Below, in pieces: positions 1 to 64,000 of a stretch of DNA of 64,000 nucleotides; the stretch's first letter is position 1, and each line of letters begins with the position of its first letter. The position numbers and the translations under genes were made by a program. Where the stretch lies: contig CAWGRW010000009.1 in NCBI GenBank assembly GCA_963825135.1, positions 1,664,001-1,728,000 on the forward strand. The letters run 5' to 3'. The notes beneath the pieces were generated by a model. The model was not told the origin of the DNA. It saw only the letters and a program-made list of their open reading frames with translations, and did no database searches. The DNA comes from an uncultured bacterium (GTDB taxonomy: Bacteria; Desulfobacterota_D; UBA1144; Nemesobacterales; UBA2774).

Positions 1-2000
1 AGAGAACGGCTACAGCACGTCATGGTTTGGCAAGGACCACAATACACCCACATTCGAGGCGAGCCAGCTTAGGTCCTTTCGATCAGTGGCCTATAGGAAT
101 GGGTTTTCAGTATTTCTACGGGTTTGTAGGCGGGGACACCAGCCAGTGGGAGCCTAACCTCTTTCGGAACACGACGGCGATATACCCCTACGTCGGCAAC
201 CCGGGCTGGAACCTGACCACAGCAATGGCTGACGACGCCATACAATGGATTAATCAGGTAAAGGAAATAAATCCCGCTCAGCCGTTTCTGGTCTATTATG
301 TTCCCGGCGGAACGCACGCGCCACACCATCCGACCGAGGAGTGGATCGATAAGATCCACGGCATGCACCTTTTCGACAAGGGATGGAATGCGCTCCGTGA
401 TCAGATATTCGTCAACCAGAAGAAGCTGGGCGTAATTCCCGAGGACGCGAAGCTCACGCCCTGGCCCACGGATTTACTAAAGGAGTGGGATGCCCTTACG
501 CCGGACGAGCAGAAGATGTTCATACGGCAGGCGGAGGTCTATGCCGCGTACCTGGCCTATACCGACCACGAAATCGGCCGCGTTATTCAGGCGGTCGATG
601 ACATGGGTGAGCTCGACAACACGCTTATCATATATATAAGCGGCGATAACGGAGCGAGCGCCGAGGGAACGCCAATCGGCACGCCGAATGAGGTGGCATC
701 GTTGAACGGCGTTAGCATTCCGGTCAAAGACCAATTGAAATATTTTTACGACGCATGGGGCAGTGACCAGACCTATCCGCATATGGCGGTAGGGTGGACA
801 TGGGCTTTCGACACGCCTTTTAAGTGGACCAAGCAGATACCTTCCTTTTTCGGCGGTGTACGTCAGGGGATGGCGATCGCCTGGCCGGGTCATATTAAGG
901 ACGCGGGCGGGATACGCAACCAGTTCCACCATGTTATAGACATCGTGCCTACGATCCTCGAAGTGACGGGCATCGGGGCTCCCGACACTGTAAACGGGAT
1001 ACCGCAGAAGCCCATAGAAGGGGTGAGCATGGCCTATACCTTTGACAAGGCAAACGCTAACGCGCCGTCGACTCACCAAACGCAGTACTTCGAGATGATG
1101 GGTGTCCATGCTATTTACCACGACGGATGGATTGCAAGCACCGTTCCCGTAAGAGCTCCATGGGACGTAGCCGGTCCGGTCACACAGGACCCGGCTAATG
1201 CTTATAAGTGGGAGCTATATGATCTCACAAAGGACTGGACTCAGGACAACGACGTAGCGGCGCAGAATCCGGAGAAGTTAAAAGAAATGGAGAAGCTCTT
1301 CTGGCAGGAGGCAGAGAAGTACGAGGTCCTTCCTCTCGATGCGACTGTGATCACACGCCTATCGCCCCCAAGCCCAATATCACGGCGGGTAGGACTGTAT
1401 TTACCTACTCTGGCGGGCTGACGGGGGTTCCGTATGGTGATGCGCCGAGCTTACTTGATAAATCTTATGCTATCACCGCTGAAGTGGATATACCTCAGGG
1501 CGGTGCCGAAGGCGTGATACTTACCGAAGGCGGCCGTTTGGCAGGCTTCGGTTTCTATCTCCTCAAGGGGAAGCCCGTCTTCGTGTGGAACCTGTTTAAC
1601 CTGAAACGGGTACGCTGGGAGGGAAATGAAGCCCTCACACCCGGCAAGCATATGCTGGAGTTCGACTTCAAGTACGACGGACTCGGTATGGGAACCATCG
1701 CGTTCAACAATATGAGCGGAGTCGGGCAGGGCGGCGCGGGAGTGCTCAAGGTTGACGGGAAGGTGGTCGATACCCAGAAGATGGAGCACACTGTTCCGTT
1801 TATCCTTCAGTGGGACGAGACCTTCGATGTAGGGGCCGATACCGGAACACCAGTGGACGACAAGGATTATCAGGTGCCCTTCAAATTCACCGGGAATCTT
1901 GATAAACTGACAGTAAAACTGGAGCCGCACAAGCTCACCTCTGACGAGGAAAAAATTCTTATGGAACAGGGACAGACGTAACAACAAGGCGAGTGAGTGA
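1..2000 (+). pseudogene. Arylsulfatase, 5'-truncated by the window, split by ~3 single-base frameshifts (~69, ~1365, ~1975); sequencing error or pseudogene
   Basis: Joined frames read ENGYSTSWFGKDHNTP...GPFDQWP...THAPHH...SGDNG...PKPNITAGRTVFTYSG...QRNNKASE*, typical sulfatase core plus C-terminal domain; ORF pieces 27..1421 and 1484..1981. Confidence 0.85.
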
Positions 2001-2014
2001 CTTAAACGCAATAG

Positions 2015-2049
2015 GCCGGAGTATGTAAATAGGTCTTATATACTCCGGC
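2015..2049 (+). terminator. Stem-loop after the sulfatase gene (terminator or mRNA-stabilising hairpin)
   Basis: gccggagtatgtaa / ttatatactccggc 14-bp stem with one G-U pair, only a short T tract. Confidence 0.45.
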
Positions 2050-2080
2050 TTGGGTATACACTTTGTTTTTCTGAAGGGAG

Positions 2081-3125
2081 GTGGACATGTCGAGGTTATA
2101 TATATTCCGATCCGCATACGTAATTATTGCAATCGGTCTCCTTGTTATAATTTTCGGTGCTGAGCGGGCATACAGTCAGTGTAACGCGTTATGCATGCAC
2201 GAACGGGGAAGCTCAATGGCCGGGAACAAAGGCTCGCTTCACACAAACGAATCCGGTCCATTGCTCGGGTCGTCTTATGAGGTCGCGCTGAACGATAATT
2301 ATTACACCGATTCGGAGGATTCTGACGATTCCGTCCTCCTGGCGGCGAATGATACCGAAACCGAGACTACCTATATCGAAGCGCCGTCGAACAAATGGCA
2401 ATTCGCCGTTATTCCGTATCTCTGGATGATGGGGATAAACGGGAAGGTAGGGGTAAAGGGCCGGACTGCGGATATGAATGTTTCTTTTTCCGATATTATC
2501 AAGAACCTCGACTTCGCGGCAGAGGTCCATATAGAGGCGTGGAGGGACAGGTTCGGATTTTTTATCGACGCCACTTATTCGAAAATATCACTGACGAAAA
2601 ATGTGACACTGAGACAGGACCGCACTCTCAATATCAAAAACGTGAGCCAGTTCTTTCTCGGCGAATTCGGAGGGATTCTATAGGGCGGGCACGTGGCCTC
2701 TGGGGGGAACGGGAATAATCATAGTCAAGACAAACACTTCGTTAACCCTCGATCTGATTGGAGGTGGACGTTACTGGTGGCTTGAAGATGAGATTGATTT
2801 GAAAGGTCCGCTCGGTCAAAACCCGCAATTCAGCGGAAGCGAGAGCTGGTTCGATTTTATAGTCGGCGGACGCGTCAATCTGGCTATAAACAAATTCTTC
2901 GTTCAGATCAGGACTGATATAGGCGGCTTCGGGCTGGGCTTCTCTTCGGACATCTCCTGGAACATAGCCGGATATATCGGATACGAACTCCCTTGGTACA
3001 AGATAACTCCCATCATAGGTTATAGAGCGCTCTATGATAAATACTCGAACGGGAGCGGGAATAACCGTTTTCTGTGGGACGCGTGGATGTACGGTCCTCA
3101 GATCGGCGTAGGGTTTCAGTTCTGA
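2081..3125 (+). CDS. Outer-membrane beta-barrel protein (one frameshift at ~2672)
   Basis: Signal peptide, WQFAVIPYLW, alternating beta-strand pattern, C-terminal GPQIGVGFQF; the second frame is open from ~2676 into ORF 2799..3125. Confidence 0.7.
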
Positions 3126-3391
3126 GTATCGTGAAAGTACTGGTCTTAGCCTGAGTCCATGAGGGAAATGAAAAGATCCGTCCAATTCTCTCGGCATATT
3201 GTCATCTTTCATTTTTATCTATATCCTCTTATCAATAGATAATTTTAGTGGCACGTCGAAGTTCAAATAGACATTTGCGTTAAATCGATTTAGAGTAGTG
3301 AAGAGAGAGGTTGTTTACATACACTAACACAACTCTGTCTCGAAGAGCCTGGTTACGATTTTCAAAAAATCCGTAGTGGAGGTAAGGCAAG

Positions 3392-5009
3392 ATGTCGGTA
3401 AAAAACAGAACCTTCGTTTCTGCATTATTCGTTTTATTGGCTGCACTGGGATGGGTCGTTATTCCCGCGACGGCTCAGGAGAAGAAGCCCAACATTATAT
3501 TCATCATGGGCGATGATATCGGCTGGTTCAACATCGGCGCATACCATCAGGGCATTATGGCGGGCAGGACGCCCAACCTGGACAAGATCGCTTCGGAGGG
3601 TATTCGCTTCACGGACTACTACGCGGAGGCAAGCTGCACGGCAGGCCGCGCGAACTTCATCACCGGCGAGCTGCCCATACGCACGGGAATGACGACCGTC
3701 GGGCAGGCGGGCTCTCCGATAGGTATCCCGGCGCAGGCGGTCACGATCGCAACGGCGCTCAAATCGATGGGATACGCCACCGGCCAGTTCGGGAAGAACC
3801 ACCTTGGCGACCTGAACGAGTTTCTGCCTACGGTGCACGGTTTCGACGAGTTCTTCGGCTACCTCTATCATCTGGACGCGATGGAAGACCCGTGCCACAG
3901 GAACTATCCGCAGCAGCTCAGGGACAAGGTCGGACCCCGGAACATGGTTCATAGCTGGGCTACCGACACCGACGACGCGACCGTTCAGCCGCGGTGGGGG
4001 AAAATAGGCAAGCAGAAGATTGAAGACGCGGGTGAGCTCTGTCCCGAGCGCATGAAAACGGTGGACAACGAAATACTCGACAACACCATAAAGTTCATGG
4101 ACAAGGCACGCAAAGACGGCAAGCCTTTCTTCATATGGCTCAACCCGACACGTATGCACGTCGTCACGCATCTCTCCGATAAATACGAAGCGATGCGTAC
4201 GCCCGAGAACGGATGGACGATAGAGGAGGCCGGCATGGCTCAGCTCGACGACATCGTGGGCTCGGTTCTGAAGTACGTTGCGGATAACGGCCTCGATGAC
4301 AATACCATCATCGTCTTCAGCACCGATAACGGGACTGAAAACTTCACATGGCCCGACGGGGGCCAGACCCCGTTTGCGGGCGGCAAGGGGACGGCTCTCG
4401 AAGGCGGCTTCCGCGTGCCCGCTTTAATCCGCTGGCCGGGCAAGGTGCCTGCCGGCAAGGTGGAAAATGAGCATTATGTCCGGGCTTGACTGGTTCCCGA
4501 CCCTTGTTGCGGCGGCCGGCGACCCAAATATCGTTGACGAGCTTCTCAAGGGCAAACAGCTTGGAGATCGCAAGTACAAGGTACATCTGGACGGTTACAA
4601 CCAGATGGACCTCATTACCGGCAAAGGCCCGTCGAAGCGAAACGAGATATTCTATTTCACCGAGGGCACGTTGAGCGCCGTGCGACTCAACGACTTCAAG
4701 TACCGCTTCACCGATCAGCCGGACGGGTGGCTCGGCGCAACACAGCAAAGTCGATTGGCCGATACTGACGAATCTCCGTCTCGACCCCTTCGAAAGGACG
4801 GGCATGCCCAGCGGCGCGAACGGGTCGCTGGCTTTCTACAACTGGTTTGCGTACGAGTTCTGGCGTTTCGTGTTCGTACAGCAGGAGGTCGCCGAAGCTC
4901 GCGCAAACGGCTATAGATTTTCCGCCCATGCAGAAAGGGGCGAGCTTCAATCTCGAGGCTATAAAGGACCAGATCTATAAGACCTCGGGAATCCGGCGTA
5001 GGGAAATAA
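3392..5009 (+). pseudogene. Secreted Cys-type arylsulfatase, frameshifted (~4465, ~4740, ~4890, possibly ~4990); end approximate
   Basis: Signal peptide, KPNIIFIMGDD, SCTAGR formylglycine motif, GKNHLG, STDNG, later NLRLDPFER and FPPMQKGASFN in shifted frames. Confidence 0.85.
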
Positions 5010-5023
5010 GCTTTCATATAAGG

Positions 5024-5048
5024 CGGGCGGGTCATTTTGTCCCGCCCG
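5024..5048 (+). terminator. GC-rich hairpin after the second sulfatase
   Basis: cgggcggg / cccgcccg 8-bp stem; no strong T tract. Confidence 0.35.
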
Positions 5049-5185
5049 TAACTACGCCTATCCCGGAGTAAAGAGCATGTATATCATTGGGGGTATGCGG
5101 CCTTATCTGGAAAAACAGTCGGATACCGTTTGCCGGCCGTGCCGGTGGGGGTAATGCCGTAAAGACAATAAAGGACAGTAAACGT

Positions 5186-6229
5186 ATGAAAGCGACGTCG
5201 ACACGGATAACGCATATTCTGTTCGTACACCTCGTGATTGGTATTCCTGGCGATGGCTGTGCTCCCGGGCGCCCGGGCCGATGCCCGGACCGATCCCCTC
5301 CAGTCCTGGAACGACGGGCCCGCTAAGGAGAGCATCGTAAGGTTCGTCGCGGAGGTTACGAAGGAGGGGGGGCCGAATTATGTCCCGCCTGAGGACCGGA
5401 TCGCCACGTTCGATCAGGACGGCACCACGTGGGTATCCCATCCCCTTTATGCGCAGGCTGTGTTCGCGCTCGACCGGATACGCGAGCTCGCCCCGAAGCA
5501 CCCGGAATGGAAGAGACGAGGAACCGTTCAAGATCGGTCATCGCGGGAGACCGGGAGGCTATGGCGAAGTTCGGGGAGTCTGACTGGGAGATGATTATTG
5601 CCGCGACACACACCGGTATGAGCACTCAGGATTTCCTCGAGATCGCAAACAAGTGGCTGTCCGCCGCTAAGGACCCACGCTGGCACAGGCCGTACACAGA
5701 GCTTGTCTATCAGCCCATGATCGAGGTCATGGATTATTTGCGGGCAAATGGATTTAAGACTTACATCGTCACCGGAGGGGGGCAGGAGTTCGTGAGGGCG
5801 TACAGCAACGGCGTCTACGGAATACCCCCGGAACAGGTCGTGGGTTCGAGCGTCCTGACGAAATACGAATACAAAGACGGCAAGCCCGTGCTGTTACGCG
5901 AGCCCAAGGTGTTTTTCATCGACAATAACGGAGGAAAGGCGATAGGCATTAACCTCTTCATCGGCAAGCGCCCGTACGCCGCGTTCGGCAACTCGACCGG
6001 CGACCGCGAGATGCTCGAGTGGACACAGGCGGGCGGCGGGGCGCGCTTGATGATGCTCGTCTATCACGACGACGCTCTGCGTGAGTACGCATACGGACCG
6101 GCCGGGGGTCTGCCCGATACGAACGTCGGCACATTCTCTCAGGCGCTCATGGACGAGGCCGGGAAAAACGGGTGGGTCATCATCAGCATGAAACATGACT
6201 GGAAACGCGTCTTTAAATTCGAGGAATAG
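5186..6229 (+). pseudogene. Secreted HAD-superfamily hydrolase / acid phosphatase, frameshifted (~5235, ~5515, ~5535)
   Basis: DPLQSWNDG, RIATFDQDGT (HAD motif I), YIVTGGG, AAFGNSTGDREML spread over ORFs 5238..5594 and 5429..6229. Confidence 0.8.
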
Positions 6230-6285
6230 CCGGCCCGAGCTGAATAATCGCGAAATGCTGCATGTGTTAAGCTTTGTATAGAGAA

Positions 6286-8622
6286 ATGAATCTCAGACGC
6301 GTCGTCTATTTTATAATTGCCGCACTCATAGTACTCGCCCTCGGATATTTCTACCGCAAGTCCGGTCCATTAAAATCACACAAGACGGTCAACTCCGTAA
6401 GCCCAATCGACAATACCCAGGGGTTCGTCGGGAGCCGTGTATGCGCGGAGTGCCACAAGGCCGAGTACCAACTCTGGCTCGGCTCTCACCACGACCTCGC
6501 TATGCGGGAGGCAGCGGCGGATACCGTGCTCGGCGACTTCGACGGGGCGGTTTTCTCGTATGAAGATGTTGAGTCCGAGTTCTATAAGAAAGACAAAAAG
6601 TATATCGTACGCACTGACGGCCCGGACGGGAAGCTCCATGACTACGAAATCAAATATACATTCGGCGTCTATCCGCTCCAGCAATACCTTGTCGAGTTTC
6701 CCGGCGGCAGGCTGCAGGCTCTGAGCATAGCATGGGACAGCCGATCAAAAAGCGAAGGCGGTCAGCGCTGGTTTCATCTCTACCCGAATGAAAAAATAAC
6801 GCATGACGATTCCCTCCACTGGACCGGTATCGACCAGAACTGGAACCATATGTGCGCCGAATGCCATTCGACGAATCTTAAGAAGAATTACGATTTAACA
6901 ACCGGTACCTATAAGACGGCGTGGTCCGAGATAAACGTTTCGTGTGAGGCGTGCCATGGCCCGGGATCCGGGCACGTCAAATGGGCGGGGCATAAGAACG
7001 GCGACAAATTTCCGGATATGGGACTCCTCGTGAGTTTCGATGAGAGGAAAGGGGTCGGCTGGACGATAGATAGGGAAACGGGGAACGCGGTGAGGAGCAG
7101 GGCGCCCTCGAACGATCGGGAGATAACCGTCTGCGCCAGATGTCATTCGAGAAGGAGCGCAATATCGGACAATTACTCATACGGAAAGAGTCTGCTCGAT
7201 ACGCACATCCCGGCGCTTCTCGAAGAAGGCGTCTATTATCCCGACGGACAGATCGAAGCAGAAGATTACGAATGGGGCTCGTTCATCCAGAGCAAGATGT
7301 ATCACAAGGGAGTAACGTGCAGCGACTGCCATGACCCGCATAGCCTCCAATTGCGGAAGCCCGGTAACGCCGTGTGCTCTCAATGTCATGAACCGTCGAA
7401 ATATGATTCTGCCTCACATCACCATCATGAAACGGGCTCGGCTGGCTCCGGGTGCGCCGTATGCCACATGTCTGTAACCACTTACATGATAATAGACGAC
7501 CGTCACGACCACAGCATCCGCATTCCGAGGCCCGATCTCACCGTCAAAACAGGCGCGCCCAACGCCTGCAATAAGTGTCACTCGGACCGTACGCCGGAAT
7601 GGGCGGAATCGGTGATAAAGAGTTGGGGCGGCGAAAACAAGAAGGGCTTTCAGAATTATGGGGAAACGCTTTACGAAGCGCGTAACGGCATGCCCGGCGC
7701 GGAAGAGATGCTCGTCGAGCTTGCGAATGATGCCGGTGCTCCGTCCATAGCGAGGGCAACGGCTCTAAACGATCTCGCGGGCTATCTCAGTCCGTTCTCC
7801 GTCGAGACCGTCCGGAAGGGACTCGGCAGCGATGACCCTCTGATCAGGGGGGCGGCTCTCGACGCCCTTGAACCGGCTCCGCCCGACACAAAGACCGGGC
7901 TCGCTTTTGGACTGCTTAACGATCCCGTACTCGCCGTCAGGGTGAAGGCGGTGACAATACTTGCCTCCTCGCCTCGGGAGAACATGACCTCGGAACAAAG
8001 AAAGGCGCTTGACGATGCCGTCAATGAGTACGTGAGGGCGCAGATGACGAACGCAGACCGGCCCGAGGCTCACATCAACATAGGGCTGATTTATACGGAG
8101 CTGGGAAGGCTGCCCGAAGCCGAGGTTCAGTATGAGACGGCTATGAGACTCGAACCTTCATTTATCCCAGCGTTCGTAAACCTTGCCGATCTCTACAGGA
8201 TGGAAGGCAGGGATGCCGATGGGGAGACCCTCCTCAGGAGCGCTCTTGAAATTTCCCCTGAGAGCGGAGACGTGTACCACGCGCTGGGATTGCTTCTAGT
8301 CAGACAAAATAAGATCCCGGAGGCGATGAACGCATTGGAGGAATCGGTAAAGCTAAGCCCCGACAACACCCGATACAGCTTTGTATATGCCGTGGCGCTC
8401 AATGATATAGGCAAAAAATCCGAGTCTATTCGTGTGCTGGAGGAAGCCCATGAGCGGCGTCCCGCGGACCGGGAGGTCTTATTCGCGCTTGTAAATTTCA
8501 ACCGCGAGAACGGAGACATCCGGTCTGCCCGGCGGTATGCGGAGATGCTAAAGGAGGTCTCGCCGCACGACCCGGACGCCGACCATCTTCTCGATGAACT
8601 TGGAAGGGACCTCGGCCGATAA
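6286..8622 (+). CDS. Multiheme (8 x CxxCH) c-type cytochrome with HEAT and TPR repeats
   Basis: CAECH, CAECH, CEACH, CARCH, CSDCH, CSQCH, CAVCH, CNKCH; N-terminal membrane anchor; C-terminal TPR-like repeats. Confidence 0.85.
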   Translation: MNLRRVVYFIIAALIVLALGYFYRKSGPLKSHKTVNSVSPIDNTQGFVGSRVCAECHKAEYQLWLGSHHDLAMREAAADTVLGDFDGAVFSYEDVESEFYKKDKKYIVRTDGPDGKLHDYEIKYTFGVYPLQQYLVEFPGGRLQALSIAWDSRSKSEGGQRWFHLYPNEKITHDDSLHWTGIDQNWNHMCAECHSTNLKKNYDLTTGTYKTAWSEINVSCEACHGPGSGHVKWAGHKNGDKFPDMGLLVSFDERKGVGWTIDRETGNAVRSRAPSNDREITVCARCHSRRSAISDNYSYGKSLLDTHIPALLEEGVYYPDGQIEAEDYEWGSFIQSKMYHKGVTCSDCHDPHSLQLRKPGNAVCSQCHEPSKYDSASHHHHETGSAGSGCAVCHMSVTTYMIIDDRHDHSIRIPRPDLTVKTGAPNACNKCHSDRTPEWAESVIKSWGGENKKGFQNYGETLYEARNGMPGAEEMLVELANDAGAPSIARATALNDLAGYLSPFSVETVRKGLGSDDPLIRGAALDALEPAPPDTKTGLAFGLLNDPVLAVRVKAVTILASSPRENMTSEQRKALDDAVNEYVRAQMTNADRPEAHINIGLIYTELGRLPEAEVQYETAMRLEPSFIPAFVNLADLYRMEGRDADGETLLRSALEISPESGDVYHALGLLLVRQNKIPEAMNALEESVKLSPDNTRYSFVYAVALNDIGKKSESIRVLEEAHERRPADREVLFALVNFNRENGDIRSARRYAEMLKEVSPHDPDADHLLDELGRDLGR

Positions 8623-9080
8623 CAGGCATATCCGGCTATAGGCAATCTAGTCTGCTGAGGCTATGGATTGGTCTCAAAGCCGGAAAGAACGGACAGAATT
8701 TATCCCGCAAATTCCTATCCATATGGAGCAGATAGATAATCACATGATACGGATGGGCACTGTTTATTCGTGACTTGTTGTGATAATTGTAATTATGTCA
8801 GGAAGTTATGATGCTAACCTCACGAGCGCTGAAATTTTTGTGCAGGTGTCCGGGCTCTTCACTCCGGGAATTTCAGGCTTTGAGGGCACGAGAGTCGGCA
8901 GGTTGTTTATATAAAGAATTACAAATCTCTCTTTTTCAACCTGTTCCCGGTCGGATGTTGCCGATATTATTTAATATGCGCGACGAATAGTCTTGCTATT
9001 CCATGAATTTATAATGTAAAATTAATGTGACGGAGATTATCAAAATAAACTAGAATTAGTATTCTCTCTCGGAGGCAATA

Positions 9081-9494
9081 ATGAGATTTGGTGATTATTT
9101 AAAGAGCAAAAGGAAGCAGAAGAATATTACTCAGGAGGACCTGGCGCGTTCCCTCAATGTTTCGAGCGTATTCATACATCAGCTCGAAACCGGCAAGGTG
9201 GACGCCCCATCGATAGAGCGATGTCAACAGATATCGACAATCCTCGATGTGAATATTCAGGAATTATGGACAGTTGCAAAGAAGGAACGCCTCAAGAGAT
9301 TTATGGAGAAGGAAGATATATCGGAGGACAGCTTTGAGGTTCTGACCGATGCGGAGAAAGCCCTGATTAACCTCTACAGGAGCCTGGATTCCGATATGAG
9401 GAGGGACTTCGGCGGGATGATATTCATGCTTCTGAGGCATTCACAGGACGAAGGGGTGCAGGAGATACTCGAAGAATTTATTAAATGCGCATAA
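9081..9494 (+). CDS. XRE-family helix-turn-helix transcriptional regulator
   Basis: FGDYLKSKRKQKNITQEDLARSLNVSSVFIHQLETG; GGAGG RBS. Confidence 0.85.
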   Translation: MRFGDYLKSKRKQKNITQEDLARSLNVSSVFIHQLETGKVDAPSIERCQQISTILDVNIQELWTVAKKERLKRFMEKEDISEDSFEVLTDAEKALINLYRSLDSDMRRDFGGMIFMLLRHSQDEGVQEILEEFIKCA

Positions 9495-10249
9495 TGAGCA
9501 AATTATCAATCGTACTCAAGGCACTGGGGATAGAGCTTTGTATTCTCGCTTTAATCGGGCTGGTTTTTTTATTCCAGTTCAATAAAGCCAAGGGGGAGTT
9601 TGTAAATAAAACCAGGGCTATTTCACAGACAATAGGCGACCTGGCGAGCGATTTTTACTCCGAAGAAGGCAAGCAACCCACAAGCGGAGAGTTCTACCAT
9701 TTTCTGGATAAAAGACTCGGAAGGAAGAAATTGTTTAATACTTTTGAGATAGCTCCCAAATTTTTCAGTGTCGTGTTCAAGAAAGACATTGAAAACAGCC
9801 TCGCTTCCGACGGCTTGTTCATGAAAGAGTTTTATCCGGAAGACGGCTACACCGTTAAGGATAACAACGGAATAATCTCTGTTTCAGTGCCTTTTACCAC
9901 ACAAACACAAACCGAGCCTTACGGGATAGTTAAAATAGATTCCGACACGAAGGCCATCTTAAAGAAGGTGCTTGCGGACAATTATCTTCTGTATGCGGCG
10001 ATGCTTATAGTGCTTAATAACCAGGCCTTTATCTTTTACCTCCTTACCAGGAAGAAGAAGGAGATTATTTTTGAAAAAGGGTACCTCAAGGAGCATTCCA
10101 TAGGGGCTCTCAAAATAATGCACAAGGTTCTGGGCGACATCATTGACGATCATAAGACCGATTATGAAACCCCTGATCAAGCCAAAAAGCAGGAATCGGG
10201 AAAGAACGTGATTTCGATATCGGAATTGGCGGAAAAAAGAAAACAATGA
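9494..10249 (+). CDS. Hypothetical membrane protein (two TM helices around a probable periplasmic domain)
   Basis: TAATG coupling to the XRE gene; hydrophobic segments near the N-terminus and at ~aa165-185. Confidence 0.65.
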   Translation: MSKLSIVLKALGIELCILALIGLVFLFQFNKAKGEFVNKTRAISQTIGDLASDFYSEEGKQPTSGEFYHFLDKRLGRKKLFNTFEIAPKFFSVVFKKDIENSLASDGLFMKEFYPEDGYTVKDNNGIISVSVPFTTQTQTEPYGIVKIDSDTKAILKKVLADNYLLYAAMLIVLNNQAFIFYLLTRKKKEIIFEKGYLKEHSIGALKIMHKVLGDIIDDHKTDYETPDQAKKQESGKNVISISELAEKRKQ

Positions 10250-10635
10250 AGAAAGTCATGTTTGCCTCTATATTGTTGCTCGTTTTTATAGTTTTGGGCT
10301 GCGATAGTCCAGGCGATAACGGTGTTGTCGAACTTGACGGCCCGATTCTGGAAAGCATGGATGCGGACGGCAACATGGAATTCAACGGCGCTTTGATTAA
10401 CACCGGGGAAGATCCGGTCCGGTCCGTTTATGTGGTAATAGTGCTCAAAGACCAGGACGGAAATGTTATCGAGGCAAACTCGGTTTCGATCTTTGATGAA
10501 GACCCGAACGCCTTGCTTTATCCCTCGGAGCGGGCATTTTTCAGCCTGTCCGTGGCTTCCGATCCGAGCAGGGTATTCTCGAAGGACGTTGAAATTTATT
10601 ACGAGGATGGCACGGACGAACCCCCGTCTCAATAA
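10246..10635 (+). CDS. Acidic lipoprotein, FxLYD/Ig-like domain
   Basis: Lipobox VLGC; GALINTG...VVIVLKDQDGNVI...LYPSERAFF pattern; ATGA overlap. Confidence 0.65.
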   Translation: MKKVMFASILLLVFIVLGCDSPGDNGVVELDGPILESMDADGNMEFNGALINTGEDPVRSVYVVIVLKDQDGNVIEANSVSIFDEDPNALLYPSERAFFSLSVASDPSRVFSKDVEIYYEDGTDEPPSQ

Positions 10636-10700
10636 AGCTTTATTTTCGGCTTCGACTTATTCAAATCCCACTCTCTATTAGCTGTCTCAACAAAATTGTC

Positions 10701-10729
10701 TTGACATGTAGGCACTTAACTAGTATTGT
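10701..10729 (+). promoter_or_regulatory. Sigma70-type promoter driving the riboswitch-pilM leader
   Basis: TTGACA-17 nt-TATTGT ending ~19 nt before the aptamer. Confidence 0.65.
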
Positions 10730-10747
10730 TGAGATTGTTTTATAAGT

Positions 10748-10844
10748 TTCTGACCGAAAAGGGCAAACTGTATGAAAATGCAGGGCGCAAAACCTATGGT
10801 CTAAGGGTTTAACACCTATGACGGCAGGGTTACCGAAGTTGGAG
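10748..10844 (+). ncRNA. Cyclic di-GMP-I (GEMM-I) riboswitch
   Basis: AAGGGCAAACTGTATGAAAATGCAGGGCGCAAAACCTATGGTCTAAGG...CTATGACGGCAGGGTTACCGAA fits the GEMM-I consensus (P2 with GAAA loop, GCAAA junction, CTAA receptor, GTTACCG). Confidence 0.85.
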
Positions 10845-11095
10845 ATACCTGTACACACTTTCTACGCCGTGCGCGCACGCGGCGCCCCTGTCGATCTAAC
10901 CTCCTATAATCATTATATATCCTGGTCAAGTTTGAGTGACTCTATCTCAAAGATAATTGGTGCATCAGATTTGTTATAATGAAGAGTTACAATAGACTAT
11001 TGACAATTATTAAAGAGCAGATTGATATTTTACAGGAAGTATTGCAATAACTTCAAAAAGGTGGTTAAATTAGTAATGTAAAGTAGGAGGATGAT

Positions 11096-12145
11096 TTGTT
11101 TTTAAGCAAAAAGGAACTTGTGGGACTTGATATTGGTTCTAACGCGGTTAAGCTCGTCGAGCTTAAAGCAACCAAAAACGGCTACCAGTTGAAGAATATC
11201 GGTGAAGCCGTTTTGCCCCCTAATTCAATAGTCAATAAGATCATCGAAAAGCGCGAAGCCGTTACGGATACGATCTCCTCGCTGTTTGAAGACCTGCGGG
11301 TTAAAACCAGGAATGTCGCGATTTCGATCTCCGGACACTCTGTAATAATAAAGAAGGTCAGCCTGCCCAAGATGTCGGAGAAAGAACTCCGGGAATCGAT
11401 CCCGTGGGAGCTCGAGCAGTACATTCCCCAGAGCATTCACGACGTGAACTATGACTATCAGGTTATCCCCGGGGAGACGCCCGAAGGGAACATAGACGTC
11501 CTGATCGTGGCCGCGAAGAAGGACGTAACAAATTCTTATGTTTCCATAGTGAACGACGTCGGCTTGAACCCCGTAGTCGTGGACGTCGATGTGTTCGCCC
11601 TTGAAAATATGTATGAAATCAATTATCCGGACTCGGAGGGTCTTGTCGCACTGGCTAATATCGGCGCCTCCGTTACCAACATAAATATACTGAAGGACGG
11701 CGTGTCGATATTCACGAGAGATATAACGACCGGCGGGAATCAGTTTACGGATTGGATAATGAAGGACCTCGGAGTCGACTACCCGGAAGCGGAGAGCATG
11801 AAGACCTCCATGCGCGGAGGGGAGAACTCCCCGGAACTCGAAGGACTCATCCACAATTACAACGACTTGATCTGTGGGGAGATTAAAAGGACGCTCGAAT
11901 TCTTTGCTTCGACTCTATGGACGAGCAAGGTAGGCAATATCCTGATAGGGGGCGGCTCGTCCAGAGTCCCCGGATTGAGAGACGTCCTCGAGGATTTAAC
12001 AGACGCAAAAGTCGATTTCATGAATCCGTTCAGAAATATAGCTTACGATAAAAATGACTTCGATCCCGAATATATAGAAGCGATAGCTCCGAAAATGAGC
12101 GTCGTCATGGGTCTCGCCACGAGGAAACCGGGGGATAAGGCATGA
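11096..12145 (+). CDS. pilM: Type IV pilus assembly protein PilM
   Basis: VGLDIGSNAVK, actin-like fold motifs ANIGASVTNI, GGNQFT, GGGSS; first of five pil genes. Confidence 0.95.
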   Translation: MFLSKKELVGLDIGSNAVKLVELKATKNGYQLKNIGEAVLPPNSIVNKIIEKREAVTDTISSLFEDLRVKTRNVAISISGHSVIIKKVSLPKMSEKELRESIPWELEQYIPQSIHDVNYDYQVIPGETPEGNIDVLIVAAKKDVTNSYVSIVNDVGLNPVVVDVDVFALENMYEINYPDSEGLVALANIGASVTNINILKDGVSIFTRDITTGGNQFTDWIMKDLGVDYPEAESMKTSMRGGENSPELEGLIHNYNDLICGEIKRTLEFFASTLWTSKVGNILIGGGSSRVPGLRDVLEDLTDAKVDFMNPFRNIAYDKNDFDPEYIEAIAPKMSVVMGLATRKPGDKA

Positions 12146-12765
12146 TCAGGATAAACCTTATTCCGGCGGCGGATAGGAAGGAGGTTAAGGGGGTCGGCGA
12201 CATATTTATAGGGATCTGCGTTCTCGTCGCTTTATTCACGGCGATTGCGGCTATACATATTTTACAGGCAAATAAAATAGAGGATGTTAACCGGAGAATC
12301 GTAAAGACTGAGAAGAAGATTAAGGAGCTTGAGGTTATAAAAGTGAAGGTCGACGATTTTAAGGCGAAAAACGCGGAGCTCAACAGGAGAATCGAGATTA
12401 TCAGCGTGCTTGAGAAAAATCGCACCGGACCTTTATATGTGATGGACGCCCTTTCTCATGCTGTCCCGAACAAAGCATGGATAGACGAATTCACCGAGAA
12501 AGGGTCACAGACCAAGCTCGTAGGCATAGCCGACAGCGAATTCACTGTGGCGGATTTCATGCAGGCTCTGCAATCCTCCCCATATTTCGAGGGTGTGGAA
12601 TTGGGGGTAATCAAAAAAACGGAACTGCGCAAACTCGACCTGAGGGCTTTTGTCATAAATACCAAGCTCAATTACGCCGGGAAATCGAATACGAAGGACG
12701 ATAAGAATCAAGATGTTAAATCTCCGGCGAAGGGTCCTGAGTCGAAGAAGGCGGTGACGGAATGA
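12142..12765 (+). CDS. pilN: Type IV pilus assembly protein PilN
   Basis: MIRINLIP motif, TM helix, coiled coil. Confidence 0.92.
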   Translation: MIRINLIPAADRKEVKGVGDIFIGICVLVALFTAIAAIHILQANKIEDVNRRIVKTEKKIKELEVIKVKVDDFKAKNAELNRRIEIISVLEKNRTGPLYVMDALSHAVPNKAWIDEFTEKGSQTKLVGIADSEFTVADFMQALQSSPYFEGVELGVIKKTELRKLDLRAFVINTKLNYAGKSNTKDDKNQDVKSPAKGPESKKAVTE

Positions 12766-13397
12766 TGGCTTTTATCGAAGATTATTCCGAAAGGCTGACC
12801 GAGCAGCCGCTGCACGTAAGGGCCGGCATACTGCTCGCTGTCGTCGTATTGATATCCGTAATTTACTGGTATTTCTTCTGGTCGCCGAATGCGGAAGAGT
12901 TAAAGAGCGCTCAAGGCAGGCTCGGACAGGACGAGATAAAGATAAGGGAATACGAGGCGATCGCAACCGAGCTGCCCAAGTTCGAAAGAGAGTACAAGAG
13001 GCTCGACAAGGAGTTTCAGCTCGTAACGCGCAAGCTTCCGAACGATAAGGAGATTCCGGCATTAATAGACGGCGTGTATTCCGAGATTGCGGCTTCGAAT
13101 CTCGAATCCATAATTTTCGCTCCCAAGCCGCAGGTCACAAAAGAAATATATGCCGAGATCCCGATAGAGATGGAAGTAATAGGAACATACTTTAACCTCG
13201 CTGATTTTTTCGACCGCATATCGAGACTTCCGAGGATAGTGAACGTGCGGGATCTTCAGCTCACCCGCAACGATATCCGAGGGGGTAATGTGATACTCAA
13301 CGTAAAATTCGACGTAGTAACTTTCAGACTCCTGCCCCCTCAGGAAATCAACGCTCAGGATAACAAGAAAATGAAGGGAAGGAAGCAAAAGAAATAA
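12762..13397 (+). CDS. pilO: Type IV pilus assembly protein PilO
   Basis: LPNDKEIPALI, YAEIPI, LPRIVNV motifs; operon position. Confidence 0.92.
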   Translation: MMAFIEDYSERLTEQPLHVRAGILLAVVVLISVIYWYFFWSPNAEELKSAQGRLGQDEIKIREYEAIATELPKFEREYKRLDKEFQLVTRKLPNDKEIPALIDGVYSEIAASNLESIIFAPKPQVTKEIYAEIPIEMEVIGTYFNLADFFDRISRLPRIVNVRDLQLTRNDIRGGNVILNVKFDVVTFRLLPPQEINAQDNKKMKGRKQKK

Positions 13398-13429
13398 AAA
13401 CAGTATTGATGGATGTTCAATATACGGAT

Positions 13430-14077
13430 ATGAAGACGTACGGATTGATAAAATTGATTTTTGTCCTGTTATTTGCCCTCTGGCCATTGCGGTTAGCAGG
13501 CTCGCAGGAAGTGCAGGCTCCTTCCGACAGTACCCTGTCGCAGGGCTTACAGGTAATTAAAGACGCCAGAGAAGGCAAGATGGAGACACCGGAACAGAGG
13601 GCCGGGGATTCTGCGGCTGAGGAAAGTCCCGCGGCGCCGGGCCCTGCCGGCGGGCAAACGGGTGTTACGACTCCGGAACAGCCGGGGGGAAAAGACCTCC
13701 AGACGACCCGGGAGGAAAAGCCGCCCTATGATTCCACTGGCATGCGGGACCCCTTTAAACCCTTTATCAAGTTAGTCGATACCCCGGCTTCGCCTTCGCT
13801 GGTGCTGCGTCCTCCGATACAGAGGTACCCGTTAAACCAGTTCAGAATTGTGGGGATCGTATGGATAGGCGGCAAGCCCCAGGCGATGATCGTTGACCCG
13901 GAGGCGAACACATACTTCCTCGGTGCGGGGGACAAGATAGGGAGCAGTGACGGGGAGATAATGGAAGTCAGGGAGAGCGGGATCCTGGTGCAGGAAAAGA
14001 CAAGACTCGAGAACGCATACGGAGAGGCAAAAATCGAAGTGAAACAGTCTGTACTGGCTTTTCAAAACGACCAATGA
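13430..14077 (+). CDS. pilP: Type IV pilus assembly protein PilP (start could be 13406-13430)
   Basis: YDSTGMRDPFKP, PIQRYPLNQFRIVGIVW, G.KIG..DG motifs. Confidence 0.88.
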   Translation: MKTYGLIKLIFVLLFALWPLRLAGSQEVQAPSDSTLSQGLQVIKDAREGKMETPEQRAGDSAAEESPAAPGPAGGQTGVTTPEQPGGKDLQTTREEKPPYDSTGMRDPFKPFIKLVDTPASPSLVLRPPIQRYPLNQFRIVGIVWIGGKPQAMIVDPEANTYFLGAGDKIGSSDGEIMEVRESGILVQEKTRLENAYGEAKIEVKQSVLAFQNDQ

Positions 14078-14126
14078 CAAGAGGATACGTATTCAGGAGG
14101 ACGATTAAGTTAAGGAGGATGGTTTA

Positions 14127-16055
14127 ATGAGATTCCTGATAATATCAATCGTGCTAATAATTTGTGCCCTGTATTCAGGTTCACAGGTCTATAGTGCGCA
14201 GCCACAGCAAAATTACGACTACCACGAGTCGCCTATCGAGGCGTCGGGAATTGCGGGTGCGGGAGGAGTAAACAAGAAATCTCCCGTCCAGGTAGCCCAG
14301 GCCCAGACAGGCACGACGGCTGTTCCCCAGAATACGACCGTTAACATGCCTAACCCTTCCGATGAATATAATCATATCGAGAGCATCGGTTTTGAGGTTC
14401 AGCAGGGGATGGGGATAGTTACCATAGGAACGGTCTCGGGTGTTCAGTACGAAAGACTCGCGGATGAGGATAAGAAAGTCACAATTAAGATTATGGACGC
14501 CATTCTCGCGGACAAGTTTCAGGTCTCGCGGGACGTCAGTGATTTCGACAGCCCGATCAGCTTCATATCCTCGTTCAGGGACCCGATCAAGCCGAACGAC
14601 GTAATAGTAGTTATCGAGCTCAAGGATGACGACGTGCCGGTGGATATCGGACAGAAAGGGAACGTGATTACGCTCAATTTCGGTAAAACGCGCGAGCAGC
14701 AAGTATCAGCCGCGGAGAAGGGGGAGGTGGAGGTCGCGGTTAAGCCGGAGGACCTCTACGCCTTCGATTTCAGACTAACATCGATACCGGGCGCGACGAA
14801 GACCTATAAAGGCCAGCTGGTTTCGTTTGATTTTAAAGACGCGGATATAAGGGACGTGCTCAGAATAATTTCTGATATAAGCGGACTCAACATGATTATT
14901 TCCAGAAACGTATCCGGCACGGTTACGCTGAAGCTTACGAACGTCCCGTGGGACCAGGCGCTCGACGTGATTCTCGAAGACGCCGGTCTCGGGGCCTTCA
15001 TAGACGGGAATGTGCTTAGGGTAGCCCCCCTTGGTACGCTCCAGGCGAGGCAGAAGGCGGTAAAGAAGGCAGCGGAAACCAGTGAAGAATTGGAGCCCCT
15101 CATCACCAAACAGGTATTCGTCAACTATGCAAAGTCCGAGGAGCTCATACCGCTCGTCGAGCCCCTGTTGAGCGACAGAGGGGAGCTGAGGGTCGATATA
15201 CGCACTAACAGCTTACTAATTAACGATACGGGCGTCAGAGTGGCCCAGATCGAGAACCTTGTCGGCGAGCTCGATACGAGGACTCCTCAGGTACTGATAG
15301 AATCGCGAATAGTTCAGGCCACACTCGATTTCGCGCGCGACCTCGGCATCCAGTGGGGCTTTGACTATACGGCCTCCGCAGCCACGGGGAATCCGACGGG
15401 CGCGACTTTCCCGTCGAGTGTCGAGATCGGCGGTTCCACGACCGGGAGCCCCTTCGGGACGACAGGCGATAATTTCATAATCGACCTGCCTGCCGCAGCC
15501 GGTCCGGGTGCGGGCGGAGTTCTGGGACTCGTTCTCGGCAGCTTAACAGGAGCATACGACCTCGACCTCAGGCTTTCCGCTCTAGAATCGAGAGGGGACG
15601 GCAGGATACTGTCATCGCCAAAGGTGCTGACACTCGACAATACGCCCGCCAGGATAGAGCAGGGCGTATCGATACCGTTCCTGAGCGTTTCCGCCGCGGG
15701 TACGCAGACCCAGTTCGTCGACGCCACGCTCAGCCTCGAGGTTACACCCCAGGTGACGAACGACAACAGGATATTGATGAATATTGTAGTTACGGATAAT
15801 CGACCCGATACCGCCTTGACCGGGGCGAACGGACAGCCCAGCATCAGGAGGAACGAGGCGACTACTCAGGTCCTCGCGAGCGACGGAGAGACTATAGTAA
15901 TAGGTGGTATATTGACTAGAGAGATTGCCGATTCGGACAAGAGCATACCGTGGTTCTCGAGACTGCCTCTCCTTGGATGGCTTTTCCAGAGGAGCTCGAC
16001 GGTCGACGCGCGGAGGGAGCTAATAGTCTTTATCACTCCGAGGATTGTAAGGTAG
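14127..16055 (+). CDS. pilQ: Type IV pilus secretin PilQ
   Basis: FDFKDADIRDVL, VPWDQALDVIL, QVLIESRIV, IPWFSRLPLLGWLF...ELIVFITPRIV. Confidence 0.95.
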   Translation: MRFLIISIVLIICALYSGSQVYSAQPQQNYDYHESPIEASGIAGAGGVNKKSPVQVAQAQTGTTAVPQNTTVNMPNPSDEYNHIESIGFEVQQGMGIVTIGTVSGVQYERLADEDKKVTIKIMDAILADKFQVSRDVSDFDSPISFISSFRDPIKPNDVIVVIELKDDDVPVDIGQKGNVITLNFGKTREQQVSAAEKGEVEVAVKPEDLYAFDFRLTSIPGATKTYKGQLVSFDFKDADIRDVLRIISDISGLNMIISRNVSGTVTLKLTNVPWDQALDVILEDAGLGAFIDGNVLRVAPLGTLQARQKAVKKAAETSEELEPLITKQVFVNYAKSEELIPLVEPLLSDRGELRVDIRTNSLLINDTGVRVAQIENLVGELDTRTPQVLIESRIVQATLDFARDLGIQWGFDYTASAATGNPTGATFPSSVEIGGSTTGSPFGTTGDNFIIDLPAAAGPGAGGVLGLVLGSLTGAYDLDLRLSALESRGDGRILSSPKVLTLDNTPARIEQGVSIPFLSVSAAGTQTQFVDATLSLEVTPQVTNDNRILMNIVVTDNRPDTALTGANGQPSIRRNEATTQVLASDGETIVIGGILTREIADSDKSIPWFSRLPLLGWLFQRSSTVDARRELIVFITPRIVR

Positions 16056-16091
16056 GAGCGAGTTGAAACATTCAAAGAGGAGGATGATTTG

Positions 16092-16650
16092 ATGAACAGG
16101 AAACTAATGGGGAAGATATTATTCCCCTCAATAATAGCGGTAATGTTAACGGCGGGAGTGATCGCCGTAAGCTGCGGAGGGGCAAACCCGCCTTTCGCGC
16201 CTTTCGGCTCGACGGTCGAGATACTCGATCCCCCCGAGCGATGTAGCGATACCGAATAATTCCCTGACTACGCTTCTTGTGCAAGCTCTAGTGCTGGGTC
16301 CTGACGGACAGCCTTTGAACAGTGTAAGGGTTGTATGGATCGCGTCATTCGCGGGCGAGAATGATTTGGTGGTCGACACGAACGGGGATAACGTAGGCGA
16401 TGCCAGAGCAGTACAATTGGTTAATGATGACGCTTGTACGCCGGACAGATGCGCGCTGACGCCTCTGCAGGAGTGGTTCAGCATGGGGGCATTTGTCGAT
16501 TCTCCTTTTGAGACCCTCACCGACGACCGCGGCGTTGCATTCGTCGACATTCTGATAAGCGGCGAGGACATAATCGACCCGGCGTTCCTGGAGGCGTCCA
16601 CCGACAGCGGCTCGGTCGATGTAGTCGAGTTCACTGTGAACGTTCCGTAG
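16092..16650 (+). CDS. Hypothetical lipoprotein (frameshift at the C-run near 16230-16235)
   Basis: GAGGAGG RBS, MNRKLMGKILFPSIIAVMLTAGVIAVSC lipobox; continues in a shifted frame into ORF 16279..16650. Confidence 0.65.
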
Positions 16651-16684
16651 GAGTATAAGTTCATATAAGGAGGGATGGATTATT

Positions 16685-17611
16685 ATGAGAATAAGGAACT
16701 TGTTTAAACATAAATTGGTGCGTGTTTCTTCGGTCCTGTTATTTCTGGTCTTATTTTTAGGCTCGCAATACGCCTGTCTCGACGGTCTTGGCGGCGACAG
16801 CTCGGAACACCCTATAAATACGGCTATAATCGGTCTGAGCGCGAATCCGCCTTCTCTCTTTGGCAATGCAGGCAAGGATTCTGTAATACAGGTGAATACG
16901 AACCTGGTCCCTGACGGAACACCCATAGATTTTGAGATTACATTTTCGCCCACCGGCCTCAGGCCGGAGTTGAGAGGGTGCTTGTTCGATAGCACCGGGA
17001 CGGTCGAAGGAAATTTGGCTTTTGTGAATTACCTGGCGGGTGTGCATAAAGGAGCCGGCGCTACGATCGAGGAGATAGCTGCTGATGTCGCTACTGTAAA
17101 TGTATCAACTACGATCCACCCCGTGGACGGGGATGAGGAGAGCGATTTTATTACCATGACACTCCGGGGAGTGGGAATAGTGGGGCCCGGTAATCAGGAC
17201 ATTACCGTTCCGAATCCGATGGATCTGGAAGCGGAGGACATATTTTTAACGCTTATTTTTCAGACAGTCGGAATAGAGCCGGGGACCCTCGCAGAAGTAT
17301 CCCTCAGCGACCCCGCGCTTGGATCATTAAACGATGGAGACAGCGACGTTTTTGTGCCCGTTTTGGGGGACTCGGAAGGGGGGCAGTTTATAGTTCAGTA
17401 CAATGCTTTCAGAGTGGGCGGTACTCAGGTCATTACTGCGAGAATCCAGCTTGAGGTCCCGCCTGAGTTCACGGCAATCTGTCCCATACCCCCCGCGGAG
17501 GACTTGCTCATAGAATCGGTCGTCGTTATTACTCAGTCGGTGGAATCTCTGTCGCCATCACCGTCGCCTTCTGCTACTCCGACTCCGACTCCGACAATGC
17601 CGACACCATAA
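16685..17611 (+). CDS. Hypothetical acidic beta-rich (lipo)protein with Pro/Thr-rich tail
   Basis: AGGAGG RBS, hydrophobic leader ending QYAC, C-terminal SPSPSPSATPTPTPT. Confidence 0.7.
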   Translation: MRIRNLFKHKLVRVSSVLLFLVLFLGSQYACLDGLGGDSSEHPINTAIIGLSANPPSLFGNAGKDSVIQVNTNLVPDGTPIDFEITFSPTGLRPELRGCLFDSTGTVEGNLAFVNYLAGVHKGAGATIEEIAADVATVNVSTTIHPVDGDEESDFITMTLRGVGIVGPGNQDITVPNPMDLEAEDIFLTLIFQTVGIEPGTLAEVSLSDPALGSLNDGDSDVFVPVLGDSEGGQFIVQYNAFRVGGTQVITARIQLEVPPEFTAICPIPPAEDLLIESVVVITQSVESLSPSPSPSATPTPTPTMPTP

Positions 17612-17739
17612 GCATGAGATCGGGGGATGTTGTGGATATAAAGACGAAATTAATCGGGTGACGGGATATTGCTATCCAATAGATTACGCCGTATTTTTAA
17701 GGTGCAGTTTCCTTATCTCTCATTATTTCCAGATAATTG

Positions 17740-17817
17740 TTTGACTTAATCCCGGCCTTTTGTTTACTATTTTTTGACATCTATTTTCCAACACGCTTAA
17801 TTTTCGGTAATATGTAT
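17740..17817 (+). repeat. Direct repeat copy 1 (contains TTGACT-18-TACTAT promoter)
   Basis: tttgacttaatcccggcctttt...cgcttaattttcggtaatat, imperfectly repeated at 18585-18662. Confidence 0.85.
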
Positions 17818-17838
17818 TGCGTGGGGTGAGATTGTAAA

Positions 17839-18066
17839 ATGACCAAACAGTTCAAAGTTATAGTTGAAAAGCATGCCGATGGCTACGTAGCATACCCCCT
17901 CGGCTTGAAAGGTGTGGTCGTTGGCGAGGGCGAGACTTATGAAGATGCCTTGGCCGACGTAAAATCCGCTATCAGTTTCCATATTGAAACTTTCGGAAAA
18001 GATGTTTTGATAGATGAATCACCTGTGCTCGAAGTTTTTATAGCAGAAGCGGGGGTTGGTATCTGA
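17839..18066 (+). CDS. hicB: HicB-family antitoxin
   Basis: FKVIVEKHADGYVAY...GEGETYEDALADVKSAI. Confidence 0.85.
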   Translation: MTKQFKVIVEKHADGYVAYPLGLKGVVVGEGETYEDALADVKSAISFHIETFGKDVLIDESPVLEVFIAEAGVGI

Positions 18067-18317
18067 TATCTGTCTTGTCGTTTCACATCTTCTAAACGAG
18101 CTCCCTTCTTCGTCTAGAAAATTATCCAATAAGCTTTACTTCTAAGTTTTGAAATCTATTAAATGTTTTTGAACCGTTTTTATGCATCCCTTGACAGTCG
18201 TTTTAATTTGATTTAATAGGATTCCTATGGAAATACTAGAATATAAACTCAATATAGGCGATATTTCGATCACGAAGATGTTGAATAGACTTTTCAAATA
18301 TTCTATCGGAAAGTCTC

Positions 18318-18557
18318 ATGATTAAATTTCCAGTCGATGCTCCTAAGACGAAAGTCATAAAGACACTTGAACTTCTGGGGTTTCGTCTTGTTCGCGAAAG
18401 AGAGCACATCGCGATGGTAAGAGAAAATCCCGACGGTACGCGGACTCCGTTGACCATACCCAATCATGCCCGGATCAAGGGTTCAACCTTGCGCAACATC
18501 TGTACTCAGGCGGGCATCCTCAGAGAAGATTTCCTGAAGGCTTACGAACAAGCTTGA
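18318..18557 (+). CDS. hicA: HicA-family toxin
   Basis: VIKTLELLGFRLVREREHI...LTIPNH..IKGSTLRNICTQAGI. Confidence 0.85.
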   Translation: MIKFPVDAPKTKVIKTLELLGFRLVREREHIAMVRENPDGTRTPLTIPNHARIKGSTLRNICTQAGILREDFLKAYEQA

Positions 18558-18584
18558 AATAGTCATTTTGCTGACATTTTGGTA

Positions 18585-18662
18585 TTTGACTTAATCCCGG
18601 CCTTTTCTTACTATTTATCTGATAACTGTTTCCCAATGCGCTTAATTTTCGGTAATATCTAT
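18585..18662 (+). repeat. Direct repeat copy 2 (contains TTGACT-17-TACTAT promoter)
   Basis: Shares a 22-nt identical start and a 20-nt identical block near the end with 17740-17817. Confidence 0.85.
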
Positions 18663-18727
18663 AGTATGTTGAGCAGGTGTTTCACGGGTTCCAAGATTTG
18701 ATCAAGTCAATCGGGTTGGAGGGTCGG

Positions 18728-20395
18728 ATGTCTGTTGACGAAAACGAGCTTGAAAGGATGAGGAAAGCGAGAGAGCTTTGGGAGAAAGATTACGGCAGCG
18801 CCTCGAAAAGGGAGGCCGACTATACGACCATCTCCGGGATGGATGTGCCGCCACTCATTACGCCACTTGACTTAAACGGTTTTAATTTTGAGGAAAAACT
18901 GGGTTTCCCCGGCGCGTATCCCTATACCCGGGGTATCCACAGCACTATGTACAGGGGCCGTCTCTGGACCATGCGCCAGTTCGCGGGGTTCGGGACGCCC
19001 GAGGACACCAACGGGCGCTTCAAATACCTGATGGAGCACGGGCAGACCGGTCTCAGCACCGCGTTCGATATGCCCACGCTTATGGGCTACGACAGCGACC
19101 ACGAACGCTCGAGGGGGGAGGTCGGGAAAGAGGGCGTATCGGTATCCTCGCTTGCCGATATGGAGGTACTCTTCGACGGCATAGACCTCGAGAAAGTGAC
19201 GACCTCTATGACCATCAACTGCAGCGCGAGCGTCGTATTCGCGATGTATCTCGTCATGGCCGAGAAGAAAGGGGTCAGCTGGCACAAGCTCCGGGGCACC
19301 CTCCAGAACGATATGCTGAAGGAGTTCATCGCTCAGAGGGAATGGATATCGCCGCCCGAGCCGTCCGTAAAAATCACAGTCGACATTATGGAATTCTGCG
19401 CTAAGGAAGTCCCGCAGTGGCACCCGGTCTCGGTATCCGGCTACCACATCCGCGAGGCGGGCTCGACCGCCGTCCAGGAGCTTGCGTTTACGCTCGCAGA
19501 CGGCATAGCGTATGTGGAAGAAGGCATTAAGCGCGGTCTCGACGTGGACGATTTCGCTCCCCGCCTCTCTTTCTTTTTCAACGTGCACAACGACTTTCTC
19601 GAAGAGATCGCCAAATACAGGGCCGCGAGAAGGATGTGGGCGAAGATCATGCGGGAACGCTTCGGAGCCACGAATCCGAAATCCCTGATGCTGAAAACCC
19701 ACGCGCAAACGGCGGGGGCGAGCCTCACGGCGCAGCAGCCTATAAATAACGTCGCGAGGGTGACGATTCAGGCCCTCGCTGCCGTGCTCGGCGGAACTCA
19801 GTCGCTCCACACGAACTCGATGGACGAAACGCTCGCACTGCCGACGGAGGAGTCCGTTACGGTCGCGCTCAGGACTCAGCAGATAATCGCCGAAGAAAGC
19901 GGAGTCGTGAACACGATCGACCCCTTCGGCGGGAGCTACGTGATGGAATCGCTCACTGAAAGGATAGAGCAGGAAGCGTTCGCTTACATAAACAAGATAG
20001 ACGAGATGGGTGGTATATTCCGGGCTATAGAAACGGGCTATCCCCAGAAAGAGATCGCCGACGCGGCATATAAGTATCAGAGAGAGATCGATACGGGTTT
20101 GAAGACCATAGTAGGGGTCAATAAATACAATACCGAAGGCGAAGTTACCATACCCACACTTAAAATCGAGGAGTGGGTCGAGACGGGTCAGATTGAGAAA
20201 CTCCGTGAGCTCAAGAAAAAGAGAAATAATAAAGCCGTTCAGGCGAGGCTCAGGGATATTGTCACGGCCGCGCGGAACGGGGATAACCTGATGCCTTCCA
20301 TAATTGATGCCGTAAGGGAATACGCCACTCTCGGGGAAATATGCGATATATTCAGGGAAGTGTACGGGGTTTACAGAGACCCGGGCTATTTTTAA
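18728..20395 (+). CDS. B12-dependent acyl-CoA mutase, large subunit (methylmalonyl-CoA mutase family, isobutyryl-CoA mutase-type residues)
   Basis: [46 protein letters not shown]; no fused B12 domain. Confidence 0.92.
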
Positions 20396-20491
20396 CGGCT
20401 GCCGGGTCTGCCCGCAAGCGTCTTATTTCTAAGCCAGGGGCGGAAGGCTTCTCCGTAAAAGAAACATAACTTATTTTTGAGGGCGTTCTGT

Positions 20492-20902
20492 ATGGGTCAG
20501 GGTTCGAGAACCAGGATACTGATAGGGAAAGCGGGCCTCGACGGTCACGACAGGGGTGTAAAGATAGTCGCGCGGGCGCTCCGGGACGCGGGATTCGAGG
20601 TCATTTATACCGGGCTCCATAATACGCCCGAGGCCATAGTCGAGACCGCGCTTCAGGAAGACGTGGACGCTCTTGGGCTAAGCATACTCTCGGGCGCGCA
20701 TAACTTTATTTTCCCGGAGGTCATAAGACTCCTGAACGAAAAAGGCATCGGGGACATAACCGTTTTCGGGGGCGGTATAATTCCCAAGGAAGATGTCGAG
20801 TATCTGAAGAAGATGGGTGTCAAGGCCCTGTTCGAGCCGGGCGTATCGACGGACGAGATAATAAACTGGGTAAGAGAGAATGTTATTCCTAAGAATCTAT
20901 AA
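20492..20902 (+). CDS. Cobalamin-binding small subunit of the acyl-CoA mutase
   Basis: [21 protein letters not shown]. Confidence 0.92.
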
Positions 20903-20911
20903 GGTCGCTCG

Positions 20912-21550
20912 ATGAAGTGCGTCAGCTGCGTAAAGAGAAAGGCAAAGAGATACTGCCCCGCCCTGAGGGGGTCTATATGTCCGGGGTGCTGCGGGGAGAA
21001 GAGGGGGGTCGAGATAAAATGTCCTCTCGACTGTGTCTATTTTGTCGAGGGCCAGAAACATCAGCAGCTCAAGGTGATGCATCAGAGGATCCGCAAGGAA
21101 GGGACCGTGAGCTACGTGCGCCGCGCGGAGCTGTACAACCGGAACCCCGGGGTTTTCGCGAGGATCGAGAAGATATTCGCCGAAGCATACCGCGCCAACA
21201 GGAAGCTCAGGAACGAAGACGTGGTTTCAGCGCTCGGGCTTGTAAAAAACACGCTGGATACGGAGAGGAAGGGGCTCATTTACCAGTATCAGGGCGAAAA
21301 CAGCTTCGCCAACGAATTGTCGACACGGATACTTATAGCATTGACCGATTTTAAAGACAATCACGATATCACGGAGGACAGGGTAACCGTAGATTTTGCT
21401 CTGAACGTCGTGGATGATTTTCTGAGGGAGGCGAAGTTCTACATGGAGAACGATTCGAATCTCCAGAGCTACCTCGTCCATATATTGCGCTATCATCCGG
21501 AAGAGGAAGCGGCCGCGGGACGTCAGAGCGAGCTTATTATTACTCCCTGA
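20912..21550 (+). CDS. Hypothetical protein with Cys-rich (Zn-finger-like) N-terminus
   Basis: CVSC...YCP...ICPGCC...CPLDC. Confidence 0.7.
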   Translation: MKCVSCVKRKAKRYCPALRGSICPGCCGEKRGVEIKCPLDCVYFVEGQKHQQLKVMHQRIRKEGTVSYVRRAELYNRNPGVFARIEKIFAEAYRANRKLRNEDVVSALGLVKNTLDTERKGLIYQYQGENSFANELSTRILIALTDFKDNHDITEDRVTVDFALNVVDDFLREAKFYMENDSNLQSYLVHILRYHPEEEAAAGRQSELIITP

Positions 21551-21583
21551 CGGCCGGTCCGGCACGGGAGGACGGGGGCGTTC

Positions 21584-21775
21584 CTATTTATTGCTGCTGC
21601 CTGAGGGAACGGTGTTGATTATAGCCGAGACTATGAACGCTATTACCGCTACGATCGAAAGGATCTTGAAATAAGACTGCCAGTTAAGCTTAATTCCCAG
21701 ATGGAGACCTATTCCGACGAAAGAGAAAACAATGAGCAGTATAAGTATCGCGCCGGGTATGTTCTTTCTAAGCAT
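21584..21775 (-). CDS. Small two-TM membrane protein
   Basis: AGGAG RBS, two hydrophobic helices. Confidence 0.55.
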   Translation of the reverse strand: MLRKNIPGAILILLIVFSFVGIGLHLGIKLNWQSYFKILSIVAVIAFIVSAIINTVPSGSSNK

Positions 21776-22042
21776 TTTGGATCAACACTCCTTAATCATT
21801 GTATAATTTCTAAGACCGGAATAATCTTATCTGAATTTACCCGTATTATCAACTCTCGGGAATGAAGCGGCAGGGCTCGGGCAGGGCCTGACTTCCGGTG
21901 CCGTGGTTTGAACTTAAACGATATTGAATGTAACATTAAATACCATTGATTTCTCTTAACGGAACGAGCCCCCGCGTGTCCATTATGGAAAAATATAAAA
22001 ACTACTGTTTTTTGGAGAACTGCTATATCTAACGATCTATCT

Positions 22043-23956
22043 ATGAGAATGCCGAAGCCGAAAGAAATTCTTAAGCTTTTAAATAGTGCCCGGCATCGTC
22101 CTATGAGAACAAAAGAGATTTCACGGCGGCTTGGTGTGCCCAAGGAGGCGAGACTCCCCTTAAAAAAGGTTCTCGGGAAGATGGTCAGGGAAGGAAAAAT
22201 CGGCAGGACGGACGGCGGGTACATAGCGCCCGGAGGAAAGGACACCCCTAAAGCCAAAAAGGAAGCCGTACAGACAAACGCCCTTATCAAGGGGATGGTC
22301 AAGGGCGGCACTATACTCGGAAAGTTCGTCAAGACCGGCAAGACCGGCAAGATCGTACCGAAAGACGACAGGATACCGCACATCTACCTTCACGCTGGCG
22401 AAATAAGAAACCTGAAAAACCACAGTCTCGTCGTTTTCGGAATTACCGGCGGGGTTTCGACGACCCGTAAAGTTCAGGGCCGCATAGTCGAGGTGCTGGG
22501 AAAGGCCGGGGACCTGGAAGTCGAGAAAAAGGGTTTATTGATTGAATACGACCTGGAGGAAAGCTTCCTCCCCGAAGCGATGAGGGAAGTGGCCGGGATC
22601 CCTGATGAGATACCCGACAGCGAGCTGAAGAAAAGGGTCGATCTCAGGGAAGAGATAATATTCACAATCGATAACGATGACGCCAAGGATTTCGACGACG
22701 CGGTCGGTATTACGAAGACTCACTCGGGATACAGGTTATTGGTATCGATAGCGGATGTTTCATATTACGTGGAATTGGGGAGCGAAATAGATAACCAGGC
22801 CCTCAGCAGAGGGACGAGCGTGTATATGCCTCACATGGTCGTACCCATGCTGCCGGAAAAGTTGTCGAACGATCTATGCAGTCTGGTGCCTTATAAGGAC
22901 AGGCTCACCAAAACAGTCGAGATGGATTTCAACCGAAAGGGCGAGATGACGGATTTCAAGATTTACAACAGCGTGATAAGGAGCGCCGCGCGTCTTACGT
23001 ACTCGAAGGTGGCTGCCAGGCTGGGTGATTCTGACAGGGTGCCGCTTGAGGAAAAGCAGATAACGGAAAAGCTCTTTACAATGAATGAGCTATACCAGCA
23101 TATAAGGGCGAGGAGGATCGAAAAGGGCGAGCTGAATTTCGACATCCCGGAGCCCGACCTGATAAGGGACGAGCTCGGGAGGACCGTGGACGTCGTACGG
23201 ACACAGAGGAACCTGGCCCACGGATTGATCGAGGAGTTCATGATCGCGGCGAATTCGGCCGTAGCCAAATTTACATGTCAGGCCGAAATCCCGTCAATCT
23301 ACCGGATTCACGAAAACCCCGACGAAGAATCCATACTTGAGCTTTCGGAGGGAATAAAAAAGCTGGGCTATACCCTGTCGCCCTCGGGGGAATTAGGCAC
23401 CCTGGACTTCCAGCGGGTCATCAATTTGAGCAGGGGGAAGCCGGAAGAGATCGCCGTCAACATGCTCATACTGCGCTCTTTAAAACGGGCCACGTATTCG
23501 ACGGAGGAAAAGGGCCATTTCGGACTGGCGATAAAGCACTACACTCATTTTACCTCCCCGATCAGGCGTTATCCCGATTTGATCGTACACAGGATTACTA
23601 ACTCGCTGCTGAAACACGGTTCGATCCCGTATGACAAGGAGTCGCTCGACTGGATGGCTGAACAACTATCCAAGAAAGAGAGGACGGCGGATGAGATCGA
23701 GAGGGAGGCCATAAACCTCGAGAGGGCTCACCTGATGAAGTCTTATATCGGGCAGGAGTTTGAAGCCATCGTGCTGAGCGTTCTACCCTTCGGGATGTTT
23801 GTGGAAGTAAAGGAAGTTTTTGTGGAAGGACTCGTCCCCAGAGACAGCGTCCTTAACTGGAAGAAGCGCTGGTTTGAAATCGGCCAGACAGTACGGGTGA
23901 AAGTCACCGCCGCAGACGTCGAGAAGAGAAGGATCACTCTTAATCTGACGACTTGA
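22043..23956 (+). CDS. rnr: Ribonuclease R
   Basis: FTIDNDDAKDFDDA, LIEEFMIAAN, HFTSPIRRYPDLIVHR, N-terminal HTH and C-terminal S1 domain. Confidence 0.9.
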   Translation: MRMPKPKEILKLLNSARHRPMRTKEISRRLGVPKEARLPLKKVLGKMVREGKIGRTDGGYIAPGGKDTPKAKKEAVQTNALIKGMVKGGTILGKFVKTGKTGKIVPKDDRIPHIYLHAGEIRNLKNHSLVVFGITGGVSTTRKVQGRIVEVLGKAGDLEVEKKGLLIEYDLEESFLPEAMREVAGIPDEIPDSELKKRVDLREEIIFTIDNDDAKDFDDAVGITKTHSGYRLLVSIADVSYYVELGSEIDNQALSRGTSVYMPHMVVPMLPEKLSNDLCSLVPYKDRLTKTVEMDFNRKGEMTDFKIYNSVIRSAARLTYSKVAARLGDSDRVPLEEKQITEKLFTMNELYQHIRARRIEKGELNFDIPEPDLIRDELGRTVDVVRTQRNLAHGLIEEFMIAANSAVAKFTCQAEIPSIYRIHENPDEESILELSEGIKKLGYTLSPSGELGTLDFQRVINLSRGKPEEIAVNMLILRSLKRATYSTEEKGHFGLAIKHYTHFTSPIRRYPDLIVHRITNSLLKHGSIPYDKESLDWMAEQLSKKERTADEIEREAINLERAHLMKSYIGQEFEAIVLSVLPFGMFVEVKEVFVEGLVPRDSVLNWKKRWFEIGQTVRVKVTAADVEKRRITLNLTT

Positions 23957-24036
23957 GTAATCCGTCGCTTGTATTCTCCGATCAGAAGTGCCGTGGGCTG
24001 TAGCGTGAGGCAGTCGGCGATATGCCGCGGCTCCGG

Positions 24037-24879
24037 TTATATCTCGACCCTGAACAGCCCTTTGAGGGCGAATCCGAAGACCATCGATAATACGAATACC
24101 AGAACCAGCCAGTGGACGTGCCATTTATATACCTCTATCGAGTTTGCGGGATAGCCGATCTTTATCTGCTTCACCCGGGAGCCTGAGGGCAGAGGCGTCT
24201 GCGCGGGATTCAGGAGCGCGTCACGGAAACCCGAGGCCGACGCCGAGGCAAAGGGAGTGACCTGCACGAGGCCTTGTCCCGAGACCACGACTTTCTGCCG
24301 TATCTCCTCACCCGACACATTAAAGGTCAGATCCCGATCCCCGGCTTTCTGCGCTCGTATCCTCCAATCTATTTCATTCCGATCGGGGATCCTTAACGGC
24401 GGCGTCTCTATCTTAATCCCGGAGCCCGAAGTGAGCGTTACGTCCGAAAGCGGCGCATCGCCGTCATGGAGCTCGAGGGACACTATGGCCGATTCGCCGG
24501 GCTTAAGCGGCCTGTGGCCGTACCAGCTGTCGAGCTGGATCAGGATCAGCGCGAGCGGTATCATCATGAAGAGCATCGGCTTAAGCGCATATTTGATGTA
24601 TTTGAGGTTGTAAATAAAGATATTTTTCTGGGCAGAGAGCACTATCCCGACCTCGTCCTTGAAAAGACTGAGCTCGAAAATATATGCCCTGATTTTGTTC
24701 TTGGTCTCCCTTATCTTTTGCTGGTCGGACGTGTAGCGGAATATTATGAGCATTATTATTCCGATAAGGAGCGAAAAGAGGGCGAGCGACCATATGGGGT
24801 CGATATTTTTGAAGGGACTGACAAGGATTCCGAAAATCCAGGCCGCATTACGATTGAGATTCCATATAATTTCCGTCAT
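24037..24879 (-). CDS. Membrane protein resembling DUF106/EMC3/TMCO1 (Oxa1 superfamily), with an inserted soluble domain
   Basis: TM1 - SDQQKIRETK coiled coil - LKPMLFMMIP TM2 - beta-rich insert - HWLVLVFVLSMVFGFALKGLF TM3; pattern recognition only. Confidence 0.55.
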   Translation of the reverse strand: MTEIIWNLNRNAAWIFGILVSPFKNIDPIWSLALFSLLIGIIMLIIFRYTSDQQKIRETKNKIRAYIFELSLFKDEVGIVLSAQKNIFIYNLKYIKYALKPMLFMMIPLALILIQLDSWYGHRPLKPGESAIVSLELHDGDAPLSDVTLTSGSGIKIETPPLRIPDRNEIDWRIRAQKAGDRDLTFNVSGEEIRQKVVVSGQGLVQVTPFASASASGFRDALLNPAQTPLPSGSRVKQIKIGYPANSIEVYKWHVHWLVLVFVLSMVFGFALKGLFRVEI

Positions 24880-24970
24880 ATATTATTCATCCCTAGTTTT
24901 CCGGCGTAATTACCGTACAAAACCCAAAGATTTCAAGCGTATAAAATCCACGTCGTAAACATCCGCCGGG

Positions 24971-26887
24971 TCATTCAATATAACCCAAAGCCTTTATCTT
25001 CCTTATTTCCTCGTAGTTGTGTTGAGCGCTTTCGGAATGTGCAACGACGTCCGGATTGAAGCTGGTTAAAGCTGACAGCAGACGTCTACGAACGTCCTCG
25101 ATCTTATCTGAACCGAAGAGGTTCTCCTTCTCTCGATAGTCACTCTCGAGGTCGTATAATTCAAAAGTGCCTTCCTTCGTTTTTTCGATAAGTTTCCATT
25201 TCCCCATAATGACTGCTCTCTCGGGAGTCGTGCTCTCGGCGTCGTCACATTGCTGACTGAATATCAATTCTTTTCCTCCGTTATCGGCGTGTGTCCCGTA
25301 CAGGTTCACGCCTCCGAAGTTATCGTTCGGCAGTCCGCAGGTCTCGATAATCGTCTTGGCGATATTTCTGACTTCGACATTCTGACCGACGTTTGTTCCC
25401 TTACGCCCGTTCTCGAACGGGCTGTACATAATAAGGGGGACGTGAATGATCTCGTTGTACAGGCTGGCCGCATGACCGAACCTCCGTCTCTCCAAAAACT
25501 CTTCTCCGTGATCCGCGGAGAGAATTATTACGGTGTTCTTGTCCAGTCCGAGTTCCTTGACGGCATCGATCAACCTGCCGAAGTTCTGGTCCGTGTACGA
25601 AACCTCCTCATCGTATGTGTCTATAACATATTGGATGTCATCCGGGTTGAGGGATTTTGTGATTTCCTTCAGTCTATCTTCCGTAAGCGGAACATCTATA
25701 TTGCTTGGATTTTCTTTTCTGTACCCGTACTCGGGGTGATGAATATATATGGAGTGCGGGTCCATGTAATGAACCCAGAGAAAGAACGGTTCGTCCCTGT
25801 ATTCCCTCAGGTATTCGATTGCTTTATCGGTTACCAGGTGCGATGTAATGCTATCGGGCTTCAAGACGGAGTCCTGGTCAAAAATATCGAAACCCTGAGA
25901 AAACCCAAACCCTTTACTCACGTATACGTTGGAGACGACGGCGATCGTCTCATAAAAATTATTTTTCATATACTCTGCTAGCGTAAGGAGGCTGTCATTC
26001 AGAATGAATTTGCTATTGAACTCTCCTATTTGAGACGGATAGAGAGAAGTTTGTATTGAGGCCACGGATGGGTAAGTCCAGGAGGCCTGTGCGAAAGCGT
26101 TCTCGAAGAGGATTCCCTCGCTGGTGAATTTGTCGATATTAGGCGAGGTATTCCTCGCGTATCCGTATGCTTCTAAATGGTCGGCCCTCAGAGTATCTAT
26201 CAGGACTAGAATTACGTTCGGGCCTCGGAGCTTATTGGATTTCCCGTACAATGGAATGAAAATGTTCGAAGCTAAAAGCATCGCGATGACGCCGACTCCG
26301 ATAGGACGTATACCTTTTGAAGCGATTATTCTTCTAAAATACCTTTGAAATAATCCGGGGATCCCTGTCCTGGAAACCAAGTATGTGAGACAGAATGTAA
26401 AAATAAGGCCCGAAACCGCCGAGGCGAGTATAAATATATAAAAAGTTTCTTTCGGGGCGTAGCTCAATTCTCCCAGCCGTGCCGTGAGGGGGTTCCCCTT
26501 GAGGAATCCGATGATATCCCTGTAAAATAAGAATGAAAAGTAAGACAACAGCATAATTACGGCGACTGAGAGTATGAAGGAATAAATAATTTTTTCTCCG
26601 CCGGATTCGGTTTTTGCAATATGTGCGCTGTTCCTGCGGGCAATGGCTCTCATTAAGATGTAAATCGATACGAGCACAAGGAATATGAATAGCGATACAA
26701 GGAAATAAAAATTCATATAATCCGGCAATTCGAAGAGTATGAGATTGAATAATCCGTAATGAACGTAGCGGTTATGGATGATATGGGTGGCCCACGTCAG
26801 GAGTCCGCACAGAAAGGCCAATATTACTGCCAGGCTGACCAGGCCCGTAAGCTCACGGGCGTTATTTTTAATGTATTCTCGAATCAA
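24971..26887 (-). CDS. Multi-TM membrane protein with sulfatase-like domain (Thr at nucleophile position)
   Basis: PNVILVLIDTLRADH, SWTYPS, WVHYMDPH, SADHGEEF, C-terminal KIKALGYIE. Confidence 0.85.
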   Translation of the reverse strand: MIREYIKNNARELTGLVSLAVILAFLCGLLTWATHIIHNRYVHYGLFNLILFELPDYMNFYFLVSLFIFLVLVSIYILMRAIARRNSAHIAKTESGGEKIIYSFILSVAVIMLLSYFSFLFYRDIIGFLKGNPLTARLGELSYAPKETFYIFILASAVSGLIFTFCLTYLVSRTGIPGLFQRYFRRIIASKGIRPIGVGVIAMLLASNIFIPLYGKSNKLRGPNVILVLIDTLRADHLEAYGYARNTSPNIDKFTSEGILFENAFAQASWTYPSVASIQTSLYPSQIGEFNSKFILNDSLLTLAEYMKNNFYETIAVVSNVYVSKGFGFSQGFDIFDQDSVLKPDSITSHLVTDKAIEYLREYRDEPFFLWVHYMDPHSIYIHHPEYGYRKENPSNIDVPLTEDRLKEITKSLNPDDIQYVIDTYDEEVSYTDQNFGRLIDAVKELGLDKNTVIILSADHGEEFLERRRFGHAASLYNEIIHVPLIMYSPFENGRKGTNVGQNVEVRNIAKTIIETCGLPNDNFGGVNLYGTHADNGGKELIFSQQCDDAESTTPERAVIMGKWKLIEKTKEGTFELYDLESDYREKENLFGSDKIEDVRRRLLSALTSFNPDVVAHSESAQHNYEEIRKIKALGYIE

Positions 26888-27008
26888 TTAAGCTTCCCCA
26901 TTCTTTTAATCGCAAGAGGCTCGTGCCGATTGAATCGGGATGACGGGGATCTGACCGGTCGCAATATATCAGGCGGTGGTTTGTTCCGAGCCTCATATAA
27001 TAAAGAGC

Positions 27009-27209
27009 TCACTCTATATAGCCGAGGCCTTTAAGCCTCTTGGTTACTTTTTCTTCGTCCTCGGGCGATTGTTTCTGCCCCTTCTTTATTTCCCTTTCGA
27101 GCGTGTACGCGATAAATTCTTCAACGGAGGTGTAACCCGTTTCCTCCGCGTATTGCTTGCATCTCTCGAGCAAATCCTTGTCGAGCTTTATTTTCGAGCC
27201 GCCAAACAT
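27009..27209 (-). CDS. Small ribbon-helix-helix-like protein with C-terminal RLKGLGYIE tail
   Basis: AGGAGG RBS; KIKLDKDLLERCK...GYTSVEEFI; EDEEKVTKRLKGLGYIE. Confidence 0.8.
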   Translation of the reverse strand: MFGGSKIKLDKDLLERCKQYAEETGYTSVEEFIAYTLEREIKKGQKQSPEDEEKVTKRLKGLGYIE

Positions 27210-27233
27210 GATTGTCCCTCCTTGATATAGGCG

Positions 27234-29240
27234 TTAATTATGCGCGGAACTCTCTTCCTTGAAAATATTATTTCCGATCATCCCGGCCTGCTTCGGGATT
27301 CCGAATTCCTCGAGGACTGTCGGAGCGAGATCGGTGAGCGCGGGGTTCTGCATCTTTATTTCCTTATTTGAAAGCAGGATACCCGGTACGAGCGCGGCTT
27401 CCATAAGGTGGTCTCCGCTCCATTTCTGTTTGTTGTCCCTCAGGATCTCCTTTGGAAAGCTTCCGAGGACGGTCTCCCAGGAAGCGCGGTATCCCCTATT
27501 GTAACCCACAATGAGATCGGGCGCATCCTTCAAATATGGCCCGCTGTATATCTCTTCCGCCCTATATACTCTGGTAATGACCTGCTCCCCGTTTTTGGGG
27601 TCCCTTATGGATAAAAGCTTTTCGGAAATCTCGTCGAGCAGCTCTTTCCGCTCCCCGGGCTCCACGATCCCCTTATATTCCCTTCCCTTCAAGTTCAGAA
27701 ACAGCCCGTTAAACCCGACCCCGTAAGCGCGTGTTTTGCCCCAGTCGACGTTCCTGAAAAACTCTCCCTCGGATTCGTCGGTAAGGTATGAATAACCGTT
27801 CTCTTTGAGCCAGGTATTCAGGTTAAACGCCCTGTAGAACGGGGCAAAGCCGTGATCGGACAGCACGATGACGGTTGTATTGCCGTCGATGCTGTCGAGC
27901 ACGCGCCCGAGCACTCTGTCCATGTCTATATAGGTGTTTTCGATCACGAGCTTGAGCTTGCTCCCAGCATCATAAGCCGGGTGCTTCGGGTCCATGGTGC
28001 GCCAGAACATATGGGAGAGCTGATCGACCCTTCCGATATAAAAGAATAGCAGTCCGGACCGGAAGTTCTCGAGCTCGTAGCCCAGCATATCCTGCTCTTC
28101 TCCGAATACTATATTCGTCTGGTCGAGGAATTCGCCGTCTCCGAGCACGAATTCCGACAACGCCTTTGAATCTTCCGGTATTCCCTGTGTATAGAATAGA
28201 CCCACGTTCTCCGCTATCTTGCCCGAGTAGTCCCTGGGTGTGGAGATCGGTAGGGCCGGATCCGACGGGTCTATGTTTACGGGCGTTACGTATAGTTTGA
28301 AATTCGGTCTCACTTCTTTTAGGTAAAAGCGCACGATCCCGCTCACTTTTTCGATATGGGGAAGGAGCTCGTACTTTAATTTTACCCAGTCACTCCACTC
28401 CCCTTCCTTGAGAATAATTTCATCGTTCTGTACGGAAATCTTCGCCACGGGATTCTCAGGGTCCAACAAGACGGTGAAATCGACTTTGCTTTCGGGCGTG
28501 TCCTTTCTGAACGTATTGATCGGACCGGGGAGTCTGCCGTGTACCTTGTTCCTGAAAACATCGACAGGAAAAACCTTGCCGCCCGACAGGTTCTGGAATT
28601 TGTCCGTGTCTTCGTCCGTGTAGTAGGAATAGGTCCCGTACGTCCCCTGTATGTCCGGCGTTCCCATGCCGGAGACTTGGCGGGCCTTATCGTCCGTTGT
28701 CGGAAAATTTGCGGGTACGCGAAATATTGTCGTATGTATCCCGCGCTCAGACAGGTATTCCCAGAAAGCCTTACCCTGGCGCAGCAAGGAAACCTTGCCC
28801 GCGGACAGGGGAAGCACCCATTTGCCGATTTTTACCGTTTTTGACGCCGATTCGGTCCTGGAGGTAGAAAGGTAAGGGACGATGCTATCGGGGTCCCTGT
28901 GAATGAAGTCGAATATGCCGTGCCCGCCCGGGTTCATGCCGGTAATGAAGTTTGACCAGGCGACAGGGCTTTGGGGCGGGATGCTTGTCGCAAGCTTCTT
29001 GAAGCCGCCCGACTCGCTGAGTTTCTTAAAATTAGGGAGCTTCCCCTCCGCCATAAGTTTATTCAGTATGTTGGGGTCCATGCCGTCAAAACCGATGATG
29101 ATCATTTTCTTATCCGCCGCGTTTGCCTTGGCCTGAGAGGGCGTATCGCCGCTTCCGCACCCGGCGGACACGAGCATGAAGGCGGTTAAAACGGAAATGA
29201 GCACCGCATTGATTGAACGGATTTTAAAGCTCCGCTTCAT
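27234..29240 (-). CDS. Alkaline-phosphatase-superfamily (type I phosphodiesterase/NPP-like) lipoprotein; start uncertain (29240 or 29288)
   Basis: Lipobox SAGC; IIGFDGMDP, PPQSPVAWS, VLSDHGF, WSGDH. Confidence 0.85.
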   Translation of the reverse strand: MKRSFKIRSINAVLISVLTAFMLVSAGCGSGDTPSQAKANAADKKMIIIGFDGMDPNILNKLMAEGKLPNFKKLSESGGFKKLATSIPPQSPVAWSNFITGMNPGGHGIFDFIHRDPDSIVPYLSTSRTESASKTVKIGKWVLPLSAGKVSLLRQGKAFWEYLSERGIHTTIFRVPANFPTTDDKARQVSGMGTPDIQGTYGTYSYYTDEDTDKFQNLSGGKVFPVDVFRNKVHGRLPGPINTFRKDTPESKVDFTVLLDPENPVAKISVQNDEIILKEGEWSDWVKLKYELLPHIEKVSGIVRFYLKEVRPNFKLYVTPVNIDPSDPALPISTPRDYSGKIAENVGLFYTQGIPEDSKALSEFVLGDGEFLDQTNIVFGEEQDMLGYELENFRSGLLFFYIGRVDQLSHMFWRTMDPKHPAYDAGSKLKLVIENTYIDMDRVLGRVLDSIDGNTTVIVLSDHGFAPFYRAFNLNTWLKENGYSYLTDESEGEFFRNVDWGKTRAYGVGFNGLFLNLKGREYKGIVEPGERKELLDEISEKLLSIRDPKNGEQVITRVYRAEEIYSGPYLKDAPDLIVGYNRGYRASWETVLGSFPKEILRDNKQKWSGDHLMEAALVPGILLSNKEIKMQNPALTDLAPTVLEEFGIPKQAGMIGNNIFKEESSAHN

Positions 29241-29313
29241 GTTATGACTATCGCTTTTGTTTCTCTTGCCCTCGGGATTAGACGCCATAGTGTTTATAAC
29301 TATAACCGGGGTT

Positions 29314-31491
29314 TCACACGGCCCTCGCTTTCTTTTTGTCTTCTTCCTTGAATTCTCCCCCGACTCCCGCAACGTCCCTGCGTAACTCGCCGAAAAGAGG
29401 CTTCCCTTTCATATAGTTGGGAATTCCCACACCGAACAGCCTGAGCACGGTCGGGGCCATGTCGATAAGGTGAGGGTTCTCCTTCGCGATCTTTCGGTTT
29501 GAAAAAATGACGCCCGGAACTATTTTGGGGTCGACGCAATGGTCGCCGCTCCAGTGTTTTGTGTTGTCTTCGAATACGTGCTCTGTAACGCGTCCCACGG
29601 CGCATGTCCACGAGCTTCTATACCCGGCGTTGTACCCAACCAGCAGGTCGGGGGCGTCGTGTGTGTAGGGCCCGGACGAAGCACTGTCCGTGTCTATGAC
29701 CTCGCGGATGGAAATTGTTCCGGTCTGCTCATCCCTGAGACCCGTGAGCTTGCTAATGAGCTCGGATTTAAGGAGATCGACCGCTTCCCCCTCCTCGACG
29801 ATGCCTTTCATTTCCCTTCCCTTTCTGTTGATGAATATGCCCGCGAGCCCGAGCGAAAACGCCCGCGTCCCCTCCCAATCCACGTTCTGAAACCAGTCGC
29901 CGCTCGTGCTCTGACCGTCCCTCAGTTTGAGGTAACCGTTCTGAAAGAGCCAGCTGTTCAAATTCACGCCCCTCCTGAACTGAGTGAATCCGTGGTCGGA
30001 TATCACCATCAGCACCGTCTTGTCGTCGGTGTATTCGAGCGCTCTCCCTATGAGACCGTCCATCCTGACGTAGAGGTCCTCTATGACGTTTTTGTATTTT
30101 TCCGTCTCCTTTCCCCTGTTCGCAGGGTGTGCGTCATCGAGGCACCGGAAGAACATATGCTGGACCCTGTCGGTCGTGTCGAATACGCACGTGCAGAGCC
30201 CCCTGGGTGTTTTCTCGAGGGCGTTAAAAAACATTTTCTCCCGCTCCTCGTAAAGCAGGTAGGACTGCTCCAAAAAGGCTTCTTCGTCTATTACGCCTTC
30301 GTTGAGCGCCCAGGTGTCTTCCGCGAGCCCGAGTGTGCCGAACGAGCCCTGGAGCTTGGCCAGGTATATGGAATATATGAAAGGGTGGGATATCGGGAGC
30401 GCCGGGTTTTCAGGGTCTATGTTGATCGGAGTCACGTACATGTCGAATCCCTCATCGAGCGCGTTTATATAGAAGCGGCAAATACCGTGGACTTTGATGC
30501 CCAGGCCGGCGGGGAACGAAATTCTAATCCACGGGGAGTAGGTTCTGGGAGCGAGCTCGAAACTCTGCCCCGATATCCCGATGACCGCTTTCCCCCCCTT
30601 TTTATCTATTTTTATTTTAAGCGGGATGGTTATTTCTTCACCGTTTCTGACCAGGCTGTTATCGGGGCCGTATAAGAGGGTGTCTATGGCTCCGTCTTGT
30701 ATTTCCACGAACCTGCTTACCCCTCCGGTCTCCACTTCGTTCTTGCTCCTGTCGGTGGTGTAGTGGGAGAACGTCCCCTGGGACCCCTTGAGATCGGGGA
30801 CGCACATACCCGAGAGCAGGACACCGTTGAATTTTTCAGGAGGGAAAGTTATCGGGACGCGCAGAACCGAGCTCCATATGCCGTGCTCGCCGAGTATCTT
30901 CCAGAACGGGCGGCCCTTCCGGAGGAGCTTCATCCTGGGCTTGCCTAGCGGGATCATGTATTTCCCGATCGGGAGCACCTTGGACGCTTTCCCTATTTCG
31001 GCCGACGAGAGCATGGGCTGATACGTGCAGGGGTCTCTCGTAATGAAATCGAATATATTATGGTGAGAGGGATCGACCCCGGTCATGAACGAAGACCAGG
31101 CGACCGGCGATATGGAGGGATAACTCGTGGCAAGGGATGTGAAAGTGCCCTGTTCCTTCAGTCTCACAAAGTTAGGGAGCTTCCCCTTGTCCATGAATTC
31201 TTCTGCGAGCTTCGGGTCCATGCCGTCAAGCCCTATTATTATTACTCGGCTTACGCTGCTTTTCGTCCTCGAGCCCCTGCGCCAGAGGGCTCTTACCGCA
31301 TAGCGGAATGGCCAGGAAAGCAGGTAAAAGACGGCGAGGGCGAAGGTTACTATCATTACGAGAAAAGACGAGAGGAAGGCGAAACCCGCGCCGGGCCCTA
31401 TATACGCATAGGCACTGTCGGTTGCGGCAGGGTAGAGGGCCAGTAAAGTAACGAATATGGCTGCGAGTCTTTTCAGATTATTCTTCGACAT
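29314..31491 (-). CDS. Alkaline-phosphatase-superfamily (NPP-like) protein with signal peptide, YIGPGAG motif and TM anchor
   Basis: AYA-YIGPGAG-TM-RR; IIGLDGMDP, PSISPVAWS, ISDHGF, WSGDH. Confidence 0.85.
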   Translation of the reverse strand: MSKNNLKRLAAIFVTLLALYPAATDSAYAYIGPGAGFAFLSSFLVMIVTFALAVFYLLSWPFRYAVRALWRRGSRTKSSVSRVIIIGLDGMDPKLAEEFMDKGKLPNFVRLKEQGTFTSLATSYPSISPVAWSSFMTGVDPSHHNIFDFITRDPCTYQPMLSSAEIGKASKVLPIGKYMIPLGKPRMKLLRKGRPFWKILGEHGIWSSVLRVPITFPPEKFNGVLLSGMCVPDLKGSQGTFSHYTTDRSKNEVETGGVSRFVEIQDGAIDTLLYGPDNSLVRNGEEITIPLKIKIDKKGGKAVIGISGQSFELAPRTYSPWIRISFPAGLGIKVHGICRFYINALDEGFDMYVTPINIDPENPALPISHPFIYSIYLAKLQGSFGTLGLAEDTWALNEGVIDEEAFLEQSYLLYEEREKMFFNALEKTPRGLCTCVFDTTDRVQHMFFRCLDDAHPANRGKETEKYKNVIEDLYVRMDGLIGRALEYTDDKTVLMVISDHGFTQFRRGVNLNSWLFQNGYLKLRDGQSTSGDWFQNVDWEGTRAFSLGLAGIFINRKGREMKGIVEEGEAVDLLKSELISKLTGLRDEQTGTISIREVIDTDSASSGPYTHDAPDLLVGYNAGYRSSWTCAVGRVTEHVFEDNTKHWSGDHCVDPKIVPGVIFSNRKIAKENPHLIDMAPTVLRLFGVGIPNYMKGKPLFGELRRDVAGVGGEFKEEDKKKARAV

Positions 31492-31578
31492 TAAGCTCGG
31501 TATTCTAATGGACTTTTTACGTTATGTCATTCCTCATCGGTGTATCGCACGTTACTACGGGAACCCAGTTTGTAAGGG

Positions 31579-33639
31579 CTACTGGATGTAATTTAACGCC
31601 TTGAGTTTCTCTATCTTTTCTTTGTCCAGAGCAACCTTCTCGGTGCTTGAAACTCCGAGCTCTCTGCTCAGCATCTCGGACTCCTGATTGTGATTATTCA
31701 ACAGGTTTTTTGCCTGGTCGGTTGTCGGCTTGTTTTGCAGCAGCGCCAGAGGGTTCTGCTCTCCGGGATCTGTCTTCAGGTCGTAGAGCTCTGCTCGCCC
31801 CGTTACGAGGCTCTCTATGTATTTGCTGCTCTTAAAAATCACCCCTTCCCTGTTTTCGTAATAGAGAAGGCCCGTGCTTATTAACGGCTCCTCGACAAAC
31901 GCGCCCGGGTTATCCGTTAACAGCGGAACAAGGGATTCGGCCGTGGCGGGTTCGCTTTCGTTCGGGATTCGCACGATTTCGAGAACGGTAGGCATGAGGC
32001 TCTGAGTCGTGACCTCCTGCTCCACTATCTTGCCGGTATGCGCGCCGGGCAGCTTCACGATGAGCGGGACATGAATCAGCTCGTTATATAGCGTGTGGCC
32101 GTGCTCGAACCCGTCATGGTCCCAGAACTCCTCGCCGTGATCGCTCGTCAGGATTATGAGAGAGCTCTTGTACAGGCTCTGCTCTTTAAAGGCGTCAAGC
32201 AGTCTCCCGATGTTCGCGTCTACATAGCGGACCTCACCGTTATAAAGCTCTTTTATCCATTTCCTTTGTGATGCGTTCGGGGCGAAATGCCCGGACCTGA
32301 TTGTCGCCGCGCTGCTTAACTCGTATCCGATGGATTCGTCGGGCACGGCATTCTTTGATATATATTCCCTCGGCGGGGTATAGGGTAAATGCGGGTCATA
32401 ATAATGTACCCAGAGGAAGAAATCGGAGTCCTGGTTCTTCCCGATCCAGTCGATAGCCATGTCGGTGAGCTCCCCGGTCGAGGCGTAGATTTTCAGCTTA
32501 TCCGGGAACGTTTTTTTTATCACGGTCATGCCGAAAGAGTTAACTATTGCCTCGCGCTTCGGGTAAAAATCATATTGCAGGAACCCCTGGTCCATATTGA
32601 ATTCCGGCTGGAGATAGAAATTGTCGCCTATAGCCTGTGTGTAATATCCCGAATCCCGCAGGTATTCGGCGAGCGTACGGAATTTATCGGGGAGTACGGA
32701 ATCAGCGGCGTATGTCTTATGAACGGTGGGCGAGAGTCCGGTCATCATAGACGAGAACGACGGCAGAGTCCACGGGGCCGCCGAGAACGCGTTTTTAAAC
32801 AATGTCCCGTCTGTAGCCAGCGAGTCGATGTTCGGGGTCGAAGTCTCCTTGCCGCCGTATGAAGAGAGAGCGTCCGCCCTCAGGGTGTCTATCGTAATCA
32901 GTATCACATGTTTTATCTTGTGATTTGCCGAAGATTTGAAATTATTCACGGCAGGCTCGTATTTTTCTCTTGTCGAAACGAAAATTACGGGGCAGACGAC
33001 CAGCGCCACAACCATCAAAACGGAGAGCGGGATTATCGTGTCGAATTCGGTTTTCGCGAAAACAAAAAATAATCCCAGCGTCAAAAGGGCGATCGAGAAA
33101 AACCCGAGGGACAAATCATAATCCGTCAGCTCGCTGTGTTTATTCAGCCAGACTAGCAGCATGACTTCGGTGAGCACGAGCGGCAGCAGGATGCTCAGCA
33201 TGGAGCCTGCGAGTCCCCCGTATTGAGAGCGGTTTATTTTTTTTGCGGTATAGTAAGTTATGAGTAGCGCGAAAACCGAAATAATGAGGAAGACCAGCAG
33301 CTCCATCCTGTAAGACGCCCAGTTCGCATCGAAATCGTGATAATTGATCGAGATAAGCAGCTCCGTGACCCCGATAAATACCCCGAGCGATATCGCGGCC
33401 GGAACCGCGTCCAGGCCGAATCTCTTTACGAGCCTTGCTCCCAAGAGATACCACAAGACCAGTAGCAGAATGAGAGAGAACCCGGCGGTTACCGCTATCG
33501 GCAGCAGGATTGCCCTGAACATTATGAATTTGGCGTCGGTAATGATTATCCCTATCGATGCGTCAAGGGCGGCTATCGAGAGAGACAGGGCTAGTGCCGT
33601 TATGATTATAAGTCTGGTCGAGCGATCGGATTCCCGCAT
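31579..33639 (-). CDS. Multi-TM membrane protein with sulfatase-like domain (Thr at nucleophile position)
   Basis: Several N-terminal TM helices; ITIDTLRAD, PWTLPS, HYYDPHLPY, TSDHGEEF, C-terminal KLKALNYIQ. Confidence 0.85.
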   Translation of the reverse strand: MRESDRSTRLIIITALALSLSIAALDASIGIIITDAKFIMFRAILLPIAVTAGFSLILLLVLWYLLGARLVKRFGLDAVPAAISLGVFIGVTELLISINYHDFDANWASYRMELLVFLIISVFALLITYYTAKKINRSQYGGLAGSMLSILLPLVLTEVMLLVWLNKHSELTDYDLSLGFFSIALLTLGLFFVFAKTEFDTIIPLSVLMVVALVVCPVIFVSTREKYEPAVNNFKSSANHKIKHVILITIDTLRADALSSYGGKETSTPNIDSLATDGTLFKNAFSAAPWTLPSFSSMMTGLSPTVHKTYAADSVLPDKFRTLAEYLRDSGYYTQAIGDNFYLQPEFNMDQGFLQYDFYPKREAIVNSFGMTVIKKTFPDKLKIYASTGELTDMAIDWIGKNQDSDFFLWVHYYDPHLPYTPPREYISKNAVPDESIGYELSSAATIRSGHFAPNASQRKWIKELYNGEVRYVDANIGRLLDAFKEQSLYKSSLIILTSDHGEEFWDHDGFEHGHTLYNELIHVPLIVKLPGAHTGKIVEQEVTTQSLMPTVLEIVRIPNESEPATAESLVPLLTDNPGAFVEEPLISTGLLYYENREGVIFKSSKYIESLVTGRAELYDLKTDPGEQNPLALLQNKPTTDQAKNLLNNHNQESEMLSRELGVSSTEKVALDKEKIEKLKALNYIQ

Positions 33640-33728
33640 TTCGCTATATTATTCCCTTCCGGAAGTACCGTAGTCAATTGTATATAATCTGTAGATTATG
33701 CCCCGAAGTCTGCGAATGGCTAATTCCC

Positions 33729-35160
33729 CTAATTCCAAATCTTCTTCAGTCTGCCGAATAATCCCCCGTTCCTGTAGTTCGTGAGGCTTTTGCCAATCGT
33801 TTCCCCTTCGAGTCTCATCCCGAATAAATCGAGAACCGTGGGGGCTATATCATAAATCTTTATTCCATCCGTATAACCCTGCGTCAGGTTTCCGGTCCTG
33901 CAACCGTTCTCGTTAAGAATGAATATGCCGTTCCAGTCGTGGTTGGCTTCGTCAGAGCCGGTATCGTTCTCGAATGTGTGTATGTTTCCGAGACCCACGC
34001 TCCCGACGGAGCGCCAGCCGAGGGCTCCGAAATAGACTATGAGGTCGGGGGGGACGCCGTTTGCCTCCCTGTAGATGTCCTGTGGCCTGTATGCCCTCGT
34101 TCCGATATTCTCGCCGTCCGGTCCGGGGATCGCCTCGATCCTGCGGACGAGCTCCGAGCGGATCTTTTCATAATCCCCGGGCTCTATTATCCCCTCGGGC
34201 TCCCTGCCTTTCACGTTCATGAAGAGGCGCCCGTAATACCCGCCGTCCCCCCACGCGAGCGTCTTCCGCCAGTCGATTTCCACGTCGGCGATTCTCGTCT
34301 GCTCCCGCGGGTAGTCCTTCAGCGTCAGATACCCCTCCTTGATAAGCCATTCGTTGAAGCATATGCCCCCTTCCATTTTCCTCGCCCCGTGATCCGATAC
34401 CACTATCACGACCGTATCTTCGGGGACGAGCGACAATAACTCTCCGATTTCTCTGTCGCAGTATTTATAATAATCCTTGATCGAATTCTCGAACGGATTG
34501 CCCGGCTCGAATTTCCTGTGCTCGGGGTCTATGAAGCTCCAGAACCCGTGATGTATGCGGTCTACCCCCATTTCGACGAGCATGAAGAAGTCCCAGGGTT
34601 TTGTTTTAATGAGGTGCTTCGCCACCTTGAAATGTTTTTCGGTCTTTTCGTATATCCTTCCCAGGAGAGCCTCCTTGTCGTCCGTCCTGAAGTTCTCGAC
34701 GTCGAGCACATATCCGCCCGATACCTCTTCTATCTCGTCCTTCAGCGGGGCGGGGTAGGTGTAGTTGCTCTCCGTCGACGGGGCGAGAAAACCGCTAACG
34801 ACGCATCCGTTGACGGGCTTTGGAGGGTATGTTTGGGGCACGCCGAGGAGGACTACTTTCTTTCCGGCGCGGGAAAGTATGTCCCACACCCTGTCGCATT
34901 TTACCGCCGTCGCGTTGGCGATCGTGTAGCCGTCATAGGAATAGTCCTTCCTGTTTCTGAAGCCATAATACCCGAGCTGACCCGGGTCCTTTCCGCTCAT
35001 CATCACCGGCCCATGCGGGGACGGTGATCGGAGGATGGCAGGACAGCATGGGCCCGTACGCGCCCTTTTCCATGAGTTTATTGAGGTTAGGCAGCTCTTC
35101 TTTCCATCCGAATACGAACCTAGGGTCGGCGCAGTCAAGCCCGATAATAAGAAGCTTCAT
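33729..35160 (-). CDS. Cytoplasmic alkaline-phosphatase-superfamily phosphodiesterase-like protein (one frameshift at ~35008)
   Basis: MKLLIIGLDCA...PPITVPAW then shifted MMSGKDPG...DRIHH...VSDHG...DEANH; no signal peptide. Confidence 0.85.
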
Positions 35161-37125
35161 TCACTGCTTCCTTCTTCTGAGGAGAGTGAGCGCCGTTACA
35201 AAGGCCGGAATAAGCAGGATAAACGTATTTGTAAAGGCAGTTCCTGTAACGTCGGCATTCGCGGGGCCGTAAACGGAGCAGCCGCCGCTGTCGTTTGAAC
35301 CATCGTTACCGGGGGGAGGAGTCGGGCCGGGACCACCGCTGTCTCCTACAGCCTCCTGGACCGCGGCAAAGGCGTTTATGCTGCCGAAACCGGAGATATC
35401 ATCGAACCCGGCGGGAGTAATGTCGTCAGCCGTGCCTGTTATTATGTCGGTGACCTCTTCCACCTGTCTGGTTGCGGCAATGGAGGACTCCGCGGAATTC
35501 GAAGCGTTGAAATCAGCCCCGAAACCGAGGGCCTGGAGCACGAGCGCCGCTACTCCCGCAGCGTGGGGAGCCGAGGCCGACGTGCCGGCGAAATTGAAGA
35601 ACCCCGGAACGGTCGTCGATACCCTGTTCGGGGCGACGATTGTGGGGGTATCCCTGTCTTCGAGAAGCGGAGCGGCCCGTAGGGACGATGCATCCGAGAT
35701 TGTAACTGTAGGAGGAAAGAATATTGAAGACGGGCCTTCAGAGCTGAAGGACTCTACATCGCCTTCGGAGGTGGCGCCTACGGATATGACTCCGGGCGCC
35801 GCCGGATGGCCGTAGACGCTGTTCCCGGGGACGTTGAACTCTACTGGCGTGCCGCCAAGATTAAAGAATATCTCTAGCGTCTGGTCTCCACCGCTGAATT
35901 TATTGATAACTATATCGAAAAAGCCCGTACCGGGTCCTTCGTTCGAAACCGATGCTATTTCAATCGGGTCGTCGTCTCCGTTCTGAGTATCCGTGCTCGA
36001 ACCGAGAATATCACCGGTATCGGGATCGACGAGGAAGAGGTCGTAGTCGTCAGAGGCCTCCCCGAAGGGGTTACTCCACTGGAGCACGACGACCGAGCTC
36101 CTATTAGGCGGAAGCGCGATTGTCATGCCTACGTCACTCCCTTCGCCGGCCGCCAGCCCGAAATCGTGGAGATCGGTATCCGCATCCCCAGGGTCCGTAT
36201 CCACGTAGAGGGCCTGGTAATGGGCCCCACCGTCATTGCCCGCAGAGGATACATAAACAATCCCGTCCTCCACCGCCTGAGCCACCGCCTGGGCTACCGG
36301 TCCGTCCTGGAAGAAGGGCTCCGAGAGAAACCCTACATCGTCTATTATCACGTCGACGCCGTTATTTTTGAAGAAGTCTATTGCCTGTATGAAATTCAAG
36401 GTGCTTGTGCCGTTATGAAACGCCAGGTCGGCACCCGGAGCTATGTCGTGCACGATTTCGAGGATGGCCGTGCCCTCGTCCCCGCTGCCGGGATCGCCTA
36501 CCTGCACTACATTCGGGAGGTCTCCCGTAAGCTGGGAAGCGGCGATGCTGTCGACTCCGTCCGAAATGACGCCCACTTTTATTCCCGAGCCGTCCACTCC
36601 GAATGTCTCCCTCGCCGCGTCAGACCCCATGATCCCGTCCCCTTCGGTGGTAACTGAGCCCGCTCTTGGATACCCGTAGCTGGGCGGGGTGATTCTGGAG
36701 ACGAATCCGAGCTCGGCCGCCTTCTCGAGGCTGCCGCCGGGCAGCCAGCCCTGGACGATTTTCAATTTTTCATTTATGACATCGGGTATTAGACCGAGCG
36801 CTGTCAGCTGCCCGATGTCCTCGCCGCTCGATTCACTCATGTGGACGTAAACCTCGATGTTCCCGGAATCGTCCACCTTTACGAGCGGCGTGGAAAAATC
36901 CTCCGCGCTAAGGCTTTGGGCACCATTTCTCGATGACGTCGCATCGGCCATGTTATTAAGGACATTGGTCAGACTCGGGCTTATTTTGGAACTACCAGCG
37001 GTTTTATCTTTCCGGGCTCTGAGGACGGACACGTCCGGATTCTGAAGGGCCGATGCGTCAGGGACGAATTCAAAATAGAGGGACGAAGAGCATAAAATTA
37101 TAAGAGCAACAAGGGCTTTTCTCAT
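35161..37125 (-). CDS. Secreted S8/S53-like serine peptidase with C-terminal GGC-TM-RRRK sorting signal
   Basis: GIKVGVISDG, DEGTAILEI, SAGN, GTSASAPH; tail SGGCS...LLIPAFVTALTLLRRRKQ. Confidence 0.85.
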   Translation of the reverse strand: MRKALVALIILCSSSLYFEFVPDASALQNPDVSVLRARKDKTAGSSKISPSLTNVLNNMADATSSRNGAQSLSAEDFSTPLVKVDDSGNIEVYVHMSESSGEDIGQLTALGLIPDVINEKLKIVQGWLPGGSLEKAAELGFVSRITPPSYGYPRAGSVTTEGDGIMGSDAARETFGVDGSGIKVGVISDGVDSIAASQLTGDLPNVVQVGDPGSGDEGTAILEIVHDIAPGADLAFHNGTSTLNFIQAIDFFKNNGVDVIIDDVGFLSEPFFQDGPVAQAVAQAVEDGIVYVSSAGNDGGAHYQALYVDTDPGDADTDLHDFGLAAGEGSDVGMTIALPPNRSSVVVLQWSNPFGEASDDYDLFLVDPDTGDILGSSTDTQNGDDDPIEIASVSNEGPGTGFFDIVINKFSGGDQTLEIFFNLGGTPVEFNVPGNSVYGHPAAPGVISVGATSEGDVESFSSEGPSSIFFPPTVTISDASSLRAAPLLEDRDTPTIVAPNRVSTTVPGFFNFAGTSASAPHAAGVAALVLQALGFGADFNASNSAESSIAATRQVEEVTDIITGTADDITPAGFDDISGFGSINAFAAVQEAVGDSGGPGPTPPPGNDGSNDSGGCSVYGPANADVTGTAFTNTFILLIPAFVTALTLLRRRKQ

Positions 37126-37463
37126 TAAGTCACTTCCCACCCGCACGATTCGGTTACTTTAATATTATAACCAATCGTTTACGATGTATACGTATTAATT
37201 AGCGAGGGCAGGATTTGATAAATTATTCCTGATTCTAGTGGTTTACCAACACCTAATTAGGCATCCGATAAAAGAGCGCGCCCTCGGCAAGTTTAAGCCC
37301 GGAGGCCCGGTTTACTACCCGGCGACCATCGTTAATTCTTTAATCAAACGCTCGGGATCATCGGTTACATCCGTATTAATTACGGGCGCTCCGGCATATG
37401 CGCCTCCCCTGACGTATTCCGACGTTTCATCGGGCGGCATTTTACCGGAGTCAATTCGAATTT

Positions 37464-37550
37464 CGGAGGGGGTGGGATTTGAACCCACGAGAGCCTTTCG
37501 ACTCTACTGGTTTTCGAGACCAGCGCCTTCGGCCGCTCGGCCACCCCTCC
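37464..37550 (-). tRNA. tRNA-Ser(CGA)
   Basis: GGAGGGGTGGCCGAGCGG...CTGGT-CTCGAAA-ACCAG, long variable arm, GGTTCAAATCC; CCA not encoded. Confidence 0.95.
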
Positions 37551-37652
37551 AGGCAATTCAACGAGATAACGTACCAAAACTGATTTGTTTAAGCAATAAG
37601 CGGCGTGTTTGGCCGTCTGTGAAAGTCTCCCAAATAATGTAGACTTTTTCCC

Positions 37653-40175
37653 GTGCAGAGGGATATCCTTACAAACCGCGTTAAAAACCAGATCAGGATA
37701 AGCATTGAAGAGGCCTCGGGAAACGAGGTCTTTTTCGTAGGCTCCTTCACCGAAGGCAGCGTCGTCGACGACGTGCGGGTCGTCGCCCGCGGAAATAATA
37801 GCTCGGTCCCAGCCGTGATCGATTCGGCCTTTCCGGGAGAGGTCGTCATTCACAACCACCCTTCCGGAAACCTCACGCCATCCGACCACGATATACAGAT
37901 AGCCTCCATATTCGGGAATCAGGGGATCGGCTTCTACATAGTGGATAATTCCGTTTCCCAGGTATATGTGGTCGTGGAGCCCTACTCCGAAAGAGAAATA
38001 GAGCCCCTCGACATCGGGAGGGCGAGAGGATTTCTCCTCCCCGAAGGCGGTGTCGCGGAATTGATGGGGGATAAGTACGAGCTCAGGGACGAGCAGCTGA
38101 CGATGCTCGATGCCGTCGCCTGGGCGTTTAACGAGAGCCGCATATCGCTTATAGAGGCAGGGACGGGGACCGGCAAGACACTTTCCTATCTGATACCCGC
38201 CGTTGCCTGGTCGATTCAGAACGGCGAGAGGGTGGTAGTATCGACCAATACCATTAACCTCCAGGAGCAGCTGATTGATAAAGACATACCCCTCGTGCAT
38301 AAAATTTTTGACGGGGAATTCAACTATTCACTGGTCAAGGGCATGGGGAATTACCTCTGCCTTCTCCGCGCTGAAACGGTAAACGACGGGCTCTTCGAAA
38401 TCGCGGACGAGGACGAAGTGGACGCTATATCGAATATTCTCGAATGGGCGAAGGTCACGGACGACGGGTCGCTCTCAGACCTCAGCTTCACCCCGCCCGA
38501 CGACGTGTGGGACAAGGTGTCCGCGGAGAGCGACAGCTGCCTGAGGGCGAGATGCCCTTATTATTCACGATGTTTTTTTTACAAGTCCCGGAGGGAGATC
38601 GCCTCTTCCCAGATCCTCGTCGTAAACCATCACCTCCTCTTTTCCGACCTCTCGATCAAAGGCGCGTCCGAGAAGAGTGACGCCGGCATTCTGCCCCCGT
38701 TCAAGAGGGTAATTTTCGACGAGGCCCATCATATCGTTGACGCTGCGACCTCTCACTTCGGGATGAGGGCCACGAAATTCGGGATTATCAGGATTCTGAG
38801 GCGGATGAAGAGGAGGGGTAAGGGTGGGGAATCGAAGGGTCTCATCTACTACAGCGCGGCTCTTGCGACAAAGCTCACCGGGGCTGCGAGAAAGGGCATC
38901 GTGAATGACGTGCTGAGGAGAGTGGAGCAGAACCTCACTCCCAGGGTGGACGCCGCGGAAGAATACGTTGCGGACGCTTTCGACGCCCTCTATTATTTTT
39001 CGCTTTCTCTCATGCAGGAGAAGGAGCCCGAAAGCCAGGAGGTGAGCATCAGGATTACGGAGGCGGCCTTTTCCCGCGAGGGGTGGGTAGAGATAGACAG
39101 GAAGTTCTCGGTCCTGAGAATAAGGCTTAAGGAGCTCTATGAGGAGATAAAGTCGTTTACGGATTTTCTGATAGACTACGAATCGGAGAGCGATTTCGCG
39201 AAGCTCATAGTGGAGTTCAGGGGCGTCGCCAATAAGCTCGACTATTACTCGGAGGTTATCGCGACGTTCCTAAGCCCCGAAGACGACGGATACGTGAGGT
39301 GGGTGGAAGGAAGGACGGGCAGGGGGACGGTCGTCTCAGGACTGGGACTATCCCCGCTGGATATATCACAGCCCTTAAAAGAGAGGCTCTACTCAAGATG
39401 CGGCACGGTCGTGATGACCTCGGCCACTATGGCCGTGAGAAAGGACTTCGAATTCCTTAAGTCAGGGCTCGGTCTTCAGGACGAGACCAGGGTGTCCGAG
39501 CTCATTCTGCCCTCTCCCTTTAATTACGAGGAGCAGCTCCTTCTCGCGATACCGACCGATATGCCAGAGCCTGGCACGAAGGAATACTCAAGGACCATCG
39601 CTCCGCTGATACTTGAAGCCGTTAAAGCCTCGCGGGGCAACGCCCTTATTCTCTTCACCTCGTACTCTCTTCTAGAGAGCGTGTACAGGCAGATTAACGA
39701 AGAACTCGAATCGTCCGGCATACACGCCCTCAAACAGGGCGCTCTGCCGAGGGGGAGGCTCCTCGATAAGTTGAGGGTAGAGGACGGGTCGGTCCTGTTC
39801 GCGACCGACAGTTTCTGGGAGGGAGTCGACGTGCCCGGGAACGCGCTCAGGCTGGTAGTGATTTCGAGACTCCCGTTCAGGGTGCCTACCGAGCCCATTA
39901 TCGAGGCCCGCGTCGAGCATATGGAGAGTATGGGCGTGAATTCGTTTACCGATTACAGCGTCCCCGTGGCCGTCCTTAAATTCAAGCAGGGATTCGGGAG
40001 GCTCATCCGGACAAGGAGCGACCGGGGGGCGGTGCTCGTGCTCGACAGGAGGATAATCAGCAAGTTCTACGGGAAGTACTTTCTCGATTCGCTGCCCGAG
40101 AGCGGCAGGCTGATAGCAGGCTCGGAAGAGGTAATTTCCGGGCTCGAAAGGTTTTTTTCCGAACAACCCTCCTGA
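37653..40175 (+). CDS. dinG: DinG-family helicase with N-terminal JAB/MPN domain
   Basis: EAGTGTGKT, KGMGNYLC, Fe-S cysteines, DEAH, FWEGVD, QGFGRLIR; N-terminal HNHPSGNLTPSDHD. Confidence 0.88.
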   Translation: MQRDILTNRVKNQIRISIEEASGNEVFFVGSFTEGSVVDDVRVVARGNNSSVPAVIDSAFPGEVVIHNHPSGNLTPSDHDIQIASIFGNQGIGFYIVDNSVSQVYVVVEPYSEREIEPLDIGRARGFLLPEGGVAELMGDKYELRDEQLTMLDAVAWAFNESRISLIEAGTGTGKTLSYLIPAVAWSIQNGERVVVSTNTINLQEQLIDKDIPLVHKIFDGEFNYSLVKGMGNYLCLLRAETVNDGLFEIADEDEVDAISNILEWAKVTDDGSLSDLSFTPPDDVWDKVSAESDSCLRARCPYYSRCFFYKSRREIASSQILVVNHHLLFSDLSIKGASEKSDAGILPPFKRVIFDEAHHIVDAATSHFGMRATKFGIIRILRRMKRRGKGGESKGLIYYSAALATKLTGAARKGIVNDVLRRVEQNLTPRVDAAEEYVADAFDALYYFSLSLMQEKEPESQEVSIRITEAAFSREGWVEIDRKFSVLRIRLKELYEEIKSFTDFLIDYESESDFAKLIVEFRGVANKLDYYSEVIATFLSPEDDGYVRWVEGRTGRGTVVSGLGLSPLDISQPLKERLYSRCGTVVMTSATMAVRKDFEFLKSGLGLQDETRVSELILPSPFNYEEQLLLAIPTDMPEPGTKEYSRTIAPLILEAVKASRGNALILFTSYSLLESVYRQINEELESSGIHALKQGALPRGRLLDKLRVEDGSVLFATDSFWEGVDVPGNALRLVVISRLPFRVPTEPIIEARVEHMESMGVNSFTDYSVPVAVLKFKQGFGRLIRTRSDRGAVLVLDRRIISKFYGKYFLDSLPESGRLIAGSEEVISGLERFFSEQPS

Positions 40176-40246
40176 ACGCTCCATTCAGTTAAACATCGAT
40201 GAGGCACTTCCGAATCGGGCCTGGCAGCCTGTTTAATGTAACAATG

Positions 40247-40390
40247 CTAAATTTGAGTCGAGGACTTACTTTTAGGAACATCGACTGAGCCCGAACACTT
40301 CATAATCCCCGGCGCGACAAAAACCACGGCCAGACTTAAGAAGATGAGGGACGTCCTGAGGATTTTGGCTACTCTTGCTGACAGTTTCAT
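40247..40390 (-). CDS. Small (47 aa) secreted or membrane peptide, absent from the ORF track
   Basis: GAGGAGG RBS; MKLSARVAKILRTSLIFLSLAVVFVAPGIMKCSGSVDVPKSKSSTQI*. Confidence 0.55.
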   Translation of the reverse strand: MKLSARVAKILRTSLIFLSLAVVFVAPGIMKCSGSVDVPKSKSSTQI

Positions 40391-40420
40391 TTTATGAATC
40401 CTCCTCTAGCTGTTTTCGCT

Positions 40421-40588
40421 CTACTTTGTGTCAAGCGCTGCGGCGGTTACACCGACGCTTCCGGTGTTATTAGCTTTTGTGCCTATCTCCCCTTCACACT
40501 GGCACGCATATACGAAAAAGAGGGCCAGCAGGCACAGTAATAGAAGAGCCGGCCTTTGATTACCCTTGATTGATTTAAAGATATTCAT
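40421..40588 (-). CDS. Small (55 aa) putative lipoprotein, absent from the ORF track
   Basis: GGGGA RBS; MNIFKSIKGNQRPALLLLCLLAPLFVYACQCEGEIGTK...; lipobox-like VYAC. Confidence 0.5.
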   Translation of the reverse strand: MNIFKSIKGNQRPALLLLCLLALFFVYACQCEGEIGTKANNTGSVGVTAAALDTK

Positions 40589-40739
40589 GCGCTCATCCCC
40601 GTTCTATGGTATTTAATCTGTCCCTAAACGATACCCATTAATACGAAATCTAATCATATCACAGCGGATACCCGAGAGCAATCGATTTATTATTCGTTTT
40701 CGATTCACAAAGAAAACCCGGGACATACGAGTATATTTT

Positions 40740-41513
40740 TCAGGATTGAAGAGATTTTACTATCTTCCTCACGAGGAACCGGGGCGTGAATCTCAAAAGG
40801 AACGGTATCAGCTTTTGTTTAATCCCGGGCAGAACGATGACGTCCCCCCTCCTGAAACCCTCATACCCGGCCTTAACCACGGGCTCGACGTCCATGAGGC
40901 TCAACTTGAATAAAAGCGAGTCGTCGAGATCGGACTTCGTTCCGAATTCGGTCCTCACGGGGCCCGGCGCCAGGCACGTGATTTTTATATTCGGGTTCTT
41001 TATCTCCTCGGAGAGGGCTTCGGTGAAGGACAGCACGTAGGCTTTGGTTGCGTAATAGACGGCGAGGTTCGGCCCCGGCTGGAAACCCGCGAGGGAGCCG
41101 ACGTTTAGTATACCGCCCCGCCCCCTTTCGATGATGCCCGGAAGGAAGAGTCTAGTTAAATGGGTGAGCGCTACTATGTTTACCTGAAGCATATCGATCT
41201 GTGCCTGTTCGCCCAGTTCAGCGAAGCTCCCGCGTGCGCCGAAGCCCGCGTTGTTTACGACCACGTCGACTTGTATGCCCACTTTCTGAAGCGCCTCGAA
41301 TATCTCTCTCGGGGCGTTTTTTCCCGAGAGGTCTTTCGGCAGAATAAATACGTCGACGCCGAAATCGGATTTGAGCTCGTCCGCGAGCGCTTTGAGCCTG
41401 TCTTCTCTTCGCGCGACGAGCACGAGGTTGGAATCGTCCGCCGCGAAAAGTCTCGCCAACTCAAGGCCGATCCCCGAGGAAGCCCCTGTTATAAGCGCTG
41501 TTTCATTTGCCAT
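40740..41513 (-). CDS. Short-chain dehydrogenase/reductase
   Basis: TGASSGIG, NNAG, YYATK. Confidence 0.92.
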   Translation of the reverse strand: MANETALITGASSGIGLELARLFAADDSNLVLVARREDRLKALADELKSDFGVDVFILPKDLSGKNAPREIFEALQKVGIQVDVVVNNAGFGARGSFAELGEQAQIDMLQVNIVALTHLTRLFLPGIIERGRGGILNVGSLAGFQPGPNLAVYYATKAYVLSFTEALSEEIKNPNIKITCLAPGPVRTEFGTKSDLDDSLLFKLSLMDVEPVVKAGYEGFRRGDVIVLPGIKQKLIPFLLRFTPRFLVRKIVKSLQS

Positions 41514-41619
41514 GTGAGTGCTCTCTTTCTCCCGCGAAATGTATCCACTGTTTTACACCTCGTCCGTTACCCTGTCAATCGGCGGACGGGTATGTATTCC
41601 GCTTATTTATTATCGCGGA

Positions 41620-42306
41620 TTATTTTATCCTCTTCAAATAGCCGGTCCCCAGATTATCCATCTGACCGATTATCCACGCCTGCCGTTCGAGCACGTACCG
41701 GGAGGGGTTGACGGGGGACATGCGTACGGGGTTCGGAAGTACGGCCGCTATCAGAGCGGATTCCTCTTCGGTGAGGTTCCCGGCCGATTCTCCGAAATAA
41801 ATCTTACTCGCTTTCCCGACGCCGTATACGCCCCTTCCCGTCTCTATCACGTTCAAGTACACCTCGAGAATTCTTTTCTTGCTCCATAGCTTTTCGATGA
41901 GGAACGTGAAATAGGCCTCGGCGGCCTTTCTCATCCAGCTCCTCGACGGCCAGAGGAATACGTTCTTCGCGGTCTGCTGGCTTATCGTGCTCGCCCCCCT
42001 GAGCCTGTCTCCGCCTATCTTGTCGTCTATAGCGCTTTTAATTGACTCTATATCGAACCCCTCGTGTAAGGGGAATTTCTGGTCCTCCGCGGCGATTACC
42101 GCGAGCTTCATGTAATTCGAGATTCTCGCGTAATCTCTCCACTCCTTTCTTATCGCCCTGCCGTCTTTGAAGTGCTCTATGACCATGAGGGGCGTAAGCG
42201 GGGGGTTCACGTACCTGTAGAGCGCCGCCCAGGCTATGGTCGCGAGGATAATCAGCAGGACCGTTTTTAGTATAAATTTAATTACTCCGAGGAGAAATTT
42301 TCTCAT
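41620..42306 (-). CDS. mtgA: Monofunctional peptidoglycan transglycosylase
   Basis: AEDQKFPLHEGFD, RGASTISQQTAKN, RILEVYLN. Confidence 0.93.
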   Translation of the reverse strand: MRKFLLGVIKFILKTVLLIILATIAWAALYRYVNPPLTPLMVIEHFKDGRAIRKEWRDYARISNYMKLAVIAAEDQKFPLHEGFDIESIKSAIDDKIGGDRLRGASTISQQTAKNVFLWPSRSWMRKAAEAYFTFLIEKLWSKKRILEVYLNVIETGRGVYGVGKASKIYFGESAGNLTEEESALIAAVLPNPVRMSPVNPSRYVLERQAWIIGQMDNLGTGYLKRIK

Positions 42307-42414
42307 TTATTCGCAGTGTTCCGGGCTCTGACCGCGGCCGGCCCTGTTCTTAAGGTCTTTCGGGGAACGCATTGCATTAAACGTAACTTATAGTACAATC
42401 CCGCCGCAAATCAA

Positions 42415-42443
42415 TTGACTCTTACCGTCCTCTCATATAACCT
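42415..42443 (+). promoter_or_regulatory. Putative sigma70 promoter of gyrA
   Basis: TTGACT-17 nt-TAACCT upstream of an AGGAGG RBS. Confidence 0.4.
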
Positions 42444-42484
42444 TATTAGCCAATATTTATAGACATTTAGGAGGCCCGCAATAA

Positions 42485-44917
42485 ATGACAATGCCGTCTC
42501 AAATACTGCCTGTCAACATCGAAGACGAGATGAAGGAGTCGTATCTCAGTTATTCGATGAGCGTAATCATCGGACGTGCCCTTCCGGACGTAAGGGATGG
42601 TTTGAAGCCTGTGCACAGGCGCATCCTTTACGGGATGGAAGAGGTCGGGAACCAGTGGAACAGGCCCTATAAAAAATCGGCGAGGATAGTCGGGGACGTG
42701 ATGGGTAAGTACCATCCCCACGGGGACGCCGCAATCTACGACGCGCTCGTCAGAATGGCGCAGGACTTCTCCATGCGGTACACGCTCGTCGACGGTCAGG
42801 GCAACTTCGGCTCTATCGACGGCGACCCCCCCGCGGCGATGAGGTACACGGAGGTCAGGCTCGACAGGATAGCGAGCGAGATACTGGCCGACCTCGATAA
42901 GGAGACCGTGGATTTCGTGCCGAATTACGACGGAGGCGAGAGGGAGCCCCTCGTGCTTCCGGCCAAGATACCGAACCTGCTGTTAAACGGCTCGTCGGGC
43001 ATCGCCGTCGGGATGTCTACCAATATCCCCCCTCACAACCTGAGTGAGCTTATAGACGCGATAGCGGCGCAGGCCGCCAATCCCGACATAACTCTCGACG
43101 AGCTCATGACGCACCTCCCCGGCCCCGATTTCCCCACCGGGGGCTTCATCACGGGCAGGGCCCCGATAAGAGAGGCTTACGAGACGGGCAGGGGAATAAT
43201 ACGAATAAGGGCCAAAGCCAGGATAGAGAGACAGAAGAAGGGAGACAAGGAAATAATAATAGTCAGCGAGATCCCTTATCAGGTGAACAAGGTCAAGCTG
43301 ATCGAGCGCATAGCGGAGCTCGTCAAGGACGAGAAGATAAAAGGCATATCCGATATAAGAGACGAGTCCGACAGAGAGGGGATAAGGCTGGTCATAGATA
43401 TCAAGCGCGGCGATATCGCAGACGTCGTATTGAACCAGCTTTACAAGCACACCCAGATGGACATGTCCTTCGGCATTATCATGCTCGCGCTAGTGAGGAA
43501 CCAGCCCCGAGTGCTCCCGCTCAAGGAGACGATTACCCACTTCATCGAGCACAGGAAGGAGGTCGTGACCAGGCGCACCCAGTATGAGCTGGGCAAGGCT
43601 GAAGAGAGGCTCCATATACTGGAAGGTCTCAAGATAGCGCTCGACCACCTGGACGAGGTCATAGCCCTCATCCGCAAGTCGGCGAGCCCTCAGGAAGCGA
43701 AAGACGGGCTAATGCAGAAACTCGCGCTATCGGCCGTCCAGGCCCAGGCTATACTCGACATGAGGCTCCAGCGCCTTACTGCGCTTGAGAGGGACAAGAT
43801 ACTCGAGGAAAGGAACGAGCTCATTAACACCGTTAAGCGCCTGAAGGAAATACTCGAGCACGAGCACCTGATCCTTGGGATAGTCACCGATGAGCTGAAA
43901 GAGATAAAGGATAAGTACGGGGACGAGAGGCGGACCGAAATTCTCGAGAGCTCCGAGGAAATCTCGATAGAGGACCTCATCGCGGATGAGGACATGGTCG
44001 TAACCATTACACACGAGGGCTATGTGAAAACGACCCCGCTCAGCATATACAGGAGTCAGAGAAGAGGGGGCAAGGGGAGGACGGGCATCACGACGAAGGA
44101 GCTCGATTTCGTCGAGACCCTTTTTATAGCGTCGAAGCACAACTACGTTCTCTTCTTCACGAACCTCGGCCGGTGTTACTGGATAAAGGTCCACGAGATA
44201 CCCGAAGCGGGCCCTACCGCTAGGGGAAAAGCCCTCGTCAACCTCCTGAGCTTGTCCGAAGGCGAGAAGGTCGCCGCGGTGCTCCCGGTGAGGGAATTCA
44301 AGGAAAACCAGTACATCATCATGGCTACCCGGAAGGGAGTGGTTAAGAAAACCAAGCTCATGGCTTATTCCAACCCCCGTGTGGGCGGCATAATTGCGCT
44401 CAACATCAGAGAGGACGACGAGCTTATAGCTGCCAGGATTACGAGCGGAAAAGACGAGATACTCATCACGTCCCATTTCGGCCAGGCGATAAGGTTCGAG
44501 GAAGACGACGTGAGGGATATGGGCAGGACTGCCACGGGCGTAATCGGCATCAGGCTCGACAAAGGGGACCAGGTCGTAAGCCTGGAGGTGATAGAGAACC
44601 CCGAGGCCCAGATCCTTACCGTCACCGAAATGGGTTACGGCAAGAGGACCCTCGTATCCGCGTACAGGGTAACGGGGCGGGGAGGAAAGGGCGTAATCAC
44701 GATCAAGACCTCCGGAAGGAACGGAAGGGTCGTTGGCGCTTTTCAGGTGACTAACGATACCCAGATAATGATAATAACGACACACGGCGGGAAGGTTATC
44801 AGGATGAACGCTTCGGAGATAAGCGTATTCGGGAGAGGGACTCAGGGCGTCACGCTCATCGATCTCGAGTCCGACGAAAAGGTAGCCGCAGTGGCAAAGG
44901 TGGTGGAGAGGGATTAG
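42485..44917 (+). CDS. gyrA: DNA gyrase subunit A
   Basis: [29 protein letters not shown], GyrA box QRRGGKG. Confidence 0.97.
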
Positions 44918-44955
44918 TCCGGATATTTTTTCTTTGGCATATCCCCGGCGCGCAG

Positions 44956-45447
44956 ATGATCCGCGAGATTGAAAATATATTCCTCGATTTCCCCGGGTAC
45001 GGGTGCTTCGCCTGCGACCCGCGCAATACCCACGGGCTCCGGCTCAGATTCTACGCCGACGACGAAAAGGGGGATGTCTTCACCCGCACCACGCCCGAAA
45101 AACACCTCCAGGGCTTCCCGGGGATACTACACGGGGGCATACAGTGCGCGCTCGTCGACGAAGTAGCTTTCTGGACCATGTTCGACAGGTACAAAAAGAT
45201 CGCTCTGACCGCAAAGATAGACATGGAGTTCCTGAGGCCGGTGGGGACGGCGTCGGAGCTCGAGGTGAGGGGCAGGATAGCCGGGGAGGACGGGCGTAAA
45301 GTCGGGGTCGAGGTGATTATCTATGAGCAAAACAAGGTTTGCACCAGGAGCAGGGTAGATTATATTATCCCGAAGAAAGAAGTGACCTTGAGGGTAATGG
45401 GTAAAGAGAGGTTCACCGAAAAATTCAAAAAGTACCTGGATGACTGA
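44956..45447 (+). CDS. PaaI-family (hotdog) thioesterase
   Basis: CFACDP.N..GL, GFPGILHGGIQCALVDE. Confidence 0.85.
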   Translation: MIREIENIFLDFPGYGCFACDPRNTHGLRLRFYADDEKGDVFTRTTPEKHLQGFPGILHGGIQCALVDEVAFWTMFDRYKKIALTAKIDMEFLRPVGTASELEVRGRIAGEDGRKVGVEVIIYEQNKVCTRSRVDYIIPKKEVTLRVMGKERFTEKFKKYLDD

Positions 45448-45449
45448 CG

Positions 45450-46055
45450 ATGCTGAAACTATACGATAATCCGCTCTCCGGGAATTGCTACAAGGTCAGG
45501 CTGGCTTTGAACCAGCTCGGGGTCGAATACGAGAGAGAGTACCTCGACATATTTAAAGGAGAGCAGCACACCCGCGATTATGAATCGCTGAATCCGAACA
45601 GGAAGATACCGGTCCTCATAGACGACGGATTCCATATGTGGGAGTCAAACGCCATACTTTTATACCTGGGCAAGAAATACTCCCCTAACCGGTTATACCC
45701 GGAGGACCTCCGGGGGTTCGGCGCCATGGCTCAGTGGCTCTTTTACGGCAAGACCTCGGTCGATCCGAACCTGGCTGTAGCCAGGTACCTTATGAAATTC
45801 ATGAGCCCCGCGGATAGGGACGAAAAGAAGCTTAACGATCTCCGCGCACAGGGCGGCGGCGTGCTCAGGGTTCTCGATGCTCACCTCGAACACAAAGAAT
45901 TTCTTGCCGGGACGTATTCGATAGCTGATATAGCGTGTTACCCGTACGTAAGCCTGGCGCCCGAGGGAGGCATCGACCTTTCACCCTACCCGAGCGTAAT
46001 ATTGTGGTGCGACCGAATCAGGTCCCAGCCGGGTTATATTTCCATGGAGGATTGA
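45450..46055 (+). CDS. Glutathione S-transferase family protein
   Basis: SGNCYKVRL, NPNRKIPVL, WESNAIL, YSIADI. Confidence 0.9.
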   Translation: MLKLYDNPLSGNCYKVRLALNQLGVEYEREYLDIFKGEQHTRDYESLNPNRKIPVLIDDGFHMWESNAILLYLGKKYSPNRLYPEDLRGFGAMAQWLFYGKTSVDPNLAVARYLMKFMSPADRDEKKLNDLRAQGGGVLRVLDAHLEHKEFLAGTYSIADIACYPYVSLAPEGGIDLSPYPSVILWCDRIRSQPGYISMED

Positions 46056-46060
46056 ACGGA

Positions 46061-46137
46061 TGGAGCGGGAAACGGGATTCGAACCCGCGACCTTCTCCTT
46101 GGCAAGGAGACGCTCTAGCCAGCTGAGCTATTCCCGC
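46061..46137 (-). tRNA. tRNA-Gly(GCC)
   Basis: GCGGGAATAGCTCAG...TCTCC-TTGCCAA-GGAGA...GGTTCGAATCCCGTTTCCCGCTCCA. Confidence 0.97.
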
Positions 46138-46234
46138 TTAGCAGAAGAACTAAGATAGCCAGGCCGGGGCTCGTTGTCAAGAAAATACGTGAATTCGGGC
46201 TCGATATTTAAAAAATATAATTTGTCGGGATTAC

Positions 46235-47377
46235 ATGAAAAAATCTGACAGAAAGTCGATTATCTCCGGGGTTAAAAGGGTTATTGTCAAAATAGGAAGC
46301 AGTGTCCTTACGGATAAGAAGGGCAGTTTGTCCGAGAGCGTTTTCGATCTCCTCGCGGGTGAGATATCCAAAATCAAGTCCCGACATATCGAGGTCGTAG
46401 TCGTATCGTCCGGGGCTATAGCGTCGGGGATGAAGAAGCTCCATATCAGCAGGAAGCCGACCGAGATATCGATGAAACAAGCTATAGCGGCCTGCGGACA
46501 GAGTACGCTCATCTGGAATTACGAAAGGGCGTTTTCGTCTTTCGGGCTTATCGTCGCGCAGATACTTATCACCCATGACGGTCTTGCGGACAGGAAGAGG
46601 TTCTTAAACGCCCGGAAGACCCTGACCACGCTCCTCGGAATGGGAATAATTCCGATCATAAACGAGAACGATACGGTGGCCGTTGAAGAAATAATGCTCG
46701 GCGACAACGATAACCTCGCGGCGCTCGTGACCTCGCTCGTGGAAGCGGACCTCCTCATACTGCTTACCGATATAGAGGGCCTCTATAACAAAGACCCCAG
46801 AATGAACAAGGACGCGGAATTCATATCCCTGATAGACCGGATAGGCGAGGAGATAGAGTCGGTCGCGGGCGATACCCTCGGCAGCACGACCACGGGAGGG
46901 ATGATAACGAAGATCCAGGCCGCAAGGGCTGCGGCCGCCTTCGGCGTGCCGACTATCATCGCAAACGGGAAATCCAAGAACACGCTAGCCGATATATTCG
47001 ACGGCAGGGATGTCGGCACTATTTTCCTCCCGTCGAAGAAGAGCCTACGCGGCAGGAAACACTGGATTGCATTTACGCTTAAGTCCTCGGGCGAGCTCGT
47101 CATAGACGGGGGAGCGGAGAAGGCCATCACGACTCAAGGCAAGAGCCTCCTCCCTTCGGGCATAAAGGACGTGCGCGGAAAGTTCGGGATCGGGGATTCG
47201 ATAACGTGCGTTGACGAGGATGGGGTCGCGGTCGCGAGGGGGCTCACGTCGTACAGCTCTGAGGAAATACGCCGGATAATGGGACGGAGCACGAAAGAGG
47301 TCGAGAGCATTCTCGGGTACAAATACAGTGATGAGGTCATCCATCGGGATGATCTGGCAGTCATTGAAAAGCGCTGA
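46235..47377 (+). CDS. proB: Glutamate 5-kinase
   Basis: VKIGSS, VSSGAIA, INENDTV, GDNDNL, TGGMITK, PUA domain. Confidence 0.96.
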   Translation: MKKSDRKSIISGVKRVIVKIGSSVLTDKKGSLSESVFDLLAGEISKIKSRHIEVVVVSSGAIASGMKKLHISRKPTEISMKQAIAACGQSTLIWNYERAFSSFGLIVAQILITHDGLADRKRFLNARKTLTTLLGMGIIPIINENDTVAVEEIMLGDNDNLAALVTSLVEADLLILLTDIEGLYNKDPRMNKDAEFISLIDRIGEEIESVAGDTLGSTTTGGMITKIQAARAAAAFGVPTIIANGKSKNTLADIFDGRDVGTIFLPSKKSLRGRKHWIAFTLKSSGELVIDGGAEKAITTQGKSLLPSGIKDVRGKFGIGDSITCVDEDGVAVARGLTSYSSEEIRRIMGRSTKEVESILGYKYSDEVIHRDDLAVIEKR

Positions 47378-47395
47378 TGGGTTTAATCTCTTGAA

Positions 47396-48397
47396 ATGGG
47401 TTCCGGAAAATTAAAGATAGCCTCTCTTGCGGTTCTAATAATAGCGCTACTCGGCGCTTCTGTTGCGCTCGGCGTTTACTACTACATCAACTTCATCACT
47501 TCCGTCTCTGCAGACAAAGTCGTCGACATACCTAAAGGCAAGGGCTTGAGGAAGATATCGTCGTTACTCGAGGAAAACGGGGTAATCGGCAGCCGCGACC
47601 TCTTTATGGTCTATGTAATCGGCAAAGGCTGGCAGGACAGGCTTAAAGCTGGAGAGTATGAGTTTAAAAAGGGTGATACCACGGCGAAAGTGGCCCTTAA
47701 GCTCTCGGTAGGGGACGTTATCGTCCACAAGGTCACTATCCCCGAGGGGCTCACCGTGAGGGAGACCGCGGAGCTCCTGGGCAGGAACGGCGTGCTTGAC
47801 CCGGACGAGTTCCTTGCCGCGACCCGCGACCCGAAGATACTGGACAGCCTGCCCGGACGCTCTGTCCCCGGTATCGAAGGTTATCTCTTTCCCGACACCT
47901 ATTCGTATGCCAAGGGGATAACAGCCCCGGAATTTGTCCGGATGATGGTGAGCAGGTTCAAAAAGGTGTATAGCTCGCTCGGCGGATTGAAGAACAGGGT
48001 AAACCTTACGGACAACGAGGTAATTACGCTCGCCTCCATTATTGAAAAAGAAACCGGCGCCCCTGCCGAGAGGCCGCTCGTTTCGGCTGTTTTCCATAAC
48101 CGTTTGAAGCTCGGCATGCGGCTCGAGAGCGACCCGACGGTTATCTACGGAATGGGGGAGGAATTCGACGGCGACCTTACGAGAGACGACCTGAATACTA
48201 TGACCGAGTACAACACATATCTGTTGAAAGGCCTCCCCCCCGGCCCGATCTCCAATCCCGGCAGGGAGTCGATTATCGCCGCCTTAAGCCCGGCACCCGT
48301 CGATTATATTTATTTCGTGGCGAGGGGAGACGGCACCCACTACTTCTCGAATAATTACCAGGACCACCTGAGGGCCGTATCCGAATATCAGAAATAA
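47396..48397 (+). CDS. mltG: Endolytic transglycosylase MltG
   Basis: TIPEG, EGYLFPDTY, LASIIEKE, LESDPTV, YNTY, LPPGPI. Confidence 0.95.
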   Translation: MGSGKLKIASLAVLIIALLGASVALGVYYYINFITSVSADKVVDIPKGKGLRKISSLLEENGVIGSRDLFMVYVIGKGWQDRLKAGEYEFKKGDTTAKVALKLSVGDVIVHKVTIPEGLTVRETAELLGRNGVLDPDEFLAATRDPKILDSLPGRSVPGIEGYLFPDTYSYAKGITAPEFVRMMVSRFKKVYSSLGGLKNRVNLTDNEVITLASIIEKETGAPAERPLVSAVFHNRLKLGMRLESDPTVIYGMGEEFDGDLTRDDLNTMTEYNTYLLKGLPPGPISNPGRESIIAALSPAPVDYIYFVARGDGTHYFSNNYQDHLRAVSEYQK

Positions 48398-48401
48398 GAG
48401 G

Positions 48402-49382
48402 CTAGGAAAATACCCTGCCGAAAGGATCGACCTGCGATTTGTCTTCATTTACGGGAACAACGAGCTTGTTGTCCCTCCTCTCGATCCTTATTGTCCCGTC
48501 CTTTCTCCGTGTGGCAATGAACTGCGTCCCGCTGGTCTCGCCGGATATCCTCTGGAGTATGCGGGGATAGTTCTTTGAGCCGATGAAGATCGAGTGTATG
48601 CACACGCCTAATTTTTTTGCCCTCCCCCGTTCTTCGAGCACGTCGCAATCGCCCGAGGTCGGGATGCCGTCCGTAATAAACAGTATGTGCTTGTTCCTGA
48701 GCCCTCGCCCCCTGAATTCGGTCAGAGCGTCCTTCAACGCGTCTTCGTAATTCGTGTTTCCCGAACACTCGGTCTTGGAGGCGAGCTCCAGCATCCACTG
48801 GTAATCCCTGGTGAAGAATTTGGAGTTCCTCTTGTATTTATACGAGCGGTGGTTGAATTCCACATAGCCGACCATCATCTTTTTCGCCCTGGCGAGCTCT
48901 ACCACTCCCCTCACGACGGACGACGACCATTCGCTGTACACGCCCATCATAGACGTGCTTACGTCCCTGAGGATCGCTATCTCGCCTCCCATCATCTCTT
49001 TTTCCCGTTTATGTACCCTCGGGAGAGTCGGCGTGGTGTACTCGGACCAGAACATTACCTCAAACGGATCGACGTCCTCAACTTCGTCGAAATAATTCAT
49101 CCTCTTCCATGTCCTCGGCATTCCCCCGGGATGGGGGGCCCTCAAGGCTATGCTCCTCTGGAAATTTCCTTCGAGGACTTTCATTATTACCTTTACGTTG
49201 TCCGCGGACTCGAGGTTCCTTTTGCCGCCTATCCAGTAATCCTCTTCGTCGCCCGGGTCCGGGGACTTGCTTGCGAATACCTTGCTCGTCTTAGGGGGCT
49301 GCTTCTCGTTTCTCTTCGTACCGTCGTCAGAGAGCTGACCCTCGGGGTCAGACGGAATGTTCATATCCTCGGGCGGAGCCAT
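48402..49382 (-). CDS. von Willebrand factor A domain protein; frame is open upstream to the A11 run at 49575-49585
   Basis: MIDAS DVSTSM, GNTNYEDAL, LFITDG. Confidence 0.85.
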   Translation of the reverse strand: MAPPEDMNIPSDPEGQLSDDGTKRNEKQPPKTSKVFASKSPDPGDEEDYWIGGKRNLESADNVKVIMKVLEGNFQRSIALRAPHPGGMPRTWKRMNYFDEVEDVDPFEVMFWSEYTTPTLPRVHKREKEMMGGEIAILRDVSTSMMGVYSEWSSSVVRGVVELARAKKMMVGYVEFNHRSYKYKRNSKFFTRDYQWMLELASKTECSGNTNYEDALKDALTEFRGRGLRNKHILFITDGIPTSGDCDVLEERGRAKKLGVCIHSIFIGSKNYPRILQRISGETSGTQFIATRRKDGTIRIERRDNKLVVPVNEDKSQVDPFGRVFS

Positions 49383-49549
49383 GGAGCTCTCCTTCTGGAT
49401 GTTTTCCTTGAGTTCTTTTAAGGCTTGAAAGAAGGTCTTTCGGGCTTCGGTAAGCTGGTCCTGGGATTCTTTTTTCCCCCGGTCATCTGGGGAATCCTGT
49501 TTCTGCTCTTGGGGGGCGTCGTTGTCAAACTCTGATGACGGCTGCGGCT

Positions 49550-50512
49550 CTAGCTCGCTCCCCCTGTCCCTGTCTTTTTTTTTTTGGACGTGAGGTCCTC
49601 GATAATCTGGTCGAGCTGCAGAAACACCTCTTCGGGAATTCGGAAAGCAGTCATGTATTTCAGCGCTTTTAAGTCCTCAACCGTGCACGCGTCCCTTCCG
49701 TTGAGAAGAGCGTGCGCCCTCATTATCTTGAGTGACTTTACGAAGAACGTTCTGTCGGAAATGAGGGAATTGGTCTCGTTGCACCCATAGTCCTCTATGA
49801 GCGTCTCGACGAACCTTGCGAGCCCTTCCTGGACTTCGAGCGGTATTTCAAGACTGCCCAGTTTTTTGTAGTAATCATCGAACACTTCCCTGCTGACCCT
49901 TGCAGGTACATGGTATTCAAGGGGTCTTTGAGTATATAGCTTGATGACCTCCCTTGCCTCGTCCCATTTCTTCCCGTATGACAGGCCCTGCGCGTTTATC
50001 TGTAGGACGAACCTGTCGAGGTTGGCCGGGTCGAGGGGCTCGTTATAGTACTCGTCCGCCGTCGGGTTGGAGGTAGCGATTGCGGTCAAAAGCGGTATGT
50101 CCTCGTCAAAGAACTTTCTTTCGTTAAGAATCCTGAGGAGTACGTTCAGCGATTCGCCCGGAGCCCTGGATATATCGTCCAGGAGGCAGATCTCGGCTGT
50201 CAGAATTCCGCCCTTCACAACCTTTTGTTTTATCACTTCGCCGGTATCGGTGATTTCTTTAGAAATGACCAGGTCCCCGATCAGCTCCGAGAGCCTGGTG
50301 TCCCTGTGAAGCTGGTAGAAGAAGAATTTCAACTGTGCCGCTCCCGAGACGATTTCGGCGAGCATTGTCTTGGCCGTCCCGGGCGGTCCTTCCACATAGA
50401 TATGCTCTCTGGCTATTATGCCGAGGAGGAGCGATATCTTGACCCCCTCGTGTCCGATAACCAATTTATCCATTTCTTCTTTCAGAGCTACGAATGGATT
50501 CTGTGATGTCAT
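49550..50512 (-). CDS. MoxR/RavA-type AAA+ ATPase
   Basis: Walker A GPPGTAKT, Walker B CLLDDI, LLRILNER, ATSN, LDRF, ISDR. Confidence 0.88.
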   Translation of the reverse strand: MTSQNPFVALKEEMDKLVIGHEGVKISLLLGIIAREHIYVEGPPGTAKTMLAEIVSGAAQLKFFFYQLHRDTRLSELIGDLVISKEITDTGEVIKQKVVKGGILTAEICLLDDISRAPGESLNVLLRILNERKFFDEDIPLLTAIATSNPTADEYYNEPLDPANLDRFVLQINAQGLSYGKKWDEAREVIKLYTQRPLEYHVPARVSREVFDDYYKKLGSLEIPLEVQEGLARFVETLIEDYGCNETNSLISDRTFFVKSLKIMRAHALLNGRDACTVEDLKALKYMTAFRIPEEVFLQLDQIIEDLTSKKKKTGTGGAS

Positions 50513-50714
50513 TATCTGGTATTGCCTCCGTAGAATTCCTTACGCTATGGGATAATTGTACATAAGCGGGTTTTTTTTTGCAATAATTACCGCCCGGATG
50601 CATGTAAGCGGAGTTCTCGTGATCCGGCAAGCCGGAATCGAATTCCTGTCATTTTCAAAAATTCCTTAAATATGATAAGTTTCTAGCCTCGGCAAATCCA
50701 ACGAGGAAAAACAG

Positions 50715-52067
50715 ATGCAAGAAACCATCACATCGTTCTTATCTCAGTTAAGCGGCATAATCTGGGGCATGCCGCTTATAGTGCTGCTTCTGGGTACGGG
50801 CATATACCTGACTGTTATCTTAAAGGGGCTTCAGTTCCGGACTTTAATTCCTTCCCTCTACCTCGCGTTTGTAAAGAGACACGAGGAGGGGGAGGGGGAT
50901 ATCTCCCATTTCCAGGCCCTCATGACCGCGCTTTCCGCGACGGTGGGGGTGGGGAACATAGCAGGCGTCGCAACCGCGATAGCCGTGGGCGGCCCTGGGG
51001 CCATGTTCTGGATGTGGATTACGGGGTTGCTGGGCATGGCCACGAAATACTCCGAAGCGGTCCTTGCGGTCAAATACAGGGAAGTCGACAAGCTCGGAAC
51101 GATGAGCGGCGGCCCGATGTACTACATCTCGAAGGGTCTCGGGCTTAAATGGCTCGGAATGCTCTTTGCCATTTTCGCCTCTATCGCCGCTTTCGGCATA
51201 GGGAACATGGTTCAGTCGAACTCGGTCGCCGACGCCATGCAGACGGCATTCGGAATTTCCCCATGGATATCCGGTCTCGTTATGTGTGTCGGGACGGGGC
51301 TCGTTATAGTCGGAGGTATCCAGAGCATAGCGAAAGCGACCAGCGCGATAGTGCCGTTCATGCTGATATTCTATGTGGTCGGGTCTTCGATAATCTTGTT
51401 CGCGTACAGGGAGAACATACCCCATGCTTTTTACCTGATTTTTGCCAACGCATTTTCGCCCTCCGCAGCGGCGGGGGGGTTCCTGGGCGCAACCATCAGT
51501 CAGACGATCAGGATAGGGGTGGCGAGGGGGATCTTTTCAAACGAATCCGGGCTCGGCAGCTCGCCGATCGCCGCGGCGGCCGCCAAGACCCAAAACCCCG
51601 TGGGTCAGGCTCTCGTATCCATGACCCAGACCTTTATCGATACAATAGTCATTTGCACGTTTACGGGCGTGGTGATTATTTCGAGCGGCTTCTGGTCGAG
51701 CGGGAAAACCGGCGCCGCGCTCACGGCGCTTGCTTTTGAAAGCAGGATTCCAGAGGGGATGGGGGCGGCCATACTGGGAATCAGTCTCGCCTTCTTTGCC
51801 TATTCCACCCTGCTCGGCTGGTGTTATTACGGCGAGAAAGCGATAGAATATATCTTCAAGGAGAGAGCCGTAAAGCCATACAGGGTCTTCTTTACAATAG
51901 CCGTGCTGATAGGGGCGGTAGTGAAGCTTGAGCTGGTCTGGACCTTCGCCGACGTGATGAACGGGCTCATGGCATTCCCGAACCTGGTGGGTCTTCTGGG
52001 GTTATCGAAGGTGGTGGTCGAGGAGACCAGGAAATATCTCGATCACGAGATCGCCCGCGCCAGGTGA
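50715..52067 (+). CDS. Sodium:alanine/glycine symporter (AGCS family)
   Basis: [39 protein letters not shown]. Confidence 0.93.
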
Positions 52068-52174
52068 AAAGCCCAATCCCGGACTCCCGTCTATTTCCGT
52101 AACAGGCGGAGAATCCTGTTTTTACGAAGCTTCGTTTTAATACAGATAATATTTAGCTACAATATAGGTTTTAG

Positions 52175-52609
52175 ATGCATATGAAAGCACTACTCAGCGG
52201 TGTTATTTTTACATCATTGGTTTTATTCATGCCTACCTGGGCCCGCGCGGCCGTATGGCAGCCTGTAGGTTTCGGCACCGTGGACGCCACTTCCAGATTC
52301 AGGGTTTTTATCGATACGGACAGCATACAGGGTTTTGGAGGAAAGGTCAGGTTCTGGCAGGGGCATGTGTTTAACGAGGAGCAGCCTCTACCGTCCGGAA
52401 AAACGTTCGTGAGGGTTTCGATCTCGCGCGTGGTCGACTGTGACGAGAAGAGCGATTCGAGCCTGCAAGCTATATTCTACGGTGCGGGTGGGGCTATCGT
52501 CGATAAATACGATACACGCGGCGTGATGAACTTTAGTCCGGTCAAGCCCGCTACGATAAGCGAAGCGGTTTTAACTTATGTCTGTAACTACGTAAATCGG
52601 AAAGGGTAG
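52175..52609 (+). CDS. Secreted protein, surface-adhesin-E-like
   Basis: Signal peptide; W...FIDTDSI...VRFW...VDC...YVC pattern. Confidence 0.6.
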   Translation: MHMKALLSGVIFTSLVLFMPTWARAAVWQPVGFGTVDATSRFRVFIDTDSIQGFGGKVRFWQGHVFNEEQPLPSGKTFVRVSISRVVDCDEKSDSSLQAIFYGAGGAIVDKYDTRGVMNFSPVKPATISEAVLTYVCNYVNRKG

Positions 52610-52618
52610 GAGTTCTTA

Positions 52619-53053
52619 ATGTACAGAAGATCGCCGTTAGCTATTGTGATGCTTTTTTCCGTACTGACTTTATTCTTTTCGTGCCGCGGGGACGAGTCCG
52701 AGAAGGACGGCTGGAAATACGTCGGTCCGATAAATGACGAGAAGGGGGCCAGCGTCCAGGTATATCTGGATGTGGCGAACATGGAAATCAATGGGAATAA
52801 AAGGAAGTTCTGGATCAAGTATGTGGCCAAGATAGAGAATGAAGGGGGGGCTCCGGAGGAATACATACGTCAGACGGGGTATTGGGAGATTGACTGCTTT
52901 GACAGGTCGTTATTCAGGCTTGCGGAGGAATATTACAGCCCCGGCGGCAAGCTGCTCGGGAGAACGGAAAAAAGGGTGAGAGAGGAATATAGCTCTTATG
53001 AGTCCCTCGGGGCTAAAATGTCGGACGCAGCCTGCCGGTATGCGGGGAAGTAG
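52619..53053 (+). CDS. Lipoprotein, surface-adhesin-E-like
   Basis: Lipobox FFSC; W.YV...YLD...KFW...EIDC...AAC pattern. Confidence 0.6.
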   Translation: MYRRSPLAIVMLFSVLTLFFSCRGDESEKDGWKYVGPINDEKGASVQVYLDVANMEINGNKRKFWIKYVAKIENEGGAPEEYIRQTGYWEIDCFDRSLFRLAEEYYSPGGKLLGRTEKRVREEYSSYESLGAKMSDAACRYAGK

Positions 53054-53148
53054 CGGACCGAGGTTTGAATATATTTGTTTGATTGCTTATAGCCTAACTA
53101 CTCCCCGTTCTTCACTGCTGAAATTTCGGGCTTTTTGATATCAACTCC

Positions 53149-53379
53149 TCAATGCTTAACGTCGCTCGGCAGCAACACCATTTCCCATATCGAAATCATT
53201 ACCTCTTCCTTTTCGGTCAGCACGGGCTTATTTCCCGTCATGATCTCTTTCGCGTACTTGTTGGCGAACTCGTTCAAGTCGCTTATGCTGACTTCCAATT
53301 CTTCCGGATGGTCATGAAACATCACACGGAATCCGACCTCCGTCTGTGTAGCCGTGAATTCGTTTAGTTCCCTGTTCAT
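53149..53379 (-). CDS. Small acidic hypothetical protein
   Basis: GGAG RBS; 76-aa ORF in otherwise empty space. Confidence 0.55.
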   Translation of the reverse strand: MNRELNEFTATQTEVGFRVMFHDHPEELEVSISDLNEFANKYAKEIMTGNKPVLTEKEEVMISIWEMVLLPSDVKH

Positions 53380-53679
53380 GTTTTATCTCCAATACTTACT
53401 TTAACCAAAATATAATCACGGGTTTCTCGTTTTAAAGGGGTGGATTGCGCATAACCGCCGGGCCTGTGTTCCGGATGGAATTATCCCATAATATGAAGAT
53501 CTTGCCCGTGCTATTCAGCCGAGTTTGATTCTGACCTTTCCGTTTGTGGCCAGGAGGCCGCATCTCCTCCACTGCCTGAGGCCTTCTTTCGAGCTCGTTC
53601 ATGGACAACCCCCCCCCGGTAGCGTTCATTCCGGCTACGTAATAATGTAAAATTAATAATATCAGATTCGGGAGGAGAT

Positions 53680-53958
53680 ATGGGCGGCCCATACTTCGAG
53701 GGAGATAAGGCGCTTGAGCGGCTTGGAGACTTGGCGGGGCTTATATGCGGGATAGCCGAGGGCGGGGGCCTCGATCACGGGGACAAGACGCTCCTCGAGG
53801 AGCTGCTTCGGGATATGGGCGCCGCGCTCAGGCAGAGGGACGTCGCCCGAGCGAAGGGGCTCGTGACGCGTATGCTGTCGGACGTACTCGGATATGACGA
53901 GGTACGGGCCAGATTCGTTATGAACAACCACCTGAACAAGAACGCCGGGTGGGAATGA
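53680..53958 (+). CDS. Hypothetical helical protein
   Basis: GGAGGAG RBS; 92-aa ORF. Confidence 0.55.
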   Translation: MGGPYFEGDKALERLGDLAGLICGIAEGGGLDHGDKTLLEELLRDMGAALRQRDVARAKGLVTRMLSDVLGYDEVRARFVMNNHLNKNAGWE

Positions 53959-53969
53959 GGGGCTCCCAC

Positions 53970-54536
53970 TTAGTCCCGATCCTCTGTTTCTTTCAATATC
54001 CTGTTGACCGCGTTAACGAGGTCGGTTTCGATGAAGTCGGCCTGGGGGGAAGTAATGTCGGAGCCTGTCAGGACCTGAATCGTTCTCAAACCCGAGCTCT
54101 TTCCGGCCAGCATGTCGATGTGCGAATCCCCGACCATCCATGATAACGGTTTACTGATGTCGCGGGAATCGCATATCACGTCGATCATACCCGTCTTTGG
54201 CTTCCGGCATTCGCAGGCCACGTTGTAAGGGGGCAAGCTGCCGCGGGGGTTATGGGGACAATATTCGTAATCCGTGATAAAAACGCCGTTATACTTGAGT
54301 ATCAAATCCAGGCAGTCGTGGAGCTCTTCCACGTCCCTCTCCGTGAGGTGTCCCTTCGCTATCCTGCCCTGGTTCGTCACGACGAACAGGAGGAATTCCT
54401 CCTCGATCAATTTCCTGAGCGCCGCGATATAGCTTTCCGGGATGAAGAAGTCCTCGACCCTGTAGATATACCTCTCGCCGCCCTGGGGCAGAAGTATAGT
54501 TTTATCCCTGTCGAGAAAAACCGCCTTTAAGTTCAT
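53970..54536 (-). CDS. gmhB: HAD-IIIA phosphatase, D,D-heptose-1,7-bisphosphate phosphatase-like
   Basis: FLDRD, VTNQ, CPH...CECRKPKTGM, MVGD. Confidence 0.8.
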   Translation of the reverse strand: MNLKAVFLDRDKTILLPQGGERYIYRVEDFFIPESYIAALRKLIEEEFLLFVVTNQGRIAKGHLTERDVEELHDCLDLILKYNGVFITDYEYCPHNPRGSLPPYNVACECRKPKTGMIDVICDSRDISKPLSWMVGDSHIDMLAGKSSGLRTIQVLTGSDITSPQADFIETDLVNAVNRILKETEDRD

Positions 54537-54702
54537 GTGGCTTTGCCATATCTCCTGAAATTAACTGTAACCGCTTAGTGAAACACAGCCAATAACCGGA
54601 CGCCGTTACCGGCTTTCAGGATAATTTGTCGGGTTATCGGGTTCGACGGGCTCTTCTGAAAAATGATAGATAGCGAGCGGTTGCTGGATATGGGGCCGCG
54701 GC

Positions 54703-54918
54703 TTATTTGCCCGCGGTCTTGAAATACTTATCTCTGGCTTCTTTTGGAAGGTGCTTTTTCAGATATTCCGTCACGGCTTCCCTTACGATCTGCGCGGGCC
54801 TCATCTGCAGGTGCCACTGCGACTCGTTCAGCATATCCACAAACTCCTGGGAAGCTTTGACATATATGGCTTTTTCGAGGGTTTCTTTCTTACTCTTTTC
54901 TTTCTTCTTGGTAACCAT
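54703..54918 (-). CDS. Small ribbon-helix-helix-like DNA-binding protein
   Basis: AIYVKASQEFVDML...AQIVREAVTEYL. Confidence 0.55.
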   Translation of the reverse strand: MVTKKKEKSKKETLEKAIYVKASQEFVDMLNESQWHLQMRPAQIVREAVTEYLKKHLPKEARDKYFKTAGK

Positions 54919-55276
54919 ATTTTAAATATATAACATAGTCCGGATATAAAATGAATAGACGATTTTCCGCTGTTATTCTTTTTGCTGCATGCCCGGGCGA
55001 CGGGGGAATATTGTTTAATAAATATTTGTAATGTTTTCTGTATATTATCGGGGCGGACAAAAAGTGAAGAAATCCTCCTGAATTTTTGTGCCCGGCCGCC
55101 CGGATAAGGCTGTTGACATATTGTTTATGACGGAAAGATGAATAAAGTATATGTGTATAGTCCGGAGCGAGAGGCTTCCAGTACGTTACGATTCGGTGCT
55201 GCGCCGCTCCTGCAGGAATCGATTTCGGCTGTCAAGCGTCCTAATCTATGAAGGGTCCGCGCCGAGGGGGTAAGCG

Positions 55277-56368
55277 ATGAAGTGGTCATGGAAGATAGGC
55301 GAGTTCGCGGGCATAGGGGTCTACGTGCATGCGACTTTTATGCTCATTATCGCCTGGGTGATTCTGATTCACTGGAGCTCGGGACATGACGTGGCGACTA
55401 TCGTATCGGGGGTCGTGTTTGTTCTCTCCCTTTTCTTCTGTATCGTGCTCCACGAATTCGGACACGCCCTCACGGCGAGGAGGTACGGAATAAAAACCCG
55501 AGATATAACCCTCCTGCCCATAGGGGGCGTGGCCCGTCTCGAGCGCATGCCCGATGACCCAATGCAGGAGTTCTGGGTGGCTCTCGCGGGTCCTGCGGTG
55601 ACGGCAGCTATCGCGGCGCTTTTGTATCTCTGGCTTCAGCTGACAAACGGATTTATCCCCATAGACAAGCTCACTCTGGCTCAGGGCTCGTTCGTCGAGC
55701 GTCTCATGTTAGTGAATGTATTCCTTCTTGTCTTTAATATTATCCCTGCGTTTCCGATGGATGGTGGCCGGGTGTTGAGAGCGCTCCTCGCATTGCGCTG
55801 GGATTACACGAAAGCTACTCAAACGGCCGCTACCATAGGACAGGCTATCGCCTTGATTTTCGGCTTTGTCGGTCTTTTTACCAACCCTTTCCTTATTTTC
55901 ATAGCACTTTTCGTGTGGATAGGGGCCGCTCAGGAGGCGAGCATGGTAAAGATAAAATCCGCCCTGGGCGGAATTCCGGTGTATAAAGCCATGCTTACCG
56001 ATTATAAAACAATAAGCCCCGGGGATAAGTTAACGTATGTTGTGGAGCTCACAATGTCGGGCTCACAGCAGGACTTTCCCGTTGTCGACAACGGAGGACT
56101 GGTTGGGATAGTCCCGCACGCGGACTTCATAAAGGGACTTGCAGAAAAAGGCGAATCTGCTTATGTCGGAGATATAATGAGGCGGGAGTTCGAGGTCGTG
56201 GACCCCGGAGAGATGCTGGAGTATGCGTTCGCTCGTCTGAAGACGAGCGATTTCTATACCATTCCTGTTGTTAAGAACGGCAGTTTGGTAGGACTGCTGA
56301 CTCTGGATAACGTGGGAGAATTCATGAGGATCCAGTCGGCCGTGACGGGCTCGGGCACGCATATATAA
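55277..56368 (+). CDS. Site-2 protease (M50) with CBS domains
   Basis: HEFGH, ALAGP, FNIIPAFPMDGGR, two CBS repeats. Confidence 0.92.
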   Translation: MKWSWKIGEFAGIGVYVHATFMLIIAWVILIHWSSGHDVATIVSGVVFVLSLFFCIVLHEFGHALTARRYGIKTRDITLLPIGGVARLERMPDDPMQEFWVALAGPAVTAAIAALLYLWLQLTNGFIPIDKLTLAQGSFVERLMLVNVFLLVFNIIPAFPMDGGRVLRALLALRWDYTKATQTAATIGQAIALIFGFVGLFTNPFLIFIALFVWIGAAQEASMVKIKSALGGIPVYKAMLTDYKTISPGDKLTYVVELTMSGSQQDFPVVDNGGLVGIVPHADFIKGLAEKGESAYVGDIMRREFEVVDPGEMLEYAFARLKTSDFYTIPVVKNGSLVGLLTLDNVGEFMRIQSAVTGSGTHI

Positions 56369-56488
56369 TAAGTCGAAGCCCGTTTGGAAAGCTCTCCCGC
56401 CGGGGCCGATCCGGTTATACGGGCGGGACGGAGGTATTATAGCCTTAATGAGATCAATTGAATTCGCGGGATTGATCCGGGTGCGATA

Positions 56489-58741
56489 ATGGAAGAAAAG
56501 ACTCAAGACATAAAGACGGGACCGCAGGCTACCAGGCGCCTCCATGTAACGGACATGAGCTGCGCGGGCTGCGTTGAGACAGTCGAAAAGACCCTGAAAT
56601 CGGTCCCCGGGGTATGCGAAGCTCAGGTTAACTTTGCCGAGAGGACGGCTACCGTCACGGGAGACGTTTCTCCGGACGAACTCGTAAAAGCCGTCGGCAA
56701 GGCCGGCTATACCGCGTCGCTTCTTGAGGACGAGGACTCCGAATCGGAAAAGGAAAATGCGGAGCTCGCGCATTACAGGACGCTACTCCGTCAGACCGTG
56801 GTTTCAGGCGCAATAAGCGTAATAATATTCGCGGTAAGCATGTTTGATGTGCTCCCTTCCCTCGATTCCGCTTCGGGGAGGATTTCATGGGGCGTCGTCT
56901 CCCTGCTAACCCTTTTCGTTCTCGCATACGGCGGCGGCCGCTTTTTCACGGGCGCCTGGAAATCCTTCCGGAACCACAACGCGAACATGGATACGTTGAT
57001 TGCCATCGGCACGGGAGTCGCGTGGCTGTATTCGTCTTTCGTGATTCTTTTCCCGGGCGCCGTGGGCGAGATCGCGAGACACCTTTATTTTGAGACGGCG
57101 GCGTTGATAATAGCCTTTATCAACCTTGGCTCAGCCCTCGAAATGAGAGCCCGCGGCAAGACCTCCCAGGCGATAAAGCGTCTCATAGGTCTTCAGCCCA
57201 GGACGGCGCGGGTCATAAGAGGGCCTGAGGAGGTCGATATCCCGATCGGGCTCGTAGTTTCAGGCGATATCGTGCGCGTCAGGCCGGGCGAGAAGATACC
57301 CGTTGACGGAGAGGTGACGGAGGGCTCTTCACATGTCGATGAATCGATGCTCACGGGCGAGCCTATCCCCGTCGAGAAGAAGAAGGGAGACCCTGTCGTG
57401 GGCGGGGCAATAAATAAATCCGGGAGCTTTTTGTTCAGGGCGACCCGTATCGGCAAAGACACTGCTCTCGCCCGGATTATCGATATGGTTCGTAAGGCGC
57501 AGAATACGAAGCCCGAGATCGGGAGGCTTGCGGACAGGGTCTCCGGCATATTCGTCCCGTCCGTCCTTATCATAGCCGTAATCACGATGCTCGCGTGGTT
57601 TAATTTCGGCCCCTCTCCCCGGATCACGTATATGCTGGTCACGACCATGGCCGTGCTTATCATAGCGTGCCCCTGCGCGCTCGGTCTTGCGACCCCTATA
57701 TCGGTGATGGTCGGTGTGGGCAAAGCGGCCGAATACGGGGTGCTCATAAGGAAAGGGGACGCGTTACAGCTGGCGGGTCAGCTTACGACGATCGTGCTCG
57801 ATAAGACGGGGACGATTACCGAGGGGAAACCCGTTTTAACCGCGGTTGAGCCGGTTTCGGGAATATTGAGCGAAGAGGCGTTGCTGGCGCTCGCGGCGAG
57901 CGCGGAAAGCGGATCCGAACATCCTCTTGCTCAGGCGATTGTCGAAGCTGCAAAATTGAAGAACGTGGAGCTGAAACCCGCGGAGTCGTTCGAGGCCTTA
58001 TCGGGACACGGCGTTAGGGCGGTCCACGGCGGAGATACGGTGCTGCTCGGCAACAGGAAGCTGATGGCTGATAATAAGATCGATACGGCGCAGATGAATG
58101 ACGCTGCCGAGAGCATGTCGAGGCGCGGAAATACAGTGGTGTTTGTAGCTGTTAACGGGACAGCGGCCGGCGTGCTGGGTATCTCCGACCCCGTCAAGCC
58201 TGATTCGAGGGAAGCCGTGGAGAGGCTCCGTAAACAGGGGATCAGGGTGATAATGCTCACCGGGGACAACCGGGTCACGGCGCAGTCCGTGGCGGAGCAG
58301 GTGGGTGTGGATGATTTCATCGCCGAGGTGCTGCCGGAAGACAAGGCCAGGGAGATTTCCAGGCTTCGGGAAAGCGGAGAGAAGGTGGGCATGGTAGGGG
58401 ACGGAATTAACGATGCCCCCGCCCTGGCTGGAGCGGATGTAGGGTTCGCTATAGGTACGGGGACGGATGTCGCGATTGAGAGCGCCGATATAACGCTAAT
58501 GAGGGGATCGCTCCACGGAGTCGCCGATGCCGTGGGGATTTCAAAAGCGACATTGAAAAACATCAAAGAGAATCTATTGGGGGCATTCGCTTACAATGCT
58601 TTAGCCATACCGGTTGCGGCCGGGATACTGTTCCCGTTTACGGGGCTCCTGCTCAATCCCGTCATAGCGGGGGCCGCGATGGCCCTCTCTTCGGTAACGG
58701 TCGTAACGAACGCGAACAGGCTCAGGTGGTTTAAGCCGTGA
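56489..58741 (+). CDS. copA: Cu(I)-translocating P1B-type ATPase
   Basis: MSCAGC, TGE, CPC, DKTGT, SEHP, GDGIND, YN and MALSS. Confidence 0.93.
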
Positions 58742-58754
58742 GCACGGAGAGAGC

Positions 58755-59129
58755 ATGGATATCGTAGTCAACATACTCGGGGTTGTGACGGCCGCATACA
58801 TAGTGTGGTGGTTCTGGATTTCGAAAACCGGGAGTGAGGCGCGTACCCGGGGCGATGTAATCAATGTTGTCGTTGACGGCGGGGTGTACACGCCTTCAGT
58901 GCTCCGCGTACCCGCGGGAACGCCCGTTACCCTGCGTTTTGTAAGGAAGGACCCGAGCCCGTGCGCTGAAAAGGTTATATTCAGCGGCCTCGATATAAGC
59001 GCCGATCTCCCGCTCGGAAAACCCTACGACCTCAGTTTCACTCCCGGGAAAGCGGGGGAATACGATTTCACGTGCCAGATGGCGATGTACCGCGGCAGAC
59101 TTATAGTTGAAGAGAAGAAGAAATCCTGA
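58755..59129 (+). CDS. Membrane-anchored cupredoxin-domain copper chaperone (CupA-like)
   Basis: TM anchor, GVYTP, C...FTCQMAMYRG. Confidence 0.8.
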   Translation: MDIVVNILGVVTAAYIVWWFWISKTGSEARTRGDVINVVVDGGVYTPSVLRVPAGTPVTLRFVRKDPSPCAEKVIFSGLDISADLPLGKPYDLSFTPGKAGEYDFTCQMAMYRGRLIVEEKKKS

Positions 59130-59291
59130 AATGGGCGGACTGTTTCTCAAAACCCGTCCTATGACCAAGAATTCGGTACTCTCTTCTCAGGCCCGGCCTT
59201 TAATACCGATCCCAAATGCGGATATCGGGAAGCGCCGGTTCTTTTATTCTGACAAAAAGGAGAGCTTCCCGGGATACGGCACGGGTAAGAC

Positions 59292-59495
59292 CTACTGGGA
59301 AACCTTGTTGACCTTGCTGGCTTGAAGTCCCTTGGGACTTTCGACTACCTCGAACTCGACTTCATCGCCTTCGGCCAGGGTTCTGAAGCCGGATCCTTCG
59401 ATGGCGCTGTAATGAACGAATACATCTTTACCGTTGTCCTGCTCGATGAATCCGAAACCCTTGGACTCGTTGAACCATTTAACCTTACCTTTCAA
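59292..59495 (-). CDS. Cold-shock protein (TTG start)
   Basis: [30 protein letters not shown]. Confidence 0.95.
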
Positions 59496-59676
59496 AATTA
59501 ATTCCTCCAAAAATATGATTTATGCAAGAGTACATACTTTTATTTTTTAGTCAACAGGATGTAAATTATTTTTATTCGGCCGCACTGTATTTGACTTTAA
59601 AATATAATCTATATAGCCTAAATCCAGCTGATCGTATATGACTAAAATTTGAAGAAATGTTGGAGGTATTTAAATA

Positions 59677-60195
59677 ATGGCAAACGAAAGACCGAATGTT
59701 GTTAAGATGAAGGGCAACCCCGTGACCCTGCTCGGAAATGAAGTGAAGGTCGGGGACAAAGCGCCTGATTTCACGGCGCTTGCCGGTCTCGGGGCGCCCG
59801 TCGGACTCGGCGATCTCAAGGATAAGGTTAAGGTATTCAACGTCGTCATTTCGGTTGATACGCCTGTTTGCGACGTTCAGACGAAGAGGTTTAACAAAGA
59901 GGCCGCCGGTCTCGGGGACGGCGTCGAGATCGTAACGTTGAGCATGGACCTCCCGTTCGCGCTCAAGCGCTACTGCGCTGCCGAGGGGATCGACAGGGTG
60001 AAGACGTTATCCGATTATCAGAATGCGTCCTTCGGGGAAGCGTACGGTGTGCTTATAAAAGAAAACAGGCTCCTGGCCAGATCGATTTTCGTCGTGGATA
60101 AAAATAACACGGTCAGACACGCGGAATATGTCGACGACATAACGCACGAGCCAAACTACGACGCGGCAATAAAAGCCGTTAAAGAGTCTCTTTAA
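59677..60195 (+). CDS. tpx: Thiol peroxidase
   Basis: SVDTPVC, SMDLPFA..RYC, LLARS. Confidence 0.93.
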   Translation: MANERPNVVKMKGNPVTLLGNEVKVGDKAPDFTALAGLGAPVGLGDLKDKVKVFNVVISVDTPVCDVQTKRFNKEAAGLGDGVEIVTLSMDLPFALKRYCAAEGIDRVKTLSDYQNASFGEAYGVLIKENRLLARSIFVVDKNNTVRHAEYVDDITHEPNYDAAIKAVKESL

Positions 60196-60225
60196 ACCTG
60201 AAACGAACGGAATAATAATAGCACT

Positions 60226-60272
60226 CCCCTGATCGTTTGCGGAATAGAAGCCTGATTCCGTGCGGTCGGGGG
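60226..60272 (+). terminator. Hairpin downstream of tpx
   Basis: cccctgatcg / cggtcggggg outer stem with cggaat / attccg inner stem; no T tract. Confidence 0.35.
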
Positions 60273-60363
60273 CTAGGATTACGTTCCGGCAGATACGCCT
60301 TTAAAATTCCTTCCCCTGTATGTATCCTAAAGATAGAGGCAAATCAGCTAAGGAGGCTCCGCC

Positions 60364-60909
60364 ATGGGGTTTGGTAAAATGATTTCCGGCCTTTTTAAAA
60401 AGGACGCAGAGGATGATGTACGGGCGAATAAGAGCGATACCGATGCCGTTTCTTCTGCCGGGGTTTTAGAAGAAAATAAAGATTCGACCACGTTACCGGC
60501 GGGTGAAAGTAAGGACAATCATATTCCCGAAGATGTGCGGGAAGCCGCTTCAGACGGGGGGGGGCATGAGGACTCGGGCGTAGACTCATCCGGCGGTTCC
60601 GCCCCGGGCGGTGTAACCGAGGAGAAGATCCTCGAGGTTCTGGGTAACGTATACGATCCTGAAATACCCATAGATATTGTAAATCTCGGACTGATATACG
60701 GTATAGATATAAAAGACGGGAACGTACGAATAACCATGACGATGACGGCTCCGGGATGCCCCGCTTCCACGCAGATAGTCGGGGAATCGAAGATACTGGT
60801 CGAGGAGATTCCCGGCGTGGAAAGCGTGGAGATAGATCTGGTCTGGGACCCGCCATGGGACCCGAGCAAGATGAGCGACGATGCCCAGCAGAGCATGGGG
60901 ATATTCTGA
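60364..60909 (+). CDS. DUF59/SufT-like Fe-S cluster assembly protein with acidic N-terminal extension
   Basis: VYDPEIPIDIVNLGLIY, TMTAPGCP, WDPPW. Confidence 0.88.
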   Translation: MGFGKMISGLFKKDAEDDVRANKSDTDAVSSAGVLEENKDSTTLPAGESKDNHIPEDVREAASDGGGHEDSGVDSSGGSAPGGVTEEKILEVLGNVYDPEIPIDIVNLGLIYGIDIKDGNVRITMTMTAPGCPASTQIVGESKILVEEIPGVESVEIDLVWDPPWDPSKMSDDAQQSMGIF

Positions 60910-60957
60910 TCGAAGTTCCATCCGGCTCTGTCAGTTCCGAAACGGCGCAATAAACAT

Positions 60958-61698
60958 ATGTCCCCCCTTACTAATGGTGTTTTCATAACCGGTACGGATA
61001 CGGGCGTCGGTAAAACCGTGATAACCGCCGCTCTGGCCTGGACCATGGTTCAGGCGGGCAGGAAGGTGGCCGTGATGAAACCGGTACAGACCGGGACCGG
61101 GCTTCCCGGGCTCACGGACATCGAATTTATAGAACGCGTGCTTGGTGCTAAATATGATGTCGACGATGTATGCCCTTATAGATTCCGGGAACCGCTTTCT
61201 CCGCTGTCGGCTTCAAAAATTTCCGGAATAAAAATTGATACCGAGAGAATTAAGCAGGCTTATCACAAACTTCGTTCTATGAGCGACCTCGTCGTCGTCG
61301 AAGGCGCGGGAGGTCTTCTCGTTCCGATACTCGACAATTATTTGATGGCGGACCTCGCTTCGGACCTCGGCCTTCCCCTTCTTATAGTCACGCGCCCGGA
61401 CCTCGGCACGTTGAACCACACGGCCCTTACGGTCGAGTCCGCGAGAAGGAGAGGCATAGATGTAATCGGGATCGTCATTAACCGTTTTCCTCCGTCTCCG
61501 GGATTGGCCGAACGCACCAACCCCGAGCTCATCGCAAGTATGACCGGAGCGCCTATCGCGGGGGTCTTTCCGTTGGACCGTTCAATGTCTGTCGAGGAAG
61601 GCAGGACTGGAGGCATACGAGAGCTTGCCCGCCCCGCTTTCGCCCCCTCCCTGGGCGGGACGTTCGACTTTCAGGAATTTCTCGGGCGTCTGCGTTAG
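60958..61698 (+). CDS. bioD: Dethiobiotin synthase
   Basis: TGTDTGVGKT, KPVQTG, EGAGG, LGTLNH. Confidence 0.95.
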   Translation: MSPLTNGVFITGTDTGVGKTVITAALAWTMVQAGRKVAVMKPVQTGTGLPGLTDIEFIERVLGAKYDVDDVCPYRFREPLSPLSASKISGIKIDTERIKQAYHKLRSMSDLVVVEGAGGLLVPILDNYLMADLASDLGLPLLIVTRPDLGTLNHTALTVESARRRGIDVIGIVINRFPPSPGLAERTNPELIASMTGAPIAGVFPLDRSMSVEEGRTGGIRELARPAFAPSLGGTFDFQEFLGRLR

Positions 61699-61893
61699 AC
61701 CTTACCTTTTGCCATCAAAAAATCGCAATATTGCGGGATTGCCTGTCTCCATATGTGTCCGCAGGGATTCGCATTTTAAGGCCGCACGGCGGAACTTGAC
61801 AGATTTCCTTGGTATGATATACATACTAGGCGTTTTTTGAGTACTTTGATTTAACTTTCCAAATGGACACACTCCAGAGCTAAGGTAAATAGG

Positions 61894-62469
61894 ATGAGAA
61901 AACGGATTACATTGCTTTCAGTGCCTGTTCTGACACTGGCTATTTTTCTGGGTTTGTATTTTTTCGATAACGCTGAAAGCAGCAGCAGGGGGCCAGTTCA
62001 GCCGGTCAGGTTCAGCCACAAAATCCACGCCGGAAGCGAGAACGATAACATTCCCTGTCAGTACTGCCACAGCTTCGTGGACGTTTCACCTAACCCCGGG
62101 ATACCTTCGGTCAAAAAATGCATGGGGTGCCATACTCATATTGCGGGTCGCGACGTCGACTATGACTTCGACGGCACTACGATCAATCTCAAGAACGAAA
62201 TAGCTAAAGTCAGAGAGCATTGGGCGAAGAAAGAGCCTATACCATGGAACAAGGTCAACTCCATGCCCGGGTATGTCCACTTTAACCATAAGAGGCATAT
62301 CAAGCGCGGCTTTGAATGCGCGGCCTGCCATGGGGACATAGCGAACATGAACCAGGTGTATCAGGTAAACAGGCTCAACATGGGATTCTGTATTACCTGC
62401 CATGCCCAGAATGCAAAAGATCATGAGGAATTGACACACCTCAAAGACTGTCTTACGTGTCATTATTAA
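61894..62469 (+). CDS. Membrane-anchored pentaheme cytochrome c (ActA/QrcA-like)
   Basis: QPVRFSHKIH; CQYCH, CMGCH, CAACH, CITCH, CLTCH. Confidence 0.88.
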   Translation: MRKRITLLSVPVLTLAIFLGLYFFDNAESSSRGPVQPVRFSHKIHAGSENDNIPCQYCHSFVDVSPNPGIPSVKKCMGCHTHIAGRDVDYDFDGTTINLKNEIAKVREHWAKKEPIPWNKVNSMPGYVHFNHKRHIKRGFECAACHGDIANMNQVYQVNRLNMGFCITCHAQNAKDHEELTHLKDCLTCHY

Positions 62470-62481
62470 TTGGAGGAGGAA

Positions 62482-64000
62482 ATGTCTCAAGATAAAAAGG
62501 GCGGTATCAAGAGAAGGGATTTCCTAAAGATCATAGGAGTAGCCGGAGGCACGGCCGCTGTGGCCGGGGCCTGCTCCAATCCGGCCGAGCAGATAATCCC
62601 TTATGTGATCCCGCCTGAGGGAATTATTCCGGGGGTTCCTAATTGGTACGCCAGCACCTGCAGGGAATGTCCTGCGGGCTGCGGAATCCTCGTGAAGAAC
62701 CGCGAGGGGAGAGCGATTAAGATTGAGGGGAATCCCCTGAATCCGATTAACAAGGGGGGGAGCTGCGCGCAGGGTCAGGCTATGCTCCAGGGTCTATATA
62801 ACCCGGACCGCATACGTTCCCCGCTCGTCAGAAACGACCTCGGAAGGCTCGAGCCGCAGGGCTGGGACAACGCCCAGAAGATGCTGGCGGAAAAGATCGA
62901 AGAGGTCAGAAAAAAGGGCGGCAGCGGGAATATAGTTTTCCTGTCCGACCACAATGAAGGGACTCTCGGGAATCTCATAGGCGACTGGATGGCCGCGCTA
63001 GGCGGAAAACACATCACTTACGAGGCTTTCTCGTACGAGCCCCTGAAAGAAGCAAACCGTATCGTATTCGGAATAGATAAAATACCTACATACAACATCG
63101 ATAAGTCGAAGTACCTGCTGTCGTTCGGCGCCGATTTCCTGGAAACATGGCTGTCGCCGACGTTATATACGACACAGTTCAGCGAGATGCACGGCATTAA
63201 GGACAAATCCATGGGGAAATTCGTGTACGTGGATCCGAGGGCGGGGCTTACGGGCGTAAACGCGGACGAATGGATTTCCATAAAGCCCGGGACAGAAGCA
63301 GTCCTCGCGCTTGGGATAGCGAACGTAATCGTCAGCGAGGGCATGTCCGCAAACGGCGGCGGCGGTTTCGCTGGGCTCCTCAGCGGTTATACCGTCGATC
63401 AGGTTTCTGCGGTGACCGATGTGCCGGCGGATACGATTAAAGAGATAGCGAAGGAATTCTCGGCCATGCAGCCGAGTCTTGCTATCGGCGGCGGCATCGC
63501 CAACACGTCGACGAATGCCACGGAAACACTCGTAGCGATAAATATCCTCAATTATGTGGCCGGGAACGTAGGACAGACAATCGATTTCGGAAATACCCTT
63601 ACACTATCAAATGTAAGCTCCTTCAAGGAGATATCATCGCTTGTGGACTCGATGTCCAAAGGGCAGGTCGACCTCTTATTCATATACAATGTGAATCCTG
63701 TATTCACACTTCCGAAAACGCTCGGATTTGAAGATGCCCTCGGCAAGGTCCCATATGTCGTGAGCTTTTCGAGCTTCACGGACGAGACGACCGATAAGGC
63801 CAATATGGTGCTCCCCGACAACACTCCTCTCGAATCCTGGGGGGACTTCATACCGGATGAAAGGGTTCACGGTCTGGTACAGCCCGTGATGACGCCCGTT
63901 TTCAATACAAAGGGCACGGGGGACGTAATTCTAGCCGTAACCGCGCAGTTGGAAGGCCTGAAAGGCAGATATACGCAGGTCTCGTATTACGATTACCTGA
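62482..64000 (+). CDS. Tat-exported molybdopterin-oxidoreductase-like subunit (ActB/QrcB-like), runs off the window
   Basis: GGAGGAGG RBS; MSQDKKGGIKRRDFLK, IIPYVIPPE..IPG, CRECPAGC, EGRAIKIEGNP, LYNPDR; follows the pentaheme cytochrome. Confidence 0.88.
   Translation, partial: MSQDKKGGIKRRDFLKIIGVAGGTAAVAGACSNPAEQIIPYVIPPEGIIPGVPNWYASTCRECPAGCGILVKNREGRAIKIEGNPLNPINKGGSCAQGQAMLQGLYNPDRIRSPLVRNDLGRLEPQGWDNAQKMLAEKIEEVRKKGGSGNIVFLSDHNEGTLGNLIGDWMAALGGKHITYEAFSYEPLKEANRIVFGIDKIPTYNIDKSKYLLSFGADFLETWLSPTLYTTQFSEMHGIKDKSMGKFVYVDPRAGLTGVNADEWISIKPGTEAVLALGIANVIVSEGMSANGGGGFAGLLSGYTVDQVSAVTDVPADTIKEIAKEFSAMQPSLAIGGGIANTSTNATETLVAINILNYVAGNVGQTIDFGNTLTLSNVSSFKEISSLVDSMSKGQVDLLFIYNVNPVFTLPKTLGFEDALGKVPYVVSFSSFTDETTDKANMVLPDNTPLESWGDFIPDERVHGLVQPVMTPVFNTKGTGDVILAVTAQLEGLKGRYTQVSYYDYL

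Follow-up and report, generated by a model that had tools for sequence, protein, structure and literature searches.

AP-superfamily enzymes are mostly hydrolases, and the NPP enzymes cut nucleotide phosphodiester and pyrophosphate bonds. Other described proteins that come close to parts of the locus treated here are the S1 sulfatases, the subtilisins, the archaeal DUF106 protein MJ0480, and YidC, among whose substrates are small hairpin proteins such as phage procoat. A further one is DltX, an acyl shuttle on a C-terminal tyrosine motif, to which a sequence-only reading had likened the tyrosine tails found here. That reading dealt with a window of 64,000 nucleotides (the whole stretch of DNA that was analysed) from an uncultured, Dadabacteria-type bacterium, and proposed that eight genes form an undescribed envelope-modification system. 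We found no published description of the module either, and regard it as a widespread, undescribed inner-membrane system, with this locus as its Dadabacteria version. Tentatively, with a probability of about 0.35, we favour a sulfation-linked, membrane-straddling envelope-modification system.

Organization of the locus

The eight neighbouring genes, here numbered g1 to g8, lie on the minus strand between 24037 and 37146 (ORF check, positions as first noted), which confirms the co-directional run. They code for a subtilase-like protein, three NPP-type and two sulfatase-fold AP-superfamily enzymes, an RHH-like protein and an Oxa1/DUF106-type protein (Table 1). The genes flanking the module are housekeeping genes. 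The likely start of g1 is the ATG at 37125, and that of g5 is Met44 of a longer ORF reaching out to 29372.

Table 1. Genes and sequence features of the locus (positions in the window).
Feature	Position	Strand	Description
g1	35161..37146	-	subtilase-fold; Peptidase_S8 PF00082, 63.5 bits (Pfam)
g2	33729..35160	-	soluble NPP-type, frameshifted; PF01663, 108.7 bits (Pfam; hit ORF 33729-35138)
g3	31579..33639	-	about 7 TM helices and sulfatase-fold domain; PF00884, 164.3 bits (Pfam)
g4	29314..31491	-	TM-anchored NPP-type; PF01663, 105.9 bits (Pfam)
g5	27234..29243	-	probable exported lipoprotein, NPP-type; PF01663, 131.3 bits (Pfam; longer ORF reaches 29372)
g6	27009..27209	-	66-aa RHH-like protein with LGY tail; weak RHH-type matches alone
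g7	24971..26887	-	5 predicted TM helices and sulfatase-fold domain; PF00884, 158.7 bits (Pfam)
g8	24037..24879	-	Oxa1/DUF106-type membrane protein; profile and AF2 fold match
YIGPGAG codons	31384..31404	-	g4 residues 30-36
Extra base in g2	35006		G on coding strand; shifts frame
g6 tail codons	27012-27038	-	RLKGLGYIE (translation)
g7 tail codons	24974-25000	-	KIKALGYIE (translation)

A conserved core of four genes

The conserved core of the module consists of g4, g5, g6 and g8. Hundreds of bacterial species have retained it as a unit; it was found in at least 10 lineage groups, with a gene order fixed across phyla. Among 55 loci centred on g4, 45 contained g8, 46 contained g6 and 44 contained both; eight of the ten loci without g8 are cut contigs. 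The 80 g6-centred loci, kept from at least 547 relatives, had g8 in 77 and an NPP gene in 79 cases. When 895 neighbour ORFs were clustered, only the NPP, g8 and g6 families reached at least 9 of 11 lineage groups, and this clustering gave no substrate gene, lipid carrier, glycosyltransferase, flippase, transporter or Pho-type regulator conserved beside the core. When 120 genomes of the phylum were profiled, 26 were found to carry g8; g6 occurred in 21 of these and in none of the 94 g8-negative genomes, and the C-terminal part of the tail-bearing sulfatases in 24 genomes, 22 of them g8-positive. It should be noted that the loci and genomes compared include kin, and the counts are not independent.

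The sequence-only reading had named beforehand components that do not co-occur and a tyrosine that is not conserved as outcomes speaking against it; the components do form a conserved unit, and the tyrosines are invariant (see below). The subtilase gene g1 and the sulfatase-fold genes g3 and g7, which it had counted as parts of the module, are lineage-specific additions outside the core.

The NPP-type pair g4 and g5

In g4, a signal-like segment ending in AYA is followed by YIGPGAG, a TM helix, an Arg/Lys-rich stretch and the catalytic domain. Because of this order the catalytic domain is predicted to be cytoplasmic and not outside, a correction of the first description. After a putative cleavage, YIGPGAG would form the N-terminus of the mature protein, on the outer side of the membrane. 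The motif Y[IV]GPG[AV]G is invariant in the g4 relatives listed, directly after an AxA-type site (small residues at -1 and -3), and in the source genome it occurs in g4 only.

g4 and g5 are paralogues (40% identity). In all 36 aligned g4/g5 rows, Ser128, D89, D441, H445, D499, H500 and H651 are invariant, Ser128 aligning with the nucleophile Thr of solved NPPs. A lipobox Cys or Tat-like RRxFLK leaders were seen on g5 relatives from several phyla, and g5 is probably periplasmic. Enzymes on both sides of the membrane, as first suggested, are therewith still the prediction.

Threonine-type sulfatase-fold proteins g3 and g7

g3, which is present in Dadabacteria-group loci, has Thr within WTLPSF at the nucleophile place and ends with KLKALNYIQ, a tail kept in its relatives. 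In g7 (0 to 2 copies in relatives) the TM helices precede the sulfatase-fold domain, and the nucleophile is the Thr in WTYPSV. This residue (Thr271) is invariant in 70/70 g7/g3 rows, so that Ser or Thr at the nucleophile site, claimed previously for all five enzymes, holds here as for g4, g5 and g2 (see below). The tail Tyr is likewise invariant in 70/70 g7-family rows. S1 sulfatases are the top fold matches of g7 (AF2 model, pLDDT 89.6), but among 120 g3/g7 relatives the formylglycine motif C/S-x-P-x-R was found in none and W-T-x-P in 116. With a pLDDT of 57-68 for its last 20 residues, the g7 model gives no confident position for the tail in cis.

A C-terminal LGY tail occurs in 105 of the 120 relatives; it is a trait of the whole Thr-type sulfatase-fold family and not peculiar to this locus. 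The catalytic domains and tails of g3 and g7 are predicted to be periplasmic; 33 of 44 short forms of the tail-bearing family have a hydrophobic N-terminus.

The Oxa1/DUF106-type protein g8

g8 is a true Oxa1/DUF106 relative, kin of archaeal and eukaryotic membrane insertases, and its Oxa1-like identity, suspected from the start, is borne out. g8 alone gave no Pfam match; a profile of 43 relatives matched PDB 5c8j (MJ0480, archaeal DUF106) with an E-value of 2.1e-9, and 7 of the 43 touched PF01956. In the AF2 model (pLDDT 87.4), a cytoplasmic coiled coil separates TM1 from TM2, and between TM2 and TM3 there is an Ig-like beta-sandwich of about 125 residues, which probably lies in the periplasm. 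The best fold match of the model is chain 7tut_8 (Z 12.4, rmsd 3.5 Å, 137 residues; next row Z 8.5), and YidC (3wo7) was matched with a Z of 7.6 (both VIA). A separate canonical YidC is encoded in the source genome.

The small protein g6

g6 consists of an RHH-like part, an acidic linker and the tail, in which Y64 is invariant in 20/20 aligned rows. Together with the g7-family tails and the YIGPG motif of the g4 relatives, the tyrosine motifs singled out earlier are real and as conserved as catalytic residues. The RHH assignment is weak (RHH_1 in 5/20 relatives, a FitA-like RHH in 3/20, NikR with an E-value of 0.094), and no export signal or TM segment was found in the g6 sequence.

Complex predictions with g6 as the partner of g4 (residues 75-725) and g8 gave ipSAE values of 0.58, 0.59 and 0.60, with at least 96% of contacts shared between runs and a g6 pLDDT of at least 73. 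The best of three controls scored 0.00, including one in which g8 was kept and g4 replaced. Calibration of this score on 157 solved complexes and 215 mismatched pairs had 116 of the former and 2 of the latter reaching its mark; of these, only 18 solved complexes, and both mismatched pairs, scored no higher than 0.60. For three chains and custom alignments such counts are only rough. The models thus hint, weakly, that g6 sits on g4.

A second RHH-LGY paralogue is the first gene ahead of sat in L034, L130 and L142; in L113 it precedes a g2-type gene and cysC. The CysC proteins of L113 and L142 bear an appended LGY-type tail as well, and such tails also occur on lipoproteins.

Association with sulfation genes

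In most lineages, the neighbouring enzyme is a small PAPS-type sulfotransferase, often accompanied by Sat or CysC. Within the 80 g6-centred loci, the sulfotransferase was found in 39, CysC in 19 and Sat in 11; at least one of these was present in 45. With the Dadabacteria and Versatilivorator groups set aside, 44 of 63 loci had a sulfation gene, and 38 of 45 if only loci with at least 3 kb upstream are considered; the distance between sulfotransferase and core was 67-1343 nt in 37/38 cases. In Planctomycetota loci, the stretch immediately upstream of g4 is taken up by sat, cysC and, between them, a short AP-fold gene. All 17 aligned sulfotransferases match PF13469. The linked sulfotransferase faintly resembles sulfotransferases acting on phenols and on protein tyrosine, but with E-values of 0.004-0.03 the likeness is far too weak for a substrate assignment.

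The neighbourhood check for sat and cysC suggested by the sequence-only reading was therefore positive in other lineages and negative in that of the window, where none of 9 loci has a sulfation gene and g2, g3, g7 and g1 stand beside the core instead. In the source genome, neither Sat nor, by tblastn, a homologue of the small sulfotransferase was found; cysC lies about 1 Mb off within a nucleotide-sugar cluster. As many as 101 of the 120 profiled genomes carry cysC, so that finding it along with the module is uninformative. A locus devoid of sulfation genes in a genome devoid of Sat counts against the reading favoured here, as do the lack of a conserved substrate, lipid carrier, glycosyltransferase or flippase next to the core and the mainly hydrolytic nature of the AP superfamily. 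Of the 80 loci, 19 carry a gene of the g2 type (identity of 50% or more) and none of these has the sulfotransferase, an exclusion that rests on about three lineages.

Possible functions of the module

According to the favoured reading, a sulfation-linked system straddling the membrane, the module would add a sulfate (or phosphate) ester group to the envelope. A cytoplasmic donor step, catalysed by the sulfotransferase in other lineages and possibly by g2 here, would lead to an ester-linked, membrane-bound intermediate, which g4 would process at the inner face via a covalent Ser128 intermediate. g8 would insert and hold the g4 hairpin, and the polar group may cross via the hydrophilic groove of g8. 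Outside, g5 with g3 and g7 would transfer or trim the group, and g6 would be a regulator or adaptor docking on g4 by its tail. The transferase chemistry of this scheme is our proposal. In favour of the reading are the conserved core, the intact active sites, the Oxa1 membership of g8, the predicted two-sided topology, the sulfation genes in other lineages, the exclusion between g2 and the sulfotransferase and the modelled contact of g6 with g4. g8 could also be just an insertase and nothing more. It would then be an Oxa1-type factor dedicated to inserting or chaperoning the unusual g4 hairpin, and perhaps further membrane enzymes encoded here, with the enzymes acting separately on each side and nothing crossing g8. 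We consider this possible, if rather doubtful. The membership of g8 in the insertase superfamily, its co-occurrence with g4 (45/55 and 77/80 loci) and the resemblance of the g4 N-terminus to hairpin substrates of YidC all fit, and because the genome already has YidC, g8 would be a specialised extra copy. However, the strict tie to g6, the conserved Ig-like domain and the exported g5 are left unexplained, as is the need for anything beyond the ordinary YidC to insert a single hairpin. The loss of the g6 score upon replacement of g4 with g8 kept also speaks against it, but concerns g6 only and not the binding of g4 to g8.

It is unlikely that the NPPs serve nucleotide housekeeping, hydrolysing APS, PAPS, PAP or related nucleotides and so keeping by-products of sulfation in check or detoxifying them, with RHH-LGY proteins as transcription regulators of the pathway whose tail senses the state of the enzymes. 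The PF01663 chemistry, the position of the paralogue ahead of sat or of the g2-type gene and cysC, where autoregulators are usually found, the tailed CysC proteins and the modelled contact of g6 with g4 (0.59 versus 0.00 for the best control) would agree with it. Yet g5 and the tail-bearing enzymes predicted in the periplasm face no nucleotide pool outside the cell, and a soluble phosphatase would suffice, making the anchor, the invariant outer N-terminus and an Oxa1-type partner needless; moreover, DNA binding by g6 is unproven, as its RHH matches are sub-threshold. The same modelled contact could be invoked for a relay in which the tyrosines of the g6 tail, the g4 N-terminus and the g3/g7 tails would bear a sulfo or phospho group through the membrane, from a donor in the cytoplasm to acceptors at the surface, in the manner of DltX. 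Here the tyrosines are invariant, one of them at the predicted outer N-terminus of the cytoplasmic enzyme g4, aryl sulfate esters are able to donate sulfuryl groups, and the faint sulfotransferase similarity mentioned above points in this direction, too weak as it is for naming a substrate. We nevertheless hold such a relay to be improbable: g6 has neither export signal nor TM segment, whereas the g3/g7 tails are predicted to be periplasmic, and as the tail is common on exported Thr-type sulfatase-fold proteins (105/120) and lipoproteins, its behaviour is closer to that of a docking tag than to that of a carrier. Little speaks, finally, for unrelated hydrolases and a protease that release nutrients (phosphate or sulfate esters, peptides) and are adjacent by chance. 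Most characterised PF01663 and PF00884 members are hydrolases, the catalytic fold of g7 is nearest to S1 sulfatases, several enzymes are exported and housekeeping genes flank the locus; chance adjacency is, however, already disfavoured by the strict co-occurrence and fixed order across phyla. Two of the enzymes are predicted to be cytoplasmic, the sulfatase-fold relatives have W-T-x-P in place of the formylglycine motif, no conserved transporter or Pho-type regulator is nearby, and the linked genes serve to make activated sulfate, not to use up sulfate esters.

The genes g2 and g1 beside the core

g2 had been described as a cytoplasmic NPP-like enzyme; it is soluble and lacks a signal peptide, with Thr within ITVPAW at the nucleophile site, but its frame is broken here. 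Its actual start codon is the ATG at 35160, and a 75-aa ORF (34933-35160) encodes the N-terminus MKLLIIGLD...ITVPAW. Relatives have an intact 476-aa ORF, and the alignment with L001, L003, L014 and L017 reveals one surplus G near 35006; metagenome contigs of two relatives (runs X1 and X4) are without this base, which may be a real mutation or an assembly error. A frameshift in the candidate donor counts against a sulfation-linked system in this assembly.

g1 has a signal-like N-terminus and a C-terminal tail of GGCS, a TM segment and RRR. This tail, taken for a sorting tail before, is conserved (11 of the 12 relatives listed), but none of the NCBIfam sorting domains matched it (best E 0.4). 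A DEGT motif is present in 11/11 relatives, in which, judged by eye, Glu replaces the His of subtilisins. g1 was seen in 13 of the 55 g4-centred loci, every one in the Dadabacteria group.

Conservation of the gene cluster

The locus consists of eight head-to-tail ORFs on the minus strand (g1 to g8, see table), running from 37146 down to 24037 and flanked by genes for a DinG-type helicase and RNase R, the latter on the plus strand. The remaining genes of the window are ordinary Gram-negative housekeeping genes, e.g. PilMNOPQ, gyrA and a monofunctional transglycosylase. The PilM-N-O-P-Q (secretin) cluster is complete; like the genes for the large and B12-binding subunits of methylmalonyl-CoA mutase, it is ordinary and unrelated to the module. 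A promoter scan yielded 23 promoter-like sites versus 10.7 expected, terminator-like sites were at chance level, and no operon boundaries could be drawn from the two scans. Pfam detects the S8 subtilase fold once (g1), the type I phosphodiesterase/NPP fold three times (g2, g4 and g5) and the sulfatase fold twice (g3 and g7). NCBIfam provided no family-level name for any of these enzymes, all matches being far below the cut-offs. The nearest public relatives are metagenome-assembled genomes labelled Candidatus Dadabacteria or Thermodesulfobacteriota, with up to 90% identity in g4, and every relative used here comes from a metagenome-assembled genome.

Coordinates of the genes and features discussed (L, loci of relatives; G000, the genome to which the window belongs)
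Feature	Source	Position
g1, subtilase-fold protein	window	35161-37146
g2, soluble NPP-type protein	window	33729-35160
g2, 75-aa ORF with N-terminus (ATG at 35160)	window	34933-35160
g2, 469-aa ORF in different frame	window	33729-35138
g2, extra G	window	~35006
g3, multi-TM sulfatase-fold protein	window	31579-33639
g4, TM-anchored NPP-type protein	window	29314-31491
g5, exported lipoprotein paralogue of g4	window	27234-29243
g6, 66-aa RHH-like protein with LGY tail	window	27009-27209
g7, multi-TM sulfatase-fold protein	window	24971-26887
g8, Oxa1/DUF106-type membrane protein	window	24037-24879
PilM-N-O-P-Q cluster and methylmalonyl-CoA mutase subunits	window	11096-16055 and 18677-20902
CysP-like permease and CysH	G000	C9:711419-713262
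CysC	G000	C9:2694556-2695158
Second RHH-like LGY-tailed paralogue, first gene before sat	L034	5052-5360
Second RHH-like LGY-tailed paralogue, first gene before sat	L130	2249-2503
Second RHH-like LGY-tailed paralogue, first gene before sat	L142	2388-2606
Second RHH-like LGY-tailed paralogue, before g2-type gene and cysC	L113	427-654
LGY-tailed CysC	L113	2094-2693
LGY-tailed CysC	L142	3851-4450
LGY-tailed CysC-like protein	L052	15852-16262
WTAPSH AP-fold protein	L034	6760-7737
WTAPSH AP-fold protein	L039	8982-9899
729-aa protein of mixed architecture	L018	3479-5668

The conserved core comprises g4, g5, g6 and g8. Of 55 loci centred on g4, 45 carry g8 and 46 carry g6; eight of the ten g8-negative loci are cut contigs, and the other two, both from Planctomycetota, have downstream DNA but no g8 match. 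A second set, centred on g6 and built from the g6 alignment, comprises 80 loci kept of at least 547 confirmed relatives among the 600 matched stretches listed, and 79 of these loci carry an NPP gene. When 895 neighbouring ORFs were clustered, only the NPP, g8 and g6 families were common to at least 9 of the 11 lineage groups; g1, g3 and g7 are restricted to the Dadabacteria group. Across the phylum, 26 of 120 genomes have g8 and 24 have the tail-bearing part of the sulfatase-fold proteins, 22 of the latter being g8-positive, the exceptions being incomplete genomes or fragmentary matches; these phylum and locus counts describe patterns and are not tests, as kin are not independent. The sequence-only reading had treated the genes as parts of one system. 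Their co-occurrence agrees with this proposal: g6, present in 21 genomes of the phylum, is confined to the g8-positive ones, and g8 accompanies g6 in 77 of the 80 g6-centred loci.

The subtilase-fold protein g1 matches PF00082 (63.5 bits) and has the Asp, Asn and Ser motifs. At the position expected for the catalytic His motif it carries D-E-G-T, as do all 11 of 11 relatives checked (by eye, not aligned to a solved subtilase), which suggests either a variant with Glu in place of His or a loss of protease activity. No PDB match was obtained at E ≤0.001. Its C-terminal tail, composed of GGCS, a TM segment and RRR, is conserved, and it did not match the NCBIfam sorting-domain models (best JDVT-CTERM, E 0.4).

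Enzymes of the alkaline phosphatase superfamily

The three NPP-type proteins g2, g4 and g5 score 108.7, 105.9 and 131.3 bits with PF01663 (cut-off 23) and share this fold with the Xanthomonas NPP 2gsn, ENPP1 and the phosphonoacetate hydrolase PhnA; g4 and g5 are paralogues with 40% identity. Alignment to the solved NPPs and PhnA is limited to short stretches (E ~1e-6 to 1e-5), and a search of the ESM Atlas with g4 returned only generic 'alkaline phosphatase family' clusters. The active sites of g4 and g5 are intact: the metal ligands and nucleophile position known from solved NPPs are kept, with D89, S128, D441, H445, D499, H500 and H651 invariant in an alignment of 36 rows (24 g4-type and 12 g5-type, from 48 and 31 full-length sequences, respectively). 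Two features set these paralogues apart from known NPPs and PhnA. Ser128 aligns with the nucleophile Thr (LTFPNH) of the solved NPPs, so that the nucleophile is Ser and not Thr, and an insertion of ~220 residues divides the Pfam match into two stretches. In g2 the nucleophile position is Thr. The g2 gene is split into two ORFs in different frames, with one extra G compared to four relatives; this G is also missing from two metagenome contigs of relatives (90-95% identity). The break may be genuine, making g2 a pseudogene, or may stem from misassembly of a GG/CC run.

The multi-TM proteins g3 and g7 match PF00884 with 164.3 and 158.7 bits, respectively. Their catalytic domains are nearest to S1 sulfatases in sequence and in fold, and the top Foldseek matches of the g7 model are S1 sulfatases (E ~1e-21). 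What they share with the S1 formylglycine sulfatases (choline sulfatase, carbohydrate sulfatases) is the fold, not the defining C/S-x-P-x-R motif. Since Thr replaces the formylglycine Cys/Ser, the Arg is lost to Phe or Val (g3 T-L-P-S-F, g7 T-Y-P-S-V), and the motif is found in none of 120 g7 relatives listed of 2707 matches (W-T-x-P in 116 of them), g3 and g7 cannot be formylglycine sulfatases and should not be named "sulfatases".

Enzymes such as LtaS and EptA are defined by a multi-TM block together with a sulfatase-fold domain on the outside, and by a Thr intermediate. Like LtaS, EptA (MCR) and PbgA, g3 and g7 combine an N-terminal multi-TM block with a sulfatase-fold domain bearing Thr at the nucleophile position, and the charge distribution would place this domain outside. 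The g7 model has five long helices ahead of residue 217, and T271 is invariant across the g7-family alignment. Unlike LtaS, EptA and PbgA, the catalytic domain is nearer to S1 sulfatases, and a conserved LGY tail is present; with the curated NCBIfam models for EptA, LtaS, CptA and MCR, g3 and g7 reached at best 15-40 bits versus cut-offs of 404-1250. These results delimit a large family of 'sulfatases', with a Thr nucleophile and a conserved tail, which cannot be formylglycine sulfatases and whose present annotation is probably wrong. The number of g7 copies per locus varies from 0 to 2. In G008, another genome of the same order, we found ten matches to the tail-bearing C-terminal part of the sulfatase-fold proteins (contigs C72, C62, C63 and others), four of them in a row beside g8, a local expansion of this enzyme type.

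Placement across the membrane was predicted from the protein sequences by the positive-inside and signal-peptide rules. The g2 protein is leaderless, its N-terminus being the first beta strand of the fold. At the N-terminus of g4, basic residues are followed by a short hydrophobic stretch, a small-x-small site, the invariant YIGPGAGFAF, a TM helix and an Arg/Lys run; whether this segment is cleaved or forms a hairpin, the catalytic domain would be cytoplasmic and YIGPGAG outside. A paralogue at the cytoplasmic face with a TM hairpin as anchor, as predicted here, distinguishes g4 from known NPPs. Leaders of g5 relatives carry lipobox cysteines or are Tat-like, and the charged loops of g7 fit an N-in, five-TM, domain-out topology. 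Enzymes on both sides of the membrane, as initially claimed, are thus upheld at the level of prediction, g2 and g4 being assigned to the inner side and g3, g5 and g7 to the outer.

The membrane protein g8

The g8 protein of the window has no Pfam match, PF01956 included, and among 43 g8 relatives PF01956 is reached by only seven at E up to 1 (best 2.1e-5). Several relatives are named 'DUF106 family' by JGI, and g8 is a divergent DUF106 branch that is mostly missed by the PF01956 model. A profile of 43 sequences (the window's protein, 26 of 120 listed relatives and 16 locus-encoded proteins) retrieved MJ0480 (5c8j) from the PDB with E 2.1e-9 over positions 7-118, the next match having E 4.4. 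In the AF2 model (pLDDT 87.4; helices 28-50, 53-72, 77-120 and 257-271), TM1 is followed by a long cytoplasmic coiled coil, TM2, an Ig-like sandwich of ~125 residues and TM3. A wide VIA search with this model gave chain 7tut_8 as best match (Z 12.4, rmsd 3.5 A, 137 residues; next row Z 8.5), and the comparison with YidC (3wo7) gave Z 7.6; Foldseek returned matches to the Ig-like domain only. Chain 8 of 7tut, a multipass-translocon entry, is presumably TMCO1. The three-TM core together with the profile and fold matches confirms the label 'DUF106/EMC3-like' first attached to g8 and its membership in the Oxa1 superfamily.

With MJ0480/Ylp1 (archaeal DUF106), EMC3, TMCO1 and GET1, and more distantly YidC, g8 has in common the three-TM core and the cytoplasmic coiled coil between TM1 and TM2. 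It differs from them by its own Ig-like domain in the TM2-TM3 loop, and from Oxa1 relatives in being an extra copy beside YidC, a separate ordinary YidC being encoded elsewhere in the window's genome. DUF106 appears as an archaeal and eukaryotic family in the part of PMC5868721 that deals with it; g8, unlike DUF106 as treated there, is bacterial. With g8, the DUF106/EMC3/TMCO1 side of the Oxa1 superfamily, described there as archaeal and eukaryotic (PMC5868721), would gain a bacterial branch. This branch would have a specialised job, tied to an enzyme set, rather than one in general protein insertion.

The small protein g6 and the LGY tail

Signals for a ribbon-helix-helix (RHH) fold in g6 are all below the cut-offs: of 20 members, five matched RHH_1 (best E 0.0046) and three FitA-like RHH (best E 8.4e-4). 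Matches in the PDB are weak (Arc, E 0.017; NikR RHH, E 0.094). Its C-terminus consists of an acidic linker and L-[KR]-x-L-G-Y-[ILV]-x, and in the window's genome the variant LK-x-L-[GN]-Y-I-[EQ] ends only g3, g6 and g7. The terminal Tyr motifs noted in the sequence-only reading proved to be conserved, the Tyr being invariant in the g6 alignment (20 of ~46 sequences used) and in the g7-family alignment of 70 rows (g7 and g3 of the window, 65 of 120 listed relatives and three locus genes). Because 105 of the 120 listed g7 relatives end in the tail, and most of the short forms (33 of 44) have a hydrophobic leader, we consider it characteristic of the whole family of exported sulfatase-fold proteins of the Thr type, in many phyla.

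Behind a similar acidic linker, the tail is also present on a second RHH-like paralogue, two CysC proteins (APS kinases), a CysC-like protein of 136 aa that adjoins sat, two NPP-type proteins (loci L018 and L131) and two helical-repeat lipoproteins (L036 and L038). Four further CysC rows caught by the tail pattern were excluded, as they resemble the ordinary CysC C-terminus. The second RHH-like paralogue, the first gene ahead of sat in three loci and ahead of a g2-type gene and cysC in a fourth, resembles a regulator dedicated to sulfate activation. Overall, the tail behaves as a tag that proteins linked to sulfation have in common, whichever side of the membrane they are on. Because one short C-terminal tag recurs on regulators, an APS kinase, enzymes and lipoproteins, its binding can be addressed by a concrete experiment.

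Short C-terminal tails are known to dock in the case of RHH antitoxins on their toxins, CysE in CysK and the C-terminal Tyr of DltX. By analogy, the LGY tail is likewise a short conserved C-terminal peptide on unrelated proteins; unlike those tails, it has its own sequence and is present in both compartments. In the AF2 model of g7 the tail is left unplaced in cis (pLDDT 57-68). For the complex of g4 (residues 75-725) and g8 with g6 as partner, three predictions gave ipSAE values of 0.58, 0.59 and 0.60, with at least 96% contact agreement and a partner pLDDT of at least 73; the best of three controls, including one with g4 replaced and g8 kept, reached 0.00. Among solved complexes, 116 of 157 attain the ipSAE mark, compared with 2 of 215 mismatched pairs; at or below 0.60 it is attained by only 18 of the 157 and by both mismatches. 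The verdict is 'weak support' for g6 sitting on the enzyme g4. As a lead from modelling, g6 may sit on g4 rather than on g8.

Link to activated sulfate

The sequence-only reading had advised a look at sat/cysC neighbours, which do occur in other lineages. A Pfam scan of 28 neighbouring ORFs from six of the 55 g4-centred loci showed, for one Planctomycetota locus, that the genes immediately upstream of g4 encode Sat, a short AP-fold protein of the Thr type, and CysC; a different locus contained a sulfotransferase. By tblastn, nine of the 55 loci have sulfation-gene neighbours. In the g6-centred set of 80 loci, a PAPS-type sulfotransferase of ~200 aa was found in 39, CysC in 19 and Sat in 11, with any of the three in 45. 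Outside the Dadabacteria and Versatilivorator/Terriglobia groups the proportion is 44/63, or 38/45 where at least 3 kb of upstream sequence is available. None of the three was found in the nine loci of the Dadabacteria group or in the window itself, and one of eight Versatilivorator/Terriglobia loci has any sulfation gene. In 37 of 38 cases, 67-1343 nt separate the sulfotransferase gene from the core, and all 17 aligned sulfotransferases match PF13469. Comparison with solved phenol, tyrosine-ester and protein-tyrosine sulfotransferases gave E 0.004-0.03, too weak for a substrate call.

The two groups lacking the sulfotransferase are those that have a g2-type gene. Such genes (at least 50% identity) are present in 19 loci, never alongside the sulfotransferase. 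This hints that g2 may perform the donor step where the sulfotransferase is absent; it is only a hint because the pattern rests on about three independent lineages.

In the window's genome (G000, 94% complete), a CysP-like sulfate permease gene adjoins cysH, and CysC is encoded in a nucleotide-sugar cluster with GDP-sugar and carbamoyltransferase genes. No ATP sulfurylase was detected there with PF01747, PF01507 yielded CysH only, and no homologue of the small sulfotransferase was found. CysC is present in 101 of 120 genomes of the phylum, a profile that is uninformative on the module. Families f1 and f8 of the phylum lack Sat (0/32 and 0/37, respectively), and nearly all genomes of both have CysC. 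That the NPP module replaces the missing ATP sulfurylase was rejected, since g8 does not follow the absence of Sat: it occurs in 23/32 genomes of f1, in 0/37 of f8 and, in family f2 with Sat in 15/15, in 2/15.

PAPS-dependent sulfation pathways, for example those of the NodH, Stf0 or RaxST type, combine Sat/CysC with a sulfotransferase. The core resembles them in that it adjoins Sat, CysC and the ~200-aa sulfotransferase in related loci; the locus of the window, unlike these pathways, is without a sulfotransferase. We know of no described sulfation pathway that has an NPP-type pair split between the two membrane faces, or that involves a protein of the Oxa1 or RHH-LGY type.

Possible functions of the module

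In a full-text literature search we came across neither a bacterial DUF106-type protein linked to enzymes of the AP superfamily, nor an RHH-LGY protein, nor the tail. Our data point to a module that is unstudied, widespread (at least 547 species-level genomes encode a g6-type small protein) and tied to activated sulfate. In our best reading, to which we assign a probability of roughly 35%, it is a sulfation-linked envelope-modification module straddling the inner membrane. It would employ a membrane-bound ester intermediate; g8 would hold the g4 hairpin and perhaps pass a polar group, and g5, g3 and g7 would transfer or trim outside. YidC, a distant relative of g8, is called an insertase and lipid scramblase in the abstract of PMC11997395. 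If the module decorates the envelope, it bears on how bacteria place sulfate or phosphate esters outside the cytoplasm without PAPS or ATP. That g8 is a mere assembly factor seems rather unlikely to us. For g8 an insertase role is putative, and unlike other Oxa1 relatives it has a fixed place in an operon that also encodes enzymes of the AP superfamily and the small tailed protein. A role in nucleotide housekeeping, regulated by g6, is quite improbable. Very improbable, in our estimate, are unrelated scavenging hydrolases, a reading favoured by the hydrolase-type folds and opposed by the constant company of NPP, g6 and g8 genes. We place equally little trust in the covalent Tyr relay across the membrane, DltX-like, of the sequence-only reading: the tail Tyr is invariant, and the predicted complex score is no evidence of a Tyr entering an active site.

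A more elaborate scheme is a long shot when all its parts are taken jointly. Here the LGY tail would mark proteins of a sulfation pathway for docking, with the two NPP paralogues as receptors, one per membrane face: g4 would collect tailed proteins of the cytoplasm (RHH regulators and some CysC), g5 those of the periplasm (lipoproteins and sulfatase-fold proteins of the Thr type). The machine formed by g4, g5 and the Oxa1-type protein, whose groove would be the conduit, would pass sulfuryl (or phosphoryl) groups in activated form through the inner membrane to where no PAPS exists, with the invariant tyrosines (at the outside N-terminus of g4 and in the tails) as covalent carriers.

Additionally, we observed two further protein types in related loci. 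One is an AP-fold protein of the Thr type (WTAPSH), 305-325 aa long and without a leader. In Planctomycetota its gene is flanked by sat and cysC, whereas in Bryobacterales it overlaps the start of g4; the protein matches the STM4013/SEN3800 model with E 7e-19, below the cut-off. The other, the tailed NPP-type protein of locus L018 (729 aa), has a multi-TM block at its N-terminus besides the NPP-type domain and the LGY tail, a third architecture mixing features of g3/g7 and g4/g5.

Follow-up and report, generated by a model that had tools for sequence, protein, structure and literature searches.

A single gene on the minus strand of the 64,000-nucleotide stretch of DNA analysed here (the window) very likely yields two proteins: a 320-aa MoxR-type AAA+ ATPase, and a 703-aa protein in which that ATPase is followed by an acidic linker and a VWA domain. 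Comparison of the gene across lineages suggests how this is done. A conserved run of 9-12 A's at the junction probably makes RNA polymerase slip, and the mixed mRNAs would encode an ATPase of ~320 aa and an ATPase-linker-VWA protein of ~703 aa. At the junction the minus strand reads TCC AAA AAA AAA AAG ACA GGG ACA GGG GGA GCG AGC TAG. Re-reading this strand upheld the original prediction of an A11G run, a frame-0 stop seven codons later and a 320-aa ATPase. The -1 frame was likewise as described: it is free of stops from 49676 to 48404, holds no ATG, GTG or TTG in the 64 codons 3' of the run, and is joined to the ATPase by one added A in a reading frame of 703 aa. The run is the longest of A or T in the 3,128,702-base (3.13-Mb) source genome, which has 25 such runs of length 9, two of length 10 and this sole run of 11. 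Flanked by a divergent Na/alanine symporter gene and a convergent mltG, the ATPase-VWA gene looks monocistronic.

Features of the ATPase-VWA gene and its junction (positions in the window)
Feature	Position	Strand	Remarks
Sigma70-like promoter match upstream of the gene	50555..50583	-	9/12; consensus match only
MoxR-type AAA+ ATPase ORF, 320 aa (frame 0, short product)	49550..50512	-	Pfam matches
Walker A, GPPGTAKT	50366..50389	-	G42 and P44-T49 invariant (46-row alignment)
Walker B, CLLDDISR	50165..50188	-	DD replaces the usual DE, family-wide
LDRF motif	50009..50020	-	D166, R167 and F168 invariant (46-row alignment)
GAGGA, 10 nt upstream of the run	49596..49600	-	In 33/130 junctions; not conserved
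A11 run, proposed slip site	49575..49585	-	End of the folded ATPase domain; G at 49574
TAG ending the short product	49550..49552	-	Frame 0, 7 codons past the run; from the codon pair NTA-G in the long frame
TGA, third frame	49525..49527	-	Short product would be 328/329 aa on mRNAs that lose one A or gain two
Acidic linker and VWA domain, -1 frame, 390 codons	48402..49574	-	C-terminal part of the 703-aa long product
Start-less linker, 64 codons	49383..49574	-	Evolves as protein in the -1 frame
Conserved predicted linker helix, DQLTEARKTFFQALKELKENIQ	49395..49460	-	Upstream of the first start codon
AAGGAG, 6 nt, ATG (49382)	49380..49394	-	Putative start within the gene for a VWA-only product (326 aa); not universal
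VWA domain	48519..48983	-	MIDAS-like DVSTS 48965-48951, T in SGNT 48764-48753, D in ITDG 48677-48666

The ATPase half matches four Pfam models above their cut-offs (bpMoxR, the best at 1e-20, AAA_5, AAA_3 and AAA_lid_8). It has the broad attributes of a MoxR-type AAA+ protein: an AAA_3/AAA_5-type domain, Walker A and B motifs, a helix-2 insert and a relocated lid. The LDRF element we take to be the arginine-finger motif. In a structural model of P0001, an in-frame orthologue, a beta-hairpin is predicted at residues 79-100, the last ATPase helix spans residues 300-305, and confidence is low from residue 311. The nearest solved structures are CHU_0153 (2r44) and RavA, at 22-24% identity. The linker-VWA part has its homologue in the C-terminal half of fusions that are naturally in frame; it matches the Pfam models VWA, VWA_2 and VWA_3 and is of the MIDAS type, with D204, S206, S208, T274 and D302 invariant across 47 rows. 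A fold search with this half found generic VWA domains alone.

We compared the junction among relatives to assess the conservation of run and frame. In the phylum (Dadabacteria) the gene is single copy at E<=1e-40 in 117/120 genomes, including genomes of 0.8-1.1 Mb; G032, G034 and G056 gave no match at 1e-40 and were dropped, as were G005 and G116, whose contigs end before the junction. All 115 readable junctions (115/115) carry 9-12 A's. Relative to the ATPase, the VWA half lies in the -1 frame in 94 of them, in frame in 18, and in the +1 frame in 3 singletons only. Run length is fixed within lineages: 27/31 readable f1 genomes share A11 and the identical frame break, and A10 is found in 36/37 f8 and 17/18 f9 genomes. 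Six of the 115 genomes (L019, L031, L057, L059, L090 and L100) are one A off their kin. Outside the phylum, at least nine A's occur in 17/31 genome loci, all with an intact Walker A, and the run is kept in GC-rich Tectomicrobia and at least three other lineages. Metagenome junctions, some of which may repeat the genomes, have at least nine A's in 68/69 readable cases; 11/80 metagenome loci without a junction were left uncounted. An RNA-library Illumina contig from a relative ~87% alike crosses the junction ungapped, at the genomic run length. The RNA data are assembled contigs of one run (5% of words matched), in which a contig shows presence only and hides minority forms. This breadth of conservation supports a real, chlD-like recoding site joining ATPase and VWA, as had been proposed.

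The run encodes KKKK, KKK, QKKK, QKKN, SKKK or RKKK, in all three phases, and AAA makes up only 0.31-0.79 of the Lys codons elsewhere in the gene; on these grounds of sequence the run is maintained as DNA and not as protein. All in-frame Tectomicrobia genes (11/11) carry CGA AAA AAA AAA. The frame shift is pinned to the run, because in 54/96 of the -1 genes the -1-frame stop touches the run start. On an 82-row tree, which leaves out 14 distant or eukaryotic rows, the genomic frame changed 13 times, or 7 times after six suspect singletons were removed. Of the two features that orthologues were to be checked for, the poly-A proved universal in the phylum and the -1 break prevalent, but the same break is not universal, as the 18 in-frame fusions show. 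To count uninterrupted fusions as a refutation, as first proposed, was too strict: since these fusions keep the run and early off-frame stops, they support the recoding model rather than refute it.

Relatives that lack the run support a need for both products, since run-less SAR324 keeps separate short and long genes and run-bearing genomes have one copy. All 14 run-less SAR324-type loci (14/14) are in genomes with a long gene and a separate short ATPase gene. At least two copies are present in 16/18 SAR324-phylum genomes with the gene, the remaining two showing pieces of both; run-bearing genomes hold one copy in 117/117 cases within the Dadabacteria and 9/10 elsewhere. The SAR324 short gene ends 23-26 codons past FRxP, and the slip product 23-31. 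As in the window, the SAR324/Lambdaproteobacteria form pairs a short ATPase with a long ATPase-linker-VWA protein, at 45-57% identity to the window ATPase, but it uses two genes and no A-run. Its long copy also differs in a diverged Walker A, GEPG[CS]AK (12/12 where visible), and sits on a long branch, so that the placement of long versus short copies on the tree carries a long-branch warning. The two-gene state is one evolutionary event, which lessens the weight of the comparison. Some long genes have neither the run nor a known short partner, which counts against the model: second copies in three Entotheonellaceae genomes, protist homologues, and P0065, a fused protein with an intact Walker A and no KKK that is known from protein alone.

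We favour RNA-polymerase slippage over a dnaX-type ribosomal shift, judging from sequence patterns, because A_AAA_AAG and the usual stimulators are not conserved, stops lie in both other frames, and an AAG-reading tRNA is present. In the source genome, mRNAs with 11 A's (and 10, 13 or 14) would give the short ATPase and those with 12 (or 9 or 15) the long form. Where orthologues are in frame, the same slip would give the short form, as in Thermus dnaX. A run of at least nine A/T conserved whatever its phase, and near stops in both frames other than the long one, are both found here, as is characteristic of transcriptional slippage. The minimum run length of 9 (136/136 junctions) coincides with the slippage threshold of 9 A/T quoted in the accessible part of PMC5009743 and therefore favours the polymerase. 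The dnaX-type signal of the original prediction is not supported in the form given. The A_AAA_AAG heptamer, present in the window, occurs in 45/130 junctions and was rejected as the invariant, against at least nine A's in 130/130. An upstream Shine-Dalgarno (SD) element and a downstream hairpin were ruled out as conserved stimulators: 33/130 junctions have GAGGA or GGAGG in the 25 nt that precede the run, no 3' hairpin was found in the window (z +0.1), and z is below -2 in 6/46 sampled loci. The GAGGA upstream of the window's run is where it was said to be, but not as a conserved stimulator; it is probably no more than Glu-Asp codons. L100 (error-ridden) and L037 (an N after the run) were left out of the heptamer, SD/hairpin, stop-simulation and Lys-codon/phase counts.

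A -1 shift by the ribosome at A_AAA_AAA or A_AAA_AAG, alone or alongside slippage, could give the same two products; we regard this as possible but rather unlikely. A_AAA_AAA is present in 130/130 junctions, no state other than -1 and in-frame has become fixed in a lineage, and a -1 shift alone explains both. Upstream of the window's run, SD-like pairing reaches -5.9 kcal/mol. The f9 lineage has the classical ribosomal conditions, with A_AAA_AAG in 17/18 junctions and no tRNA-Lys(CTT) found in 5 f9 genomes. The nearest precedent, fs-chlD, is described as ribosomal in the part of PMC9227772 available. However, every run has at least 9 A's although 7 would suffice, the stimulators are unconserved, and the AAG tRNA is present in most lineages: the source genome has both tRNA-Lys(CTT) and tRNA-Lys(TTT) rather than a single lysine tRNA, and tRNA-Lys(CTT) was found in 18/22 other genomes. 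The accessible text of PMC5009743 links the presence of an AAG-reading tRNA-Lys to slippage in Thermus dnaX. The lack of AAG at the third Lys (13/13 in-frame phase-0 genes) was dropped as proof of slippage, as organisms with an AAG tRNA may shift better on AAA.

Stops provide a further comparison, because in-frame genes hold a stop in a frame that a -1 shift never enters. Stops lie within 15 codons in both other frames in 36/37 in-frame genes, against backgrounds of 39% and 51% within 12 codons. These off-frame stops are often built from disfavoured codons (GTA-G, p=0.03; CCT-GA, 0.10; CTA-GA, 0.02), and one is kept at a single position across V, L, M and I. The stop in the frame never entered by a -1 shift is present in 13/13 f7 genes versus 5.3 expected, and in 5/11 Tectomicrobia genes versus 0.6, in a simulation by synonymous redraw that assumes independent kin and freely exchangeable Ser codon boxes and is a guide only. 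The rarity in f7 of a second off-frame stop within 10 codons (1/13 versus 10.3 simulated) counts against polymerase slippage, and the both-frame stops could be leftovers of repeated flips.

Phase variation at the DNA level, in which run length changes at replication and cells switch between short-only and long-only states, is very improbable. The six deviating genomes and a few metagenome contigs one A off their kin fit such switching, but run length is fixed within f1, f8 and f9, the gene is single copy and near-universal even in genomes of 0.8-1.1 Mb, and SAR324 retains both products at once.

It is equally hard to credit two coupled genes, an ATPase followed by a VWA protein from its own ATG at 49382, with the run incidental. 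That ATG has a good SD-like AAGGAG 6 nt before it in the source genome, and the Met is retained as a residue in f1, f2, f6 and f8 and in many in-frame f7 genes. It is missing in f5 and f9, the SD-like text is not kept across families, and the first start codons of the VWA half range from codon 0 to codon 131. The 64 codons before the ATG show coding selection in the -1 frame. Among 9 ungapped orthologues, differences in linker codons 9-64 are distributed 30/19/167 by codon position; as 167/216 fall at third positions, the linker evolves as protein in that frame. It also holds the conserved helix common to in-frame fusions, and two coupled genes would leave the A-run unexplained. An additional VWA-only product is possible in some lineages. 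A homopolymer sequencing error or recently broken gene, a caveat raised at the outset, can be discounted: long A runs are error-prone and single deviating assemblies exist, but length and break are identical in dozens of independent assemblies, compensating differences 3' of runs of 9, 10 and 11 all yield -1, and the downstream frame is intact in every gene examined.

The protein is neither RavA nor ChlD but belongs to an unnamed MoxR family that uses the fs-chlD/dnaX strategy. The earlier label of RavA/ViaA-like did not survive: the RavA model NF010054 scores 64.8 bits against a cut-off of 681, with only the AAA+ part aligning (320 aa versus 498), and no separate ViaA-type gene neighbours it; the VWA part is the gene's own second half and scores 24.5 bits with VWA_CoxE, below the cut-off of 26.4. 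The window protein has no PF01078 (ChlI-type AAA+) match, TIGR02442 gives 28-49 bits versus 779, and no ChlI, BchI or CobS chain is among the PDB matches of the family profile. It is probably not a chelatase, since no CobN/ChlH (PF02514) was found in the source genome (94% complete); 5/14 control genomes have one. Although bpMoxR is the best Pfam match, the beta-propeller partner of MoxR-vWA-beta-propeller ternary systems (PF20030) is missing from the neighbourhood: among 56/129 extracted neighbour ORFs, none matched a propeller family at E<=1e-8. No candidate client among these ORFs was shared across phyla; mltG/proB lie 3' of the gene in Dadabacteria only. ATP hydrolysis, a hexamer and client remodelling are predicted from MoxR/VWA kin. 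By analogy with NorQD, CbbQO and CobST, short and long subunits would share one hexameric ring in which ATPase subunits outnumber VWA domains, and the VWA on its tether might grip a client protein via its MIDAS while the ring remodels the client or loads a metal cofactor. Recoding may, as first suggested, fix the subunit stoichiometry.

We tentatively put forward a broader picture, which may or may not hold, of an unnamed MoxR-VWA chaperone family spread over several phyla, present in nearly all Dadabacteria including marine ones with genomes of 0.8 Mb, that sets its motor-to-adaptor ratio by stimulator-free polymerase slippage. The frame would be free to flip, with either product as the default; run length and frame would act as an evolvable stoichiometry dial; and the site would be lost only upon duplication into short and long copies. 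If true, a second AAA+/VWA family would have come to the chlD solution independently, and its slip site would rank among the most widely conserved on bacterial chromosomes. Few families are known with productive recoding in stable, non-mobile bacterial genes. Within the literature covered on frameshifting and slippage, MoxR-VWA proteins, chelatases and Dadabacteria, with subscription papers outside its scope, we did not find this family's recoding described, though the supplement of PMC3711429 may list it. Here the gene is single copy and core to an entire phylum, and its -1, in-frame and two-gene versions are natural controls. They make testable the choice between polymerase and ribosome at bare poly-A (f9 versus f7 or Tectomicrobia) and the need in MoxR function for tethering VWA to a minority of ring subunits. 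In about four in five of these genomes standard gene calling misreads the locus as an ATPase plus a VWA gene cut short, and real signal would be lost if the run were 'polished'.

The closest parallels are with systems described in the available portions of the cited papers. Like this gene, fs-chlD encodes an AAA+ domain, linker and VWA in one gene (PMC3711429, PMC9227772, PMC5009743), and a poly-A site where the AAA+ domain ends gives it short and long subunits. Its signal is lost where a separate short gene exists, and some carriers lack the large chelatase subunit (PMC9227772). The ATPase family here is different, and it has no conserved 3' structure, which fs-chlD signals are said usually to have. 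The dnaX gene likewise makes AAA+ ring subunits, tau and gamma, with and without a C-terminal extension (PMC5009743, PMC3711429), by polymerase slippage at 9 A/T in Thermus thermophilus and by a ribosomal shift on A_AAA_AAG in E. coli. Its orthologues have the long form in or out of frame, with near stops in both other frames, and Thermus, as here, has two lysine tRNAs. However, dnaX encodes an unrelated protein, a clamp loader, whereas here a VWA adaptor forms the extension and phyla show repeated flips of the frame state. RavA-ViaA, NorQ-NorD, CbbQ-CbbO and CobS-CobT share with this family a MoxR-type ATPase with a helix-2 insert and a MIDAS-type VWA partner (PMC13036017, bioRxiv 10.64898/2026.10.09.757910, as far as their accessible text goes). 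RavA is longer (498 aa against 320), and among the neighbours scanned here no client genes are linked. Those systems encode the VWA partner in a gene of its own; here it would be tethered by recoding to a fraction of the ATPase subunits.

The window gene joins a MoxR-type AAA+ ATPase half to an acidic linker followed by a VWA domain with MIDAS-like residues, and the A11 run at this junction exceeds every other A/T homopolymer of the 3.13-Mb genome in length. The run and frame break described in the original prediction were confirmed, and their coordinates are tabulated below with neighboring features. Adding one A is predicted to yield a 703-aa product; removing one A or adding two would yield 328-329 aa. 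When a naturally in-frame orthologue is modelled, its ATPase fold stops at about residue 305, and disorder is predicted from residue 311, precisely at the lysines of the run. The gene looks monocistronic.

Features of the window gene and its surroundings
Feature	Position	Strand	Description
Upstream A9 run	50571-50579		Separates -35-like and -10-like hexamers in the gene's own promoter match; spacer length could vary
ATPase ORF	50512-49550	minus	320 aa; ends TCC AAA AAA AAA AAG, seven codons, TAG
Walker B	50165-50188		LLDD family-wide (short, long and two-gene forms alike); predicted ATPase
-1 frame	49676-48404	minus	Stop-free; first 64 codons after the run lack a start codon
A11 run	49585-49575	minus	Junction of the two halves
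SD-like AAGGAG + ATG	49380-49394		In linker; could yield an extra 326-aa VWA-only product in some lineages

One gene very likely makes two products. We think they probably arise by transcriptional slippage, in which RNA polymerase would slip on a run of at least nine A's, generating mRNAs of differing frame and hence a short and a long protein. A -1 ribosomal shift, which we consider less likely, would give the same two products, and the in-frame and -1 states of the gene fit either process. The run has a minimum of nine A's in all 136 junctions, and nine is the run length that the relevant passages of PMC5009743 give for efficient slippage by bacterial polymerase. The dnaX-type ribosomal signal of the original prediction is not general: A_AAA_AAG is present in 45/130 junctions and an upstream GAGGA/GGAGG in 33/130, counts that favor slippage, and 3' hairpins are not enriched (window z of +0.1; 6 of 46 sampled loci below -2). 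Both off-frames meet stops within 15 codons in 36 of the 37 in-frame genes, several of these stops being built from disfavored codons, and a tRNA for AAG is present in the window genome and 18/22 others; those passages of PMC5009743 describe near stops in both other frames as the layout of Thermus dnaX and link the AAG tRNA to slippage in Thermus. Against slippage, A_AAA_AAA lies in every junction, the +1 state is never fixed, the paired stops may have been left behind when the frame flipped, and the sole RNA-library contig across a junction has the genomic run length. The dnaX-type signal does fit family f9, with A_AAA_AAG in 17/18 junctions and tRNA-Lys(CTT), which reads AAG, found in none of five searched genomes. 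This family (G101-G119) comprises streamlined genomes of 0.8-1.1 Mb that have retained the gene, and the mechanism may differ between lineages.

The A-run junction is a real, conserved recoding site. The gene is single-copy in 117/120 Dadabacteria genomes, and the poly-A is conserved among these orthologues, with 9-12 A's in all 115 of the 117 that have a readable junction. The VWA half is in the -1 frame in 94 of these, in frame in 18 (one error-ridden) and +1 in three, all singletons with one A fewer than their kin. Among nine ungapped close orthologues, differences in the start-less linker fall mainly at -1-frame third positions (167 versus 30 and 19). A -1-frame stop abuts the start of the run in 54/96 -1 genes; therefore, the frame change must happen on the run. 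A linker helix is common to broken and in-frame genes. Conservation of the run, linker selection, stop placement and the shared helix together rule out assembly error (including the homopolymer error allowed for at the outset), a pseudogene and two independent genes.

Outside the phylum, 17 of 31 genome loci carry A10-11 (Tectomicrobia, Nitrospinota-labelled, Poribacteria-labelled and kin; GC 51-63%). Most are in frame; Entotheonella TSY1 and DD2 are -1, as are genome G218 and a metagenome clade (L308-L312). At least nine A's are present in 68/69 readable metagenome junctions. The run occurs in all three phases and encodes different residues, although AAA accounts for just 31-79% of the gene's other lysine codons, so the run is conserved at the DNA level. 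Across an 82-row tree, the in-frame/-1 state changes 13 times, or 7 times without six suspect singletons. In DD2 (L128) the whole -1 gene is tandemly duplicated, with AAA AAA AAA TAG in both copies. Seven Tectomicrobia-like metagenome contigs start 46-65 nt upstream of the start codon, a position that transcript assemblies might show. Of these seven, two (L242, L264) have one A more than their kin, which breaks the frame, versus none of the 24 remaining contigs (post hoc Fisher p=0.045); for slippage this is a lead, not evidence.

The remaining 14 loci (SAR324, Lambdaproteobacteria) lack the run. At 13, a long gene whose Walker A has diverged adjoins a separate short ATPase gene; at the fourteenth, the two are on different contigs. 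The separate short gene at the 13 loci ends 23-24 codons past the FRxP motif, much as the slip product does (23-31). In SAR324, the gene occurs in 18/88 genomes: 16 carry at least two copies, and the other two carry pieces of both forms. Run-bearing genomes are single-copy, except DD2 and three Entotheonellaceae that carry an additional long gene lacking the run. The two-gene state shows that this family calls for both products, though the 14 loci represent one evolutionary event. The second Entotheonellaceae copies (L211/L237 in G121, L236 in G233, L238 in G230) have an altered Walker A, G[AP]PGCAK; no separate short gene was found in these three genomes at E<=1e-40, and the flanks in G121 look mobile. 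The protein P0065 and protist homologues are long forms without the run's lysines. Seven fused homologues (P0124, P0126, P0128, P0132, P0136, P0145, P0150; ATPase identity 44-53%) also lack a lysine run at the junction; some are from EukProt/MMETSP protists, and several have N-terminal extensions that by eye resemble organelle-targeting peptides. A more distant clade (P0176, P0179, P0198, P0205, P0210) comprises ~600-aa ATPase-VWA fusions at 31-38% identity.

In NorQD, CbbQO and CobST, the VWA partner engages the MoxR hexamer pore, as described in parts of PMC13036017 and bioRxiv 10.64898/2026.10.09.757910. By analogy, short and long products would assemble together into rings in which ATPase subunits outnumber VWA domains, and the long flexible linker would let the VWA domain reach the pore. 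Our neighbor comparison, which scanned 56 of 129 extracted ORFs, found no genes conserved across phyla; retention of the gene in 0.8-1.1 Mb genomes suggests that its target is a core one.

We found no description of this MoxR-VWA family or site in the literature searched, Antonov 2020 and one supplement file lying outside that coverage. The closest structures, CHU_0153 and RavA, share 22-24% identity; the RavA-like ATPase originally proposed was not borne out, RavA identity being rejected on the test run, as was ChlD identity on the tests run, and no beta-propeller partner was seen among the scanned neighbors. The proposed chlD-like two-subunit strategy held at the sequence level: the gene works similarly to frameshifted chlD genes, as these are presented in portions of PMC3711429 and PMC9227772, though its protein is not ChlD. 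Poly-A cassettes gave 10-63% shifting, higher with a longer run, in the sections of PMC3711429 concerned. The window gene likewise works similarly to dnaX.
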